This document shows, one piece after another, positions 1 through 43,466 of a stretch of DNA of 43,466 nt (position 1 is its first letter; each line of letters begins with the position of its first letter). This DNA comes from Bacteroidales bacterium (lineage in GTDB: Bacteria; Bacteroidota; Bacteroidia; Bacteroidales; WCHB1-69): the NCBI GenBank assembly GCA_024400775.1, contig JAKSMF010000002.1, forward strand, positions 1 through 43,466, given 5' to 3'. The notes beneath the pieces were generated by a model. That model was not told the origin of the DNA. It saw only the letters and a program-made list of their open reading frames with translations, and did no database searches. A program made the translations under genes and the position numbers.

Positions 1-257
1 CTCGCACCTTGGAACCGCAGATTACGCGGATTACGCAGATTGGGCGAATTTACGGGCATGGCTCGCTGACGCTCGCACCTTGGAACCGCAGATTACGCGG
101 ATTACGCAGATTGGGCGAATTTACGGACATGGCTCGCTGGCGCTCGCACCTTAGAACCGCAGATTACGCGGATTACGCAGATTGGGCGAATTTACGGGCG
201 TGGCTCGCTGACGCTCGCAGGAATTGGAAGCGCAGAAGAGGATTGCTTCCCCCATAA
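1..257. repeat. 71-bp tandem repeat array: 3 full units (1-71, 72-142, 143-213) plus a degenerate 4th; cut by the window edge
   Basis: Unit ctcgcaccttggaaccgcagattacgcggattacgcagattgggcgaatttacgggcatggctcgctgacg recurs head to tail with 1-2 substitutions per unit. It contains an internal gattacgcg/gattacgcag sub-repeat. Confidence 0.9.
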
Positions 258-289
258 ATGTTACTTTCTCCTACTTTATCTTCATTTTT

Positions 290-491
290 GGAAACATGTC
301 AACAAAATTAGTATTAAGCGCTCAAAAAGTGCCAGCCCAAATCATGAAAAGTCAGATATTTTTGATGTGCCGAAAATGAATGACAACAATGAATGACAGC
401 TTTTTCAAGGCGATTGTAAACCTTTATGGAAACTTTGTCAAAAAATTAGTATTAAGCACCAAAAAAGTGTCAACCAAAATCAGGAAACGTC
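290..491. repeat. Two ~64-bp imperfect direct repeats (290-353 and 428-491)
   Basis: ggaaacatgtcaacaaaattagtattaagcgctcaaaaagtgccagcccaaatcatgaaaagtc versus ggaaactttgtcaaaaaattagtattaagcaccaaaaaagtgtcaaccaaaatcaggaaacgtc, roughly 80 percent identical. The 11-mer aatgaatgaca occurs twice between them. Confidence 0.8.
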
Positions 492-501
492 TGGCGGAAA
501 T

Positions 502-532
502 AATTTTCAATTTCCAACTTTCAATTTAAAAG
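502..532 (+). repeat. TTCAA-word intergenic element, copy 1 (G-free on + strand)
   Basis: aattttcaatttccaactttcaatttaaaag shares an identical 25-mer with copy 3 (18682-18719). It contains the speB stop codon (526-528). Confidence 0.75.
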
Positions 533-1404
533 CTTTTTGCTTCTTTCATTGTGATTATTTTGTAAACCAAGCTTGCCGCCAAAACGTCGGAAATGACGTT
601 GTCGGGTTGCGGACAGAGTTCCACAACATCAAAACCGACTACTTCACGCTGACGGAAAACCTTGTCTAACAGCGTTGTCAGTTCGTACCAGCTCAATCCA
701 CCCGGTTGAGGTGTGCCCGTCGCCGGCAATACCGAAGGATCCAGTCCATCCAAGTCGATGGTGAGATACACAGGTCCCTGCAGGCGTTCCACCACGCGGT
801 CCATCCATTCGGGATTCTTCCCGACAATTTCGTGCGCATAAAACATGTTGTCGGTTACGATGTGTTCTTTTTCTTCTAAACAAACCGAACGGATGCCTAC
901 TTGAACGACGTTGGCGCCCATAGTTTGTGCGCGGCGCATCACGCAGGCGTGGTTATGAGGTGAGCCGTGGTACTCGTCGCGAAGGTCGGCGTGCGCATCA
1001 ATTTGTAAAACCGTCAGGTTGGGATGTCTTTCCAACGTCGCACGGATGGCGCCTTCTGAAACGGAGTGTTCTCCCCCGAGTAATCCCACCATTTTCTGTT
1101 GCTCCAACCAATATTTGGTGCGCTGGTACACCGCTTCCACCATTTCATCGGGTGAAGTCAGCTGGTTGATCGGTGTGTCGGTGTGGATTCCGGCCGTATA
1201 TGCTTCTATATTATATATGGTATCGTACAATTCCAAACTGTCGGATGCTTCGATGATGGCCTGCGGACCTTTGTCGGCACCTTTTACAAATGTGCTTGTC
1301 CCATCGTACGGCACAGGCAGCAAAACGTATTTCGCATTTTCTGCCGAAGCAAATTCATTTTCCATATCAAGGAAGAAATCGGTTTCTTTGGGGAATTTTT
1401 TCAT
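526..1404 (-). CDS. speB: Agmatinase (arginase/ureohydrolase family)
   Basis: 292 aa with ureohydrolase Mn-binding motifs GGEHSVS, QIDAHADLRDE and LTIDLDGLDPS. Size is typical of agmatinase. Confidence 0.85.
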   Translation of the reverse strand: MKKFPKETDFFLDMENEFASAENAKYVLLPVPYDGTSTFVKGADKGPQAIIEASDSLELYDTIYNIEAYTAGIHTDTPINQLTSPDEMVEAVYQRTKYWLEQQKMVGLLGGEHSVSEGAIRATLERHPNLTVLQIDAHADLRDEYHGSPHNHACVMRRAQTMGANVVQVGIRSVCLEEKEHIVTDNMFYAHEIVGKNPEWMDRVVERLQGPVYLTIDLDGLDPSVLPATGTPQPGGLSWYELTTLLDKVFRQREVVGFDVVELCPQPDNVISDVLAASLVYKIITMKEAKSF

Positions 1405-1491
1405 TTTATTATGCTATATGTACTGGTTCGTATGAAATTTATAACGGAAAAATATTATTGGGCAGAAAGAATGTTATTAGGCGGAGAAATA

Positions 1492-1537
1492 TTCCCCTCC
1501 TTTTTAAGGAGGGGGCAGGGGGTGGTAATATAAACAT
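1492..1537. repeat. Left arm of a ~46-bp inverted repeat flanking the DUF559 gene
   Basis: ttcccctcctttttaaggagggggcagggggtggtaatataaacat matches the reverse complement of 1974-2021 at about 42 of 47 positions. It contains the hairpin cccctcc(1494-1500)/ggagggg(1508-1514). Confidence 0.85.
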
Positions 1538-1950
1538 CATCCTTCTTCATGTTCGTAATTATTTATGATAAAGTTCTTCAATTCAGTCAGCACATCGGGA
1601 AGATGATACAAAACATCGAAATCGGTTGTATGAAAGATTTTTATTCCCAATGAATTCAAAAAAGAATCACGTTGTCTGTCATATTCTAATTTATCATTAT
1701 GAGAACCGCCATCAATTTCAATAGCTAAACTTAATTTTCTGACATAAAAATCAACGATATAGTTACCAATGATTTTTTGTCGATTGAAATCAATCCCATA
1801 AAACATTTTATTATGCACTTGCATCCAAAACGCAATCTCAGCAAGGTTTCCTGCATGGCGGTTCCGTCTCGCATATTTTTTTAATTCCTCATTTACAGGA
1901 AGATTGAGTATGCGAAGTTCTTTAATTCTGTAGTTGTCGATGAGTATCAT
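1537..1950 (-). CDS. DUF559 (Vsr/restriction-endonuclease-like) domain protein
   Basis: 137 aa. The core GNYIVDFYVRKLSLAIEIDGGSHNDKLEYDRQRDSFLNSLGIKIFHTTDFDV fits the DUF559 endonuclease-like pattern. Confidence 0.75.
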   Translation of the reverse strand: MILIDNYRIKELRILNLPVNEELKKYARRNRHAGNLAEIAFWMQVHNKMFYGIDFNRQKIIGNYIVDFYVRKLSLAIEIDGGSHNDKLEYDRQRDSFLNSLGIKIFHTTDFDVLYHLPDVLTELKNFIINNYEHEEG

Positions 1951-1973
1951 AGTTTAGTTGGTTAAATTTTTCG

Positions 1974-2021
1974 ATATTTATATTACCACCCCCTTTATCC
2001 CCTCCTTAAAAAGGAGGGGAA
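1974..2021. repeat. Right arm of the inverted repeat flanking the DUF559 gene
   Basis: atatttatattaccaccccctttatcccctccttaaaaaggaggggaa is the reverse complement of the left arm and carries the same cccctcc/ggagggg hairpin (1999-2005 / 2013-2019). Confidence 0.85.
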
Positions 2022-2081
2022 TTGTCAACGAGGAAACCACCTGTTCCTTATATTCAGTGAGGGGAATTGTCAACGAGGAAA
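2014..2081 (+). repeat. 23-bp direct repeat x2 (2014-2036 and 2059-2081)
   Basis: gaggggaattgtcaacgaggaaa occurs twice exactly. The first copy overlaps the outer end of the right inverted-repeat arm. Confidence 0.9.
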
Positions 2082-2109
2082 TCTTCTCCAACATCCCAAG
2101 TCTCAAGTT

Positions 2110-3357
2110 TCACTTTACCACATCGTAGTCGGATGAGCGTTGGAAGGCGCGCAAATCGAAAAACGGAAGTACTGCGTAGAAATGGTCGAAGAGGTCGGAC
2201 TGAAGTGCCTCGTACTCGCGCCATTCGGTGGTGCGGACAAAGCAGTAGAGCTCCATCGGCAAGCCGTTTTCTTCGGGATTGCCATGGCGCACCATAAGCA
2301 GCGAGGTTTCGTCCACCATCGGATGTTGTTCCAGATAGGCCACCATGTAAGCGCGCAGAATGCCCAAGTTGGTCTGGAAATCTCCATTCGGAAGGTTGGT
2401 GGAGGAGAGGTGGCGCTGTTCGTTCAGCCGTTCGATTTTGTCTTGTGTATCGGTGATGTAATCTCGGATACAGTCGATTTTTTTGAACTCTTCCAACATC
2501 TCAGGCGTGCAGGGACGGATGGAGTTCACATCGATGTGGATTGAGCGCGTGATGCGTCGGACTTTGCGTTCGCTCATGCCACGCCAGTTCTGGAAGGAGT
2601 TGTTAACCATAGACTTAATCGGCACGGTGACGATGGAGTTGTCGAAGTTGCGTACTTTGACGGCGATCAGGTTGACTTCTTCGACGATGCCGTTGGCTTC
2701 GCCGTGGGGATCGGTAATCCAGTCGCCGACGCGTACCATGTCATTGGATGACAGCTGGATGCTGTTGACGAATCCGGTAATGGTGTCTTGGAAAACCAAC
2801 AGCAGGACGGCGGAGAAGGCACCGATACCGGCAATCAAGCCGGAAGGTGTTTTATTAGCCAGAATGCAACCGATGAGGATGGTGCCCATGGTCCACAAAA
2901 TCACCTTGATGATTTGCATGTAGCTTTTCAGTGGCTTGTTGTCAGCGCCTTTCTTGGCGGTATTGACCGCGTTGAGCACGTCGAGGAAGGCGCAGATGAC
3001 CTTCACCAACATAAAGATGATGTAAACACCGATGAGTGTTTTATAAAATTGCAGAGCGACGCTTTCGGCGGGGTACATCATCGGTACGATGCGGCCGATG
3101 AAGAAGGCGGGGAGCAATTTGGCGACCTGAACGAAAAAACCATGGTTGAGCATGGCCTGCAGCCAGCGCATTTCGTGTTTTTTGCAGCGCCATTTCGCGA
3201 TTCCGACGAAACAGAAACGGAAGAAATGATACATCAGTATCAGCAAGGCGATGAGTCCGGCCAATATGATGATGCTGGTAAAAAATTTCCCGGCGGGATC
3301 CGGGAAATTCATTGTATGGAATAATTTAAGTAAAAATTCTCTAATAAACTGAAGCAT
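2110..3357 (-). CDS. Mechanosensitive ion channel (MscS family) protein
   Basis: 415 aa. N-terminal hydrophobic helices are followed by the MscS-type beta domain VGDWITDPHGEANGIVEEVNLIAVKVRNFDNSIVTVPIKSMVNNSFQNW. Confidence 0.8.
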   Translation of the reverse strand: MLQFIREFLLKLFHTMNFPDPAGKFFTSIIILAGLIALLILMYHFFRFCFVGIAKWRCKKHEMRWLQAMLNHGFFVQVAKLLPAFFIGRIVPMMYPAESVALQFYKTLIGVYIIFMLVKVICAFLDVLNAVNTAKKGADNKPLKSYMQIIKVILWTMGTILIGCILANKTPSGLIAGIGAFSAVLLLVFQDTITGFVNSIQLSSNDMVRVGDWITDPHGEANGIVEEVNLIAVKVRNFDNSIVTVPIKSMVNNSFQNWRGMSERKVRRITRSIHIDVNSIRPCTPEMLEEFKKIDCIRDYITDTQDKIERLNEQRHLSSTNLPNGDFQTNLGILRAYMVAYLEQHPMVDETSLLMVRHGNPEENGLPMELYCFVRTTEWREYEALQSDLFDHFYAVLPFFDLRAFQRSSDYDVVK

Positions 3358-3363
3358 ACGGCA

Positions 3364-4896
3364 TTAGTTTGCTTGTTCTTCGGCTTTCTCCTCCTTCTTT
3401 TCCGGCTTCATCTGGGGGAAGAGGAGAACATCCTGGATGGATGCGGAGTTGGTCATAATCATGGCGAGGCGGTCGATGCCAATGCCGAGGCCAGCGGTGG
3501 GCGGCATACCGAATTCGAGCGCACGGAGGAAGTCTTCGTCCAAAACCATGGATTCGGTGTCACCACGTTTCCCGAGTTCGAGCTGTGCTTCGAAACGCTG
3601 ACGCTGGTCGATAGGATCGTTGAGTTCGGAGTATGCGTTGCAGAGTTCTTTGCCGTTGCACATGGCTTCGAAACGTTCGGTCATGCCGGGTTTCGTGCGG
3701 TGCATCTTGGTCAGCGGTGACATTTCTACCGGATAATCGTAGATGAAGGTGGGTTGGATGAGTTTTGACTCGCAGGTTTCACCGAAAATCTCATCCACGA
3801 GCTTACCCTTGCCCATGGTGCTATCGACAGCTACGCCGACGCTCTTGGCGAAGGCGGCCAGCTCTTCTTCCGACATATTGGAGACGTCGGTGCCGGTGAA
3901 GTGTTCAATGGCTTCGAACATGGTGTAGCGTTTCCACGGACGCTTGAAGTCGATGACGTTTTCGCCGACCTGGACCTTGGTGGTTCCGTGCAGTGCGAGG
4001 GCGACGGCTTCCACCATCTCTTCCACGAGGTTCATCATCCATTCGTAATCTTTGTAAGCCACATAGAGTTCCATCTGGGTGAATTCCGGGTTGTGGAAGC
4101 GGTCCATACCTTCGTTGCGGAAGTCTTTGGAAAATTCGTAAACGCCATCGAATCCGCCTACGATAAGGCGTTTGAGGTAAAGTTCGTCGGCGATACGAAG
4201 GAAGAGCGTCATATCGAGGGTGTTGTGGTGGGTTTTGAACGGACGGGCCGCGGCACCACCGTACAAGGGCTGCAGAATCGGAGTCTCGACTTCAAGATAG
4301 CCCTTCTGATTCAAGAAGTTGCGCATGGTGTTGACCAAAAGCGTTCTTTTGATGAAGGTTTCCTTCACCTGCGGATTCACGATCAGGTCGAGGTAACGTT
4401 GGCGGTAGCGCTGTTCTGGATCGGAGAAGGCATCGTAGGTGGTGCCGTCTTTTTCCTTTACGATGGGCAGCGGGCGAATGGACTTGCTCAGCAGCACGAA
4501 CTCTTTAACGTGGATGCTGATGGCACCGGTCTGCGTGGTGAAAACGAAGCCCTTAACACCGATGATATCGCCGATATCGAGTTTTTTGAAGACAGAATTA
4601 TACATGGTTTTGTCTTCACCGGGGCAGATTTCGTCGCGTTTGACGTAGATTTGGATTCTGCCGACGGCGTCTTGCAGTTCGTAGAAGGAGACCGCACCCA
4701 TAATGCGTTGGCTCATAATACGACCGGCGAGACTGACATTTTGGAAAAGAGAGTTGTCTGTAGGATATTTTTCGTGGATTTCTTTAGAGGAAGCGTTGAC
4801 TTCAAACAGCGGAGCCGGATAGGCATTGATGCCGAGATTTGAAAAATCGTCTAATTTTTTTCTTCTAATAACCTCTTGTTCTGATAATTCTGCCAT
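3364..4896 (-). CDS. lysS: Lysine--tRNA ligase, class II
   Basis: 510 aa with an OB-fold N-terminus and class II motifs [20 protein letters not shown] and [14 protein letters not shown]. Confidence 0.95.
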
Positions 4897-4921
4897 AATT
4901 GTGTTTCTTAAAATTTGGTTG

Positions 4922-4929
4922 CAAAAGTA
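4922..4929 (-). promoter_or_regulatory. Bacteroidota -7 box (TACTTTTG on the minus strand) upstream of lysS
   Basis: The + strand reads caaaagta, whose reverse complement fits TAnnTTTG. It lies 26 nt upstream of the lysS ATG (4896). Confidence 0.6.
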
Positions 4930-4987
4930 CGATTTTATTAGGAAATAGGAATTGGGGATGAGGAATTATTTTCGCAAAATGCCGGCG

Positions 4988-5158
4988 TTAGATGTTTTTC
5001 ATATTTTGATCCACGCGGAAATCCTCTTCCAGCTGCCAGAGTTGAAATCCAGCCTGTTGTTCCATGTACGTAAGGATATCTACTTTAGCGTTGAGATCTG
5101 GGATTTTACAAATCTCTTCCATTATTTCGTCGATTTTGATTTTGATGTTGTTGTCCAT
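4988..5158 (-). CDS. Small hypothetical protein (56 aa)
   Basis: Start moved to the MDNNIKIKIDEIMEE ATG at 5158, because a -7 box (5184-5191) lies inside the longer 5218 version. No family recognised. Confidence 0.4.
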   Translation of the reverse strand: MDNNIKIKIDEIMEEICKIPDLNAKVDILTYMEQQAGFQLWQLEEDFRVDQNMKNI

Positions 5159-5183
5159 AAATATCTTTTTTGAAATTCGGTTG

Positions 5184-5191
5184 CAAATATA
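5184..5191 (-). promoter_or_regulatory. -7 box (TATATTTG on the minus strand) for the 56-aa ORF
   Basis: The + strand reads caaatata, 26 nt upstream of the ATG at 5158. Confidence 0.5.
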
Positions 5192-5283
5192 CGAATTAGT
5201 TGGCAGTTGAACTCGCAAATTGTAGCTTGAAATTTATTTTTCCAACTTTCATTATTATTTATCATGATTTGCTGATTTAGTTG

Positions 5284-5291
5284 TATTTTTG
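5284..5291 (+). promoter_or_regulatory. -7 box TATTTTTG upstream of glnS
   Basis: Fits TAnnTTTG and lies 31 nt upstream of the ATG at 5322. The same gtatttttgcagcc context recurs at 32533. Confidence 0.6.
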
Positions 5292-5321
5292 CAGCCTTAA
5301 ATCAATTTAAAATCAAAGCAA

Positions 5322-6947
5322 ATGAATTTTATTGAAGAAATTATTGAAAAAGATTTGGCTAACGGAAAGAATGAATCGAAAGTCCATACTCGTTTTCCTC
5401 CCGAACCTAACGGCTACTTGCACATTGGTCACGCCAAGTCGATTTGCTTGAATTTTGGCATTGCCAAAAAATATAACGGACTGTGTAACTTGCGTTTTGA
5501 TGATACCAACCCGGTTAAGGAAGATGTTGAATATGTAGATTCCATCAAGGAAGATATCAACTGGCTGGGCTTTCAGTGGGCCGAAGAGCACTACGCTTCC
5601 GACTATTTCGACCAGCTTTACGAATGGGCTGAAAAGATGATTCAGGAAGGTTTGGCTTATGTTGACGACCAGACGCAGGAAGAAATCAGCGCGGGCCGTG
5701 GCGTTCCGACGAAGCCCGGCACCGAAAGTCCGTACCGCAACCGCAGCGTGGAAGAAAACCTCGACCTTTTCCGCCGTATGAAGGCGGGCGAATTTCCGGA
5801 TGGCAGCAAGGTGTTGCGTGCCAAAACGGGCATGACCTCTCCGAATATGCACATGCGCGACCCCATCATGTACCGCATCCTGCATAGTCACCACCACCGC
5901 ACGGGCGACAAATGGTGCATCTATCCGATGTACGACTATGCCCACGGTCAGAGCGACTCCATCGAAGGCATTACCCACTCCATCTGCACGTTGGAATTCG
6001 AAATCCACCGTCCGTTGTACGACTGGTTCTGCGAAGCGCTGAAGATTCACCATCCGCAGCAGATTGAGTTTGCCCGCTTAAATCTCAACTACACGATTAT
6101 GAGCAAGCGTAAATTGATGCAACTTGTTCGCGATCACCATGTTATGGGTTGGGATGATCCGCGTATGCCTACCATTTGCGGCCTGCGTCGTCGCGGCTAT
6201 ACCCCCGCATCCGTTCGCAATTTCGCCGAAACCGTCGGTATCGCCAAACGCGACAACATCATCGACGTTTCGCTGCTTGAATTCTGCGCCCGCGAAGACC
6301 TTAACAAGGTCGCCACACGTACGATGGCCGTCTTGGATCCGGTGAAGTTGGTCATCGACAATTTCCCGGAAGGACAGGAAGAATTGCTGCCCGCTGTCAA
6401 CAATCCCGAAAACCCTGACGCCGGCAAGCGCGAAATCCCGTTCACCAAAGAGTTGTGGATTGAACGCGCCGACTTCCGCGAAGTGGCCGACAAAAAATTC
6501 TACCGTCTGACCGTCGGTGGCGAGGTGCGTCTGAAATATGCCTACATCGTCAAATGCACGCATATCGACAAAGATGCGGAAGGCAACATCACCGCCATTC
6601 ACGTCACCTACGATCCGGAAACCAAGACGGGCATGCCGCAGAGCAACCGCAAGGTGAAAGCCACCATCCATTGGGTTTCCGTCAATCACGCCAAGAAGGC
6701 TGAAGTCCGTCTGTTCGAACGCCTGTTCACTGAGCCGGCACCTGACGATTGCGAAGAGGGCAAAACCTTCATCGACTATCTGAACCCCAACTCCCTGACC
6801 ATTCAGGATGGCTGGATTGAAGAGGGCTTGACGTTGCAAAATGCCGAAAGACATTATCAATTTGAACGTCTGGGCTATTTCTGCATTGACCGTGACTCCA
6901 CGGATGAAAAAATCGTTTTCAACAAAACCGTAAGCTTAAAACAATAA
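5322..6947 (+). CDS. glnS: Glutamine--tRNA ligase
   Basis: 541 aa. HIGH motif within [16 protein letters not shown] and KMSKS-type motif IMSKRKL; GlnRS-like C-terminal anticodon-binding region. Confidence 0.92.
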
Positions 6948-6949
6948 TT

Positions 6950-7456
6950 ATGAAAAGATTTCTCGCAATTTTATTGATAACCTGTGTAATCGCCACCGTG
7001 TCTGCACAGTGTACGTCCCCTTCAACCTCCAGCCGTGCAACAGAAGACGTAGCGGAAGTTCAGACCGTGCAAAAAGATTCCAAGGGCAAGGTGATTAAGA
7101 TTACCCAGAAGGAATTTATCAGCAAAGTGTTCGACTTCAACAACCCGGAAGCCGTATATACCGGCAAAACGCCCGTTATTGTGGATTGCTATGCCGACTG
7201 GTGTGGCTGGTGCAAAAAGATGGATCCCGCGATGAACGAGTTGGCAGAAGAGTATGACGGTCAGGTGATTTTCTATCGTATCGATATGGATGTCGCTAAG
7301 GAGATGGGGCGCACGTTGAAAATCTCCGGTCTGCCGACGTTGTTGGTTATCAAGCCGAACACGCCCGCACAACAGGCCGTCGGCTATCACGAAAAGAAAG
7401 AGCTGAAACAGATGATTGACGAATACCTGTTGAGGCAAGAACCTACGCAGGAGTAA
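6950..7456 (+). CDS. Secreted thioredoxin-fold protein with a CGWC active site
   Basis: 168 aa. Signal peptide MKRFLAILLITCVIATVSAQ and thioredoxin motif VDCYADWCGWCKKMDP. The ATG lies 2 nt after the glnS stop. Confidence 0.8.
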   Translation: MKRFLAILLITCVIATVSAQCTSPSTSSRATEDVAEVQTVQKDSKGKVIKITQKEFISKVFDFNNPEAVYTGKTPVIVDCYADWCGWCKKMDPAMNELAEEYDGQVIFYRIDMDVAKEMGRTLKISGLPTLLVIKPNTPAQQAVGYHEKKELKQMIDEYLLRQEPTQE

Positions 7457-7480
7457 AATCAACGTTGTATAAAAGTAACA

Positions 7481-7506
7481 GGGCGGCAGTTTTGTCGCCC
7501 TTTTTT
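7481..7506 (+). terminator. Rho-independent terminator after the glnS-thioredoxin pair
   Basis: Stem gggcg(7481-7485)/cgccc(7496-7500) followed by T6 (7501-7506). Confidence 0.7.
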
Positions 7507-7590
7507 GCATCATTGGAAAATATTATGCAAATATATGAATTTTAATTAATTACAAGGTTTTTTTTGTCACCAAATTTGACCATTAAGCCA

Positions 7591-7690
7591 AAAAATCAAT
7601 TTCCCGCCCGCCGAAAAAAGTTAAGAAACTAAGAAGTGAAGATGTTAAGAAGCAGGATGCAGGAAGCAGCAAGGTCAAAGGTCACAAATG
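7591..7690 (+). repeat. 100-bp purine-rich intergenic module, copy A (copy B at 18418-18530)
   Basis: aaaaatcaatttcccgcccgccgaaaaaagttaagaaactaagaagtgaagatgttaagaagcaggatgcaggaagca is identical in both copies. The copies then differ by two short indels. Confidence 0.9.
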
Positions 7691-7701
7691 TCTTCACGAT
7701 C

Positions 7702-7733
7702 TCCGACCTGATTTTCAATTTTCAATTCAAAAG
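7702..7733 (+). repeat. TTCAA-word element, copy 2
   Basis: tccgacctgattttcaattttcaattcaaaag ends 6 nt before the stop of the 7739 gene. It shares tccgacct.attttcaattttcaa with the inverted copy 5. Confidence 0.75.
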
Positions 7734-7738
7734 GGTCA

Positions 7739-10700
7739 TTACTCTTTCACGAATCGGATTTGCTCCTCGCCCTGTTCGGTGGCGACCTTCAGAATGTAGG
7801 TGCCGCTGTGGAGCGCGGAGATGTTGAGTTCGATGTATGTGCCGGCAGCCGACTGCCTCTGTACGCAGCGGCCGGTCAGGTCGTAAACCGACAGTTCGCG
7901 CATCTCGGAAGCGGCGGCGACCGTCAGCGTGGTGTTCGCCGGGTTCGGATAGACGCGCACTTCGCCGTCCGCGCTGACGGAAGATCCCGTCTGCTGAAGC
8001 GCCCGCGTCCCGATGGGCGACCGCTCCGCCTCGTCGTAATCGACTGCCTCTTCGTAGCAGATGTGGTGGAAGAAGCACAGGATTTCCTTCGCCATACGGG
8101 CGGCGCGTCCGTTGCCGCTCTCCGCCACCTGCTGCATCTGCGCTATCTGACTGTCGCTCAACTTGTACCAGTTTCCGTAAACCGCTTCGCGCAGCGATTG
8201 CAGACTGCCGTACTGCGTGTATTCATCCTTCTCGCTGTCGTTGAGCTCAAAGCGGACGGGAATATCCTCCAACGTGGCGCGTGCCTTGTCCCAAAGTCCT
8301 TCGGTACTTTGCGTCTCCGCCATCAGGTAGTGGGTGAGCGGCGTGTTGATGGCCTTGTACCAGTCCTTCAGCAGTGCGAGGTCGGGAACGCTGTCGCTGA
8401 TGATGCCGCGGATTTCGGTACGCGCGAGTTCTGACATCGCCGCCGACAGGTCGGACATCTCGGACTGCAGCGCGACGGCCTCTTCTGATTCAAGATCCTG
8501 AATGTTCTCGTACTGCTCCTGCATTTGGCTCAACTGTTCCGCCATCGACTGGTATTGCGGCAGTGCTCCGCCGTTTAGGCCATGGACTATCGGATCGTAC
8601 GGTCCGACGTGGCTTCCGCAGATGGTGGAGGCGCAGCCGTTGGCAGTGGCGTTCCGCACGGTATAGTACGACGATGAGCCGATGGGCTGGTGGTTACCAC
8701 CGCTGCTGCGATAATAGGTCACCGGGTCGTGGGTGGAAGGAATGGTCAGACTGTTGGCCCTCGTATTGACGAAATCGTTGTCAGCGCCCGCGCTCAACTG
8801 TCCCTGGGTGCGTCTGATACGGCCGTTGGAATAGGCGTATATGTCATACTTGTTGCCCGAAAAGGTGTTGCACAAGAATTGCAGACCAGAATTCCTGTAA
8901 TTTCCATCCGTACCGTTGATGCCACTGACGTAGCATGCATAATAGAGATTTTCGAAGCCATTCAATCGGATTGTGTTGTCGGCGGTTCCTGATTCGATAA
9001 TCTCTGCGCCCAAAGCAATCCGAGTGCTGTATGATGTGCGATGGAAATTGTTGCCTTCAATGGTATAACCAGTGGTGTTCAGTGAACGGAGCCCCGTTGC
9101 AGCTCTCAGCGTGTGATCAATGTTGAAGTCGCAGAAACTCACCCTGGCGTTGTCGGCGGCGGCGAGATGAACGCCGCTGAAGTCCTGACGGAAGTCGCAG
9201 TTGTCGAGGGTGATGTCGTAGTTGCCGAGCGTGCTGGAGGTGTGTACGGCGGTATCAAAGCCGACGAAGGAGCAGCGGGTGACGGTGTCGCTTCCGTGAT
9301 TCTCGCACACGCACGGGTCGATGGAAGAAATGGTCGGGCAGACGCGTTTGGCGTTGTAACCTGCCTCGATGGTGTAGATGGCCTTCCCTTTGGAAGTGGT
9401 GCCGGACATTTCATTGCGGAAGGAGCAGCCGTTGAATTTGACGCTGCGCACCTGCCACATTGTGACGTGGTTCTGGAAGTTGCGGCCTTGGGCGACAAAC
9501 AGGTTGTCGTCGTCCAAGGTGAAGGTACAGCGGGTGAAGTAGGATGCGTTGTCGGTGACCTGGTGAGTGGTGGTGTGGTTTTCGTAGGAAAGGAACTCCA
9601 CGGAACGGCGGTTGTTGCTGAAGAGGGTGTTGGTGGCCTGCACGATGCCGCCGGTGTGCTCGTATATGGCATTAGTGTCGGCACCGCGAGTGCTGATGGC
9701 CGTCCATGCGTTCTCGATGGTGGCGTTGTTGAGGATGACGCTGCCCTGAGCTAATGCCGCCTGACGGATGTCGTTGTGCCCTTCCACGATGATGCCCTGC
9801 CACATTTCGCCCTCGCAGGCCGAGGTGAGCGTGCCTCCGTTCACAATCAGCTTGCCGCCGGGACGGACGATGATGCGGGTGTTCCGACGCATTTTTGCTG
9901 TGTCTTCCACAGAAAGCGTGCCCAAACTGTCCACAATGATTGTAGAGCTGATGCCGCCGTGAAAATCCGCACCCCAGCGGATGTAAAATTGGGAACCGCT
10001 CTGCACAAGGATTTGTGCGCTGTCGCCCAAGTGGTAGGTGGCTCCACTGTCAAGTGTGAAACGACTTTTTTCGGTGAGAATGACGGAGGATTGCGGCTGT
10101 TGGGTGAAGATGCTGCCCGCCTCGCAGGTCAGCTGCGTGGGTTCGGCGAAGTAGCCGCTTTCGCTGTTGCGGTATTGCTGTGCGGGCGTGCGGTTCTGCG
10201 CCAGCGTGATGCTGTACCCGCGGGTGAGGTTCACCTGCTCTGCGCCCTTCAGCACGATTTTGCCCGTCCAGCGCGCGTCGTCGGTGATGTCGTAGTCGTC
10301 CCAGCGGATTTTCACCAGCCAGCTGGTGTCGTTGCTCAGCGGTATCATCTCGATGCTGAGCCCGGTAAGGTAAGTTGTAGTGTTGTTGGAAAGGGTGTTG
10401 GAATTGAACGTGAGGCGCGCCTTACCCAAATTGCCAGTATAGTACGTCTTCGCGTTGCAAGTGCTGGGATTCGTGCCCATATTGATTTTCCGGTGAGCGG
10501 AAAAGGCATCCCGGCTGTCACCGATAAAGGAGATGCTGTTGCGCACGGTGTCGCCGTCTGAGCTGATTTTGTTCCACATCGTGTATTCGCGAATCACGTT
10601 TTCCGTGTGCGAAAAGAGCCCATCTTCAAACACGCTGTCAACGGTGTTGCCCAGGTCGGTGTCGTACGCTTTCGGCACGATGAATTTTTCCTGGTCCTGG

Positions 10701-12118
10701 TAGCCGCAGAAGGCGTTGGGAAATTCCGGCACGAAATAGTCTGACACCCAGTGCCATTGCGTACACACGAAATTGGTGTCGCGGGGCATCAAGTGGCGGG
10801 TGTAGTCCCAGTACCCCTCGTTGCTGATGACGCGCAGGTTGTCACGGTTGTCGGTGTCCCAAACTTGATTTCTAACTGACGATTCCAAAACGTCCCTTCC
10901 GATTTGGTAATAGGCATAGATGCCCGGCGCGCCCGGATGCAGGCACGAGGTGTTGGAATATTGCAGGAAATCCAGCTTGTCGTTGTGCCCCACATCGTGA
11001 AACTCCAGCCAAATGTATTGATTCGGCGTGATGGTACTGTCTTTGTATGGGAGTTTGATTCTGATGGCATCGCCGTAGGTAACAAAGTCGCGCAGCACGA
11101 ACCATTTTTCTCCATCCTCTTTTTGCACATCAGAATTCAAGTAACCATTATTTGACACGTTTCGCGCATAGATATAGGTATTGGCGGGCACGTCAGGGTG
11201 TTTCCAATGCATCCGCCAGCGTTCGTAACCGTTGCAGCTTACCAGTCCGCTGTTGCCCCCGCCCAAGAGAGCATAGCCGCCCTGAAGCGGCAGGAAGGGC
11301 ATCGTCTCCGTACTTCCACGATGGTTGCCGCCACCGATATGAAAATTGTTGCTTCCGAAAAGGGAGTGTGCAATCTCGTGCGTTATGACACTGGTCGGAT
11401 TGCTCGCTATATCGGATGAGCCCACACATTGTGAAGCCCCTTTCCCACTAAGACGAATCTCCTGCCCGTCCACCTTAATCGGCACAGCATTGACACTGGC
11501 ATTGCCGTTTCCCACATTCTTACCTCCCAAAGCTGCGGAAGTGTTACGCACACAGAATATCGTATAATAGAAATCTGTGCCCTTACATACATAATCCATC
11601 CGTCGGTTATGACCAAACAAAGTGGACAGACCGCCCGTTTCATTAATCATTTCCGAACAGAGTTGGAGAATATTCACGAAACTGTATATATTTCCAGTTC
11701 CAAATCTTTCAATCATCCTGCTTTGCAATAGATTGACCACCACGAAGTCACCAATGATTTGCAGTGAATCGAAAGAGGACTCCCCGAAAATGCGGGTGAT
11801 ACAGCCCTTAGTTTGTCCGCACGCGTATGCGGTGTCCATAAACTCCAAATTCAACAAATAGGACGGAATCGTGCCCGAAACATTGATGCCCGCCTTGGCG
11901 GGATTAGTGATTCTTGGCCAGCACGTATCACTGGTGTTGACGGGATCCATTGTGGAATCCACGTCAAAGATGATGTTGGCGAAAATATTCAGAACGCGAA
12001 AGCTTGAGTTTGGGGAAATCCCATACCCGTCCCAGCTGTGAAAAATATCGTTTTGCCCAAAAGAAAGGAATGTACATAATATTAGGGTGAAACAAACAAA
12101 GATGCTCTTTTTCTTCAT
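7739..12118 (-). CDS. Giant T9SS-secreted protein: zincin-like HExxH N-terminal region + right-handed beta-helix repeats + T9SS C-terminal sorting domain
   Basis: 1459 aa. Signal peptide MKKKSIFVCFTLILCTFLSFGQ; HEIAHSLFG at nt 11366-11380; repeated N/C-rich beta-helix-like turns (NNATIENAW, CSFRNE, LDNCDFRQD, YTIEGNNFH). C-terminus VRVYPNPANTTLTV...GTYILKV...IRFVKE. Confidence 0.8.
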   Translation of the reverse strand: MKKKSIFVCFTLILCTFLSFGQNDIFHSWDGYGISPNSSFRVLNIFANIIFDVDSTMDPVNTSDTCWPRITNPAKAGINVSGTIPSYLLNLEFMDTAYACGQTKGCITRIFGESSFDSLQIIGDFVVVNLLQSRMIERFGTGNIYSFVNILQLCSEMINETGGLSTLFGHNRRMDYVCKGTDFYYTIFCVRNTSAALGGKNVGNGNASVNAVPIKVDGQEIRLSGKGASQCVGSSDIASNPTSVITHEIAHSLFGSNNFHIGGGNHRGSTETMPFLPLQGGYALLGGGNSGLVSCNGYERWRMHWKHPDVPANTYIYARNVSNNGYLNSDVQKEDGEKWFVLRDFVTYGDAIRIKLPYKDSTITPNQYIWLEFHDVGHNDKLDFLQYSNTSCLHPGAPGIYAYYQIGRDVLESSVRNQVWDTDNRDNLRVISNEGYWDYTRHLMPRDTNFVCTQWHWVSDYFVPEFPNAFCGYQDQEKFIVPKAYDTDLGNTVDSVFEDGLFSHTENVIREYTMWNKISSDGDTVRNSISFIGDSRDAFSAHRKINMGTNPSTCNAKTYYTGNLGKARLTFNSNTLSNNTTTYLTGLSIEMIPLSNDTSWLVKIRWDDYDITDDARWTGKIVLKGAEQVNLTRGYSITLAQNRTPAQQYRNSESGYFAEPTQLTCEAGSIFTQQPQSSVILTEKSRFTLDSGATYHLGDSAQILVQSGSQFYIRWGADFHGGISSTIIVDSLGTLSVEDTAKMRRNTRIIVRPGGKLIVNGGTLTSACEGEMWQGIIVEGHNDIRQAALAQGSVILNNATIENAWTAISTRGADTNAIYEHTGGIVQATNTLFSNNRRSVEFLSYENHTTTHQVTDNASYFTRCTFTLDDDNLFVAQGRNFQNHVTMWQVRSVKFNGCSFRNEMSGTTSKGKAIYTIEAGYNAKRVCPTISSIDPCVCENHGSDTVTRCSFVGFDTAVHTSSTLGNYDITLDNCDFRQDFSGVHLAAADNARVSFCDFNIDHTLRAATGLRSLNTTGYTIEGNNFHRTSYSTRIALGAEIIESGTADNTIRLNGFENLYYACYVSGINGTDGNYRNSGLQFLCNTFSGNKYDIYAYSNGRIRRTQGQLSAGADNDFVNTRANSLTIPSTHDPVTYYRSSGGNHQPIGSSSYYTVRNATANGCASTICGSHVGPYDPIVHGLNGGALPQYQSMAEQLSQMQEQYENIQDLESEEAVALQSEMSDLSAAMSELARTEIRGIISDSVPDLALLKDWYKAINTPLTHYLMAETQSTEGLWDKARATLEDIPVRFELNDSEKDEYTQYGSLQSLREAVYGNWYKLSDSQIAQMQQVAESGNGRAARMAKEILCFFHHICYEEAVDYDEAERSPIGTRALQQTGSSVSADGEVRVYPNPANTTLTVAAASEMRELSVYDLTGRCVQRQSAAGTYIELNISALHSGTYILKVATEQGEEQIRFVKE

Positions 12119-12119
12119 C

Positions 12120-13130
12120 CTACTGTTTTACGAATTTCACACTCGATTTTTTGCCGTTGACGAAATAGGTTGCGATGTAGGATCCCGCCGACAAAGAACG
12201 GACATTGACGCGCATTCTGGCGTCGTTTACTTGCTGCGAATGAACCACACACCCGTACATATTGGTGATGTACAACATTCCATTAAGCGCAATTCCGTCC
12301 TCAAACTGAAGGATCAGCGAATTTTTTACCGGATTGGGGTATAAACGGAACAAGATTCGTTCTTTGTCATCAATCTTGGCTGGAGGGAACTGCCAGCATC
12401 CGGCCCGCTCGTCTGCCATATAGACCAATTCTTCATCCTTATGAGCACAAAGCAGAATCGGATAAAATCCCCACCAATTATTGCTATTTCCCCCAGGACA
12501 GTTATCGTACCCATCGTGCCAGCCAAAAGGTGTAAAGTTTGGTCCTACACCTTCCACAAATACCACATTCTGTATCTTGTCACTAATAAAACGGGGGATT
12601 GCGTCCCACGGGTCGAGTGAGGGGAAAAGGTAAGATTTGGAAAAACGGATCATCTTTTTTCCATTTTCAAACCAAATGCTGTCGGCTACTATCGGAATCT
12701 TTTGATAGTCAAGTGCCCCGTAATAGTTAATATGATATGGCATATAAAATGTGTCGCCTAAAGCAAGTGACATATCGCATATCAACTCTTCGAGATCAAA
12801 CTCGGGTACATACCGATATATTCTTCCCGTCACCGTGTCCTCCCTGATATAAAAATTGACGTCATAGTACTGATGCCATCCATAACGATTGGGAATAAAG
12901 TAGTATGTCTGTTGATTAAATGAAATCGTATCTGATCTGTTCCATAGGTATTCGTAAGTTTCCACCCCGAAGAAGTCAGGATCATACGTCACATAATACC
13001 CGCCAATATAATACTCGGTTATGCTGTCGCCGAAGAACGACTGGTACTGGGCGTGCGCGCGGTTGCAAATGCCACCTCCCGCCACCAGCAGCGCGAGAAC
13101 GAGGGCTTTGAAAAAAATGTTGTGTTTCAT
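12120..13130 (-). CDS. T9SS-sorted hypothetical protein, paralog P1 (conserved MKHNIFFKALVLALLVAGGG signal)
   Basis: 336 aa with C-terminal LYPNPVKNSLILQF...GSYIATYFVNGKKSSVKFVKQ. Shares ADSIWFENGKKMIRF and FVEGVGPNF with P2. Its stop lies 1 nt from the ATG of the 7739 gene. Confidence 0.8.
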   Translation of the reverse strand: MKHNIFFKALVLALLVAGGGICNRAHAQYQSFFGDSITEYYIGGYYVTYDPDFFGVETYEYLWNRSDTISFNQQTYYFIPNRYGWHQYYDVNFYIREDTVTGRIYRYVPEFDLEELICDMSLALGDTFYMPYHINYYGALDYQKIPIVADSIWFENGKKMIRFSKSYLFPSLDPWDAIPRFISDKIQNVVFVEGVGPNFTPFGWHDGYDNCPGGNSNNWWGFYPILLCAHKDEELVYMADERAGCWQFPPAKIDDKERILFRLYPNPVKNSLILQFEDGIALNGMLYITNMYGCVVHSQQVNDARMRVNVRSLSAGSYIATYFVNGKKSSVKFVKQ

Positions 13131-13207
13131 AAGGGTTGATGTTTGTTGATTTGTTGATTTGTTGATTTGTTGATTCGTTTAACCGAAAAAACAATGCTGC
13201 AAAGTTA
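13131..13207 (-). promoter_or_regulatory. Promoter and leader of the P1/giant-protein operon: -7 box plus (tttgttga)x4 leader
   Basis: caaagtta at 13200-13207 is TAACTTTG on the minus strand. The leader holds 4 tandem 8-mers and is C-free on + (G-free in the mRNA) for 45 nt next to the ATG. It is homologous to 16200-16261. Confidence 0.6.
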
Positions 13208-13250
13208 CGTATTATTTTTCATTCGACAATAAAATGATTTTTTTCATAAA

Positions 13251-14138
13251 TTAATCGTTCTTGATGATTTTATATAAATTCCTTACCCCATTATGTATCA
13301 GACATACAATATAAAGACCAGCAGGATTTTTTTGCATATTAATGGTTTGACTCCCCTGATGCAACTCTACCTCCATGCAAACTCTACCCATACAGTCATA
13401 TATCAACAACTTTGTTCCTGTGTGGCGAGAATTGATAGTGAAAAAGTCAACAAACGGATTGGGATATATTGGGGAAGTCGCAAGTCCTTCCATTTCTATA
13501 ATCCCGTCCCCTTGACAAGGTTCTCTGAAATCGCAATTCTCAAAAGAAGCATCGGAAACGGCATAACTGAGGGAATCTCCATTGCGCTTGCAAATAAAGT
13601 AGAGGAAACCGCCATCGCCAAACCGTTCCATCAGTCCCCAATTGGGTCCAACCCCTTCAATAAACATCCTATAAGAGTCGGGGAAACTCCCGTGTATGTA
13701 ATTGTTGAAACGGATGTGTTTTTTCCCATTTTTTACAAAAACACTATCTACGATCAAATCAACGGGCTGGCCATACTCATTCTGAGTGTGAGAGGTGTCA
13801 TTTACTGATAAATTCAAATCCATAATCAGGAACTCTTCCTCTGAATCGGCAGGTCGGAAATAAAGTTCGGAATTGTCTTCAGACGAATGTAATTGACCGA
13901 GAAGCTGCGGGACCTCACTATAGGTTGCAAAATACCATAGTTCATGGTGACCGCTGAATGGATATGCCTTCATCTCTTCCACACTACAACCAGCCAGTCC
14001 CATTTGAACTGGCATTGTCCAGCTGATGGTATCGTCGATGAGTACAGGTTGATAATTAGTTTCTTGCGCCATCGCGCTACCTCCTCCCGCCACCAGCAGC
14101 GCAAGAACGAGGGCTTTGAAAAATATGTTCTGTTTCAT
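13251..14138 (-). CDS. T9SS-sorted hypothetical protein, paralog P2
   Basis: 295 aa with signal MKQNIFFKALVLALLVAGGG and C-terminal IYPNPFVDFFTINS...GLYIVCLIHNGVRNLYKIIKND. Homologous to P1 (VDSVFVKNGKKHIRF, FIEGVGPNWG). Confidence 0.8.
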   Translation of the reverse strand: MKQNIFFKALVLALLVAGGGSAMAQETNYQPVLIDDTISWTMPVQMGLAGCSVEEMKAYPFSGHHELWYFATYSEVPQLLGQLHSSEDNSELYFRPADSEEEFLIMDLNLSVNDTSHTQNEYGQPVDLIVDSVFVKNGKKHIRFNNYIHGSFPDSYRMFIEGVGPNWGLMERFGDGGFLYFICKRNGDSLSYAVSDASFENCDFREPCQGDGIIEMEGLATSPIYPNPFVDFFTINSRHTGTKLLIYDCMGRVCMEVELHQGSQTINMQKNPAGLYIVCLIHNGVRNLYKIIKND

Positions 14139-14169
14139 AAGGGGTGATTTTTATTGTTAATAAATTGAT

Positions 14170-14682
14170 TTACTGATTCTTATATACCTGCCTGCTACTG
14201 TAATACAGCCCAGTGAACGTGAAACAGCGTGTCACGCTGTCACGATACACCAACTGCGCCGGAATATTAAGCCAGATGTCGGTGCCCGAATCATCCTTCC
14301 CTACAAACAGCGACCGGTCGGGCATATTGAAAAAAGGATCGTCAGTCAGGTCGGTGCTGTCCTGCGTGGTGCCGGTGTAGAGGGTGCTGGAGACCGGTGT
14401 TACAGACAGTGTTGCTGATTTGGCGCAAGTCGATCCGTAGCCTTGACAATCCAGATGCCCCAATGAGCACATTCCGTTGCATTCGCGATAGGTGTGCCCG
14501 CAGCGAGTTTGCACAATGTATAGGGCTCCACTCTTTTGCCCATTGGAAAGCAGTTTTGCGATATGCTCAGTTTCAATGGCCGTTGAAGAATCCTTTTCAG
14601 TGTCACACGAAGTGTGAAAAAAAAAAAAAACAAAAAAGAGTCCGCCTAAAAATAACATAAATGAAAGTCTGTCCTTTTTCAT
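14170..14682 (-). CDS. Cys-rich putative lipoprotein (hypothetical)
   Basis: 170 aa. Signal MKKDRLSFMLFLGGLFFVFFFFHTSC and Cys cluster CGHTYRECNGMCSLGHLDCQGYGSTC. Only 31 nt separate it from P2. Confidence 0.6.
   Translation of the reverse strand: MKKDRLSFMLFLGGLFFVFFFFHTSCDTEKDSSTAIETEHIAKLLSNGQKSGALYIVQTRCGHTYRECNGMCSLGHLDCQGYGSTCAKSATLSVTPVSSTLYTGTTQDSTDLTDDPFFNMPDRSLFVGKDDSGTDIWLNIPAQLVYRDSVTRCFTFTGLYYSSRQVYKNQ
14617..14630. repeat. A14 (+) / T14 (coding strand) homopolymer inside the signal-peptide codons
   Basis: gtgtg aaaaaaaaaaaaaa c aaaaaa gag. The sense strand reads gtt ttt ttt ttt ttt = VFFFF. Confidence 0.95.
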
Positions 14683-14710
14683 AATGTGAAATTTTTGTTA
14701 CTCGGTTCCG

Positions 14711-14718
14711 CAAATTTG
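14711..14718 (-). promoter_or_regulatory. Candidate -7 box (CAAATTTG, one mismatch) inside the palindrome gcaaatttgc
   Basis: Lies 29 nt upstream of the ATG at 14682. It reads the same on both strands. Confidence 0.35.
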
Positions 14719-14736
14719 CCACAATATTTTCAATAA

Positions 14737-14784
14737 TAGTAGGTCAACTTGGGGAAATATGAGTTCTGACCTACTATTTTTTTT
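14737..14784 (+). terminator. Strong hairpin plus T8
   Basis: 10-bp stem tagtaggtca(14737-14746)/tgacctacta(14767-14776), then T8 (14777-14784). The T-run is on the + side although both flanking genes are on the minus strand. Confidence 0.55.
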
Positions 14785-15093
14785 GTATGTAATTAGTATT
14801 TAATACATTACAACAAAATATTTTTATATAAATGGATGAGTAGAAAAATGAGTTGGCCGTTTTTTTACATAAAAAGCCCTATTTTGAGAACCATTTTTAT
14901 GTATGATCGGGAGCGATTCTCGAATTTCCCACCCAACCAATATCATCATCGGAATGACAAAATTTTGTGCCACGCCCGAAGATTCAATAACCATTGAGAT
15001 GGTCTCGACCTTTGCGAGCCATTCGGGGTCGGCTCAACGCTCCTCGCACTTTTGCCAGGGCTCTCCTACACAGTCATCAGCGCGGGGGCGTGC

Positions 15094-16146
15094 CTATATG
15101 TCCTTGGTGCTGGTTGCATAATAGCCGCTGTCAAATCCGCGGGAGCCCCTGTAGGCAACGAGATCCAAACATTTAAGTTCGTTGAGCCGCCGTTTCGCAC
15201 TGCTTTCTGAAAGATGGAATTGGTCGGCCACATCACCGGTTTTGGCACCGGGATTGTTTTTGACATATTGCAGCAACTCGCGCTGCTCGCGGTTCAATTC
15301 CACCAGCGGTTCCGCCGTATCGGCCAACACCCCGAAAGGATGGTCTATGTAGAGTTCGGGATTCCACCTCTTGAGGCGGCTGAGGACTTCGCTCCCCTTG
15401 GTGGAATAGAATTCCATAATACAGATTTGGCCTTGTATGTTCACCTGCACTTCCCGGGGGGAGAAGCGAAGGACATTGACCAATCCGATGATGGTATGGC
15501 GATTAATCCGAAGGAAAGTGTCATCGGGAAGAGAGTCCTCAATAGCGTTGAGACTGCAGTACTGTTCATATTTCTCGCCATTCCGCAGATAGATGCAGGT
15601 CTTCGCGTCCTCGTATGAGAAATAGGAAATGTCGTTGATGGATACCAACTTTGCGCCGACTTTCGGAAGAAAGAGAACGACCCTGTCCGTTTTTTCCATC
15701 ACAGCCCTCCCCGTGCTTTTCAATTGGAGCGCCCTTGTATGGTACATCTTCAGGAGGAAGAAGAACAGGAAGAAGGCAGCATCCCTCAGGAAAATCTGCA
15801 CGCTCATATCATACCAGACCAGCGCCCAATTTATCTTTTCAACATACTGCATTCGGCTGAGCATATCATTGCGGACGAGGAGCATCTCAGCGCCAGTACA
15901 GACCACGACAGAAGCCGCCGCGCACACCCAGAACAGGAAAGCCCTGTTCTTTGACAACAGGTGAGGAATGGATATGAAATAGTTGAAGTAAACCATCACT
16001 GTGATAAGCCCCACGGAAATGAGCTCTTTCCAAGTATGAAGGGCAAGAGGGCGCAAAGCGGAGAAGTTGCAGAAGCGGAACGCCACGAACGCCCAGAAAA
16101 GCACGTGCAGGGCAATGGTGAGAATGCGTTTTGTTTTGTGTATCAT
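15094..16146 (-). CDS. Membrane-anchored LytTR-domain DNA-binding protein with an extra C-terminal wHTH-like segment
   Basis: 350 aa with about 4 N-terminal TM helices (aa 8-135). LytTR-like region around aa 155-258 (VSINDISYFSYEDAKTCIYLRNGEKYEQYCSLNAIEDSLPDDTFLRINRHTII). C-terminus REQRELLQYVKNNPGAKTGDVADQFHLSESSAKRRLNELKCLDLV. Confidence 0.75.
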   Translation of the reverse strand: MIHKTKRILTIALHVLFWAFVAFRFCNFSALRPLALHTWKELISVGLITVMVYFNYFISIPHLLSKNRAFLFWVCAAASVVVCTGAEMLLVRNDMLSRMQYVEKINWALVWYDMSVQIFLRDAAFFLFFFLLKMYHTRALQLKSTGRAVMEKTDRVVLFLPKVGAKLVSINDISYFSYEDAKTCIYLRNGEKYEQYCSLNAIEDSLPDDTFLRINRHTIIGLVNVLRFSPREVQVNIQGQICIMEFYSTKGSEVLSRLKRWNPELYIDHPFGVLADTAEPLVELNREQRELLQYVKNNPGAKTGDVADQFHLSESSAKRRLNELKCLDLVAYRGSRGFDSGYYATSTKDI

Positions 16147-16261
16147 TGTTGTTGGTTTGTGAACTGTGAGCTGTGAGCTGTGAACTGTGAGCTGTTGTTT
16201 ATTTGTTGATGTTGTTGATTCGGTTAACCGTTTAACCGAAAAAAACGACGCTGCAAATATA
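16147..16261 (-). promoter_or_regulatory. Promoter and leader of the LytTR gene: -7 box, palindrome cggttaaccg, (ctgtgagc/ctgtgaac) 8-mer repeats
   Basis: caaatata at 16254-16261 is TATATTTG on the minus strand. cggttaaccg lies at 16221-16230. The 15-mer cgtttaaccgaaaaa (16229-16243) is shared with 13176-13190. Confidence 0.6.
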
Positions 16262-16304
16262 CAAGTTATTTTCTCATTTCCAATAGATTGATGATATTTT
16301 ATGA

Positions 16305-16650
16305 AAATTTTAGGTGGGGTAATTTGTTGATTTTCAGTGTGTTATATAAATCAGTTTATTCCCAATCTTTGAATTTGCTCATATCGCAACATATTGTAAA
16401 CCAGACTCGTCAGGATGTTTCTGGAGGCGTTTCGCGCCAAACCGACGGCGCGGCTGAACATCCCGTGCATACTTTGTTCGCAATAGCCGAACACGTGTTC
16501 AACCCGAGCACGCGGGGTGGCGTTTTCCCGTCAGCTGGTTCTTGAACACCCAGGTCGTTCTGGCATCCGGAACCTTGTCACCGCTCGCCAGTCCGAGGAA
16601 ATTCCGGAAACTCGTCCTGTCAACAATTTTTGCACTCGTGATTGGTATTC
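16305..16650 (-). pseudogene. Internally deleted IS5-family transposase relic
   Basis: The minus strand reads ITSAKIVDRTSFRNFLGLASGDKVPDARTTWVFKNQLTGK (DUF772-like N-terminus). After a frame break it reads PRARVEHVFGYCEQSMHGMFSRAVGLARNASRNILTSLVYNMLRYEQIQRLGIN, with the stop at 16351-16353. The DDE core is missing. Confidence 0.75.
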
Positions 16651-16713
16651 ATAGAAGGAAACCGTGGAGAGTTTTTTTGCTTCTAAATTACTGAATATCA
16701 ATCACTTTATCAA

Positions 16714-16753
16714 GAAAACAACAAAAAAGTTACCAACAAAATTTGTTGATAAC
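16714..16753 (-). terminator. Rho-independent terminator after paralog P3
   Basis: Near-palindrome gttaccaacaaa(16729-16740)/tttgttgataac(16742-16753), followed on the minus strand by a U-rich run (+ strand gaaaacaacaaaaaa). Confidence 0.6.
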
Positions 16754-16852
16754 TATCTATATAACAACGGATTAGACGAAAATTTCAATTTTTGTCATGT
16801 ACTAAGCGGGAAAGCTGTATTTTGAATATCTCATAACCTTTTGTATTTATTT

Positions 16853-18001
16853 TCATTCATCTAAAACGACCCAAACACTACCTTTACAGCCATAATACGG
16901 ATCCTCTTGACAAAAATCTGCCGCACAATTTGTATGCGTTCTTACGCGCCTCGGTTGGATTTCATTAGCAGAACTTGCATAATGGGAAATGTATGTGGCA
17001 TCTTCCGAAGGCAGATCTTCATCCAGCCGACGAATGACCAATGCCTCAAATTGTGGATAGTAACGATATTTGTATGTCCCTTCAAAGTACCAACAGCCCG
17101 AACCATAACCGGCCTCCGATTCCGGCATTGAAACGAAGGTCGAATCCGCAAAAGTAATGGTATAGGTATGAGGGAACTCCGTATAAGGCAGTGTCGCCGC
17201 ATTTTCATAAATTATCCGATAGGTTTTATTGGCAAGTGAAAAATCCTGGGCAGTGCTGTCAGTTTTCGCATACCCGATGTTGATGACGCCATTTGTGTAT
17301 AACGGATAGATGGTCCCATCCAAGTGCTCGTGATTTACAGTGGTCGCCCAGTCACTTTTTTTTACTTGTCCGTCATCCGTAATATATGCCCAAAGGGACA
17401 GATCGTCTGTTGCGCTAAAGAGGCCTTCGCCGCCGCGCGCATCTTTTTCAGTGCCGTGTGCCGTGGAAGTAAGCAGCCGTATCTCGCATTCGCGGCCCGC
17501 ACCTTCCGTGCAGACGATTTTGCGGCTCAACGTGCTGCCGCCCACACTTGAATGCAGGAAATAGACACCACTGTGGGGAAAGCTCAGCCTCAGCTCGTGC
17601 GTGCCGGCGGGCAGCGCCAGCGACTGCCGCAGGCAAAGTCGCCCCTGCAAGTCGTAAACCGAAAAGACCGCGTCGCCAGACTGCGCATTACCGAAACGTA
17701 TGGTCGTATTCCCCTGACAGGGATTCGGGAAGTTCTCCAAAAAGTCTGGCCCGAAGCCCGTCTCATATCCGGGAATCGCGTTCGTGCAGTTGCTTAGTAT
17801 CGTGTCGGGATAATAAAGCCAGAAGGTGGTGTGACGAGTTTTGTTCCGCACCTCCACGCTGTCCCACGGAATCGGCACGCCGTTCATATAGGTACGGATA
17901 ACCGCCGTAGCGCAACTATCCTGCGACTTTCCCTGGAAGCCGAAGCCTCCCGCCACTAACAGCGCGAGAACGAGGGCTTTGAAAAAAATGTTGTGTTTCA
18001 T
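16853..18001 (-). CDS. Hypothetical secreted protein, paralog P3, with an internal T9SS-CTD-like segment
   Basis: 382 aa. Signal MKHNIFFKALVLALLVAGG is nearly identical in DNA to P1. LENFPNPCQGNTTIRF...GVYFLHSSVGGSTLSRKIV lies at aa 88-163, not at the C-terminus. Confidence 0.7.
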   Translation of the reverse strand: MKHNIFFKALVLALLVAGGFGFQGKSQDSCATAVIRTYMNGVPIPWDSVEVRNKTRHTTFWLYYPDTILSNCTNAIPGYETGFGPDFLENFPNPCQGNTTIRFGNAQSGDAVFSVYDLQGRLCLRQSLALPAGTHELRLSFPHSGVYFLHSSVGGSTLSRKIVCTEGAGRECEIRLLTSTAHGTEKDARGGEGLFSATDDLSLWAYITDDGQVKKSDWATTVNHEHLDGTIYPLYTNGVINIGYAKTDSTAQDFSLANKTYRIIYENAATLPYTEFPHTYTITFADSTFVSMPESEAGYGSGCWYFEGTYKYRYYPQFEALVIRRLDEDLPSEDATYISHYASSANEIQPRRVRTHTNCAADFCQEDPYYGCKGSVWVVLDE

Positions 18002-18108
18002 AATACTGATTTATTTGGTGTTATGGATACTTCTATTTTCAACTTTTCGCGCTGGCACTCTGAACTTTGCGAAGTCCGTTAGGCAAAATCCAAAGTAAAC
18101 AGCGGGTG

Positions 18109-18116
18109 CAAAGATA
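18109..18116 (-). promoter_or_regulatory. -7 box (TATCTTTG on the minus strand) upstream of P3
   Basis: The + strand reads caaagata, about 108 nt upstream of the ATG at 18001. Confidence 0.45.
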
Positions 18117-18144
18117 TAGATTTTTCTTCTCTTTTCTACTTTTT

Positions 18145-18340
18145 TACTAAAATTTTTATGGTGTGTAATGTATTGAATATCAATATGTTAATAATACTAA
18201 TTCATTCCTAATCTTACAATTTGTTCGCAAAAGCCGGACACGTGTTCCACCCTTACGTGCGTCATTGAGTTTTAATTATCTGATTATTAATGTGTTATAA
18301 ATCGTTATTTTCAATCTGTTTTCACTCATTTAAAGATGAG
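18145..18340 (-). mobile_element. Two further degraded IS5-type 3' end relics in tandem
   Basis: Minus strand 18197-18262 reads THVRVEHVSGFCEQIVRLGMN then stop. A second relic sits at about 18285-18330 (gtgttataaatcgttattttcaatc versus gtgttatataaatcagtttattcccaatc at 16341). Confidence 0.6.
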
Positions 18341-18417
18341 TTTGTGATGAAATTCGCATTTTCAACGTGTTTTCACCTGCCTAAAAGAAGTTTTGTCAAC
18401 GCCGCAAGGTGTATGCG

Positions 18418-18530
18418 AAAAATCAATTTCCCGCCCGCCGAAAAAAGTTAAGAAACTAAGAAGTGAAGATGTTAAGAAGCAGGATGCAGGAAGCAATAAG
18501 CAGCAAGGTCAAAGGTCAATGTCACAAATG
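18418..18530 (+). repeat. Purine-rich intergenic module, copy B
   Basis: The first ~80 nt are identical to 7591-7670. It carries insertions aataagc and aatgtc relative to copy A. Confidence 0.9.
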
Positions 18531-18681
18531 CCGTGACCTGCACCCCAGAACTGCACAATCAAGCCATCTCCTAAAAAGAGAACAATAAAGAAAAGATTTA
18601 CTCCGTATATACTCTAAATTTACTTTCCCACCGCAGTAGGCGGAAAAAACTTTGAAGTTAGGAGGCGCTTCCCGCTTGCTT

Positions 18682-18719
18682 AATTTTCAATTTCCAACTT
18701 TCAATTTTCAATTTGAAAG
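18682..18719 (+). repeat. TTCAA-word element, copy 3
   Basis: aattttcaatttccaactttcaattttcaatttgaaag encodes the last codons (FQIEN) and the stop (18701-18703) of the GT2 gene. Confidence 0.8.
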
Positions 18720-19450
18720 ATTTTCGATTTCCCGATGCCCCACTTTTGCCAGCGGTAGCAGAACGAGGTGTGGATGACGCCGAAGCCGTATTTGCAACTC
18801 CGCTTGAAGTTGATGGATGAGGCCTCCGGGAAGTATTTGGTCGGACAGGTGATTTCGGCAATTTCATAGCCGGCATAAAAAATCTGCGCCAGCATTTGGT
18901 TGTCGAAAACGAAGTCGTCGTCGTCAGCCATAAAGTTGATGTTTTCCAAGACCTCTTTTGAAAAAGCGCGGTAGCCAGTGTGGTATTCTGCCAGTTTTTG
19001 GTTCATCACAAAGTTTTGTAACGCGGTCAGACAGCGGTTGAAGAAGTACTTGTAGCGTGGCATGCCGCCGTTGAGCGCGCCCTTGCCGAGAATGCGCGAA
19101 CCCAAAACCACGGGATAAACACCGTTGGCAATCAGATAACACATCGATTCGATGAGGCGCGGGTCGTACTGGTAGTCGGGATGCAGCATCACCACGATGT
19201 CGGCACCGAGCGACAAGGCCGTCTGATAGCAGGTTTTCTGATTTCCACCGTAACCTTTGTTCTTGTCATGACGGATAATATGCCGAATACCAAGCTGTTC
19301 TCCGATTCTCGTTGTGGCATCCGATGAGTGGTCATCCACTAAAACCACCTCATCCACGATGTCGAAAGGGATTTCTTTGTAGGTTTTTTCGAGGGTTTCA
19401 GCGGCATTATATGCTGGAAGAACTACGCAGATTTTCTTATTTTTTAGCAT
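18701..19450 (-). CDS. Family 2 glycosyltransferase
   Basis: 249 aa with the GT2 N-terminal pattern ICVVLPAYNAAETLEKTYKEIP...VVLVDDHSSDAT. Overlaps the upstream gene by 14 nt. Confidence 0.85.
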   Translation of the reverse strand: MLKNKKICVVLPAYNAAETLEKTYKEIPFDIVDEVVLVDDHSSDATTRIGEQLGIRHIIRHDKNKGYGGNQKTCYQTALSLGADIVVMLHPDYQYDPRLIESMCYLIANGVYPVVLGSRILGKGALNGGMPRYKYFFNRCLTALQNFVMNQKLAEYHTGYRAFSKEVLENINFMADDDDFVFDNQMLAQIFYAGYEIAEITCPTKYFPEASSINFKRSCKYGFGVIHTSFCYRWQKWGIGKSKIFQIEN

Positions 19451-21299
19451 GACTTGTGGTTTTCGGTTTTAGCGCATCAATGGCGTTCAGAATGTTTCTG
19501 TCTTTGTGATACACGTCGTTACGGTAATTTACGTCGCCGTTGGCTCCGATGAAGGCGGTGTAGTATTCAATGAAGACGGGCATCCGTTTGCGCAGGCCGA
19601 GATTGGTGGGCCGCAGCGGGCGGTAGAAGAGGGAGTCGTCACCGGTCAGCCCAAGGCGGTATTCCTCCTCTTTTTCCTGCATTTTTTCCAAATATTCGGT
19701 ACCCTCCTCAGTCCACGGTTCCTGTCCGACGGTAATCATCACCTGCTCCCAGCGTGTGGTGTCGTAGTCGTTCATCGTGAGGATGAGTTTCGCCAAAGAG
19801 TCGGGTTCGCAAACGCGGATGCAGCCGTGACTGACCGCGCGCACACGCCGCCGGAATGCGCCCGGATTGTTGGTGCTGTGCAGATACACCGATTCGGAAT
19901 TGCTGATGTTGAATTTGTAAAGTCCTAACGCATTGTGCTTTCCGGACGTTTGGATAATCTGGTACGGGATGTTGTTCTGGCTCACTTTCTTCCAGTCGAT
20001 GCTTTCGGGCCGCACCTGCTTTTTCGTGCGCCCATCCACAAAGTAGAGCTTTTCCTTGTTGGTAACGCCCATTGCATTTCGCGTCATTTTGTAGTAATAC
20101 TCATCCTTGATGATGCTGTAGGGCACTTTCCATTCCGGGTTGAGCACGATGCTGTAGATTTCGCTATACAGCAGCGGCGATTCCGTTCTGGCGGCGGGCA
20201 GAATGCCGTTCACGCGGCAGGAGTCCTCGTTTTTGCGGTTGACGCTCCGGCCGCAGCAAATCTTCATGCGTAGCGCGACCGTATCGGCACTGCGTGCTTC
20301 CAGCATAAAGTCGGGAATGTTCACTGCGACGAAGTCAGAGCCTTTTTTGTGCTTCGTCTGCCAGCGGCAGCGCTCGAGGTTGGCCGCCAGCTGGTCGATG
20401 TACTCCTGCGGCTTTTTGTTTAGCGCAGTGAAGGTCTCTTCGTCTAAATGACGGCTGGTGGGGATGCCGCGATTTTCGCGAAAGCGGTTGATGGCGGGCA
20501 TTAGCACGCGGCCGAGCGTGTCCGACGGCACGTAGGTGGAGGTGATTTCTTCCAATTGCAGCAGTCGCTTGCCGATGCGGCTGACATTCTTGACGCAATG
20601 TCCGGAGTCGGCGGAAAAGGCGGGAATGGAATCCCACGCCTGTTCGCGCAGCGCCAGAAACTTGCGCATTTCACCCTGCAACGCCAAATATACCGAGTCG
20701 GTGGGATGCAGCGACATCAGGTAGTGCGTGCCTTCGCGCGAGGCTTTCAACGCATCCGTCACAAAATCCGTTCGCAGACTGTCCATCGCGTACTTCCACT
20801 TGCCGCCGTTGACTTCCTTCGGATCCGTCGCACCGTACTTCATCGTTTTGGCATACAAAACGTTGGCACGTGTCAACTGCACTTCAATCTCCGCCAGCAA
20901 CCGGTATAGTTCTTCAGAACTGCCGACCTCATTATTCTGGATTTTTCTTATATCATTATTGATAATCTGATAACCAAATATTTCGGGCGAAAGTCCGTGC
21001 TCTTCGGATTTTGCGTAGAGTTCCAAAAACTGTTTGGTCAGATGCTCCTGCAAGCCGTTGGCCGTCCAGATGGCCGAACCGTTGTCGGAATAAAACGACT
21101 TTACTATAGACGAAAACATCAACTCATCGTCGGACAATGAGTTGATGTTTTTTTGTAGGTATTCTTGATAATCCTTATCGTTGTAATATTTATGAAAAGC
21201 GGTCCAATCGGGTACATTTTCGAGTTGACCATGTTTGCAGCCGGTGATTAGCAGCAGAAGAAGACCAACCGTTAGGAATATGTGGGCGATGGATTTCAT
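19437..21299 (-). CDS. L,D-transpeptidase (YkuD-domain) lipoprotein, YcbB-like
   Basis: 620 aa. Lipoprotein signal LLLLITGC and the YkuD catalytic motif VYLHSTNNPGAFRRRVRAVSHGCIRV. Confidence 0.8.
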   Translation of the reverse strand: MKSIAHIFLTVGLLLLLITGCKHGQLENVPDWTAFHKYYNDKDYQEYLQKNINSLSDDELMFSSIVKSFYSDNGSAIWTANGLQEHLTKQFLELYAKSEEHGLSPEIFGYQIINNDIRKIQNNEVGSSEELYRLLAEIEVQLTRANVLYAKTMKYGATDPKEVNGGKWKYAMDSLRTDFVTDALKASREGTHYLMSLHPTDSVYLALQGEMRKFLALREQAWDSIPAFSADSGHCVKNVSRIGKRLLQLEEITSTYVPSDTLGRVLMPAINRFRENRGIPTSRHLDEETFTALNKKPQEYIDQLAANLERCRWQTKHKKGSDFVAVNIPDFMLEARSADTVALRMKICCGRSVNRKNEDSCRVNGILPAARTESPLLYSEIYSIVLNPEWKVPYSIIKDEYYYKMTRNAMGVTNKEKLYFVDGRTKKQVRPESIDWKKVSQNNIPYQIIQTSGKHNALGLYKFNISNSESVYLHSTNNPGAFRRRVRAVSHGCIRVCEPDSLAKLILTMNDYDTTRWEQVMITVGQEPWTEEGTEYLEKMQEKEEEYRLGLTGDDSLFYRPLRPTNLGLRKRMPVFIEYYTAFIGANGDVNYRNDVYHKDRNILNAIDALKPKTTSHAKK

Positions 21300-21378
21300 G
21301 AATTAGGTTATAAGAGATTGGGTTATGAGGTTATGAGAGATTGGGTAATGAGAGATGAGAGGTTTAGGATAAGGGTAG
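21298..21378. repeat. 81-nt C-free (+) / G-free (mRNA) word-repeat spacer abutting the L,D-transpeptidase ATG
   Basis: aattaggttataagagattgggttatgaggttatgagagattgggtaatgagagatgagaggtttaggataagggtag. The whole 89-nt intercistronic gap has a single C. Confidence 0.9.
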
Positions 21379-21388
21379 CAAGGTGGAT

Positions 21389-22702
21389 TTATTGATGATT
21401 TTCGTGGAACAATTTTGCGCGTTCTTCGAGTGCCGGGAACTGGTTGCGGTTGACGAGGGAAACGCAGGCGCGGAGACCTTCGGTGCGCGTACTGTTGCAG
21501 GAAGAGAGTGAAATGGCGCTGATGCCGTAATACATCAAGTCGTGCAACAACTGTTCGCCCGTAAGTCCGGGATAGCTGAGGGTGAAGTAGAAGCCGTCGG
21601 CAATCTCTTCGTCGCCATCGTGGTCGTAAACGATCTTGAAACCGTTGTCGGTGAAGATTTTCTTCATGATGTGAGCTTTTTCGGCATACTCGCGCACATC
21701 GTCAAGATAGTTGTAAGTGCCGTCGTTGCAAGCTTTTAAGATTGCGGTGAGGGCAAATTGTGCGGAGTGTGAAGTGCCGGAGCTGACTGCATAAACGGCG
21801 CCGTTGATCATGGCACGTTTCAAAATCGGGGTGCAGAAATAGGGGACGAGGTCCGGAAATTCGCGAGCACCGAATTTGTCGGAAATGGCCAGTACAGCGA
21901 TACGTTCGCCGGCATAGCTGAAAGCCTTGGAACCGGAAATCATCAACGCGTAGTTGTCGGTGTATTTGCCGACGGAAGGCTGGAAGGGCGGAACGCCGGG
22001 TTTGGAAATGTCACGACGGAAGTCCATGCCGAAGTAGGCGAGGTCTTCGATTACGCACACGTCATATTTCGTCGCCAACTCACCGATAATGCGGAGTTCT
22101 TCATCGGTAAAACAAACCCATGACGGATTGTTGGGGTTGGAATAGATGATGGAGTGGATGTTGCCTTTTTGGAGATAGCTTTCCAGCTTGTCGCGCAGTT
22201 TGGCACCACGGAAGTCGTAAACATCGAAGGTTTCGTACTTGAGACCGAGGATTTTGTGCTGGTTTTTCTGTACCGGGAAGCCGGGGTCGATGAAGAGGGT
22301 GGTGTCTTTCTGCTTTTCGCGACGAGCGAGCGTCATGAAGCTGACGAGGCCGGCCATCATGGAACCAACGGTGGGAAAGCAGGATTCCGGAGCTACATCC
22401 AAGTCGATGAAGTTCTTGATGAAACGAGAAGCTTCGGCTCTCAATTCAGGCGTGCCGTCCAGGTCGGGATAGATGGTGGCAATGCCGCCTTGAAGTGCTT
22501 TGATCTGCGCATCAACGCCGATTTTGCAGGCCGGGATGCCGGGAATGCCCATCTCCATACGCACGAATTTGACGCCGGAAGCGTTTTCAATGTCGTTGAT
22601 GAGACGTTTGATTTCACGAATAGAGGCTTTGCCAACCTCTTTAATGCCGTTTTGGGCAATCATCTTGTCAACAAGATTAGTGTCGATAGGTGTGTTTTTC
22701 AC
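21389..22702 (-). CDS. PLP-dependent aminotransferase (class I/II fold)
   Basis: 437 aa. IIYSNPNNPSW, and SGSKAFSYAGERIAV as the likely PLP-lysine region. Substrate is not assignable from the sequence. Confidence 0.75.
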   Translation of the reverse strand: MKNTPIDTNLVDKMIAQNGIKEVGKASIREIKRLINDIENASGVKFVRMEMGIPGIPACKIGVDAQIKALQGGIATIYPDLDGTPELRAEASRFIKNFIDLDVAPESCFPTVGSMMAGLVSFMTLARREKQKDTTLFIDPGFPVQKNQHKILGLKYETFDVYDFRGAKLRDKLESYLQKGNIHSIIYSNPNNPSWVCFTDEELRIIGELATKYDVCVIEDLAYFGMDFRRDISKPGVPPFQPSVGKYTDNYALMISGSKAFSYAGERIAVLAISDKFGAREFPDLVPYFCTPILKRAMINGAVYAVSSGTSHSAQFALTAILKACNDGTYNYLDDVREYAEKAHIMKKIFTDNGFKIVYDHDGDEEIADGFYFTLSYPGLTGEQLLHDLMYYGISAISLSSCNSTRTEGLRACVSLVNRNQFPALEERAKLFHENHQ

Positions 22703-22762
22703 GATATGTATGTTTTTAATTTGTTGCAGATTAAATAATTATCCATCTTCACAAAATCGGTG

Positions 22763-22770
22763 CAAAGTTA
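22763..22770 (-). promoter_or_regulatory. -7 box (TAACTTTG on the minus strand) for the aminotransferase operon
   Basis: The + strand reads caaagtta and overlaps the stop codon of the upstream gene. It lies 61 nt from the ATG at 22702. Confidence 0.55.
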
Positions 22771-23886
22771 CATATTTTTTTTCAGTTGGAAGGCCATAAT
22801 TTCTTCCTCGGTCATGTTCATCAAATAATCCAACACGGTGGGCCAGTCGGGAAAGCGTTCGCTGCCGAACTGAATCAATCTATCGCTGAACGCGTCAGCA
22901 CCGTTTTTCGTGCGGTCGTCAATGAGAAAAGCGCCGCGGTTGAGCTCTTTGTGGTGCGAAAGGATGAGCCTTTTGTATGCCGGCGTCCCATCTTCGATCC
23001 CGAAATACTTTTGCACCCAATGTTGTTTGTCGATCGGGGCGGTCGGATTGCGCCACGGGGCGGTTGATAAGATGTAAACATCGAATTTCTTCGATAGTTT
23101 GCAGAAGGCTTCAACGGCGCCGGGCATCGGATCCATGCGGCTGAAAATGCCGGGCACCTCATCGTACGAACCGTCGTATTGCAGTCTTTCCATCGCCGTC
23201 AGCCGTGCTACACCAGTTCCGAAATCCACCAGTGTATTGTCCATGTCAATGTAAACAATCGGCTTCTGAGCAAAAGTCGAAACCGATTCCGCTTTTGCGT
23301 CTTCTTGCTGCTTAAAGTATGCAAATGCTTGATTAAAAGCGTCTAACAAAACTTTTTGTTCCAAATGCGCATGTCCGCCCTCTACCCAAATGCAGTTGGA
23401 TGCGGACACCCGCCCGTTGCCGGCATCGCCATATCGCGCAGCAAAAAAGTCGTGATACTGCAGAAGTTCATCATTTTTGGCAAAAATACCAAAAATCTTG
23501 TCCGGCGTATTATCACGACTTACCTCATAAATATTGTATTCTACCGCACGACAGTTTTCCAGTGCGTCTTGCGGAATTTCCGCTATCCTGGGCAACACTT
23601 CCGAAGGAATACAACATGGATTGATGAAGATTTTATTCACCATCTTTCCTGTTTCTTTATCTTTTTTTATAAAAAGATTGTAGATGCTGCCTAAGGAAGA
23701 GGAAACCACAGTGTCGATTTGTTCATCCTTCAACACTCTTTTTATATGCTCATAACATGCTGTAACATTCGTTAATTCAAATGTTTCCAAAACCCAGTGG
23801 TATTCGGGAAAGAGCTTTTTGAGCATGTTGCCGGTATAGGAGTCCCTGTTGCTTCCAAAACCGTGTATGTAGAGGATGTTTTTCAT
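22768..23886 (-). CDS. Fusion protein: YqiA-like alpha/beta hydrolase + NT5C-type HAD 5'(3')-deoxyribonucleotidase
   Basis: 372 aa. N-terminus ILYIHGFGSNRDS...VVSSSLGS. The C-terminal half has the HAD motif I VYIDMDNTLVDF and ends ...LIDDRTKNG. Confidence 0.65.
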   Translation of the reverse strand: MKNILYIHGFGSNRDSYTGNMLKKLFPEYHWVLETFELTNVTACYEHIKRVLKDEQIDTVVSSSLGSIYNLFIKKDKETGKMVNKIFINPCCIPSEVLPRIAEIPQDALENCRAVEYNIYEVSRDNTPDKIFGIFAKNDELLQYHDFFAARYGDAGNGRVSASNCIWVEGGHAHLEQKVLLDAFNQAFAYFKQQEDAKAESVSTFAQKPIVYIDMDNTLVDFGTGVARLTAMERLQYDGSYDEVPGIFSRMDPMPGAVEAFCKLSKKFDVYILSTAPWRNPTAPIDKQHWVQKYFGIEDGTPAYKRLILSHHKELNRGAFLIDDRTKNGADAFSDRLIQFGSERFPDWPTVLDYLMNMTEEEIMAFQLKKNM

Positions 23887-23888
23887 TT

Positions 23889-25052
23889 TTATCGACTAAT
23901 AATAACTTTCTGATTTAAGGTTTCTCCGTTGGCGAAGATTAGGTTGGCGACGTAAATCCCTTCCGCCAACTGACTGATGTCCAACGATTTTTCGTTGGAG
24001 GAAAGCACTTGCTGGCCCATGGCGTTGAAGAGGCGCATTTCGCTGATGCCGTCGCCGTTGATGTTCAGCACGCTGTTGGCAGGATTCGGGTAGATGCTTA
24101 CGTTATTGTCGTTTTCGCTGATGCCGGTCTGCCCTTGGCATGAGGCGAAGAAGTTGTAGATTTCGGTGGTGTAGTCAATATCGTTAACGGGTGTGTAGTA
24201 CCATTCGTGGTCGCCGCCGTTGACTTTGATGAAAACGGTCTTGCTGTCGTTGTTGCCGTTGGTGTATTCGTATCTTTCAAAGGTGAGTGAGTCGTTGGTG
24301 AGGTCAGGGTAGTTGGTGACGATGGGAGTGGCGGAGCATTGGTTGAAGTTGCGCCAGTAGTCAACGGTGGCTTCTGCGCCGAGACCGACGCTGACGGATA
24401 CGATGGCGACGTTGAAGTCAGCGTTGTCGTAACCCACTGTGCCGTCGGCGGTACCGTGAATGTGCATGGTGCTGACGTTGGCGTTGGGTGTGGCGGCTTT
24501 CACTTCGTTGCCGATGGTGCCGCTCACGGAAGCGATGGCCTTGATGCGGTCGGCATGCTCAATGGCGAGACGATTGGCCATGAAGCCGCCCATCGAGAAA
24601 CCGGTGACGAATACGTTGTTTTGATCTACGTTGTAGTTGGCAATCAGGTCGTCAAGGATGGCCATCATGAAGCCGGAGTCATCGACACCATCGTTAATGA
24701 CGATGTCGCTGCCGAGGAAGTTAGCGCTGACACCGGAGTTCCAAGCAGTGCCGATTTCCATCGACTGACCCAGCAATGAAACGGAGGCAACGAGGGCCTG
24801 CGGTGTCACCACAATCCAACCGTGTTGATTGGCGATGGATCTGAAACCGCTGGCATTGAACATGTTGGACATGTCATCGCCCAAGCCGTGCAGCACGAAA
24901 AGCACCGGTGCGGGCGTACTCGCATTATAACTTGTCGGTACATACTCCAAATATTCGCGCTCGGCACCACCGAAATTCATGGTTTTTGTGGTCTGCGCCT
25001 GAACGGCGATCAATAATGCGATGATGGCAAAAAAGGTAAAGATTTTTTTCAT
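23889..25052 (-). CDS. T9SS-secreted esterase (PHB-depolymerase/LpqC-type alpha/beta hydrolase)
   Basis: 387 aa with a signal peptide, LFVLHGLGDD, nucleophile elbow GFSMGG and HIHGTADGTV. C-terminus VSIYPNPANSVLNING...GIYVANLIF...KVIISR. Confidence 0.75.
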   Translation of the reverse strand: MKKIFTFFAIIALLIAVQAQTTKTMNFGGAEREYLEYVPTSYNASTPAPVLFVLHGLGDDMSNMFNASGFRSIANQHGWIVVTPQALVASVSLLGQSMEIGTAWNSGVSANFLGSDIVINDGVDDSGFMMAILDDLIANYNVDQNNVFVTGFSMGGFMANRLAIEHADRIKAIASVSGTIGNEVKAATPNANVSTMHIHGTADGTVGYDNADFNVAIVSVSVGLGAEATVDYWRNFNQCSATPIVTNYPDLTNDSLTFERYEYTNGNNDSKTVFIKVNGGDHEWYYTPVNDIDYTTEIYNFFASCQGQTGISENDNNVSIYPNPANSVLNINGDGISEMRLFNAMGQQVLSSNEKSLDISQLAEGIYVANLIFANGETLNQKVIISR

Positions 25053-25064
25053 AATTATAAGGGA

Positions 25065-25943
25065 TTAATGATGATTGGTAATGTATTCGTTTAATTCTTC
25101 TATGGAAGAAGAGAAGGTGAATGCACCGTTTACGTAATAGTAGTTTTCGGGGTCGAAACAGTAGTCGTAGGCGACTTTGGGCAGTGTGAGTGTTGTGTGT
25201 TCAAGAGTGAAGAGTTGTGCGATGGACTTCAATTGCTCCGCAGTCATCAGTTCGTTGCTGATGGCTTGTTTTGCGATGGTTAGTTTGCTTTCTTCAAACG
25301 ACTGATTTTGAATAAGTTGCTCGATTCTCTGGAAGGTGGCAGTGGGACAGGGCATCGGCTGTTGTGGCGGTTCTTGAACGACCACTACGGTCGGGACCTC
25401 CTGTTCGTGGTGGCCATCGTGATGAATGTCGCCATGATTGTCGTGACGGTTGTTGCCATGGCCTATTCCGTTATGCGGATGTTCGTCCTGCGGTTGATAG
25501 CCGGAATTCTGCCAGCCGCGATGGTTGTTTTGGCTGTTACGTCCGTGGCGTGTTCCCAGTACATCGCGTTCGTCGTTTACCGAAGGTATAACAAGTGGTG
25601 TAACTATTTCAGCGTGAATAGAATAATCAACTGGGCGAAGAGTGAGCCGGCGGCTGCGCGTGTCATAGTCCAATTCATAATTGTTGTTGCCGCCGCGGAG
25701 TTGCAGGGCCAGCGTGACTTCGGAGTATGATTTGTTTTTCAAAATGATGCGGATGGTGTAGTTTTCCGCTGCCATATTCAAGATGGTGATGGATTTCACC
25801 TCATCTTTGTTTTGCAGTGCTTCGTTCACGTAAATCCAAAAACTCTCGTGGCGAGTACTCTGAATCGTCAGCGCCGTGCGTGGTTGTGCGATTGCGCCAA
25901 AAACACTCATCGTGAAAAGAAAAAGAAGTATGAATTTTTTCAT
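25065..25943 (-). CDS. Secreted His-rich protein with a DUF4476-like C-terminal domain
   Basis: 292 aa with a signal peptide. The N-terminal beta domain is shared with 26148..26696. His-rich linker HPHNGIGHGNNRHDNHGDIHHDGHHEQE. C-terminus SFEESKLTIAKQAI...FTLEHTTLTLPKVAYDYCFDPENYY. Confidence 0.7.
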   Translation of the reverse strand: MKKFILLFLFTMSVFGAIAQPRTALTIQSTRHESFWIYVNEALQNKDEVKSITILNMAAENYTIRIILKNKSYSEVTLALQLRGGNNNYELDYDTRSRRLTLRPVDYSIHAEIVTPLVIPSVNDERDVLGTRHGRNSQNNHRGWQNSGYQPQDEHPHNGIGHGNNRHDNHGDIHHDGHHEQEVPTVVVVQEPPQQPMPCPTATFQRIEQLIQNQSFEESKLTIAKQAISNELMTAEQLKSIAQLFTLEHTTLTLPKVAYDYCFDPENYYYVNGAFTFSSSIEELNEYITNHH

Positions 25944-25991
25944 AATAAATTGAAAGTTAGTAAAAAATGATCGTTTTGGTTTTTAAGGTTG

Positions 25992-25999
25992 CAAAGATA
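25992..25999 (-). promoter_or_regulatory. -7 box (TATCTTTG on the minus strand) upstream of the 25943 operon
   Basis: The + strand reads caaagata, 49 nt upstream of the ATG. Confidence 0.55.
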
Positions 26000-26147
26000 C
26001 AAATTTATTTTATAAACGGAAATTAGGTCAGACGATAAAGGTTCTGGTGCGCTCCGCCCTTATAAACTAATCCCAAAAGAAACGACCACCGAAATTCGAT
26101 GGCCGTCTCCAAAATAAATAGAACTGTATGGAAGTAGGAATGTTAGT

Positions 26148-26696
26148 CTATCTGTGACCGTGCGTCGTCGGGTGATTGTTGCCGTGGTTTCCACCGTTGT
26201 GGTTGTGATTAGGGCCGTTTGGGTGATTCGGCGTGCCTGGGTGTCCCGGAGTGGGATGTGCAGGGTGTGCGTTGTGGCCATGGCCCGGCATCGGACGTGG
26301 GGCTGGGTTGTGTAGTGGCATCGGGTGCGGACGGGGTGCGGGTCTCAGAAATGGTACGGAGAAGTGGTATGCGAGAACACGATTCGTACGTACAAAACCT
26401 AAATAATTGTTATTCTTACGATAGTCAACGGTGAAGTAGTTGTTGCCATTGTAAATGGTGTGGTTCATAACGGTAACTGCGCGAACGGGAGAAACTTGTT
26501 CGATGCGGATTTCGTAGTTGCCGGTTGCCAATCCCGATATGCAGATCGATTCGACGGGACTGTTGTTCTGTAATACGCCGTTGATGTAAACGTAAAATGT
26601 TTCATGATGCGTTTCTGAAACAATTAGCGAAGCGGCTTCGACCTTAGCCGCAAGTGCGAATAAAATCGCGACGATGAAATAAACTGACTTTTTCAT
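26148..26696 (-). CDS. Secreted protein with a His/Pro/Asn/Gly-rich tail (paralog of the 25065 N-domain)
   Basis: 182 aa. HETFYVYINGVLQNNSPVESICISGLATGNYEIRI parallels HESFWIYVNEALQNKDEVKSITILNMAAENYTIRI. Tail: HPMPLHNPAPRPMPGHGHNAHPAHPTPGHPGTPNHPNGPNHNHNGGNHGNNHPTTHGHR. Confidence 0.7.
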   Translation of the reverse strand: MKKSVYFIVAILFALAAKVEAASLIVSETHHETFYVYINGVLQNNSPVESICISGLATGNYEIRIEQVSPVRAVTVMNHTIYNGNNYFTVDYRKNNNYLGFVRTNRVLAYHFSVPFLRPAPRPHPMPLHNPAPRPMPGHGHNAHPAHPTPGHPGTPNHPNGPNHNHNGGNHGNNHPTTHGHR

Positions 26697-26744
26697 AAGG
26701 CTTGGTCTTTAAAAGTGAATAATGCCTAAATAGAAGCCCTATGA

Positions 26745-26784
26745 GAAAAAAAGTTTAAAACAGGCAACAAAAGGATGTTGCCTG
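26745..26784 (-). terminator. Rho-independent terminator after the Fe-S gene
   Basis: 8-bp stem caggcaac(26761-26768)/gttgcctg(26777-26784), followed on the minus strand by ttttaaacttttttt. Confidence 0.75.
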
Positions 26785-26823
26785 TGTGGTGTCATGGTTT
26801 GTTAGGGGGTGGACTCTTTGTTT

Positions 26824-28113
26824 TTAGCTTCCCATTACGAGTGCGTCGGCGACGACTTCGGCGATGGACTTGATTTCGACGCCCAGTTTGTAGGTGTGGT
26901 CGATTTGCATGAGTTGGTCAACGCAGTTGTGGCACGGGGTGATGACCACGTCGGCGCCGGTAGCGCGGATTTGGTTGGCTTTGATTTCGCCGACTTTCAG
27001 ACGACGCTCGTTATATTCGCTCATGGCGAGCATGCCGCCACCGCCGCCGCAACAGAAGTTCTCGTTGCCGTACGGGTCCATCTCTATCAGTTCGGGAACG
27101 GCGCTTTTGACCACGAAGCGCAGTGCTTGGAACAAGCCGCCGTTGCGCGTGATGTTGCACGGGTCGTGCATGGTGTATTTCTTGGTATTCAGCGTTTTAT
27201 CAAGTTTGATGCGCCCGGTCTTGATGTATTTTTCCAACAATTCCACCAATGAAACCATCTCAAACTGTGGCGTTTCCTTCATGTAGTTGGGAGACTCCCA
27301 GCGCAGTGCGCGTGTGCCGTGACCACATTCGCCCAGGATCAGGGTTTTGCAACCCAGGTTTTTGACTTCATCGTACATGTTTTTGGCGATGATGGTGGCT
27401 TCTTCGTCGTTGCCGGAAAAGTAGCCGTAGTTGGTGACGTCGTACATTTTGGTAGAGAGAGTCCAACTTTCGCCGGCGGCGTGGAAGATTTTTGCGGCGG
27501 CAGCGATGGAGAGCGGGAAGAACTTGGGTTCGCGCGGGTTGAGAGTGTAAAGGAAATCCTTGCCAGGTTCGTTAAGCGGGATGGTGGCGTTTTCGAAACC
27601 CTCTTCATCCTGCATTTCTTCCTCCATCCATTGGATGGTATCTACAAATTCGTCTTCTGGGATGCCCATGTTGTTGCCGGTGTTGACGGCGGCATCGACG
27701 GTGGCCTGCAGGCTCTTGGGGACCATGCCCATGGTGGCGAGCATACGGCGGCCGGTACGTACCACGAACGGAATATCAACGCCGATGGAGCAATGGGCCA
27801 CGCAGCGACCGCACATGGTGCAGGCACCATAGAGCGAGTCAACCATTTCATCAATCATCTCGTCGTCGAGGTCGCGGGCGTGGGTGAGTTTGGGAGCCAC
27901 CTTGCCCATGGTGGTGCAGTAACGACGATAGAGGGAGGCGACGAGGTCAACCTTTTTACCAGGAATGAACTTCGGGTCGTCGAAGGTTTTGAAAAAGAGG
28001 CAGCTGGTGCCGCACAATCCGCAGTGTACGCAGGAGTTGAGGTGGGTTACCAGTTTGCTGTCCGCCGGATGACGGAGGATGTCCAATGCTTTTTCGGTTA
28101 ATTCAGGATTCAT
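26824..28113 (-). CDS. HdrD/GlpC/LutA-like (Fe-S)-binding oxidoreductase with CCG domains
   Basis: 429 aa. Two 4Fe-4S motifs (CVHCGLCGTSC, CTMCGRCVAHC) and Cys-rich CCG-type segments (MHDPCNITRNGG, ENFCCGGGGG, ITPCHNCVDQL). Confidence 0.8.
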   Translation of the reverse strand: MNPELTEKALDILRHPADSKLVTHLNSCVHCGLCGTSCLFFKTFDDPKFIPGKKVDLVASLYRRYCTTMGKVAPKLTHARDLDDEMIDEMVDSLYGACTMCGRCVAHCSIGVDIPFVVRTGRRMLATMGMVPKSLQATVDAAVNTGNNMGIPEDEFVDTIQWMEEEMQDEEGFENATIPLNEPGKDFLYTLNPREPKFFPLSIAAAAKIFHAAGESWTLSTKMYDVTNYGYFSGNDEEATIIAKNMYDEVKNLGCKTLILGECGHGTRALRWESPNYMKETPQFEMVSLVELLEKYIKTGRIKLDKTLNTKKYTMHDPCNITRNGGLFQALRFVVKSAVPELIEMDPYGNENFCCGGGGGMLAMSEYNERRLKVGEIKANQIRATGADVVITPCHNCVDQLMQIDHTYKLGVEIKSIAEVVADALVMGS

Positions 28114-28189
28114 AAGGAGGGAAATAAGGTTATAGGGAAATAAGGTTATAGGGTTATGAGGTTAAGGAGATAAGAGGTTAAGTAGTAAG
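28112..28189. repeat. 78-nt C-free (+) / G-free (mRNA) word-repeat spacer abutting the Fe-S gene ATG
   Basis: Contains a perfect 16-bp tandem gggaaataaggttata x2 (28119-28134, 28135-28150), then gggttatgaggttaaggagataagagg. The 96-nt gap has one C. Confidence 0.9.
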
Positions 28190-28204
28190 CAGGAAGTAAA
28201 AAAT

Positions 28205-28236
28205 AATTTTCAATTTTCAACTTTCAATTTTAAAAG
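28205..28236 (+). repeat. TTCAA-word element, copy 4
   Basis: aattttcaattttcaactttcaattttaaaag encodes the last residues (LKLKVEN) and the stop (28210-28212) of the PatB-like gene. Confidence 0.8.
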
Positions 28237-29385
28237 TCGGTGCATGGCTTCTTTGACGGTGGCGCGGGGGCAGGCGAGGTTGATGCGCATGCAGTTGTCG
28301 CCGGCGGTGCCGAAAGCTTTGCCGTCGTTGAGGCCGAGTCGGGCGGTGTGGATGAGTTTGTCGGTGAGTTGTTGGTGGGTGAGTCCCAGTTTTTGGAAGT
28401 TAACCCAGAGCAGGTAGGTGGCTTCGTGGCGGTAGGTCTGGAGTTCGGGCAGGTTTTCGGCCATGAAGTTTTTGCAGTAGTTGACGTTATCGGTCAGATA
28501 CTCACGGAGTTGGTCGAGCCATTCGGCGCCGTGGGTGTAGGCGGCCTGCGAGGCGACGCTGCCGAAGATGTTGCCGTAGATGTGGACGGTATCGTTAAGG
28601 AAAGCCTTGTATTTGGCGCGGATGTCGGGGTTCGGAATGATGATTTCGGAGGTGAACATGCCGGCGAGGTTGAAGGTTTTGCTCGGTGCCATGCAGGTGA
28701 TGGTGTTTTGTGCGATTTCTTCCGAAAGAGTAGCGACGGGCGTGTGCTTTTGTCCGCGCATCATCAGGTCGGAGTGGATTTCGTCGCTGATGAGGAGGCA
28801 GTTGTATTTGAGGCAGAGTTCGGCGACGGGGCGGAGTTCTTCAGGCTTCCACGCGCGACCGAGCGGATTGTGCGGGTTGCTGATAATCATCATCTTAGGA
28901 TGCTGCTTCAGCTTGTCTTCCAAATCGTTGTAGTCCATCACGAAGCAATCGCCGTTGAGGCGGAGCGGGTTGAAAAGCAGTTCGCGCCCGTTTTTTTCCA
29001 CCACTTCGTAAAACGGCGGATAGACGGGTGTCTGGATGAGCACTTTGTCGCCTTTTTCGGTGAAATTCTGCACTAAAAACGAGAGTCCGGTAACGATGCC
29101 GGGGGAGAAGCAGATCCATTTGGAGGAGATGTTCCATTGATGTCGCTTCTGCATCCAAGAGACGATGGAGTGGTAATATTCGTCGGGGTGGAAGAAGTAG
29201 CCCATGACGGGGTGGTCGATACGTTGTCGCAGTGCGTCGAGGATGAAGTCGGGCGTGCGGAAGTCCATATCTGCTATCCACATTGGAAGGACTTCTTCAC
29301 TACCAAAAAAGTCGTTGCGTTTGTCATACTTCAGGCAGTTGCTGCCTTCACGCGGTACGATTTCGTCGAAATTGTATTTCTTCAT
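28210..29385 (-). CDS. MalY/PatB-family PLP-dependent C-S lyase (cystathionine beta-lyase-like)
   Basis: 391 aa from the ATG at 29385 (MKKYNFDEIVPREGSNCLKYD). ISNPHNPLGRAW, and APSKTFNLAG holding the PLP lysine. The 29409 start is a TTG inside the -7 box. Confidence 0.85.
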   Translation of the reverse strand: MKKYNFDEIVPREGSNCLKYDKRNDFFGSEEVLPMWIADMDFRTPDFILDALRQRIDHPVMGYFFHPDEYYHSIVSWMQKRHQWNISSKWICFSPGIVTGLSFLVQNFTEKGDKVLIQTPVYPPFYEVVEKNGRELLFNPLRLNGDCFVMDYNDLEDKLKQHPKMMIISNPHNPLGRAWKPEELRPVAELCLKYNCLLISDEIHSDLMMRGQKHTPVATLSEEIAQNTITCMAPSKTFNLAGMFTSEIIIPNPDIRAKYKAFLNDTVHIYGNIFGSVASQAAYTHGAEWLDQLREYLTDNVNYCKNFMAENLPELQTYRHEATYLLWVNFQKLGLTHQQLTDKLIHTARLGLNDGKAFGTAGDNCMRINLACPRATVKEAMHRLLKLKVEN

Positions 29386-29406
29386 TTCGAAAGTTTTTTC
29401 GGGCCG

Positions 29407-29414
29407 CAAAGATA
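29407..29414 (-). promoter_or_regulatory. -7 box (TATCTTTG on the minus strand) for the PatB/Fe-S operon
   Basis: The + strand reads caaagata, 22 nt upstream of the ATG at 29385. Confidence 0.55.
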
Positions 29415-29417
29415 CAA

Positions 29418-29464
29418 CTTTTTGAATTGAAAATTGAGAGTTGAAAATTGAAAATTAGGTCGGA
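29418..29464 (-). repeat. TTCAA-word element, copy 5 (inverted orientation)
   Basis: The reverse complement reads tccgacctaattttcaattttcaactctcaattttcaattcaaaaag. Together with copy 4 it brackets the PatB-like gene as an inverted pair. Confidence 0.8.
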
Positions 29465-29598
29465 GGACAAAGGTCAGAGGTCAAAGTGTCGGAGGTCGGA
29501 AGAATTTTGCACTTCGCCCTTCCTGCCTAAAAAACGATATGCGAAACGTAAATAATTCATTATCCATTATTCATCATCTATTAATTAAAAACTTTGTG

Positions 29599-29606
29599 TA
29601 ACTTTG
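29599..29606 (+). promoter_or_regulatory. -7 box TAACTTTG upstream of the 29623 operon
   Basis: Exact TAnnTTTG match, 17 nt upstream of the ATG at 29623. Confidence 0.6.
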
Positions 29607-29622
29607 CGCCTTAGTTCATATT

Positions 29623-30423
29623 ATGCGAAAAATATTACAACTTATTGTATTACTGAGTGTTATAGTTTTTTTTGCGGGGTGTTCCGCGAAGGAAAACGAA
29701 GGCGACAAGCATTCCGATAGCATTGCCATCAGCGGGCAGCTGAAGGGTGCGGAAGGGCGTACGCTTTATTTGCACCACCTTTCCGTGGATACGCTGAGCG
29801 TGGGCGGAGGTGAATATATCGGTTTGAGTAATAATGCGATACAAGGTGGAAACTTTTCGCTCGTCTGTAAACCCGACAATGACGAACCTGCATTTTACCG
29901 TATCGGTTTTAGCGCGCAGAACAGTATTACGACGTTGGCGAAGCGTGGGGAAAACATCAACATAAAGTTTACGAAAGTGGATACGCTTTGTCGCGAATAC
30001 ACGGTGACGGGCGGTAAGGACGCTCAGCTGATGTGCGAACTGGACCAGCATCTGAGCTGCTTTATTGATTCGGCGGAGCAGCTGTTGTTGTGGTATGAAT
30101 TTACCGATGATGACAGCGTACATGCGACGGTAAACAATGCCTATAATATTATTAAAGGTCATTATACCAGTTATTTACGTGATTTTATTGCAAAAAATCC
30201 GAAATCGCTGGCGACGATGGCCGCTTTTTACCAAAAATACCAAAACAGTACATTTTTTGATGAGGCCCGCGATTTGGCGTTGTTGGAGCAGATTTATAAA
30301 AATCTGCGCAAAGCGCATCCGAAGAATGAAAATGTGGTGTGGCTTTCAAAGCGGATTTCATTTATCAAAGAAAATTTGAAAAACGAACAAAATCAGGACG
30401 AAATTAGTTCCATAAATAAATAA
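29623..30423 (+). CDS. Lipoprotein, DUF4369-like N-terminus (hypothetical)
   Basis: 266 aa. Lipobox VFFAGCS, and ISGQLKGAEGRTLYLHHLS resembles the beta-sandwich found N-terminal to TlpA-like proteins. No thioredoxin domain is present. Confidence 0.5.
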   Translation: MRKILQLIVLLSVIVFFAGCSAKENEGDKHSDSIAISGQLKGAEGRTLYLHHLSVDTLSVGGGEYIGLSNNAIQGGNFSLVCKPDNDEPAFYRIGFSAQNSITTLAKRGENINIKFTKVDTLCREYTVTGGKDAQLMCELDQHLSCFIDSAEQLLLWYEFTDDDSVHATVNNAYNIIKGHYTSYLRDFIAKNPKSLATMAAFYQKYQNSTFFDEARDLALLEQIYKNLRKAHPKNENVVWLSKRISFIKENLKNEQNQDEISSINK

Positions 30424-30444
30424 TTAACATTAAAAAAAAGAAAC

Positions 30445-32211
30445 ATGAAGAAGATTTTTAGTCTTTTAGCAGTTGTTTTGATTGCTTTTCTCGCATTTGG
30501 CGTAAAGAGTGCGAATGCGCAGAACGAACCCATTTTTGCGGAAGATTTCAGTGCGGTTACCGGTAGCGGCACGCAGCAGTGTGAGGCCAGCGGTACTGCT
30601 TTCAATTCCACCACAATGGGCGAAGTTCTTCCGGGTTGGAGCGGTAACAAGGTTTATCCCGCCAACGGGAAGGTGAAACTGGGTACCAGTTCAGTCAATG
30701 GTGAGTTGCAGACTCCCGCTATCGACTTGAGCAGCTACGGCAGCATCCGCATCGTTTTCCAGGCCAGATCTTGGAATGGCAATGATGCCACCACGATGAC
30801 GGTTTATGTAAACAGCACCGCTTACACGGTTGAAGGTTTGCCGAACACCGGAACCACTTCGGACGTGCAGTGTGATTTGGAGACTTTTGAAATCATGGCC
30901 AGCGGCGGCGGCGCTACCACCATCCGTTTCGTGGCTTCTCCGCGTGCCTTCATCGACAACGTAGCCATCTATGCAGCTACCGAGCCGACGATTTCCGTTA
31001 TGGGCAACACCACTTTCAACAACGTTTCCGTAGGTCAGGCCTGCAACACCACTTTGGTTGCCAAAGGTTTCAACCTGCTTCCCGGCTCTACCACCGTTGC
31101 TTTGACCGGTGACAGCCAGTTTACCACCACCACCACTTCCATCGTGAACGATCTGTTGATGGACGAAGCCGGCGTTAACATCCCGGTTGCCTTCAGCGCA
31201 AATGCCGCTGGCGACTACTCCGCTACTTTGTCATTCAGCAACAGCGATTTGGCTGAACCGATTACGGTTGAATTGACCGCTCACGTTATTTCCGTTAACG
31301 AAATTCCCGCTATCGACCAGTTGCGCGCCCTCATCGACAACAGCGATGTCACCGCCAACGTTACCGATACCGTTTTCTACAAATACACTGGTCATGCTTA
31401 CATCACCCAGGTTTTCCAGGAAGGCAGCTATACCAAATGGATGCAGGATGCGACCGGCGCCATCCAGATTTACGATCCTGACGGATTGTTGGCTAATGTG
31501 ACTTACGGTCAGGAAATCACCAATGTGGTTGGCCTTTTGAGCAACTATTATGGTTATACCGAATTTAATGTTCAGGCTGGCATTTCCAACAGCGACATCA
31601 ACGCATTCCCGTCATCCGTTACCGAACCCATCGTAGTTACGTTGGCGCAGCTGCAAGATCAGGACTACATGGATGGTATTCAGGCACAGTTGATTAAGTT
31701 GGAAGGTGTGACTTTCGAAGCCACCGGCAACTTCGCAAACAAAACCCGTTATGTGGTTAGTCAGAATGGTGTAACCGATACCGCTGTCTATATCAACAGC
31801 ACGTACGACACTTATTACAACTTCCCGATTCCGACCGGCACGGTTGACGTTATCGGTGTAAATGTTCGTTCTTCTGCTTACAGAACCCCCACTTCTACCG
31901 GTAGCGACCGTGTAGCTTCACGTTACTACATTTGTCCGCGCGGCGATGGTTGGTCAACCAGCATTGCAGAAAACGAAATGGTAGAGGTTAAGGTTTTCCC
32001 GAACCCGACCAGCAGCGACGTAACGATTGCCATTGACGCTCCGGCAACGCAGGTAGCCATCTACAACATGATGGGCGAACTCGTTGACCGTCAGGCTATG
32101 AACGCCGGTGTCAGCACTGTTAAGATGAGCCATTTGATGAGCGGTGTCTATTTCCTCCGCATCTTCAATGATGACCAGTTGGTTGGCACTTCCAAAGTGG
32201 TGAGACAGTAA
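30445..32211 (+). CDS. T9SS-secreted hypothetical surface protein
   Basis: 588 aa with signal MKKIFSLLAVVLIAFLAFGVKSANAQ. C-terminus VKVFPNPTSSDVTIAI...GVYFLRIFNDDQLVGTSKVVRQ. Starts 21 nt after the lipoprotein gene. Confidence 0.8.
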   Translation: MKKIFSLLAVVLIAFLAFGVKSANAQNEPIFAEDFSAVTGSGTQQCEASGTAFNSTTMGEVLPGWSGNKVYPANGKVKLGTSSVNGELQTPAIDLSSYGSIRIVFQARSWNGNDATTMTVYVNSTAYTVEGLPNTGTTSDVQCDLETFEIMASGGGATTIRFVASPRAFIDNVAIYAATEPTISVMGNTTFNNVSVGQACNTTLVAKGFNLLPGSTTVALTGDSQFTTTTTSIVNDLLMDEAGVNIPVAFSANAAGDYSATLSFSNSDLAEPITVELTAHVISVNEIPAIDQLRALIDNSDVTANVTDTVFYKYTGHAYITQVFQEGSYTKWMQDATGAIQIYDPDGLLANVTYGQEITNVVGLLSNYYGYTEFNVQAGISNSDINAFPSSVTEPIVVTLAQLQDQDYMDGIQAQLIKLEGVTFEATGNFANKTRYVVSQNGVTDTAVYINSTYDTYYNFPIPTGTVDVIGVNVRSSAYRTPTSTGSDRVASRYYICPRGDGWSTSIAENEMVEVKVFPNPTSSDVTIAIDAPATQVAIYNMMGELVDRQAMNAGVSTVKMSHLMSGVYFLRIFNDDQLVGTSKVVRQ

Positions 32212-32248
32212 TACTATATTATAAGGCATCCTTTCGGGGATGGAAAGA

Positions 32249-32285
32249 GGGTCCGGGGCGCAGGAGCGTTTCGGACCCTTTTTTT
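32249..32285 (+). terminator. Rho-independent terminator
   Basis: Stem gggtccg(32249-32255)/cggaccc(32272-32278) followed by T7. Confidence 0.8.
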
Positions 32286-32443
32286 GTGAGAGATGAGAGA
32301 TGAGGTGATAAGAGATAAGAGATAAGAGAAGCGAGATGAGAGGTGAGATGGGAGAAGGGAGATGGGAGATGAGAGAAAAGGACCTCCGTCTTTCCTGCTT
32401 ACTGCTTACTGCTTACTGCTTATTATTTACTGCTTCCTGCTTG
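32279..32443 (+). repeat. Purine-word block (gagatgagag/gataagaga/gggagat) followed by a pyrimidine-word block (cttactg x3-4)
   Basis: 32279-32382 holds a single C (at 32332). 32383-32443 is G-poor with a 7-bp period ctgcttactgcttactgcttactgctt. Confidence 0.85.
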
Positions 32444-32534
32444 TAAATGCTTGATTTTCAATGGTGCAAATCTTAAAAATATATAAATTGTTGAAAAAAT
32501 GTTGAAAAGTCGGTGCGATTTAAAAAAATATATG

Positions 32535-32542
32535 TATTTTTG
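32535..32542 (+). promoter_or_regulatory. -7 box TATTTTTG with no adjacent ORF
   Basis: Same gtatttttgcagcc context as the glnS promoter. The next ATG-initiated ORF starts 293 nt downstream. Confidence 0.5.
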
Positions 32543-32544
32543 CA

Positions 32545-32770
32545 GCCTCAAATTGACTAATTATCTCATGTTGTTGTTGTTGAAATAGTTCTACTCCGTA
32601 ATTTATTGATACAAAAAGCGTTTTCTGCTTTAACTTGTCCTGAAATCTCGCAAATTTTAAGACCGCAAGTTAAGTACGAAATGCACGCGTTTGATACGTG
32701 GGCTTTTCTTATTTGCGGTCAGGTATGCGAGAACCTAGGACATATAAGCTAAATAAGGTCCACGTTTTTT
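32545..32770 (+). ncRNA. Candidate structured RNA or long leader (~225 nt)
   Basis: Nested helices ctcgca(32647-32652)/tgcgag(32726-32731) and gaccgcaa(32661-32668)/ttgcggtc(32713-32720). Ends at T6 (32765-32770). No ORF; no known RNA family recognised. Confidence 0.3.
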
Positions 32771-32834
32771 GTTATCTACAAACATTGAAGAAATTGCCGG
32801 TGGGCCTTCGGCGTTTATAGGTAAAAAGCCAAAC

Positions 32835-33035
32835 ATGAAAATAATCTCGCAACTGATTGTTCTGGTTTTATGGTCGAATCTTATATATGTACTCCGAAAG
32901 GGGGACAGGTGGATTGGTTCTGGTAATGAGTTTGCCTTGGTCCCGCCCCGTGTGGAGAAAGATTGTAAAATTTTGCAATTCGCGGTGCGCCGTGTGATTG
33001 CCGATTCGGCTATGTCTTCTATTCAGTTTGTGTAG
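32835..33035 (+). CDS. Small hypothetical membrane protein (66 aa)
   Basis: MKIISQLIVLVLWSNLIYVL forms one predicted TM helix. It sits between a promoter box and a terminator-like hairpin, and its coding status is uncertain. Confidence 0.3.
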   Translation: MKIISQLIVLVLWSNLIYVLRKGDRWIGSGNEFALVPPRVEKDCKILQFAVRRVIADSAMSSIQFV

Positions 33036-33044
33036 AAAATATAG

Positions 33045-33114
33045 GAAGGGCAGGGTGATGTTGACCTTTATTTTGGGACTTTTTTAGGTCGGACGTCCTC
33101 TCCCTTCTTTTTTT
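33045..33114 (+). terminator. Compound hairpin plus T7
   Basis: Outer stem gaaggg(33045-33050)/cccttc(33102-33107), inner stem gacct(33063-33067)/aggtc(33086-33090), then T7 (33108-33114). Confidence 0.5.
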
Positions 33115-33120
33115 ATAAAA

Positions 33121-33128
33121 TAACTTTG
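33121..33128 (+). promoter_or_regulatory. -7 box TAACTTTG upstream of the giant ORF
   Basis: Exact TAnnTTTG match, 84 nt upstream of the ATG at 33212. The last ~45 nt of the leader are G-free and AT-rich. Confidence 0.6.
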
Positions 33129-33211
33129 TGCTTGTGAAAAAATGGCATCCATTTGGGTACGTGGGGAAAAAACAACTTTTTAATATAAATATAAAATTAT
33201 ATATAATTTCT

Positions 33212-36200
33212 ATGGGCAACTGTACGATGTTTAAGAACGAAATGAACCGACAGCAGAAACCGATGCGTAGCCGCCAACTGAAGGGTGCGGCTTTCACCTT
33301 TTTGATGCTTATGGCCTTGTTCTTCCCAAGCGTGCTGCCGGCGCAGGTGGCGGTGCCGTTTACCCAGCGTACCTCACAGTATTCGCCAGATCAAGCTGTC
33401 TACCATTTGCAGGGTGATTTCACGATGATTGGCAATACTAATATGGTGGACCCTAACGGTGGCAACACGAATGATGTCAATGCCATGCGTTGGAACAACA
33501 TTGATGCTGCTAATGGGGCGGTAACCAACTCTACTTCTGCCGAGCTGAAGTTCTCTACCGAACGCGGCGCCAATCCCGAATGTACCCGCGTGGTGTATGC
33601 CGGGCTGTACTGGGTGGGCCGCCACGATACCCGTAACGATCCGGCTCCTGAAAGAAGGGTGTTGCGCACCGTTACTCTTCATAACGGCGAAAGGGAAGGG
33701 TCGATCTCTGTTAGCATATCGCTGCCGGACCCAAGCGGTCGCACACGAATTACTAATCTGAGTTCAGGCACTAGTTCTGGACATAAAGTCATCCAATATC
33801 AATTTAGCCAAAATAACACGGTTGTCTCAACTCCCTATATTAACATAGAAAGATATTCCAATGGTGCTCGCTATGCTATCCGTATGAATTCCATGAACAC
33901 GGGGAATGACGGTGCTGCTATTTATAATGACATGCAGTGGAGCTCTGGCACATATCAGATGCGAAATATCACCAGTTTAAGTGCAGGGCAGGGGAGCAGT
34001 GATACTTATAGAGCTAACAACCCGCTGCCGATTCAGATTGCGCAGGTGGGCGATACGATTTACATGCTTACTTCCGTGCATTGGAATAATACTAGCAGCA
34101 ATATAAATAATGATTATTATGTAACCCTTCAGGTTTTGGTTCCCGAAGAGGGATACGCTGAGCCGCGTCGTAAGGTGAAATTCAGACACGAGGATGGTAC
34201 CTATACGCAAGTGACGGCTGCTCAGGGAAATGTTTTTTTCCCAACGATTCCATCAAATGCTCCTAACACTATCAATGAATCAGATTACTATTATGGCATG
34301 TATACTGCGTACGCGGAGGTTACCGATATTGTGCAGGAGTATGGCGAAGGTAACTACTATGTGGCCGACATAGTTTCCGATCTATCTAATGTCAGTAATA
34401 ATCCTATTGGTAAATTGGGCGCATGGACGCTGGTAGTCATTTATGAAAATACGATGATGAAGTGGCGCGACATTACGGTGTTTGATGGCTGGGCCTTTAC
34501 AGGCGGTGCAAACCCAAATACGGATGTAGCTATCTCGGGTTTCCGAACCGTGCAGGTGGGCAAGGTTGGTGTGAAGTTGGGTATGGCGGTAATGGATGGA
34601 GATAGAGGTTCTAGTACGGACAAAGTATACATTCAGAAACTGAATACAGACGAGTATCAGCAGTTGCTTAATCCGAGTTCTGATTTATATAGCACAAGTG
34701 ATGACAATTTTTTCCAATCCGTTATATATACTCCGGAAAATGCGGCTCGTAATCCAAGACAGACCAACAACTACGGTATTGATATTGTCGTAATGGATGT
34801 GCCCAACGAGAACAATTCGGTGATGGCGAACGAGCAGACAAGCACCCGTTTCCGTTATGCTTCAACAAGAAGGGACAACTATGCGGCCTTCTTGTATGTG
34901 ATGGGGGTAGATGCCTACATTCCGGACGCGCAGGCCATAGACGCGGTGATGGAAAACGCTTCCGCCGTTTATGACCCAGATATGGACGTGTGGGTTTCGC
35001 ATCCGGGCGACACCGTAACCTTTACCATTAAGGTTCACAACTACGATGTGGAAGACATTCGCGACGCGATGGTAACGCTGCCTATGCCACCTACCGTTGA
35101 GTTTTATGAGTTGGAGGCCGAATATTCCGACGGCCGCACCGGTGAGTTCTACTTTGATCCGTTAGAAGGAGTGAACGGAACAGCGCATTGGAGCATCGAC
35201 TATTTACCGGCGGGCTATCCCGACTCTGTCTGGGCCACTTTCAAGCTCCATTGCTATATCACACGCGACTGTTATGTGCTGGCTTCTACTTCAGAAGAGT
35301 GTTTGCTTGACCTCGTGGTTAATGGTACGTTGTCGGGCACTTCGGTCATCAACGGCGTTTGTTTTGAACACCCCTTTATTCAAGGTTTCCAACAGGATGG
35401 AGTTTGTAGAGGAGCGGCTATTGCGGAGAGTCTGCGTGTGGTCATCGACCGTGCGGACTATGTACGCAACCATTGCGACTGCAGCAATGGGGGGGGCACA
35501 TTCAACACCGAGTGTTATAAAAACCGGAGTATCGGCTTCTGTTTGTCGGATGGCGATGTTGTGCCGTTTGATAAGGTGGCGAAATATTATCCGGATGGCA
35601 CCCGTTTTTATTTGGGCAGTGACCGCAGTGTGGAATACACCTATGCCACTGGTTTTCCGGCGGCGGCGCAGAGCACGTCGGTAGTGGCCGTATTGCCCAC
35701 CAACAGCAGTTGCGAGTCCAGTCTCACGTTGGTGCAGACCATTTCTTTCGATACGATTACGTTGCCTGCTTTCGTCAGCAATCCGGTGGAATACTGTATG
35801 AATGACGAACCCCGGCCGTTGTCGGAGTCCATTGTCATTCCGGATACCTCCATCACCAACTACGGTGCGCAGGTAATCTTTTTCAAAAGCCATCCGGGTG
35901 ACGATCCGCTGCATCCGGATGTGCCGGCGTATTCCGACATTACGCCCAGCACCAGCGCGGTGGGCATTACCAGCTACTGGGTGGTGCAAATTGCGACAGC
36001 TCCGGGTATGGAGTGCTACCACTCCACTCCGATGAAGCTTGAGGTGTTGGTAAAGAGTCCGCTCACCATTTCCAGCGATGTGGAGAGCCCGTCGTGTGTG
36101 GGCGTGCCGGTTAATTTCACTCCGGATGTTGTGGGAGGAGAATACGACATTCCTGAAGAAATCTTACCATATGTATATATAAATAACCAGACGAGTGTGG

Positions 36201-39200
36201 CCACTTTGTCGGGTACGGCGCCTGCCGGCACCTATACTTTCTCGTACACGGCGCCGCCGTCAACCGACCCCGATGGCTGTCCGCATGCTTTAACGCAGGC
36301 CATCACGCACACGGTGACCACGATTTCTGCCGGTGGACATATTATCCCGCTCAATCCGGGCTCCATTTGTCAGGGTTCTCCGGTTCCTGATTTTCGAATT
36401 GACCAGATGGCAGGCCGTGTGGTGAGATGGGAATATCGAAAAGGTACGGATCCATGGCAGGTCATCCCCAACAACACAACGCGGATAAACCAATCGAATC
36501 TGCCTGAGTTAACTCAAGGTACCTACCAGTTCAGAGCCCTCGTGCAGAGTGGAGATTGTGAACCGACTTATTCCGATACGTCATCGCTGACGGTATCAAA
36601 CTATGTCGCTGAGGCTGCGCCTACGGGCGGAGTGCAATATTTTTGCGTGGGTTCTGAAGTTACTTTGAGTAACCCTGACAATTCGGGCACATACAATTGG
36701 TACACTTCCGAATATGGCGGCGAGCCCGATAATGCGAACCGCACCTTTGAAATGACCGAAGCTTGGGAGCAACGCTATGTTTCCCAGCGCAGCCATATCG
36801 GTGACAATGTTTATTGCGAAAGCCAGCGAGCTTTGGTAGAAGCCCGTCCGTATTTCAATGCAGGTGCTATTCGCAACGGGCAGCAGGTGGTTTGCGGAAC
36901 CGGTACCATCAACACGATTGGTTCCGCCGATGATGCCGCGGCCACTGTGGGGGTAACCGGTTATAACGGTGCCGCGCCCACGTTTACTTATCACTGGTAT
37001 ATGTCGAAAAACGGAGGCGCTGAAACCAGCTTGTCAGCTACCACGGCCACGTTGAATCCCGCTACGTATGTCAGCGGAAACGGCACTTATACGTTCCGCC
37101 GTACGGCCTCCTTCAGACTTCAAACTGGTGTTTATGGAAATGGTAATCCCCGATATACAAACTGCGGGGAGCTTCCCTCCGACGGCACCTACAAGTTGAT
37201 ATTGGGAGTTCCGGATGCGACCATAGCAACGCCTGAAAATACGGTATTATGTCATGATGGCAGCATTCAGCTAACGTTGACTGCTCCATTTTCTTCATTG
37301 TTTTCTTATCAGTGGTATCGAAACGGTACGGCCATTATCGATGCCAACGGTTCTAATTATACGGCTACTGCGTCGGGCAACTACACCGTAAAGGTTACCG
37401 ACCGGGCCAGCGGCTGTAATGCTACTTCCAGCACGCCGATAACGCTCACCGAAGACAATACGTCACCAGTAGTTTCACAAAGCACAATCAGTACAGAAAT
37501 TACAAGCTGCTCCATCACCGCCCTGCCTGCGGCATATACTACGGTGGCAGAGTTGGAAAGCGGTTTGCACGTCAGTATCAGCGATAATCATACGTCTGAT
37601 GCCGATTTGGAAGTTTCCCACGCGGATGACACCACATCTACAGTATGTCCGTTTGTGGTTACGCGTACCTACACCATTGCCGACGAATGCGGCAATGAGG
37701 CCACCATCGAACAGACTTTTACCATCCAAAATGAAACAACTCCGGTCATTACGGTTGCTTCACAAAACAATCCTGCCGGCGCTTGCAATCCGACGAGCAT
37801 CACCGCACCGACCTTCACGGTAACGGATGTGTGTGCGGACACTCCGACACCCACCGTAAGTACGACAGGACCTACGGGCACCGGCTGTGCCAAGAGCCAG
37901 ACTTGGACGGCCACCTACACCAGCGTGTGCGGCGTAGAGGCCACTCCGGTTGAAGTGACCTATTCTTGGAAAGAAGATGCTGAAAAGCCAACAATCGGTA
38001 CGATTGCCGCGCAGGATGCAACGCCCGCTGGCAGTTGTAAATACAAAATCCCGGGTCTGACAGATGTGGTGAGAAACGTATCCTCCGACAACTGCACGGC
38101 TGGCGATGATTTGGCCGTCAGTCAAAATATTGCCGCTAATACGGAATATGTGCAGACAAATTCCGAACAGAACATCAACGTCACGGTTACCGTAACCGAT
38201 GCCTGCGGCAACGAGCAGACCAAGACGGTGGTGGTGAAGATTCCGGCCAAGGTGACGGCTAATGTCACTTCCACGACGAACATCGACTGTTACGACGGTG
38301 AGACTGGCGCCATCGAACTGACGGCCACCGGCGGCACACCGGACTATACGTATTCCTGGACGGGTCCGAATTCCTATACTTCGACCGATGAAGACCTTAC
38401 CAGCCTGAAAGCCGGCACTTACGCAGTCACCGTAACGGACGACAACGGTTGTACGGCAACGGCCAATGCAACATTGACGCAGCCGGCCAGCGACATCAGC
38501 ATAACCCTCACTCCTACGAACGTGCTCTGCAACGGCAAGGAGACCGGCGCCATCACGGCCACCGTTACCGGCGGCACACCCGACTACGACTACGAATGGG
38601 GCACCGGCGCCACGACGGCCACCGTTTCCGGCCTCTCAGCCGGCGAATACACCGTGACCGTCACTGACAATAAGGGCTGTGAGAAGGAGGCATCCGTCAC
38701 CATTACCGAGCCCGCCACGGCGGTGAACATCACCACCATCAATAAAACCAACGTGCTCTGCAAGGACGCAGCCAACGGAACCGCGGAAGTGGTGGCCGAA
38801 GGCGGTACTTTGGCAGCAGGCCATACATATAATTATATATGGAGCAACGATGCCACCACGGCATCCATCAGCAATCTGGCTCCGGCAACCTACACCGTGA
38901 CCGTCACCGACGACAACGAATGCGAGGCAACGGGCGAAGTGAAAATCACCGAGCCTACGGCGCTGACGCTGACCACGGAGGAATCCAACGTCAGTTGCGC
39001 GGGCTCATCCAACGGCAGCGTGAACGTGACCGTCAGCGGCGGCACGAGCCCGTACACCTATGCCTGGAGCGGCGACGCCACCTCTTCTGAGGAAGACCTT
39101 GAGGATTTGGGCGGCGGCACCTACACCCTGATTGTCACCGACCACAACGGCTGTACGGTCACTGAGACCATCGAAATAGAAGAGCCCGACGTGCTTTCTT

Positions 39201-42200
39201 TGGGACTTTCTCCAGTTTCAGAAACCTGCGACGGCGGCGATGGTAAGATTACCGCAGCGGCCACGGGCGGCACCCAGTTCGACCTCGGCGGTGAAAATCC
39301 GTACTATCTATACTCTTGGTACAGAAAAACTTCCGCTACCGACTCCGTTTTGATTGCAAGCAATGTGACACAAATTGACACTTTGTCGGCAGGTAACTTC
39401 ACGGTAGTAGTGAAGGATGCCAACGGCTGCGAAGCGCAGGCATCCGTAACCTTGAAACTTGACAATCCGTTGGCCATCAACACCACATTGTCGGCCAACC
39501 CGACCATCTGTAGCGGTGGCTCATTTTCGTTTGCACCGGAAGACGGCGAGGACGGCAGCGTTCCGGATGGAACACTTTATTCCTGGGAAGCTCCTGTAGT
39601 AGAAAACGTCTCCAACACCCATGCCGGCGTTAACCAGTCAACCATCCACGACGAGGGCATCGTCTATACCGGCACCGCACCCTCTGTGGATATTCCTTAC
39701 AACGTGGTCGCCACCTACGGCGAAATCTGCCAGAACTCCACCACCGTCACGGTAACCGTGAGCGCCACGGTGAACGGTAACATGACCATTGCGCTGACCA
39801 ACGACACCGTCTGTCCGAATGTCGGCACGAAGACTTTGACCGCCACCTTAGGCAACCTGACCAACAATTACGATATCACTTGGACATTCAACGGCTCTGA
39901 GACAACACAATCCCGCAACCAGAGCGAGACTACGCCGACCTTGAATGTCACCATTCCTTCCGACAACTGCAATGTTGTATATCCGTACACGGTTTCTGTG
40001 GAGGACGAACTTCATTGTAAGAATTCAAAGACCGGCAACATCGTTGTCAGAATTCCGGACTGGAATATTAGTGAAGCCAATGGCAGCAAAACTGTTGCCT
40101 GTCCTTCCGCTGCAGTTCCTCCGACACTTCCGACCGTTACGGACGGCTGCGGCAATACACTGACTCCGCAATCCATCGGTTTCGATCCTGAAACAGACGA
40201 TCCTGTTACCTGCAGTGGCACCGTTGAGTACAAATATCGTTACACTGCTTGCGACAACAGCTACAAGGATTGGACTTATACCTATATTATTAAAGACTCT
40301 ATCGCTCCTGTCTTGGAGGACTGCAGCGGTTTGGACGAAGAACTCACCGCTACCGACTGCGAATTCACCGTTCCTGACTTCGAGGATGACGTGCTGGATC
40401 TGGCCTCCGACAACTGTACGGTGGCCGAATACGTGCAGAGTCCGGCAGCCGGCACCGTGATTACGGCGACAACGGATGTGACGGTCTATGTAAAAGATGC
40501 CTGCGGCAACGAAAGCGCGCACCGCACCATCACGGTGACGGTTCCCGCGCCGGTACAACTGGCAGAAGTGACGGCTGAGCACGTGGACGTTTTGTGTAAA
40601 AACGATGCCACGGGCAGCTTCAAGGTAAGCGCTACGCAGGGCAAGTCTCCATACACCTATACCTTAGGAACCACGAGCAACAGCACCGGCGAGTTCAGCG
40701 GTTTGGAAGACGGCACCTACACCGTGACCGTGACCGACGCAAACGGCTGTACCAACACGGTTGATGTGACCATTAACGAACCTACCGCCGTATTGACGGC
40801 TTCCGTTCCCGCCCCCACAGCTATTTGTAACGGTGGCTCGCAGACCCTTACAGTAGAGGTGGGCGGCGGCACAGCGGGATACGGCTATCAGTGGAGCGAC
40901 GGTTCTAACACCAACTCCATCACCGTCAGTCCTACCGCGACGACGACCTATTCCGTCACTGTCACTGACGAACACGAATGTACCGCAAGCGACAGCAAGA
41001 CGCTGACGGTTTACAGCCTGCCCATTGTGGAACTCGACGGTGTGAGCGACCTCTGTCCGAACGTGGGCAGCACCAATCTGACGGCAGAAATCACCACAAC
41101 TTCTGCTGCTCCTTACAAATACGAGTGGACCGGTATGACGGTGACACCGGCCAGTACCGCCGGCTCAACCGCAACCAGCAACACGGTTTCTGCTACGATT
41201 CCGACTACCTGCGGCGCCAGCTACACGGTGACCGTGACGCTGACCGACAACCACGGCTGTACAGTGACCGACGATGCTACCGTTACCGTGAAGACGCCGG
41301 CTACCCCGAGCATCGCGTTGGCTGATGGCACGGATGCCTCCACCAACCTCGGCTGCAACCCGGCAAGCATCCCGACCGTAACGAAAGACAATTTCGTTGT
41401 TACGGACGAATGCGACGCGAGCGCGATAGCTACTGTTACACCTGGTGACGAACAGGTTGACGGCTGCACGCACAGCAAGACCTGGACGGCAAGCTACACA
41501 AATTCTTGCGTAACGGCTGCTACATCCAAGACCGTAACCTATACCTGGACGGTGACCACCGCTCCCGAAGTAACCCCGAGCGACGAACTCGCCGAATCGG
41601 GCACCGTAATGGACTGCAATTGGGATTATGAAAATGAAGGACCGACCTCTGCAGACTTCAACTTGGTATCTGGAGACTGTGAGACGGATCCTGACGTTAC
41701 CGTAACCAGCAAGGTTACCGGCGATTGCACCAAGACCGGCATCTGGACCGCTAAGTACGAAAATCAATGCGGACAGAAGGACTCTGTCAAAGTGACCTAC
41801 ACGTGGACGGCTGATGAGGAAGGTCCGGCCATCACGGGCACATTGGAAGACATCAACGTAGCGGGCTGCGACGAAACCGCCGTTCCTGCCGCTGCGACTA
41901 CCGTGGCCGCATTGGAAGAAATGGGCGTCGAGATCAGCGACAATTGTTCGAGTACGTTCACGGTTTCTTCTGAAGATGCGGACGCTTCTGGCGCCTGCGT
42001 CAAGACGGTGGTGAGGACCTACACCGTCACCGATGCCTGCGGAAACTCATCTACGGCAACGCAGAACATCATCATCACGCCGGCAGACTTTATCTCCAAC
42101 ATGCCGGAACCTGGCGAGAAAACCGTGTCCTGCGCCGCCTCCGTAGGCACACCGGCCACGCCCACGGTTGAGGATGCCTGCGGCAATGTCATTACCGATA

Positions 42201-43466
42201 TCGAACTGAAGAGCAAGACCGACAATCCTTCCTGCGAGGGCACTGTCGTTTACACATACACCTATACCGACTGCGCTGGACACAGCCACGACTGGACCTA
42301 CACCTACACGATTGACCTGCCGATAGTGGAGATGCCAGCCGACGGGCGCGACACGGTGCCTTGCGAAATCGACGCCCAGCACACGCCCACGCCGCCGGAA
42401 CTGACGGACGCTTGCGGCCGTACCCTTCAGGTGGTCCAGGTGGGTGATCCAGTATCCACGGTCGGAACGAACGGTCGCGGTACTGTGACCTACACCTTTG
42501 AATACACCGACTGCACGGGCGAGGATTACGATTACGAGTGGCAGTACGTATATTATGTGATTCCGGACGCGTTCACGCCCCGAACCAACGGCTCAAGCAA
42601 TATCTCTTGCCTGTCGGATGCGGTCACCCCGACCCTTCCGGCTATCACGGTCTGCGGTGAAAGCGTCGAGCTGACACTCGTCTCCAAGGTTGACAGCACG
42701 GAGAACGGCTGCGGCAAATACATCTACACCTACGGATATACCGTCAACGATGTCGAATATACATGGAAATACACCTATAACGTATCACCCGCGGACTTCG
42801 CGGACCTGATGCCGGACAATGGCGGCAGCACGGTTTCCTGCGAGGCTGCGGCAGTGGCTCCGACCGCTCCGGTGGTTGAGAACGCCTGCGGCACGGCTGT
42901 CACGATTTCTGAACCCGTGGTGAGCGGCACCTACGAAGGCTGCGAAGGCACAATCATTTATACCTACACCTACAGCGACTGTGCGGGCCACAGCCACGAC
43001 TGGACCTACACCTACATCATTAAACACGATGCCAACCCGACCCAAGTCGGCACTCCGGTGGACACCGCTTCCACTGTCGAATGCGTCTCCGCAGCTACCG
43101 TTCCCACAGTTCTTCCTGTAGTGAAGGATGCCTGCGGCAACGTGGTGGTGCATGCTCCCGCGCCCGAGGTTGGCGGCACCTACACGGACTGCGAAGGCAC
43201 GAAGACCTACACCTATACCTACGAAGACTGTGCGGGCAAGCAGTTCGTCTGGACCTACACCTACACGATTGGACATTCAACTGCTCCGGCCGAAGTGGGC
43301 GGACCTGTAGCGACAAGGGATACGGTGGAATGCGAGAGCGCGGCCGCCGCACCCGCAACGCTTCCTGTGGTGAAGGATGTGTGCGGCAATGTGTTGGATG
43401 CTCCCGAACCCGAGGTTGCCACTGACATCCACGGCTGCGAAGGCACGGTGGTTTACACCTATACCT
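33212..43466 (+). CDS. Giant cell-surface protein (partial, more than 3418 aa): DUF11-like + HYR-like + SprB repeats + unassigned four-Cys modules; 3' end outside the window
   Basis: Frame 2 is open from the stop at 33116-33118 to the window end; no frame-2 + ORF terminates here in the track. Alternative ATG at 33227. Signal-like AAFTFLMLMALFFPSVLPAQ. SprB-type repeats at 38249-39469 and 40553-40783; DUF11-like segment around 35000-35270. Confidence 0.9.
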   Translation, partial: MGNCTMFKNEMNRQQKPMRSRQLKGAAFTFLMLMALFFPSVLPAQVAVPFTQRTSQYSPDQAVYHLQGDFTMIGNTNMVDPNGGNTNDVNAMRWNNIDAANGAVTNSTSAELKFSTERGANPECTRVVYAGLYWVGRHDTRNDPAPERRVLRTVTLHNGEREGSISVSISLPDPSGRTRITNLSSGTSSGHKVIQYQFSQNNTVVSTPYINIERYSNGARYAIRMNSMNTGNDGAAIYNDMQWSSGTYQMRNITSLSAGQGSSDTYRANNPLPIQIAQVGDTIYMLTSVHWNNTSSNINNDYYVTLQVLVPEEGYAEPRRKVKFRHEDGTYTQVTAAQGNVFFPTIPSNAPNTINESDYYYGMYTAYAEVTDIVQEYGEGNYYVADIVSDLSNVSNNPIGKLGAWTLVVIYENTMMKWRDITVFDGWAFTGGANPNTDVAISGFRTVQVGKVGVKLGMAVMDGDRGSSTDKVYIQKLNTDEYQQLLNPSSDLYSTSDDNFFQSVIYTPENAARNPRQTNNYGIDIVVMDVPNENNSVMANEQTSTRFRYASTRRDNYAAFLYVMGVDAYIPDAQAIDAVMENASAVYDPDMDVWVSHPGDTVTFTIKVHNYDVEDIRDAMVTLPMPPTVEFYELEAEYSDGRTGEFYFDPLEGVNGTAHWSIDYLPAGYPDSVWATFKLHCYITRDCYVLASTSEECLLDLVVNGTLSGTSVINGVCFEHPFIQGFQQDGVCRGAAIAESLRVVIDRADYVRNHCDCSNGGGTFNTECYKNRSIGFCLSDGDVVPFDKVAKYYPDGTRFYLGSDRSVEYTYATGFPAAAQSTSVVAVLPTNSSCESSLTLVQTISFDTITLPAFVSNPVEYCMNDEPRPLSESIVIPDTSITNYGAQVIFFKSHPGDDPLHPDVPAYSDITPSTSAVGITSYWVVQIATAPGMECYHSTPMKLEVLVKSPLTISSDVESPSCVGVPVNFTPDVVGGEYDIPEEILPYVYINNQTSVATLSGTAPAGTYTFSYTAPPSTDPDGCPHALTQAITHTVTTISAGGHIIPLNPGSICQGSPVPDFRIDQMAGRVVRWEYRKGTDPWQVIPNNTTRINQSNLPELTQGTYQFRALVQSGDCEPTYSDTSSLTVSNYVAEAAPTGGVQYFCVGSEVTLSNPDNSGTYNWYTSEYGGEPDNANRTFEMTEAWEQRYVSQRSHIGDNVYCESQRALVEARPYFNAGAIRNGQQVVCGTGTINTIGSADDAAATVGVTGYNGAAPTFTYHWYMSKNGGAETSLSATTATLNPATYVSGNGTYTFRRTASFRLQTGVYGNGNPRYTNCGELPSDGTYKLILGVPDATIATPENTVLCHDGSIQLTLTAPFSSLFSYQWYRNGTAIIDANGSNYTATASGNYTVKVTDRASGCNATSSTPITLTEDNTSPVVSQSTISTEITSCSITALPAAYTTVAELESGLHVSISDNHTSDADLEVSHADDTTSTVCPFVVTRTYTIADECGNEATIEQTFTIQNETTPVITVASQNNPAGACNPTSITAPTFTVTDVCADTPTPTVSTTGPTGTGCAKSQTWTATYTSVCGVEATPVEVTYSWKEDAEKPTIGTIAAQDATPAGSCKYKIPGLTDVVRNVSSDNCTAGDDLAVSQNIAANTEYVQTNSEQNINVTVTVTDACGNEQTKTVVVKIPAKVTANVTSTTNIDCYDGETGAIELTATGGTPDYTYSWTGPNSYTSTDEDLTSLKAGTYAVTVTDDNGCTATANATLTQPASDISITLTPTNVLCNGKETGAITATVTGGTPDYDYEWGTGATTATVSGLSAGEYTVTVTDNKGCEKEASVTITEPATAVNITTINKTNVLCKDAANGTAEVVAEGGTLAAGHTYNYIWSNDATTASISNLAPATYTVTVTDDNECEATGEVKITEPTALTLTTEESNVSCAGSSNGSVNVTVSGGTSPYTYAWSGDATSSEEDLEDLGGGTYTLIVTDHNGCTVTETIEIEEPDVLSLGLSPVSETCDGGDGKITAAATGGTQFDLGGENPYYLYSWYRKTSATDSVLIASNVTQIDTLSAGNFTVVVKDANGCEAQASVTLKLDNPLAINTTLSANPTICSGGSFSFAPEDGEDGSVPDGTLYSWEAPVVENVSNTHAGVNQSTIHDEGIVYTGTAPSVDIPYNVVATYGEICQNSTTVTVTVSATVNGNMTIALTNDTVCPNVGTKTLTATLGNLTNNYDITWTFNGSETTQSRNQSETTPTLNVTIPSDNCNVVYPYTVSVEDELHCKNSKTGNIVVRIPDWNISEANGSKTVACPSAAVPPTLPTVTDGCGNTLTPQSIGFDPETDDPVTCSGTVEYKYRYTACDNSYKDWTYTYIIKDSIAPVLEDCSGLDEELTATDCEFTVPDFEDDVLDLASDNCTVAEYVQSPAAGTVITATTDVTVYVKDACGNESAHRTITVTVPAPVQLAEVTAEHVDVLCKNDATGSFKVSATQGKSPYTYTLGTTSNSTGEFSGLEDGTYTVTVTDANGCTNTVDVTINEPTAVLTASVPAPTAICNGGSQTLTVEVGGGTAGYGYQWSDGSNTNSITVSPTATTTYSVTVTDEHECTASDSKTLTVYSLPIVELDGVSDLCPNVGSTNLTAEITTTSAAPYKYEWTGMTVTPASTAGSTATSNTVSATIPTTCGASYTVTVTLTDNHGCTVTDDATVTVKTPATPSIALADGTDASTNLGCNPASIPTVTKDNFVVTDECDASAIATVTPGDEQVDGCTHSKTWTASYTNSCVTAATSKTVTYTWTVTTAPEVTPSDELAESGTVMDCNWDYENEGPTSADFNLVSGDCETDPDVTVTSKVTGDCTKTGIWTAKYENQCGQKDSVKVTYTWTADEEGPAITGTLEDINVAGCDETAVPAAATTVAALEEMGVEISDNCSSTFTVSSEDADASGACVKTVVRTYTVTDACGNSSTATQNIIITPADFISNMPEPGEKTVSCAASVGTPATPTVEDACGNVITDIELKSKTDNPSCEGTVVYTYTYTDCAGHSHDWTYTYTIDLPIVEMPADGRDTVPCEIDAQHTPTPPELTDACGRTLQVVQVGDPVSTVGTNGRGTVTYTFEYTDCTGEDYDYEWQYVYYVIPDAFTPRTNGSSNISCLSDAVTPTLPAITVCGESVELTLVSKVDSTENGCGKYIYTYGYTVNDVEYTWKYTYNVSPADFADLMPDNGGSTVSCEAAAVAPTAPVVENACGTAVTISEPVVSGTYEGCEGTIIYTYTYSDCAGHSHDWTYTYIIKHDANPTQVGTPVDTASTVECVSAATVPTVLPVVKDACGNVVVHAPAPEVGGTYTDCEGTKTYTYTYEDCAGKQFVWTYTYTIGHSTAPAEVGGPVATRDTVECESAAAAPATLPVVKDVCGNVLDAPEPEVATDIHGCEGTVVYTYT

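What the first reader, a model, noticed from the sequence alone, without database searches (positions are those of the whole stretch)
7739..18001. Accessory island of T9SS cargo genes with a dedicated membrane LytTR regulator
Ten kb on the minus strand hold four kinds of gene. (a) A Cys-rich lipoprotein plus paralog P2, separated by a 31-nt gap. (b) Paralog P1, translationally coupled (stop, 1 nt, ATG) to a 1459-aa HExxH/beta-helix/T9SS protein. (c) A membrane LytTR protein whose promoter-leader is homologous to that of operon (b). (d) A third paralog, P3, bracketed by IS5 relics. None of the cargo proteins has a recognisable function beyond signal peptide, HExxH and CTD. The combination looks like a co-regulated secreted module, perhaps surface remodelling, proteolysis or antagonism, rather than housekeeping.
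Basis: partly seen in the sequence, partly recalled or inferred. Interest (0 to 1): 0.65.

Follow-up and report, generated by a model that had tools for sequence, protein, structure and literature searches.

The report
LytTR-lipoprotein module driving T9SS cargo
In an uncultured gut Bacteroidales genome, a membrane-anchored LytTR transcription factor and a small Cys-rich lipoprotein sit beside secreted surface-protein genes, an arrangement repeated in dozens of related genomes, which points to an undescribed control unit for type IX secretion cargo.

Summary
'P3' shares only the 19-residue signal peptide and a CTD-like domain with P1/P2. That domain is internal, not C-terminal. One of the two 'IS5 relics' is only about 55 nt long.

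In loci anchored on the lipoprotein, 51 of 53 have a 4TM-LytTR gene within 1 kb upstream. In 40 of 48, a T9SS type-A CTD gene starts within 2.5 kb downstream. The invariant core is therefore LytTR plus lipoprotein, and the cargo varies.

A P gene lies directly upstream of the HExxH giant in 35 of 80 giant loci, usually overlapping or 2-11 nt away, and is fused into it in 5. The giant is a conserved beta-helix/helical/CTD stalk with an exchangeable N-terminal head. Here the head carries an invariant HExxH-x8-H motif and matches no Pfam family or PDB fold.

LytTR-proximal intergenic regions carry lineage-specific boxes, about 30-fold enriched, and the window's lipoprotein promoter has the matching site. 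A new pseudoknotted 5'-UTR RNA motif, absent from Rfam, precedes P3 and 25 cargo genes in other loci.

Regulation itself is inferred, not shown. Only 4 of 16 P-giant operons elsewhere have a LytTR gene nearby.

The parts
7586..7700 (-). Orphan leader cassette, copy A of the direct repeat that flanks the island. It contains TTGACCT and the CT-rich 23-mer CTTCACTTCTTAGTTTCTTAACT.
   Evidence: Repeat D3 is 94% identical over 94 nt. Alignment; nhmmer E 3e-28 and 1e-20. The identical 23-mer lies in the cassette before four cargo genes of L086.
7739..12118 (-). The 'giant' T9SS cargo protein, 1459 aa. It has a signal peptide, an N-terminal HExxH-x8-H head (about residues 25-620), a beta-solenoid stalk, a helical region and a type-A CTD (residues 1389-1459).
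12120..13130 (-). P1, 336 aa. It has a signal peptide, a beta-rich P domain and a type-A CTD, and is translationally coupled to the giant (TAG-G-ATG).
13131..13250 (-). P1 promoter-leader. It holds a TAACTTTG -7-like box (13207-13200), the box TTTTTTCGGTTAAAC (13191-13177) and four ATCAACAA repeats (13175-13140).
13251..14138 (-). P2, 295 aa, a paralog of P1 with a type-A CTD. It starts 31 nt after the lipoprotein gene.
14170..14682 (-). Cys-rich lipoprotein, 170 aa. The lipobox Cys is at position 26, and the motifs GHxxxxC..H.DCQG..C and NIPAQLVYRD are conserved. It is the invariant partner of the LytTR gene.
14741..14763 (-). Candidate operator CTCAT-N11-TTGACCT, with TTGACCT starting 65 nt before the lipoprotein ATG. 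It lies within the palindrome AGTAGGTCA-N20-TGACCTACT.
   Evidence: It is the only match in the window. It is equivalent in position and form to CTCAT-N10-TTCGTC(A/C)T boxes 55-108 nt before the lipoprotein ATG in other loci.
15094..16146 (-). Membrane one-component regulator, 350 aa, with four TM helices (8-26, 42-60, 73-91, 114-132), a LytTR domain (166-231) and a winged HTH (about 284-336).
16147..16292 (-). LytTR promoter-leader, homologous to that of P1. It holds TATATTTG, then TTTTTTCGGTTAAACGGTTAACCG, then A/C-rich repeats and CAGCTCA/CAGTTCA repeats. Repeat number varies between strains.
16345..16720 (-). Internally deleted IS5-like remnant with an N-terminal DUF772 fragment and a C-terminal DDE_Tnp_1 fragment.
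   Evidence: Read depth is raised here in DNA runs.
16853..18001 (-). 'P3', 382 aa. It carries the P-type signal peptide, an internal CTD-like domain (91-163) and an unrelated 220-aa C-terminal domain. It is a separate cargo family and is absent from some strains.
18020..18100 (-). Pseudoknotted 5'-UTR RNA motif (model R1), preceded by the -7-like box TATCTTTG at 18116-18109.
   Evidence: cmsearch 76.6 bits, E 1e-13. Covariation. No Rfam hit.
18220..18273 (-). Short IS5-like fragment (VRVEHVSGFCEQ).
18416..18534 (-). Orphan leader cassette, copy B of the flanking direct repeat, with tandem TTGACCT TTGACCT.

Best explanation
The region is one instance of a conserved gene module of uncultured gut and rumen Bacteroidales.

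Core. The core is a membrane-tethered one-component transcription factor plus a small Cys-rich lipoprotein. The factor has four TM helices with the N-terminus inside, then a cytoplasmic LytTR domain and, in this lineage, an extra winged HTH. I infer that the factor binds lineage-specific boxes about 55-95 nt before the lipoprotein start codon. In the window this is CTCAT-N11-TTGACCT inside a palindrome. Binding would switch on the lipoprotein operon and the neighbouring cargo genes. The lipoprotein would act as its extracytoplasmic partner or feedback component.

Cargo. The cargo genes all have Sec signal peptides and type-A CTDs, so they should be exported by the T9SS and probably anchored on the cell surface. 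The giant is a conserved beta-helix/helical stalk that displays an exchangeable N-terminal head. Here the head is an uncharacterised zincin-like domain with an invariant HExxH-x8-H motif. P proteins are co-translated partners of such stalk proteins.

Other cis-elements. Individual cargo genes carry reusable promoter-leader cassettes. One type is a pseudoknotted 5'-UTR RNA that ends just before the start codon and probably gates translation.

What is shown: gene content, domain architecture, conserved synteny, P-giant coupling and fusion, motif enrichment, RNA covariation, and the presence of transcripts.

What is inferred: DNA binding by this LytTR protein, activation rather than repression, the lipoprotein's sensory role, protease activity, and the P-stalk interaction.
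For: Architecture:
- LytTR 41.8 bits, HTH_24 E 1.5e-4, four TM segments.
- Type-A CTDs in the giant, P1 and P2.

Synteny:
- 51 of 53 lipoprotein loci have LytTR within 1 kb upstream, 46 of them divergent and 5 co-directional as in the window.
- 40 of 48 have a type-A CTD gene within 2.5 kb downstream.
- A 73%-identical LytTR ortholog is followed by the lipoprotein and then by different T9SS cargo carrying CHU_C.
- The order lipoprotein, P, giant, with a divergent LytTR gene, occurs in L004, L012 and L017.

P and the giant:
- P is directly upstream in 35 of 80 giant loci. The gap is -4 nt in 10 and 2-11 nt in 12.
- P is fused into the giant in 5 loci.
- About 20 large CTD proteins in other modules share the giant's beta-helix and helical part (E 1e-72 to 1e-221) but have other heads.
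- HExxH-x8-H is present in 83 of 86 giant-N ORFs and in 47 of 47 aligned sequences.

Cis-elements:
- TTCG[GT]C[ACT]TAA occurs 28 times within 350 nt upstream of LytTR genes, against 0.8 expected.
- It sits 55-95 nt before the lipoprotein ATG and before extra CTD genes.
- Tandem copies show 11- and 21-nt phasing.
- In L004 the same box lies before LytTR, the lipoprotein and P.
- The window's bipartite site is unique in the window.

RNA motif:
- 26 hits, all on the module strand, 97% of cells paired, 10 pairs with compensatory change.

Transcripts:
- Contigs covering P1, P2, the lipoprotein and LytTR occur in five metatranscriptomes.
Against: - There is no experimental link between the LytTR protein and any promoter.
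- In the window, the box shared by the P1 and LytTR leaders (TTTCGGTTAAAC) lies downstream of the TAnnTTTG -7-like box. That is an odd place for an activator site, and it differs from the lipoprotein-proximal site.
- Only 4 of 16 P-giant loci with at least 4 kb upstream have LytTR within 3 kb, so the giant is often not next to the regulator.
- The giant is poorly covered in four of five RNA runs. Contig depth is a weak measure, and DNA carry-over cannot be excluded.
- Neither the HExxH head nor the P core has a significant Pfam or PDB match, so enzymatic and partner roles rest on motifs and gene order.
- The TM domain has only short periplasmic loops, so how a lipoprotein would signal to it is unclear.
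Confidence: 0.6

Rival explanations
1. LytTR plus lipoprotein is a self-contained two-gene envelope-sensing unit that regulates only itself or distant genes. T9SS cargo genes are neighbours only because both lie in recombination-prone accessory regions.
For: - The cargo next to the pair is highly variable.
- P-giant operons often lack a nearby LytTR gene (4 of 16).
- The island is mosaic in GC content, carries IS remnants, and shows strain-level rearrangements.
Against: - 40 of 48 lipoprotein loci have a CTD gene starting within 2.5 kb, on the same strand and often less than 150 nt after the lipoprotein gene.
- The same box occurs before the lipoprotein gene and before additional CTD genes at the same 55-nt distance.
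- In L004 the same box occurs before LytTR, the lipoprotein and P.
- In the window, P2 follows the lipoprotein gene after 31 nt with no terminator.
Confidence: 0.2
2. The homologous P1 and LytTR promoter-leaders in the window are by-products of cassette shuffling by recombination. Cargo expression is set mainly by the reusable leaders (the pseudoknot RNA and the A/C-rich and CT-rich repeats) and some other factor, not by the LytTR protein.
For: - An RNA-run contig joins the LytTR leader at 16178 to the P1 promoter and the P2 3' end at 13187-13621. This shows recombination between the two leaders.
- Repeat number in the leaders varies between strains.
- Leader cassettes are repeated before each cargo gene in L086, L003 and L013.
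- Orphan cassettes flank the island.
- The pseudoknot leader precedes P-giant operons that lack a nearby LytTR gene, in L027, L029 and L038.
Against: - This does not explain the near-obligate LytTR-lipoprotein adjacency or the enriched boxes upstream of the lipoprotein gene.
- The two views are compatible: transcription controlled by LytTR and translation controlled by the leader.
Confidence: 0.15
3. P proteins, or the lipoprotein, are cognate inhibitors of the giant's metalloprotease head. They would be co-expressed to protect the producer, as potempins do for KLIKK peptidases.
For: - P and the giant are tightly translationally coupled.
- In Tannerella forsythia, T9SS peptidase genes lie immediately downstream of small lipoprotein inhibitor genes (PMC9890683).
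Against: - P also accompanies stalk proteins whose heads lack the HExxH domain, in L137, L158, L161, L121, L107 and L114.
- In fusions, P lies between the helical region and the CTD, far from the head.
- The lipoprotein travels with LytTR whatever the cargo.
- No sequence or fold match to an inhibitor was found.
Confidence: 0.12

Closest known systems
HigX of Caulobacter crescentus, a 4TM-LytTR membrane-associated transcription factor (PMC13384398)
   Same: It has four N-terminal TM helices with no sizeable periplasmic domain, followed by a LytTR DNA-binding domain in a single polypeptide. It has been proposed to be a 'fused LytTR regulatory system'.
   Different: - It comes from a different phylum.
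- It has no C-terminal winged HTH and no lipoprotein partner gene.
- It regulates a toxin-antitoxin and envelope genes, not T9SS cargo.
- Homology of the TM domains was not tested.
LytTR regulatory systems HdrRM and BrsRM of Streptococcus mutans (PMC6193735)
   Same: A LytTR regulator is coupled to the membrane without phosphorelay. Its gene is adjacent to a partner gene, and it controls secreted or antagonistic products.
   Different: In those systems the regulator is soluble and a separate polytopic membrane protein sequesters it. Here the TM domain is fused to the regulator and the constant partner is a lipoprotein.
CoxC, an MHYT-LytTR regulator (PMC11347149)
   Same: It is a membrane-integral sensor domain fused to a LytTR output domain.
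   Different: The MHYT domain is a six-TM gas sensor, and no MHYT match was found here. Its targets are CO-oxidation genes.
ToxR-ToxS-type transmembrane transcription regulators with a co-encoded extracytoplasmic partner (my own knowledge; the survey by Demey et al. 2023 is cited in PMC13384398)
   Same: It is a membrane-bound DNA-binding protein with an adjacent gene for a periplasm-facing partner.
   Different: - ToxR has a single TM helix, a winged-helix OmpR-type domain and a periplasmic domain.
- Here the regulator has a 4TM bundle with short loops.
- Any interaction with the lipoprotein is purely inferred.
Potempin-KLIKK peptidase gene pairs of Tannerella forsythia (PMC9890683)
   Same: A small secreted or lipoprotein gene lies immediately upstream of a T9SS-exported peptidase gene in Bacteroidota.
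   Different: - No sequence or fold similarity was found.
- P carries its own CTD.
- P follows the stalk rather than the protease head.
PorXY-SigP control of T9SS genes in Porphyromonas gingivalis (my own knowledge)
   Same: It is a regulatory input into the T9SS in Bacteroidota.
   Different: It is a two-component system plus an ECF sigma factor that acts on the secretion machinery genes. The module here is a local one-component regulator next to cargo genes.

Membership tests
LytTR DNA-binding domain proteins (PF04397) | The LytTR domain scores above the Pfam gathering score. | tested here: met
   41.8 bits against a cut-off of 22.6, residues 166-231. Homologs in L003, L004 and L012 also score above threshold.
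Transmembrane (fused) LytTR regulators, HigX-like | Several N-terminal TM helices precede a cytoplasmic LytTR domain in one protein. | tested here: met
   There are four Kyte-Doolittle segments at 8-26, 42-60, 73-91 and 114-132, and K/R residues at the N-terminus. Membrane localisation was not testable.
Transmembrane (fused) LytTR regulators, HigX-like | The protein binds and regulates target promoters. | not testable with these tools
   Only indirect evidence is available: enriched boxes.
LytTR regulatory systems (HdrRM type) | A soluble LytTR regulator is encoded upstream of a separate polytopic membrane inhibitor. | tested here: not met
   The regulator itself carries the TM helices. The partner gene encodes a lipoprotein with one signal-anchor segment only.
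T9SS type-A cargo | An N-terminal signal peptide and a C-terminal Por_Secre_tail/TIGR04183 domain. | tested here: met
   Giant residues 1389-1459 (50.9 bits), P1 263-336 and P2 224-294. The P1 model's CTD matches solved T9SS CTDs (8qb1, 8glk).
T9SS type-A cargo (P3) | The sorting domain lies at the C-terminus. | tested here: not met
   The domain is at residues 91-163 of 382. L003:5581-6711 has the same layout.
P family (P1/P2 core) | Similarity across the roughly 220-aa core between the signal peptide and the CTD. | tested here: met
   P1 against P2 gives E 1e-18 over the full length. P3 fails, matching only over the signal peptide.
Zincin metallopeptidases | An HExxH motif on a helix plus a third zinc ligand. 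| tested here: inconclusive
   HExxH and H260 are invariant and lie on a predicted helix. The spacing x8-H is not the metzincin HExxHxxGxxH. The third ligand has not been assigned.
Zincin metallopeptidases | A match to a known peptidase family or fold. | tested here: not met
   No Pfam or NCBIfam peptidase model matches. No PDB sequence hit lies outside the CTD. The best Foldseek E-value is 0.09, and TACE matches only at E 0.9 with TM 0.29.
Right-handed beta-helix proteins (PF13229) | A Beta_helix repeat match or a solenoid structure. | tested here: inconclusive
   The window protein has no PF13229 hit, but relatives do. The AF2 model shows regular 8-residue strand repeats from about residue 640.
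IS5-family insertion sequence | A DDE_Tnp_1 transposase, with DUF772, and terminal repeats. | tested here: inconclusive
   There are fragments only, each with E about 1e-3 and below cut-off. No intact ORF is present.
Any Rfam family (for the leader RNA) | A covariance-model match. | tested here: not met
   There is no hit at the gathering score or at E<=1 over the window copy. There is also none over four other loci that carry the motif.
Potempin-type inhibitors | Homology to potempins, or inhibition of the adjacent peptidase. | not tested
   Only the gene order is comparable. No potempin sequences were available for comparison.

The most novel reading that the evidence does not exclude
A clade of gut Bacteroidales may use a previously unrecognised local control system for hypervariable T9SS surface proteins. 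A membrane-tethered LytTR(-wHTH) factor and a Cys-rich lipoprotein co-sensor would read an envelope or host cue. They would fire lineage-specific operators in front of swappable cargo cassettes. A new pseudoknotted 5'-UTR riboregulator would then add a second layer of control at translation initiation.
Probability: 0.3. Interest if true: 0.75.

Novelty: new variant of a known kind. Interest (0 to 1): 0.6.

Why it matters
Little is known about how individual T9SS cargo genes are regulated; the known controls act on the secretion machinery. A local one-component regulator with a constant lipoprotein partner would give a testable model for how rumen and gut Bacteroidales switch their surface proteins. 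The partner sits next to exchangeable surface-protein cassettes.

The work also adds:
- a Bacteroidota example to the few studied membrane-bound LytTR factors;
- a large uncharacterised HExxH family;
- a stalk-and-partner architecture (the giant and P);
- a candidate new cis-regulatory RNA with clear covariation.

All of these come from uncultured organisms, so the predictions are the main handle available.

Tried and rejected
- Exact look-up of the LytTR protein found only two short contigs, so synteny had to come from homologs.
- Pfam, NCBIfam, PDB sequence and Foldseek searches gave nothing for the giant's head, the P core or the lipoprotein beyond the CTD. The weak TACE match is not significant.
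- Rfam gave nothing for any leader.
- The sigma-70 promoter and terminator scan was no better than shuffles. It does not model Bacteroidota promoters.
- The first lipoprotein alignment was too diverse for the collection scan and was narrowed.
- I considered that P3 was a frameshift or fusion artefact. I rejected this because the same layout recurs in L003, L106 and L138.
- I considered P a potempin-like inhibitor of the HExxH head. I downgraded this because P follows stalk proteins with other heads.
- I considered the 94-nt flank repeats to be att sites of a mobile element. There is no integrase, and the repeats match cargo leader cassettes instead.
- The joint 7728->18688 in run X9 (section 5c) could be an empty-site allele. 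It rests on a 20-nt repeat, so I did not rely on it.
- CGGTTAA alone is not enriched near LytTR genes in other loci.


Full report
OBSERVATION

The region holds six minus-strand ORFs:
- the giant, 7739-12118 (1459 aa);
- P1, 12120-13130 (336 aa);
- P2, 13251-14138 (295 aa);
- a Cys-rich lipoprotein, 14170-14682 (170 aa, lipobox Cys26 and six further Cys);
- a membrane LytTR protein, 15094-16146 (350 aa);
- 'P3', 16853-18001 (382 aa).

The P1/giant junction reads TAG-G-ATG, and the lipoprotein-P2 gap is 31 nt. Pfam and NCBIfam place a type-A T9SS sorting domain at the C-terminus of the giant, P1 and P2. They also place a LytTR domain (41.8 bits against a cut-off of 22.6) and a weaker winged HTH (HTH_24, E 1.5e-4) in the regulator. 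Hydropathy gives four TM segments before the LytTR domain.

The P1 and LytTR upstream regions are homologous over about 100 nt (nhmmer E 6e-7). Each holds a TAnnTTTG box, then CAGC.TYGTTTTTTCGGTTAAAC, then A/C-rich ATCAACAA-type repeats. The 15-mer TTTTTTCGGTTAAAC occurs nowhere else in the window.

Three corrections are needed.
- P1 and P2 are real paralogs (26% identity, E 1e-18). 'P3' shares only the 19-residue signal peptide and a CTD-like domain with them.
- In P3 that domain is internal (residues 91-163) and is followed by an unrelated 220-aa domain. The homolog L003:5581-6711 has the same layout, so this is a distinct cargo family and not an artefact.
- The IS5-like remnants are weak. 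At 16345-16720 there are a DUF772 piece and a DDE_Tnp_1 piece, each with E about 1e-3. At 18220-18273 there is only a roughly 55-nt fragment.

The flanks are housekeeping genes: GlnRS, thioredoxin, a GT2 glycosyltransferase and an L,D-transpeptidase.

COMPARATIVE GENOMICS: THE GIANT AND P

The giant belongs to a family of more than 220 proteins. Almost all come from uncultured Bacteroidales, and none is annotated beyond 'T9SS sorting domain'.

I fetched 80 loci from species-representative genomes, mostly rumen, horse and human-gut MAGs, and searched them with phmmer and jackhmmer.
- A P-family gene lies directly upstream of the giant in 35 loci. The gap is -4 nt (ATGA overlap) in 10 and 2-11 nt in 12.
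- In five loci the P domain is fused into the giant ORF, between the helical region and the CTD.
- Shorter homologs of about 710 aa, with the head only, lack P.

HExxH-x8-H is present in 83 of 86 giant-N ORFs. The three exceptions are fragments. It is invariant in 47 of 47 aligned sequences that cover it.

AlphaFold2 models are confident, but the only PDB fold matches are to the CTD.
- Head plus first solenoid turns: pLDDT 87. The best Foldseek E-value is 0.09, and TACE/ADAM17 matches at E 0.9 with TM 0.29.
- P1: pLDDT 83. Only the CTD is matched.
- No Pfam family covers the head in any of 22 members.

COMPARATIVE GENOMICS: THE REGULATOR AND THE LIPOPROTEIN

In the giant-anchored loci the order lipoprotein, P, giant, with a divergent TM-LytTR gene, appears in L004, L012 and L017. 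Partial versions appear in L014, L019 and L024.

A 73%-identical LytTR ortholog (L083) is followed by the lipoprotein and then by different T9SS cargo with a type-B CHU_C domain.

I then anchored on the lipoprotein in metagenome contigs, giving 80 loci, and classified the neighbours.
- 51 of 53 loci with at least 1.5 kb upstream have a TM-LytTR gene within 1 kb. In 46 it is divergent, and in 5 it is co-directional as in the window.
- 40 of 48 loci with at least 2 kb downstream have a type-A CTD gene starting within 2.5 kb.
- 19 have a P gene within 6 kb.
- About 20 have a large protein that shares the giant's beta-helix and helical C-terminal part (E 1e-72 to 1e-221) but has a different N-terminal head.

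The constant core is therefore LytTR plus lipoprotein, and the cargo is exchangeable. The lipoprotein family is small, with about 100 clusters at 50% identity among 1.84 billion representatives.

The reverse view is weaker. Only 4 of 16 P-giant loci with at least 4 kb upstream have LytTR within 3 kb.

CIS-ELEMENTS

Divergent LytTR-lipoprotein intergenic regions contain lineage-specific repeats, often with 11- or 21-nt phasing:
- TTTGGGACGAA, four copies;
- TTTCGGCATAA, two to four copies;
- TTCGTCCTAAA;
- TTCGTCATAAA;
- TTATTCCGACA, four copies.

Eighteen of 37 non-redundant regions have at least 3 copies of a 10-mer. The mean is 2.5 copies, against 1.7 in shuffles.

The degenerate core TTCG[GT]C[ACT]TAA occurs 28 times within 350 nt upstream of LytTR genes, against 0.8 expected. 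It sits 55-95 nt before the lipoprotein ATG. In L098, L115 and L118 it also sits 55 nt before a further CTD gene. Many sites are bipartite, of the form CTCAT-N10-TTCGTC(A/C)T.

The window has the equivalent CTCAT-N11-TTGACCT, with TTGACCT starting 65 nt before the lipoprotein ATG. This is the only such match in the window. It lies within the palindrome AGTAGGTCA-N20-TGACCTACT, which L083 shares.

In L004 one box (AAAATGTGTCAAAAATGAG) lies before LytTR, the lipoprotein and P.

These patterns are what a locally acting, co-evolving regulator would leave. They are not proof of one. In the window, the box shared by the P1 and LytTR leaders lies downstream of the -7-like element. I cannot explain this with an activator model.

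A NEW RNA MOTIF

The leader of P3 resembles leaders in other loci. An alignment of 17 copies folds into a 14-bp hairpin. The conserved loop (UUUAACGGACYUC) pairs with a downstream GARGUCC to form a pseudoknot.
- On the named structure, 97% of cells pair. Ten pairs show compensatory change, and no shuffle out of 500 reaches the observed covariation score.
- With the 3' partners slid by 1-3 columns, only 40-46% of cells pair.
- Frequent G-U pairs make the structure strand-specific, which argues for RNA.

A covariance model (R1) finds 26 copies in 1.9 Mb, counting the window and 165 loci. All lie on the module strand. The copies end 1-28 nt before the ATG of a signal-peptide gene in nearly all cases. 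Six precede P genes, and many lie 100-250 nt after the lipoprotein gene. The window copy is at 18020-18100 (76.6 bits). Rfam 15 has no match.

Because the 3' pseudoknot strand abuts the start codon, control of translation initiation is the simplest reading. This is an inference.

LEADER CASSETTES AND ISLAND STRUCTURE

The island is flanked by a direct repeat, 7586-7700 and 18416-18534 (94% identical over 94 nt). On the minus strand the repeat begins with TTGACCT half-sites, which are tandem in copy B. It also contains a 23-mer identical to the cassette that precedes four cargo genes in L086. I read the two copies as orphan promoter-leader cassettes, not att sites.

P genes in L003, L004, L005, L007 and L010 share ATCAACAA-type A/C-rich repeats before the ATG.

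In L003 the module lies between GlnRS and thioredoxin, in the opposite orientation.

GC content is 0.56-0.57 in the giant's stalk and 0.41-0.43 in P, the lipoprotein and LytTR.

Public runs show several strain differences:
- some strains lack P3;
- repeat number in the LytTR leader varies;
- one 1793-nt contig joins the LytTR leader to the P1 promoter, i.e. recombination between the homologous leaders.

EXPRESSION

Five metatranscriptomes from horse and other gut samples contain contigs over P1, P2, the lipoprotein and LytTR. The giant is covered well only in X27 and partly in X10. Contig depth is a poor measure and DNA carry-over is possible. This shows that transcripts are present. It does not show co-regulation.

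MECHANISM AND COMPARISON

The best-supported model is a membrane-tethered one-component LytTR(-wHTH) factor with a lipoprotein partner. It would drive the lipoprotein operon and adjacent T9SS cargo cassettes. The cargo would be a surface-anchored beta-helix stalk with an exchangeable head, here a novel zincin-like domain, plus a co-translated P partner.

The closest known systems are:
- the 4TM-LytTR factor HigX (PMC13384398);
- MHYT-LytTR CoxC (PMC11347149);
- the HdrRM-type LytTR regulatory systems (PMC6193735), whose defining split architecture is not met here;
- for gene order only, potempin-peptidase pairs (PMC9890683).

A full-text search found no paper that links LytTR regulators to T9SS cargo.

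VERDICT

Regulation remains inferred. I rate this a new variant of a known kind.

Noticed in passing
window 18020-18100 (-); also L013, L014, L017, L027, L029, L031, L038, L087, L128-L130, L139, L140, L145, L150, L159, L160, L162, L004:7685-7765: A conserved pseudoknotted 5'-UTR RNA motif precedes signal-peptide and T9SS cargo genes. It has strong covariation and no Rfam family, so it is a candidate new cis-regulatory RNA.
   Followed up: yes
window 7586-7700 and 18416-18534: A direct repeat of about 115 nt flanks the whole island. It matches the promoter-leader cassettes found before cargo genes in L086 and contains TTGACCT half-sites. The copies look like orphan cassettes, not att sites.
   Followed up: partly
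window 13131-13250 against 16147-16292; runs X9, X10, X27: Contigs in public runs join the two homologous leaders (for example 16178 to 13187). Repeat number in the LytTR leader differs between strains (21- and 31-nt indels; L001 has five CGGTTAA repeats). The leaders appear to act as recombination substrates and as variable simple-sequence tracts.
   Followed up: partly
window 16853-18001; L003:5581-6711; L106:439-1620; L138:1823-3001: In the P3 family, the T9SS CTD-like domain sits right after the signal peptide rather than at the C-terminus. P3 is absent from the strains in runs X2, X9 and X10.
   Followed up: partly
window 33119-43465 (+): An open reading frame of more than 3449 codons runs off the end of the window, so the ORF tool did not list it. 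A TTGACCTT site lies at 33061, just upstream.
   Followed up: no
window 23892-25064 (-) and 30424-32208 (+): Two further genes have C-terminal sequences that look like T9SS type-A sorting domains. The window is therefore rich in T9SS cargo beyond the island.
   Followed up: no
window 8001-11000 against 12001-15000: GC content is 0.56-0.57 in the giant's stalk-coding part and 0.41-0.43 in the P, lipoprotein and LytTR genes. This suggests a mosaic origin.
   Followed up: no
L087, L092, L093, L101, L107, L114, L121, L137, L158, L161 and others: Large CTD proteins share the giant's beta-helix and helical C-terminal part but carry different N-terminal heads of about 320-450 aa. Heads appear to be swapped on a conserved stalk.
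   Followed up: partly
upstream of P genes in window, L003, L004, L005, L007, L010: Tandem 8-nt A/C-rich repeats (ATCAACAA and variants) lie directly before start codons. CT-rich or purine-rich low-complexity tracts lie further upstream, across different MAGs.
   Followed up: no
window 16048-16915: Contig depth is two to five times higher than in neighbouring DNA in several runs. This fits a multi-copy IS-derived sequence.
   Followed up: no

What the first reader, a model, noticed from the sequence alone, without database searches (positions are those of the whole stretch)
33212..43466. The 10-kb gap in the ORF track is a single open-ended giant ORF (more than 3418 codons)
From 33.3 to 43.4 kb the track lists only short, overlapping ORFs, none of them in + frame 2. 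Hand translation of frame 2 from ATG 33212 (or 33227) is uninterrupted to the last base. It starts with a signal-like N-terminus and a ~590-aa region I cannot assign (contains GAWTLVVIYEN...WRDITVFDGW). Next come a DUF11-like segment (HPGDTVTFTIKVHNYDVEDI), Cys-rich Ig-like segments and TxTxxDxCGN (HYR-like) modules. Five tandem SprB-type repeats follow (CxGxxxGxI..GGxxPYxYxW..GxYxVxVxDxxGC), with a sixth further on. The track most likely omits this ORF because it never reaches a stop in the window. The stop codon and any C-terminal sorting domain are therefore unseen. It is preceded by its own TAACTTTG box.
Basis: partly seen in the sequence, partly recalled or inferred. Interest (0 to 1): 0.8.

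Follow-up and report, generated by a model that had tools for sequence, protein, structure and literature searches.

The report
Giant surface adhesin gene, cut short
The 10-kb "gap" is the first 3418 codons of one real, giant cell-surface adhesin-type gene of an uncultured gut or rumen Bacteroidales bacterium, cut off because the assembled contig ends inside its repeats; this is an ordinary kind of gene, but it starts with a widespread head domain that nobody has described.

Summary
Confirmed. The frame starting at ATG 33212 has no stop codon through the last base (3418 codons). The other five frames have 39-201 stops. The window is a whole 43,466-nt MAG contig, so the ORF is cut by the contig end. 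An independent assembly of a sister strain carries the same ORF, also cut about 3408 codons in. dN/dS between the two alleles is 0.25, so this is a real coding gene.

Architecture, from the N-terminus:
- Sec signal peptide ending LPA|Q.
- A roughly 550-aa head: a conserved all-beta core split by a 180-aa insertion. It has no Pfam, NCBIfam or PDB match, yet 4395 representative clusters carry it, nearly always at the N-terminus.
- A DUF11-like domain.
- A Cys-rich Ig-like region.
- At least 9 SprB-type units and at least 13 HYR_4C units.

I could not recover the C-terminus. Most head-family members end in a T9SS C-terminal domain (CTD). However, the closest collinear relative ends in HYR + Fib_succ_major. 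Sister strains that lack the giant gene keep a decaying HYR + Fib_succ_major remnant at this locus. The alleles are mosaic, and the head is the most diverged part.

Verdict: a new member of a known kind (a Bacteroidota fibrillar adhesin-like giant). Interest is modest.

The parts
32287..32442 (+). Purine-rich TGAGAGA 7-mer array (32287-32376) followed by a CTGCTTA 7-mer array (32395-32442). This is the left edge of the strain-variable segment: sister strains L008, L009 and L010 lose similarity to the window inside the first array.
   Evidence: TRF rows. The blastn alignments of L008/L009/L010 stop at window 32314-32337. Junction sequences are shown.
33121..33128 (+). TAACTTTG, a candidate Bacteroidota -7 promoter box 84 nt upstream of the start codon.
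   Evidence: 11 of 25 TAnnTTTG copies in the window lie within 120 nt upstream of gene starts in the right orientation, against 0.83 expected (p = 1.5e-10). Promoter function is inferred, not shown.
33212..43466 (+). The giant ORF: 3418 codons plus 1 base, open at the 3' end, which is the end of the contig.
   Evidence: An independent allele is open for 3016 readable codons in L006, with dN/dS 0.25.
33212..33343 (+). Sec (SPI-type) signal peptide, aa 1-44: a basic N-region, the hydrophobic stretch AAFTFLMLMALFFPSVL, then LPA|Q. The Gln at +1 fits the Bacteroidetes Q-rule.
   Evidence: Read from the sequence. The Q is invariant in alignment A4 and at least 90% conserved in A1. The Q-rule is described in PMC5837995. 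No signal-peptide predictor was available.
33344..33631 (+). Head domain core, N-terminal part (aa 45-140): FTQRTS..GDFTMIGNTN..NS[ST]SA..C..VYAGLYWxGR.
   Evidence: Core HMM domain 1, i-E 7.5e-40. BLAST split pattern. AF2 pLDDT is mostly 82-96.
33632..34165 (+). Insertion of about 180 aa within the head (aa 141-318). It is present only in a subfamily, is beta-rich and is modelled with lower confidence.
   Evidence: Many homologues align aa 44-140 directly to aa 319 onwards. pLDDT is 34-85.
34166..34993 (+). Head domain core, C-terminal part (aa 319-594): GAWTLVVIYEN..KWRDITVFDGW..GDRG..NFFQS..VDAYIP.
   Evidence: Core HMM domain 2, i-E 6e-89. 149 homologues. 4395 representative clusters. The core model on homologue P0030 has pLDDT 89.2 and pTM 0.84. 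No real PDB fold match.
35000..35281 (+). DUF11-like beta-sandwich (aa 597-690).
   Evidence: Pfam DUF11 E 0.0018, 19 bits, below the cut-off. DUF11 is significant in 11 of 50 homologues scanned. AF2 pLDDT is 84-90.
35309..37246 (+). Cys-rich Ig-like region (aa 700-1345) with matches to Ig_7 (the 'CHU_C-associated' Ig domain) and weak PKD-like matches.
   Evidence: Ig_7 E 4.9e-9 and 5.8e-6 / 4.6e-5. Part of the region has no family match (protein 1).
37247..37453 (+). First SprB-type unit, about 68 aa (aa 1346-1414).
   Evidence: Self-built HMM, i-E 6.8e-23.
37586..38242 (+). Three HYR_4C-like units (aa 1459-1505, 1524-1586, 1624-1677).
   Evidence: Self-HMM i-E 2.5e-12 to 2.1e-9. Pfam HYR_4C.
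38285..39463 (+). Five tandem SprB-type units (aa 1692-2084).
   Evidence: Pfam SprB E 1.3e-31 with 5 stretches. Self-HMM i-E 1.7e-29 to 5e-24. Regex matches.
39464..40087 (+). Stretch with no family match (aa 2085-2292).
   Evidence: No Pfam match for 39440-40111 (protein 5).
40088..40549 (+). One full HYR_4C unit (aa 2293-2360) followed by a DxCGN module (aa about 2402-2446) that my SprB-unit HMM picks up as a partial hit.
   Evidence: Self-HMMs. DxCGN at aa 2429. Pfam HYR_4C E 1.3e-18 and 3.2e-14.
40592..41296 (+). Three more SprB-type / PKD-like units (aa 2461-2695).
   Evidence: Self-HMM i-E 1.8e-25, 6.2e-22 and 1e-17. Pfam SprB is weak and K319L-like_PKD scores 2.6e-9.
41354..43465 (+). 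Array of nine HYR_4C units (aa 2715-3418). The last unit is cut at profile position 48 of 65 by the contig end.
   Evidence: Pfam HYR_4C E 2.5e-110 with 7 stretches. Self-HMM. DNA copies within the window are only 60-82% alike.

Best explanation
This is the 5' part (at least 10.25 kb) of one genuine giant gene in an uncultured Bacteroidales bacterium that has a type IX secretion system (T9SS). It encodes a secreted, fibrillar-adhesin-like cell-surface protein.

Shown by computation:
- One uninterrupted reading frame, conserved under purifying selection in a second strain.
- A conserved start codon and a signal-peptide-like N-terminus.
- A compact, confidently modelled all-beta head domain. It belongs to a very large Bacteroidota family that is nearly always N-terminal and has no Pfam entry and no solved relative.
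- A DUF11-like domain, then a long stalk of Ig-like, SprB-type and HYR_4C modules.
- The ORF stops being visible only because the contig ends inside the HYR_4C array.

Inferred:
- The protein is exported by Sec and cleaved after LPA, leaving an N-terminal Gln.
- It is displayed on the surface as a long stalk. [quoted passage not shown]
- The alleles are mosaics: blocks at 76-87% identity alternate with blocks at 96-100%. The head is 77-80% identical with pS 0.4-0.6, yet dN/dS stays at 0.13-0.28. This indicates recombination between old alleles, as expected for an exposed adhesin.

The unseen C-terminus (my estimates):
- About 50%: a classical HYR module plus a Fib_succ_major (C-type-lectin-like) domain.
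- About 45%: a T9SS CTD, most probably type B (CHU_C) with a PorP/SprF-like partner gene downstream.
For: ORF statistics. The window is a whole contig. The independent Logan contig L006 carries the allele: 3408 aa called, running off its own end. It is collinear with the window over 28163-42241, has no stops in 3016 readable codons, and gives dN/dS 0.25 over 3002 codons with a mosaic identity profile. L003 matches at 99.1% through aa 578. The MGNCTMFKNEMNRQQK start is the same in 5 assemblies. Domain content.

Head family: 149 hits at 30-42% identity, none with a Pfam domain over that region. A profile search finds 4395 representative clusters, 1628 of them at E<=1e-30, with the head starting at residues 1-30 in most and protein lengths of 450-6499 aa. 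AF2 gives pLDDT 79.9 for the window head and 89.2 for the insertion-free core. Foldseek TM-scores are at most 0.25.

T9SS in this organism: six window ORFs carry Por_Secre_tail.

Family anchoring: the Flavivirga jejuensis 2312-aa member has head + HYR_4C + CHU_C and is followed by a PorP_SprF gene and two PorE-like genes. This matches the PorP/PorE anchoring model in PMC9143113.

Fib_succ_major ending: P0403 (3074 aa) is collinear with the window protein over q310-2009 at 41.9% identity (1159 bits) and ends in PKD_5-HYR-Fib_succ_major. In sister strains L008 and L009, the DNA right after the GA-rich repeat is the last third of an HYR domain plus a full Fib_succ_major domain. It has no start codon and carries different frameshifts in the two strains.
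Against: - The stop codon, the C-terminal domain and the downstream genes are not in the window, and I could not recover them.
- There are no transcript or protein data.
- Adhesive function of the head is inferred from position and architecture only. The fold search gives just weak jelly-roll themes (PNGase F, Cry toxin domains, PM2 P2).
- About 73 of 77 recognisable C-termini in the head family look like T9SS CTDs and only 4 are Fib_succ_major. That count rests on ad hoc HMMs that did not separate type A from type B cleanly. It argues against the Fib_succ_major ending.
- If the protein does end in Fib_succ_major, its route across the outer membrane and its anchor are unexplained.
- The remnant in L008/L009 could derive from a different allele or gene than the one in the window.
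Confidence: 0.8

Rival explanations
1. A canonical T9SS type B cargo protein. The unseen end is a CHU_C domain, a porP/sprF-like gene follows, and the protein is held on the surface by that PorP-like barrel with the head distal. This competes only with the Fib_succ_major sub-claim of the best explanation.
For: Most head-family members with a recognisable C-terminus have a T9SS CTD-like end. L019 shows head + HYR_4C + CHU_C + PorP_SprF + PorE-like genes. Ig_7, the 'CHU_C-associated' Ig domain, is present in the window protein. The mechanism is described in PMC9143113.
Against: The closest collinear relative, P0403, and the 5857-6499-aa family giants end in Fib_succ_major without a CTD. The remnant at the same locus in sister strains is HYR + Fib_succ_major. 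HYR_4C giants elsewhere use type A, type B or Fib_succ_major ends interchangeably.
Confidence: 0.4
2. An orthologue of SprB, the mobile gliding-motility adhesin of Flavobacterium johnsoniae.
For: Giant size, SprB repeats and a Bacteroidota host with T9SS cargo genes.
Against: The upstream gene is a T9SS type A cargo protein, not sprC or sprD, and is separated from the ORF by a 1-kb spacer with its own promoter box. Half of the visible repeats are HYR_4C. SprB repeats occur in many non-SprB proteins of the head family. The gene is absent from sister strains at 96-98% identity, which is unusual for a core motility adhesin. There is no evidence of gliding genes in this MAG.
Confidence: 0.07
3. 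A long open frame with no function: an assembly chimera, a collapsed repeat, or a decaying pseudogene.
For: The contig breaks inside a repeat array, and sister strains have lost the gene.
Against: An independent assembly from another sample is collinear over more than 9 kb of the ORF. There are zero stops in 3418 and 3016 codons, and dN/dS is 0.25 with pS up to 0.58. All segments match protein families in one frame. Repeat copies within the window are only 60-82% alike at the DNA level, so collapse within the window is unlikely.
Confidence: 0.03

Closest known systems
SprB of Flavobacterium johnsoniae (669-kDa gliding adhesin, T9SS type B CTD, SprF partner; PMC9143113)
   Same: A giant repetitive Bacteroidota surface protein with a Sec signal and SprB repeats (PF13573). 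Many head-family members carry the CHU_C type B CTD and a PorP/SprF neighbour.
   Different: There is no sprC/sprD context. The protein has large HYR_4C arrays. The C-terminus is unseen and may be Fib_succ_major. The gene is dispensable among close strains, and there is no evidence of gliding. Whether SprB itself has this head domain was not tested, because no SprB sequence was available in the tools.
P0403 / P0429 (3074-aa protein of an NCBI MAG; unnamed)
   Same: The closest whole-architecture relative: a single collinear alignment of q310-2009 to s315-2010 at 41.9% identity. It has the same head, the same SprB-type run, HYR_4C units and a similar MxxxTxFxNxMN N-terminus.
   Different: It is shorter and complete, ending in PKD_5-HYR-Fib_succ_major. 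Only 2 HYR_4C units are detected, against at least 13 here.
Flavivirga jejuensis 2312-aa protein (locus L019, NZ_JAUOEL010000006.1)
   Same: The same head core (E 1.4e-162 to my core HMM) and HYR_4C units.
   Different: It lacks the 180-aa insertion and SprB units. It is complete, with a CHU_C C-terminus, and is followed by PorP_SprF and two PorE-like genes.
Fibrillar adhesins as defined by Monzon et al. (PMC8286594)
   Same: A terminal globular domain plus a long stalk of tandem Ig-like repeats. CHU_C and Por_Secre_tail are listed there as Bacteroidetes anchors.
   Different: The putative adhesive head is not one of the catalogued adhesive domains. SprB, HYR and DUF11 are not mentioned in that paper's main text. 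The anchor is unseen here.
C-terminal Fib_succ_major / DUF1566 C-type-lectin-like domains, some of which are DGR targets (PMC4159848; TIGR02145 in Fibrobacteres, PMC4704652)
   Same: This applies only if the predicted ending is right: an extracytoplasmic domain of about 187 aa at the extreme C-terminus.
   Different: No reverse transcriptase or template repeat is present in the window. The domain itself is not in the window.

Membership tests
HYR_4C (PF23237) | Match to the Pfam profile above the gathering score | tested here: met
   361 bits against a cut-off of 27, 7 stretches in aa 2401-3418. Also 67 bits in aa 1601-2400. 13 units found with the self-HMM.
SprB repeat (PF13573) | Match to the Pfam profile above the gathering score | tested here: met
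   108 bits against a cut-off of 28, 5 stretches. 9 full and 2 partial units of about 68 aa with the self-HMM.
DUF11 (PF01345) | Match above the gathering score | tested here: inconclusive
   19 bits against a cut-off of 24.6 at aa 597-674. 11 of 50 homologues scanned have a significant DUF11, best E 2.1e-14.
Unnamed N-terminal head-domain family of Bacteroidota surface proteins (defined here) | Significant match to the core profile, located directly after the signal peptide | tested here: met
   Core HMM E 1.3e-126, in two pieces: aa 27-143 and 318-614. Invariant motifs are shared. The head starts at residues 1-30 in most of the 150 best representatives.
T9SS cargo protein | N-terminal Sec signal peptide | tested here: met
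   Judged by inspection only: a basic N-region, a hydrophobic core, LPA|Q, and conserved Q-rule residue. No predictor was run.
T9SS cargo protein | C-terminal domain of type A (Por_Secre_tail/TIGR04183) or type B (CHU_C/TIGR04131) | not testable with these tools
   The C-terminus lies beyond the contig end. The weak internal Por_Secre_tail matches (17-23 bits) are below threshold and internal, so they are not a CTD.
T9SS cargo protein | The host has a T9SS | tested here: met
   Indirect evidence: six other ORFs in the window carry Por_Secre_tail above threshold. Core T9SS genes were not seen in the window.
SprB orthologue (gliding adhesin) | sprC-sprD-sprB-sprF operon context | tested here: not met
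   The upstream gene is a 588-aa type A CTD protein, followed by a 1-kb spacer with its own promoter box. The downstream side is not visible.
SprB orthologue (gliding adhesin) | Type B CTD bound by SprF; gliding machinery in the genome | not testable with these tools
   The C-terminus and the rest of the genome are not available.
Fibrillar adhesin (Monzon et al. 2021) | Long stalk of tandem repeat domains | tested here: met
   At least 22 Ig-like, SprB-type or HYR_4C units over aa 1346-3418.
Fibrillar adhesin (Monzon et al. 2021) | A recognised adhesive domain and a cell anchor | tested here: inconclusive
   The head has no known adhesive-domain match. The anchor is unseen.
DGR target protein | Variable region at the 3' end, with a cognate template repeat and reverse transcriptase nearby | not tested
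   Raised only because Fib_succ_major domains can be DGR targets. None of the window ORFs scanned against Pfam is a reverse transcriptase. The 3' end is absent.

The most novel reading that the evidence does not exclude
The gene belongs to a lineage of Bacteroidales giants (3,000-6,500 aa) built differently from classical T9SS adhesins. They have an undescribed, conserved double-beta-sandwich head at the N-terminus. At the extreme C-terminus they have a C-type-lectin-like Fib_succ_major domain instead of a T9SS sorting domain. Such a protein would be a two-ended binder, or would use an unknown export and anchoring route. It could be a DGR-diversified tip protein. It is also gained, lost and recombined between strains at a repeat-flanked hot spot.
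Probability: 0.3. Interest if true: 0.55.

Novelty: new member of a known kind. Interest (0 to 1): 0.3.

Why it matters
- For annotation: a quarter of this contig is one gene that ORF listings and many gene callers drop or truncate. The same happens in every short-read assembly of these organisms, so the largest surface proteins of gut and rumen Bacteroidales are systematically under-reported.
- For biology: the head domain defines a very large family (4395 clusters at 50% identity) with no Pfam entry and no solved structure. It sits at the N-terminal end of fibrillar surface proteins, opposite the C-terminal anchor where one is present. This makes it a good candidate for a new adhesive or carbohydrate-binding domain, and for structure and glycan-binding work.
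- For strain ecology: the presence/absence difference between strains and the mosaic alleles mark this locus as a strain-level surface-variation hot spot.
- If the Fib_succ_major ending is confirmed, it raises a concrete question: how do giant proteins without a CTD reach and stay on the Bacteroidales surface?

Tried and rejected
1. Extending the ORF failed by every route.
- An exact 52-mer from the window end was not found in genome contigs.
- The search for related loci with the last 558 aa gave at best 47-64% identity in genome contigs and 50-63% in metagenome contigs. These are other species.
- A protein search with the last 290 aa gave at most 56% identity.
- A chimeric query (last 250 aa plus the L008/L009 remnant) gave no same-species hit. 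It did recover unrelated fragments that combine HYR_4C with Fib_succ_major: P0467, P0470 and P0485.
- Look-ups of neighbouring genes found no longer contig. L006 also ends about 3408 codons into the ORF.
- Tool behaviour: the search for homologous proteins never returned hits longer than about 1.75 times the query. This is why it shows no full-length giants.

2. Assigning the head by sequence failed. Pfam and NCBIfam gave nothing. phmmer against PDB gave only a chance hit at E 0.39. The profile against PDB gave nothing.

3. Assigning the head by fold failed. Foldseek against PDB, on both the window model and the cleaner core model, gave E>=7.8e-5 and TM<=0.25. The only recurring theme was tandem jelly-roll proteins such as PNGase F, Cry toxins and the PM2/PR772 capsid proteins. 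I do not treat this as homology.

4. Near-identical DNA repeats as the cause of the contig break: repeats inside the window are only 60-82% alike. The culprit must therefore lie downstream and is unseen.

5. Rfam scan of the 1.5-kb upstream region found only a chance lncRNA hit below threshold. The sigma-70 and terminator scans were not informative.

6. A conserved small upstream partner gene: the genes upstream of the L019 and L057 giants are only weakly alike (30% over 101 aa, E 0.006), and the window has no counterpart.

7. My ad hoc C-terminal HMMs did not separate type A from type B CTDs (24 overlaps). Only the combined figure should be used.
Full report
**Observation**

Translating window 33212-43466 in frame gives 3418 codons without a stop. 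Over the same stretch the other five frames carry 146, 154, 201, 39 and 134 stops. The nearest upstream in-frame stop is TAA at 33116, and ATG 33212 is the first ATG after it.

The ORF tool does not list ORFs that run off the source. That explains why only short overlapping ORFs appear between 33.3 and 43.4 kb.

The window is a complete contig. The neighbouring proteins are on record from NCBI assembly GCA_024500545.1, and their longest contig is 43466 nt. The frame is therefore open because the assembly stops, not because of how the window was cut.

**Is it a real gene?**

Several independent short-read assemblies (Logan) carry the locus.
- L003 matches the window at 99.1% through aa 578.
- L006, from another sample, is collinear from the flanking genes through window position 42241, where the fetched locus ends.
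- On the L006 contig the gene is called from the same Met with a 3408-aa product that also runs off the contig end. Two assemblies thus break at about the same place, inside the HYR_4C array.

The L006 allele has no stop in its 3016 readable codons. Against the window allele, dN/dS is 0.25 over 3002 aligned codons. All five assemblies share the N-terminus MGNCTMFKNEMNRQQK. A chimera, a collapsed repeat or a pseudogene is therefore very unlikely. Repeats within the window are only 60-82% identical at the DNA level.

**Context**

The window is ordinary Bacteroidales chromosome. It encodes arginase, LysRS, GlnRS, thioredoxin, aminotransferases and an L,D-transpeptidase. It also has six ORFs with a type A T9SS sorting domain (Por_Secre_tail), so the organism uses a T9SS. 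The 90% clusters of its GlnRS and LysRS are named "Bacteroidales bacterium" MAGs. The nearest HYR_4C giants come from rumen and gut MAGs.

The motif TAnnTTTG occurs at chance frequency in the window as a whole: 25 copies against 24.6 expected. But 11 of those 25 lie within 120 nt upstream of a gene start in the right orientation, against 0.83 expected (p = 1.5e-10). One of them is TAACTTTG at 33121-33128, 84 nt before the giant ORF. From my own knowledge, this is the Bacteroidota -7 promoter element. Its function here is inferred.

**Anatomy**

- aa 1-44: a signal-peptide-like N-terminus ending LPA|Q. The Gln is invariant in the family alignments, as the Bacteroidetes Q-rule predicts (PMC5837995).
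BLAST and an HMM show a conserved core made of aa 44-140 plus aa 319-594. Many homologues carry this core as one contiguous piece. Here and in a subfamily it is interrupted by an insertion of about 180 aa.
- aa 597-690: a DUF11-like domain. It is below threshold here (19 bits against 24.6), while 11 of 50 homologues scanned have a significant DUF11.
- aa 700-1345: a Cys-rich Ig-like region with Ig_7 matches.
- From aa 1346 onwards, HMMs I built from the protein itself find these repeat units:
  - SprB-type units of about 68 aa at 1346-1414.
  - Five tandem SprB-type units at 1692-2084.
  - Three more SprB-type units at 2461-2695.
  - HYR_4C units at 1459-1677 (three) and 2293-2360.
  - A run of nine HYR_4C units from 2715 to the end, the last one cut by the contig end.
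- Pfam agrees: SprB E 1.3e-31 and HYR_4C E 2.5e-110.

**The head domain**

It has no Pfam or NCBIfam match and no sequence match to any PDB chain, either alone or as a profile. Yet it is a large family.
- A word-indexed search found 149 homologues at 30-42% identity in Marinifilum, Flavobacterium, Myroides, Sphingobacterium, Pedobacter and many MAGs.
- An exhaustive profile search of 1.84 billion representatives found 4395 clusters, 1628 of them at E<=1e-30.
- In most of the best 150, the domain starts within the first 30 residues. Those proteins are 450 to 6499 aa long.

AlphaFold models are confident: pLDDT 79.9 and pTM 0.72 for window aa 40-700, and pLDDT 89.2 and pTM 0.84 for the insertion-free core of homologue P0030. 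Both are all-beta.

Foldseek against the PDB finds nothing convincing. The best E is 7.8e-5 and TM-scores are at most 0.25. The only recurring theme is tandem jelly-roll or beta-sandwich proteins such as PNGase F, Cry toxin domains and the PM2/PR772 capsid proteins. I read the head as a compact double beta-sandwich of unknown specificity.

**How the family is attached**

Where the C-terminus is present, most members end in a T9SS sorting domain.
- CHU_C (type B) is found by Pfam in members of the first search.
- By eye and with ad hoc HMMs, about 73 of 77 recognisable ends look like T9SS C-terminal domains (CTDs). My HMMs did not separate type A from type B.

The Flavivirga jejuensis member (locus L019, 2312 aa) is a clean example. 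It has head + HYR_4C + CHU_C and is followed immediately by a PorP_SprF gene and two PorE-like (PD40 / CarboxypepD_reg / OmpA) genes. This is the arrangement proposed for non-mobile type B cargo anchored through PorP-PorE complexes (PMC9143113). In such proteins the C-terminus is at the membrane, so the N-terminal head is the distal tip. That is the layout of a fibrillar adhesin (PMC8286594).

**The unseen C-terminus of this gene**

Every attempt to extend the ORF failed. Two lines of evidence point away from a T9SS CTD.

First, the closest whole-architecture relative is P0403, a 3074-aa protein from an NCBI MAG. It aligns collinearly with window aa 310-2009 at 41.9% identity (1159 bits). It ends in PKD_5-HYR-Fib_succ_major with no CTD. 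The 5857-aa and 6499-aa family giants also end in a Fib_succ_major domain (Pfam-checked for the 6499-aa one).

Second, sister strains L008, L009 and L010 are 96-98% identical in the flanking genes. They lose similarity to the window inside the TGAGAGA repeat array at 32287-32376. Directly after that array, L009 carries the last third of a classical HYR domain (profile positions 51-81) followed by a complete Fib_succ_major domain (profile 1-187). This stretch has no start codon or signal peptide. It carries a frameshift in L009, and in L008 it has a different frameshift and a larger truncation.

The simplest reading is that these strains deleted the giant gene, from the upstream repeat to near its 3' end, and that what remains is the gene's tail. 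That predicts an HYR + Fib_succ_major ending for the window gene.

Against this stands the family-wide dominance of T9SS CTDs. The remnant could also derive from a different allele. I put the Fib_succ_major ending at about 50% and a T9SS CTD at about 45%.

Fib_succ_major (TIGR02145) is an extracytoplasmic domain of unknown function, abundant in Fibrobacteres (PMC4704652). It is related to DUF1566, and some copies are targets of diversity-generating retroelements (PMC4159848). None of the window ORFs scanned against Pfam is a reverse transcriptase, so this remains only a lead.

**Allelic variation**

Between the window and L006 the flanking genes are 98.7% identical, but the giant gene is a mosaic.

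| aa range | aa identity | Note |
|---|---|---|
| 1-594 (head) | 77-80% | pS 0.38-0.58, dN/dS 0.13-0.28 |
| 595-1394 | 98-99% | |
| 1395-1793 | 76-87% | |
| 1794-2393 | 96-100% | |
| 2394-2588 | 91% | |
| 2589-2986 | 79-87% | |

Short N-terminal fragments from other samples combine the signal peptide of one allele with the head of another. This pattern indicates recombination between old alleles that remain under purifying selection. Together with the presence/absence difference among strains, it is typical of exposed surface proteins.

**Comparison and verdict**

The gene works like a Bacteroidota fibrillar adhesin of the SprB/HYR type. It is not shown to be SprB.
- The upstream context is wrong.
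- The gene is dispensable in close strains.
- The type B CTD and the SprF partner cannot be checked.

It is a new member of a known kind. Two points go beyond routine: the large, undescribed head-domain family, and the possibility that this lineage ends in a lectin-like Fib_succ_major domain rather than a T9SS signal. The corrections concern the number of SprB units, the status of DUF11, the split structure of the head, and the likely C-terminus.

Noticed in passing
window 32287-32442; loci L008 5360-6085, L009 4054-4743, L010 4036-4140: Sister strains (96-98% identical in the flanks) lack the giant gene. Their similarity to the window ends inside a TGAGAGA 7-mer array. It is followed by a frameshifted remnant with no start codon, consisting of part of an HYR domain plus a full Fib_succ_major domain. 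This looks like a deletion hot spot bounded by a simple repeat.
   Followed up: partly
window 33212-34993 compared with L001, L002, L005 and L006: The head-domain alleles are mosaic. L001 and L005 share the window's signal peptide but diverge from about aa 37. L006 has the L002-type signal peptide, an L001-type first 140 aa, and window-type sequence after that. This suggests recombination breakpoints inside the head.
   Followed up: partly
window 16853-18001 (- strand): This 382-aa ORF has its Por_Secre_tail match in the middle (aa 91-163) rather than at the C-terminus. It may have a mis-called start, be two genes, or be a rearranged cargo gene.
   Followed up: no
window 7739-14138 (- strand): Three consecutive T9SS type A cargo genes (1459, 336 and 295 aa). 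None has any other recognisable domain.
   Followed up: no
L019 7709-8227 and L057 9423-9986: Small genes (172 and 187 aa) with signal peptides lie directly upstream of two head-family giants. They are weakly similar to each other (30% over 101 aa, E 0.006). They may be a lineage-specific partner. The window has no counterpart.
   Followed up: partly
L057 10001-29500 (ENA ERZ19651133, 508-kb contig): A complete 6499-aa head-family protein with Cadherin-like, Big_9 and Ig_7 domains, about 17 SprB-type units and a Fib_succ_major end. It has no porP-like neighbour. Phage-like genes (Amidase_2, primase, ClpP) follow downstream.
   Followed up: no
window 1537-1950 (- strand): A DUF559 (Vsr-like endonuclease fold) gene sits between the arginase and a mechanosensitive-channel gene.
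   Followed up: no
tool behaviour: the search for homologous proteins returned no hit longer than about 1.75 times the query length (620 aa gave at most 1084; 290 gave at most 499; 492 gave at most 851). Giant relatives only appeared in the exhaustive representative search.
   Followed up: yes
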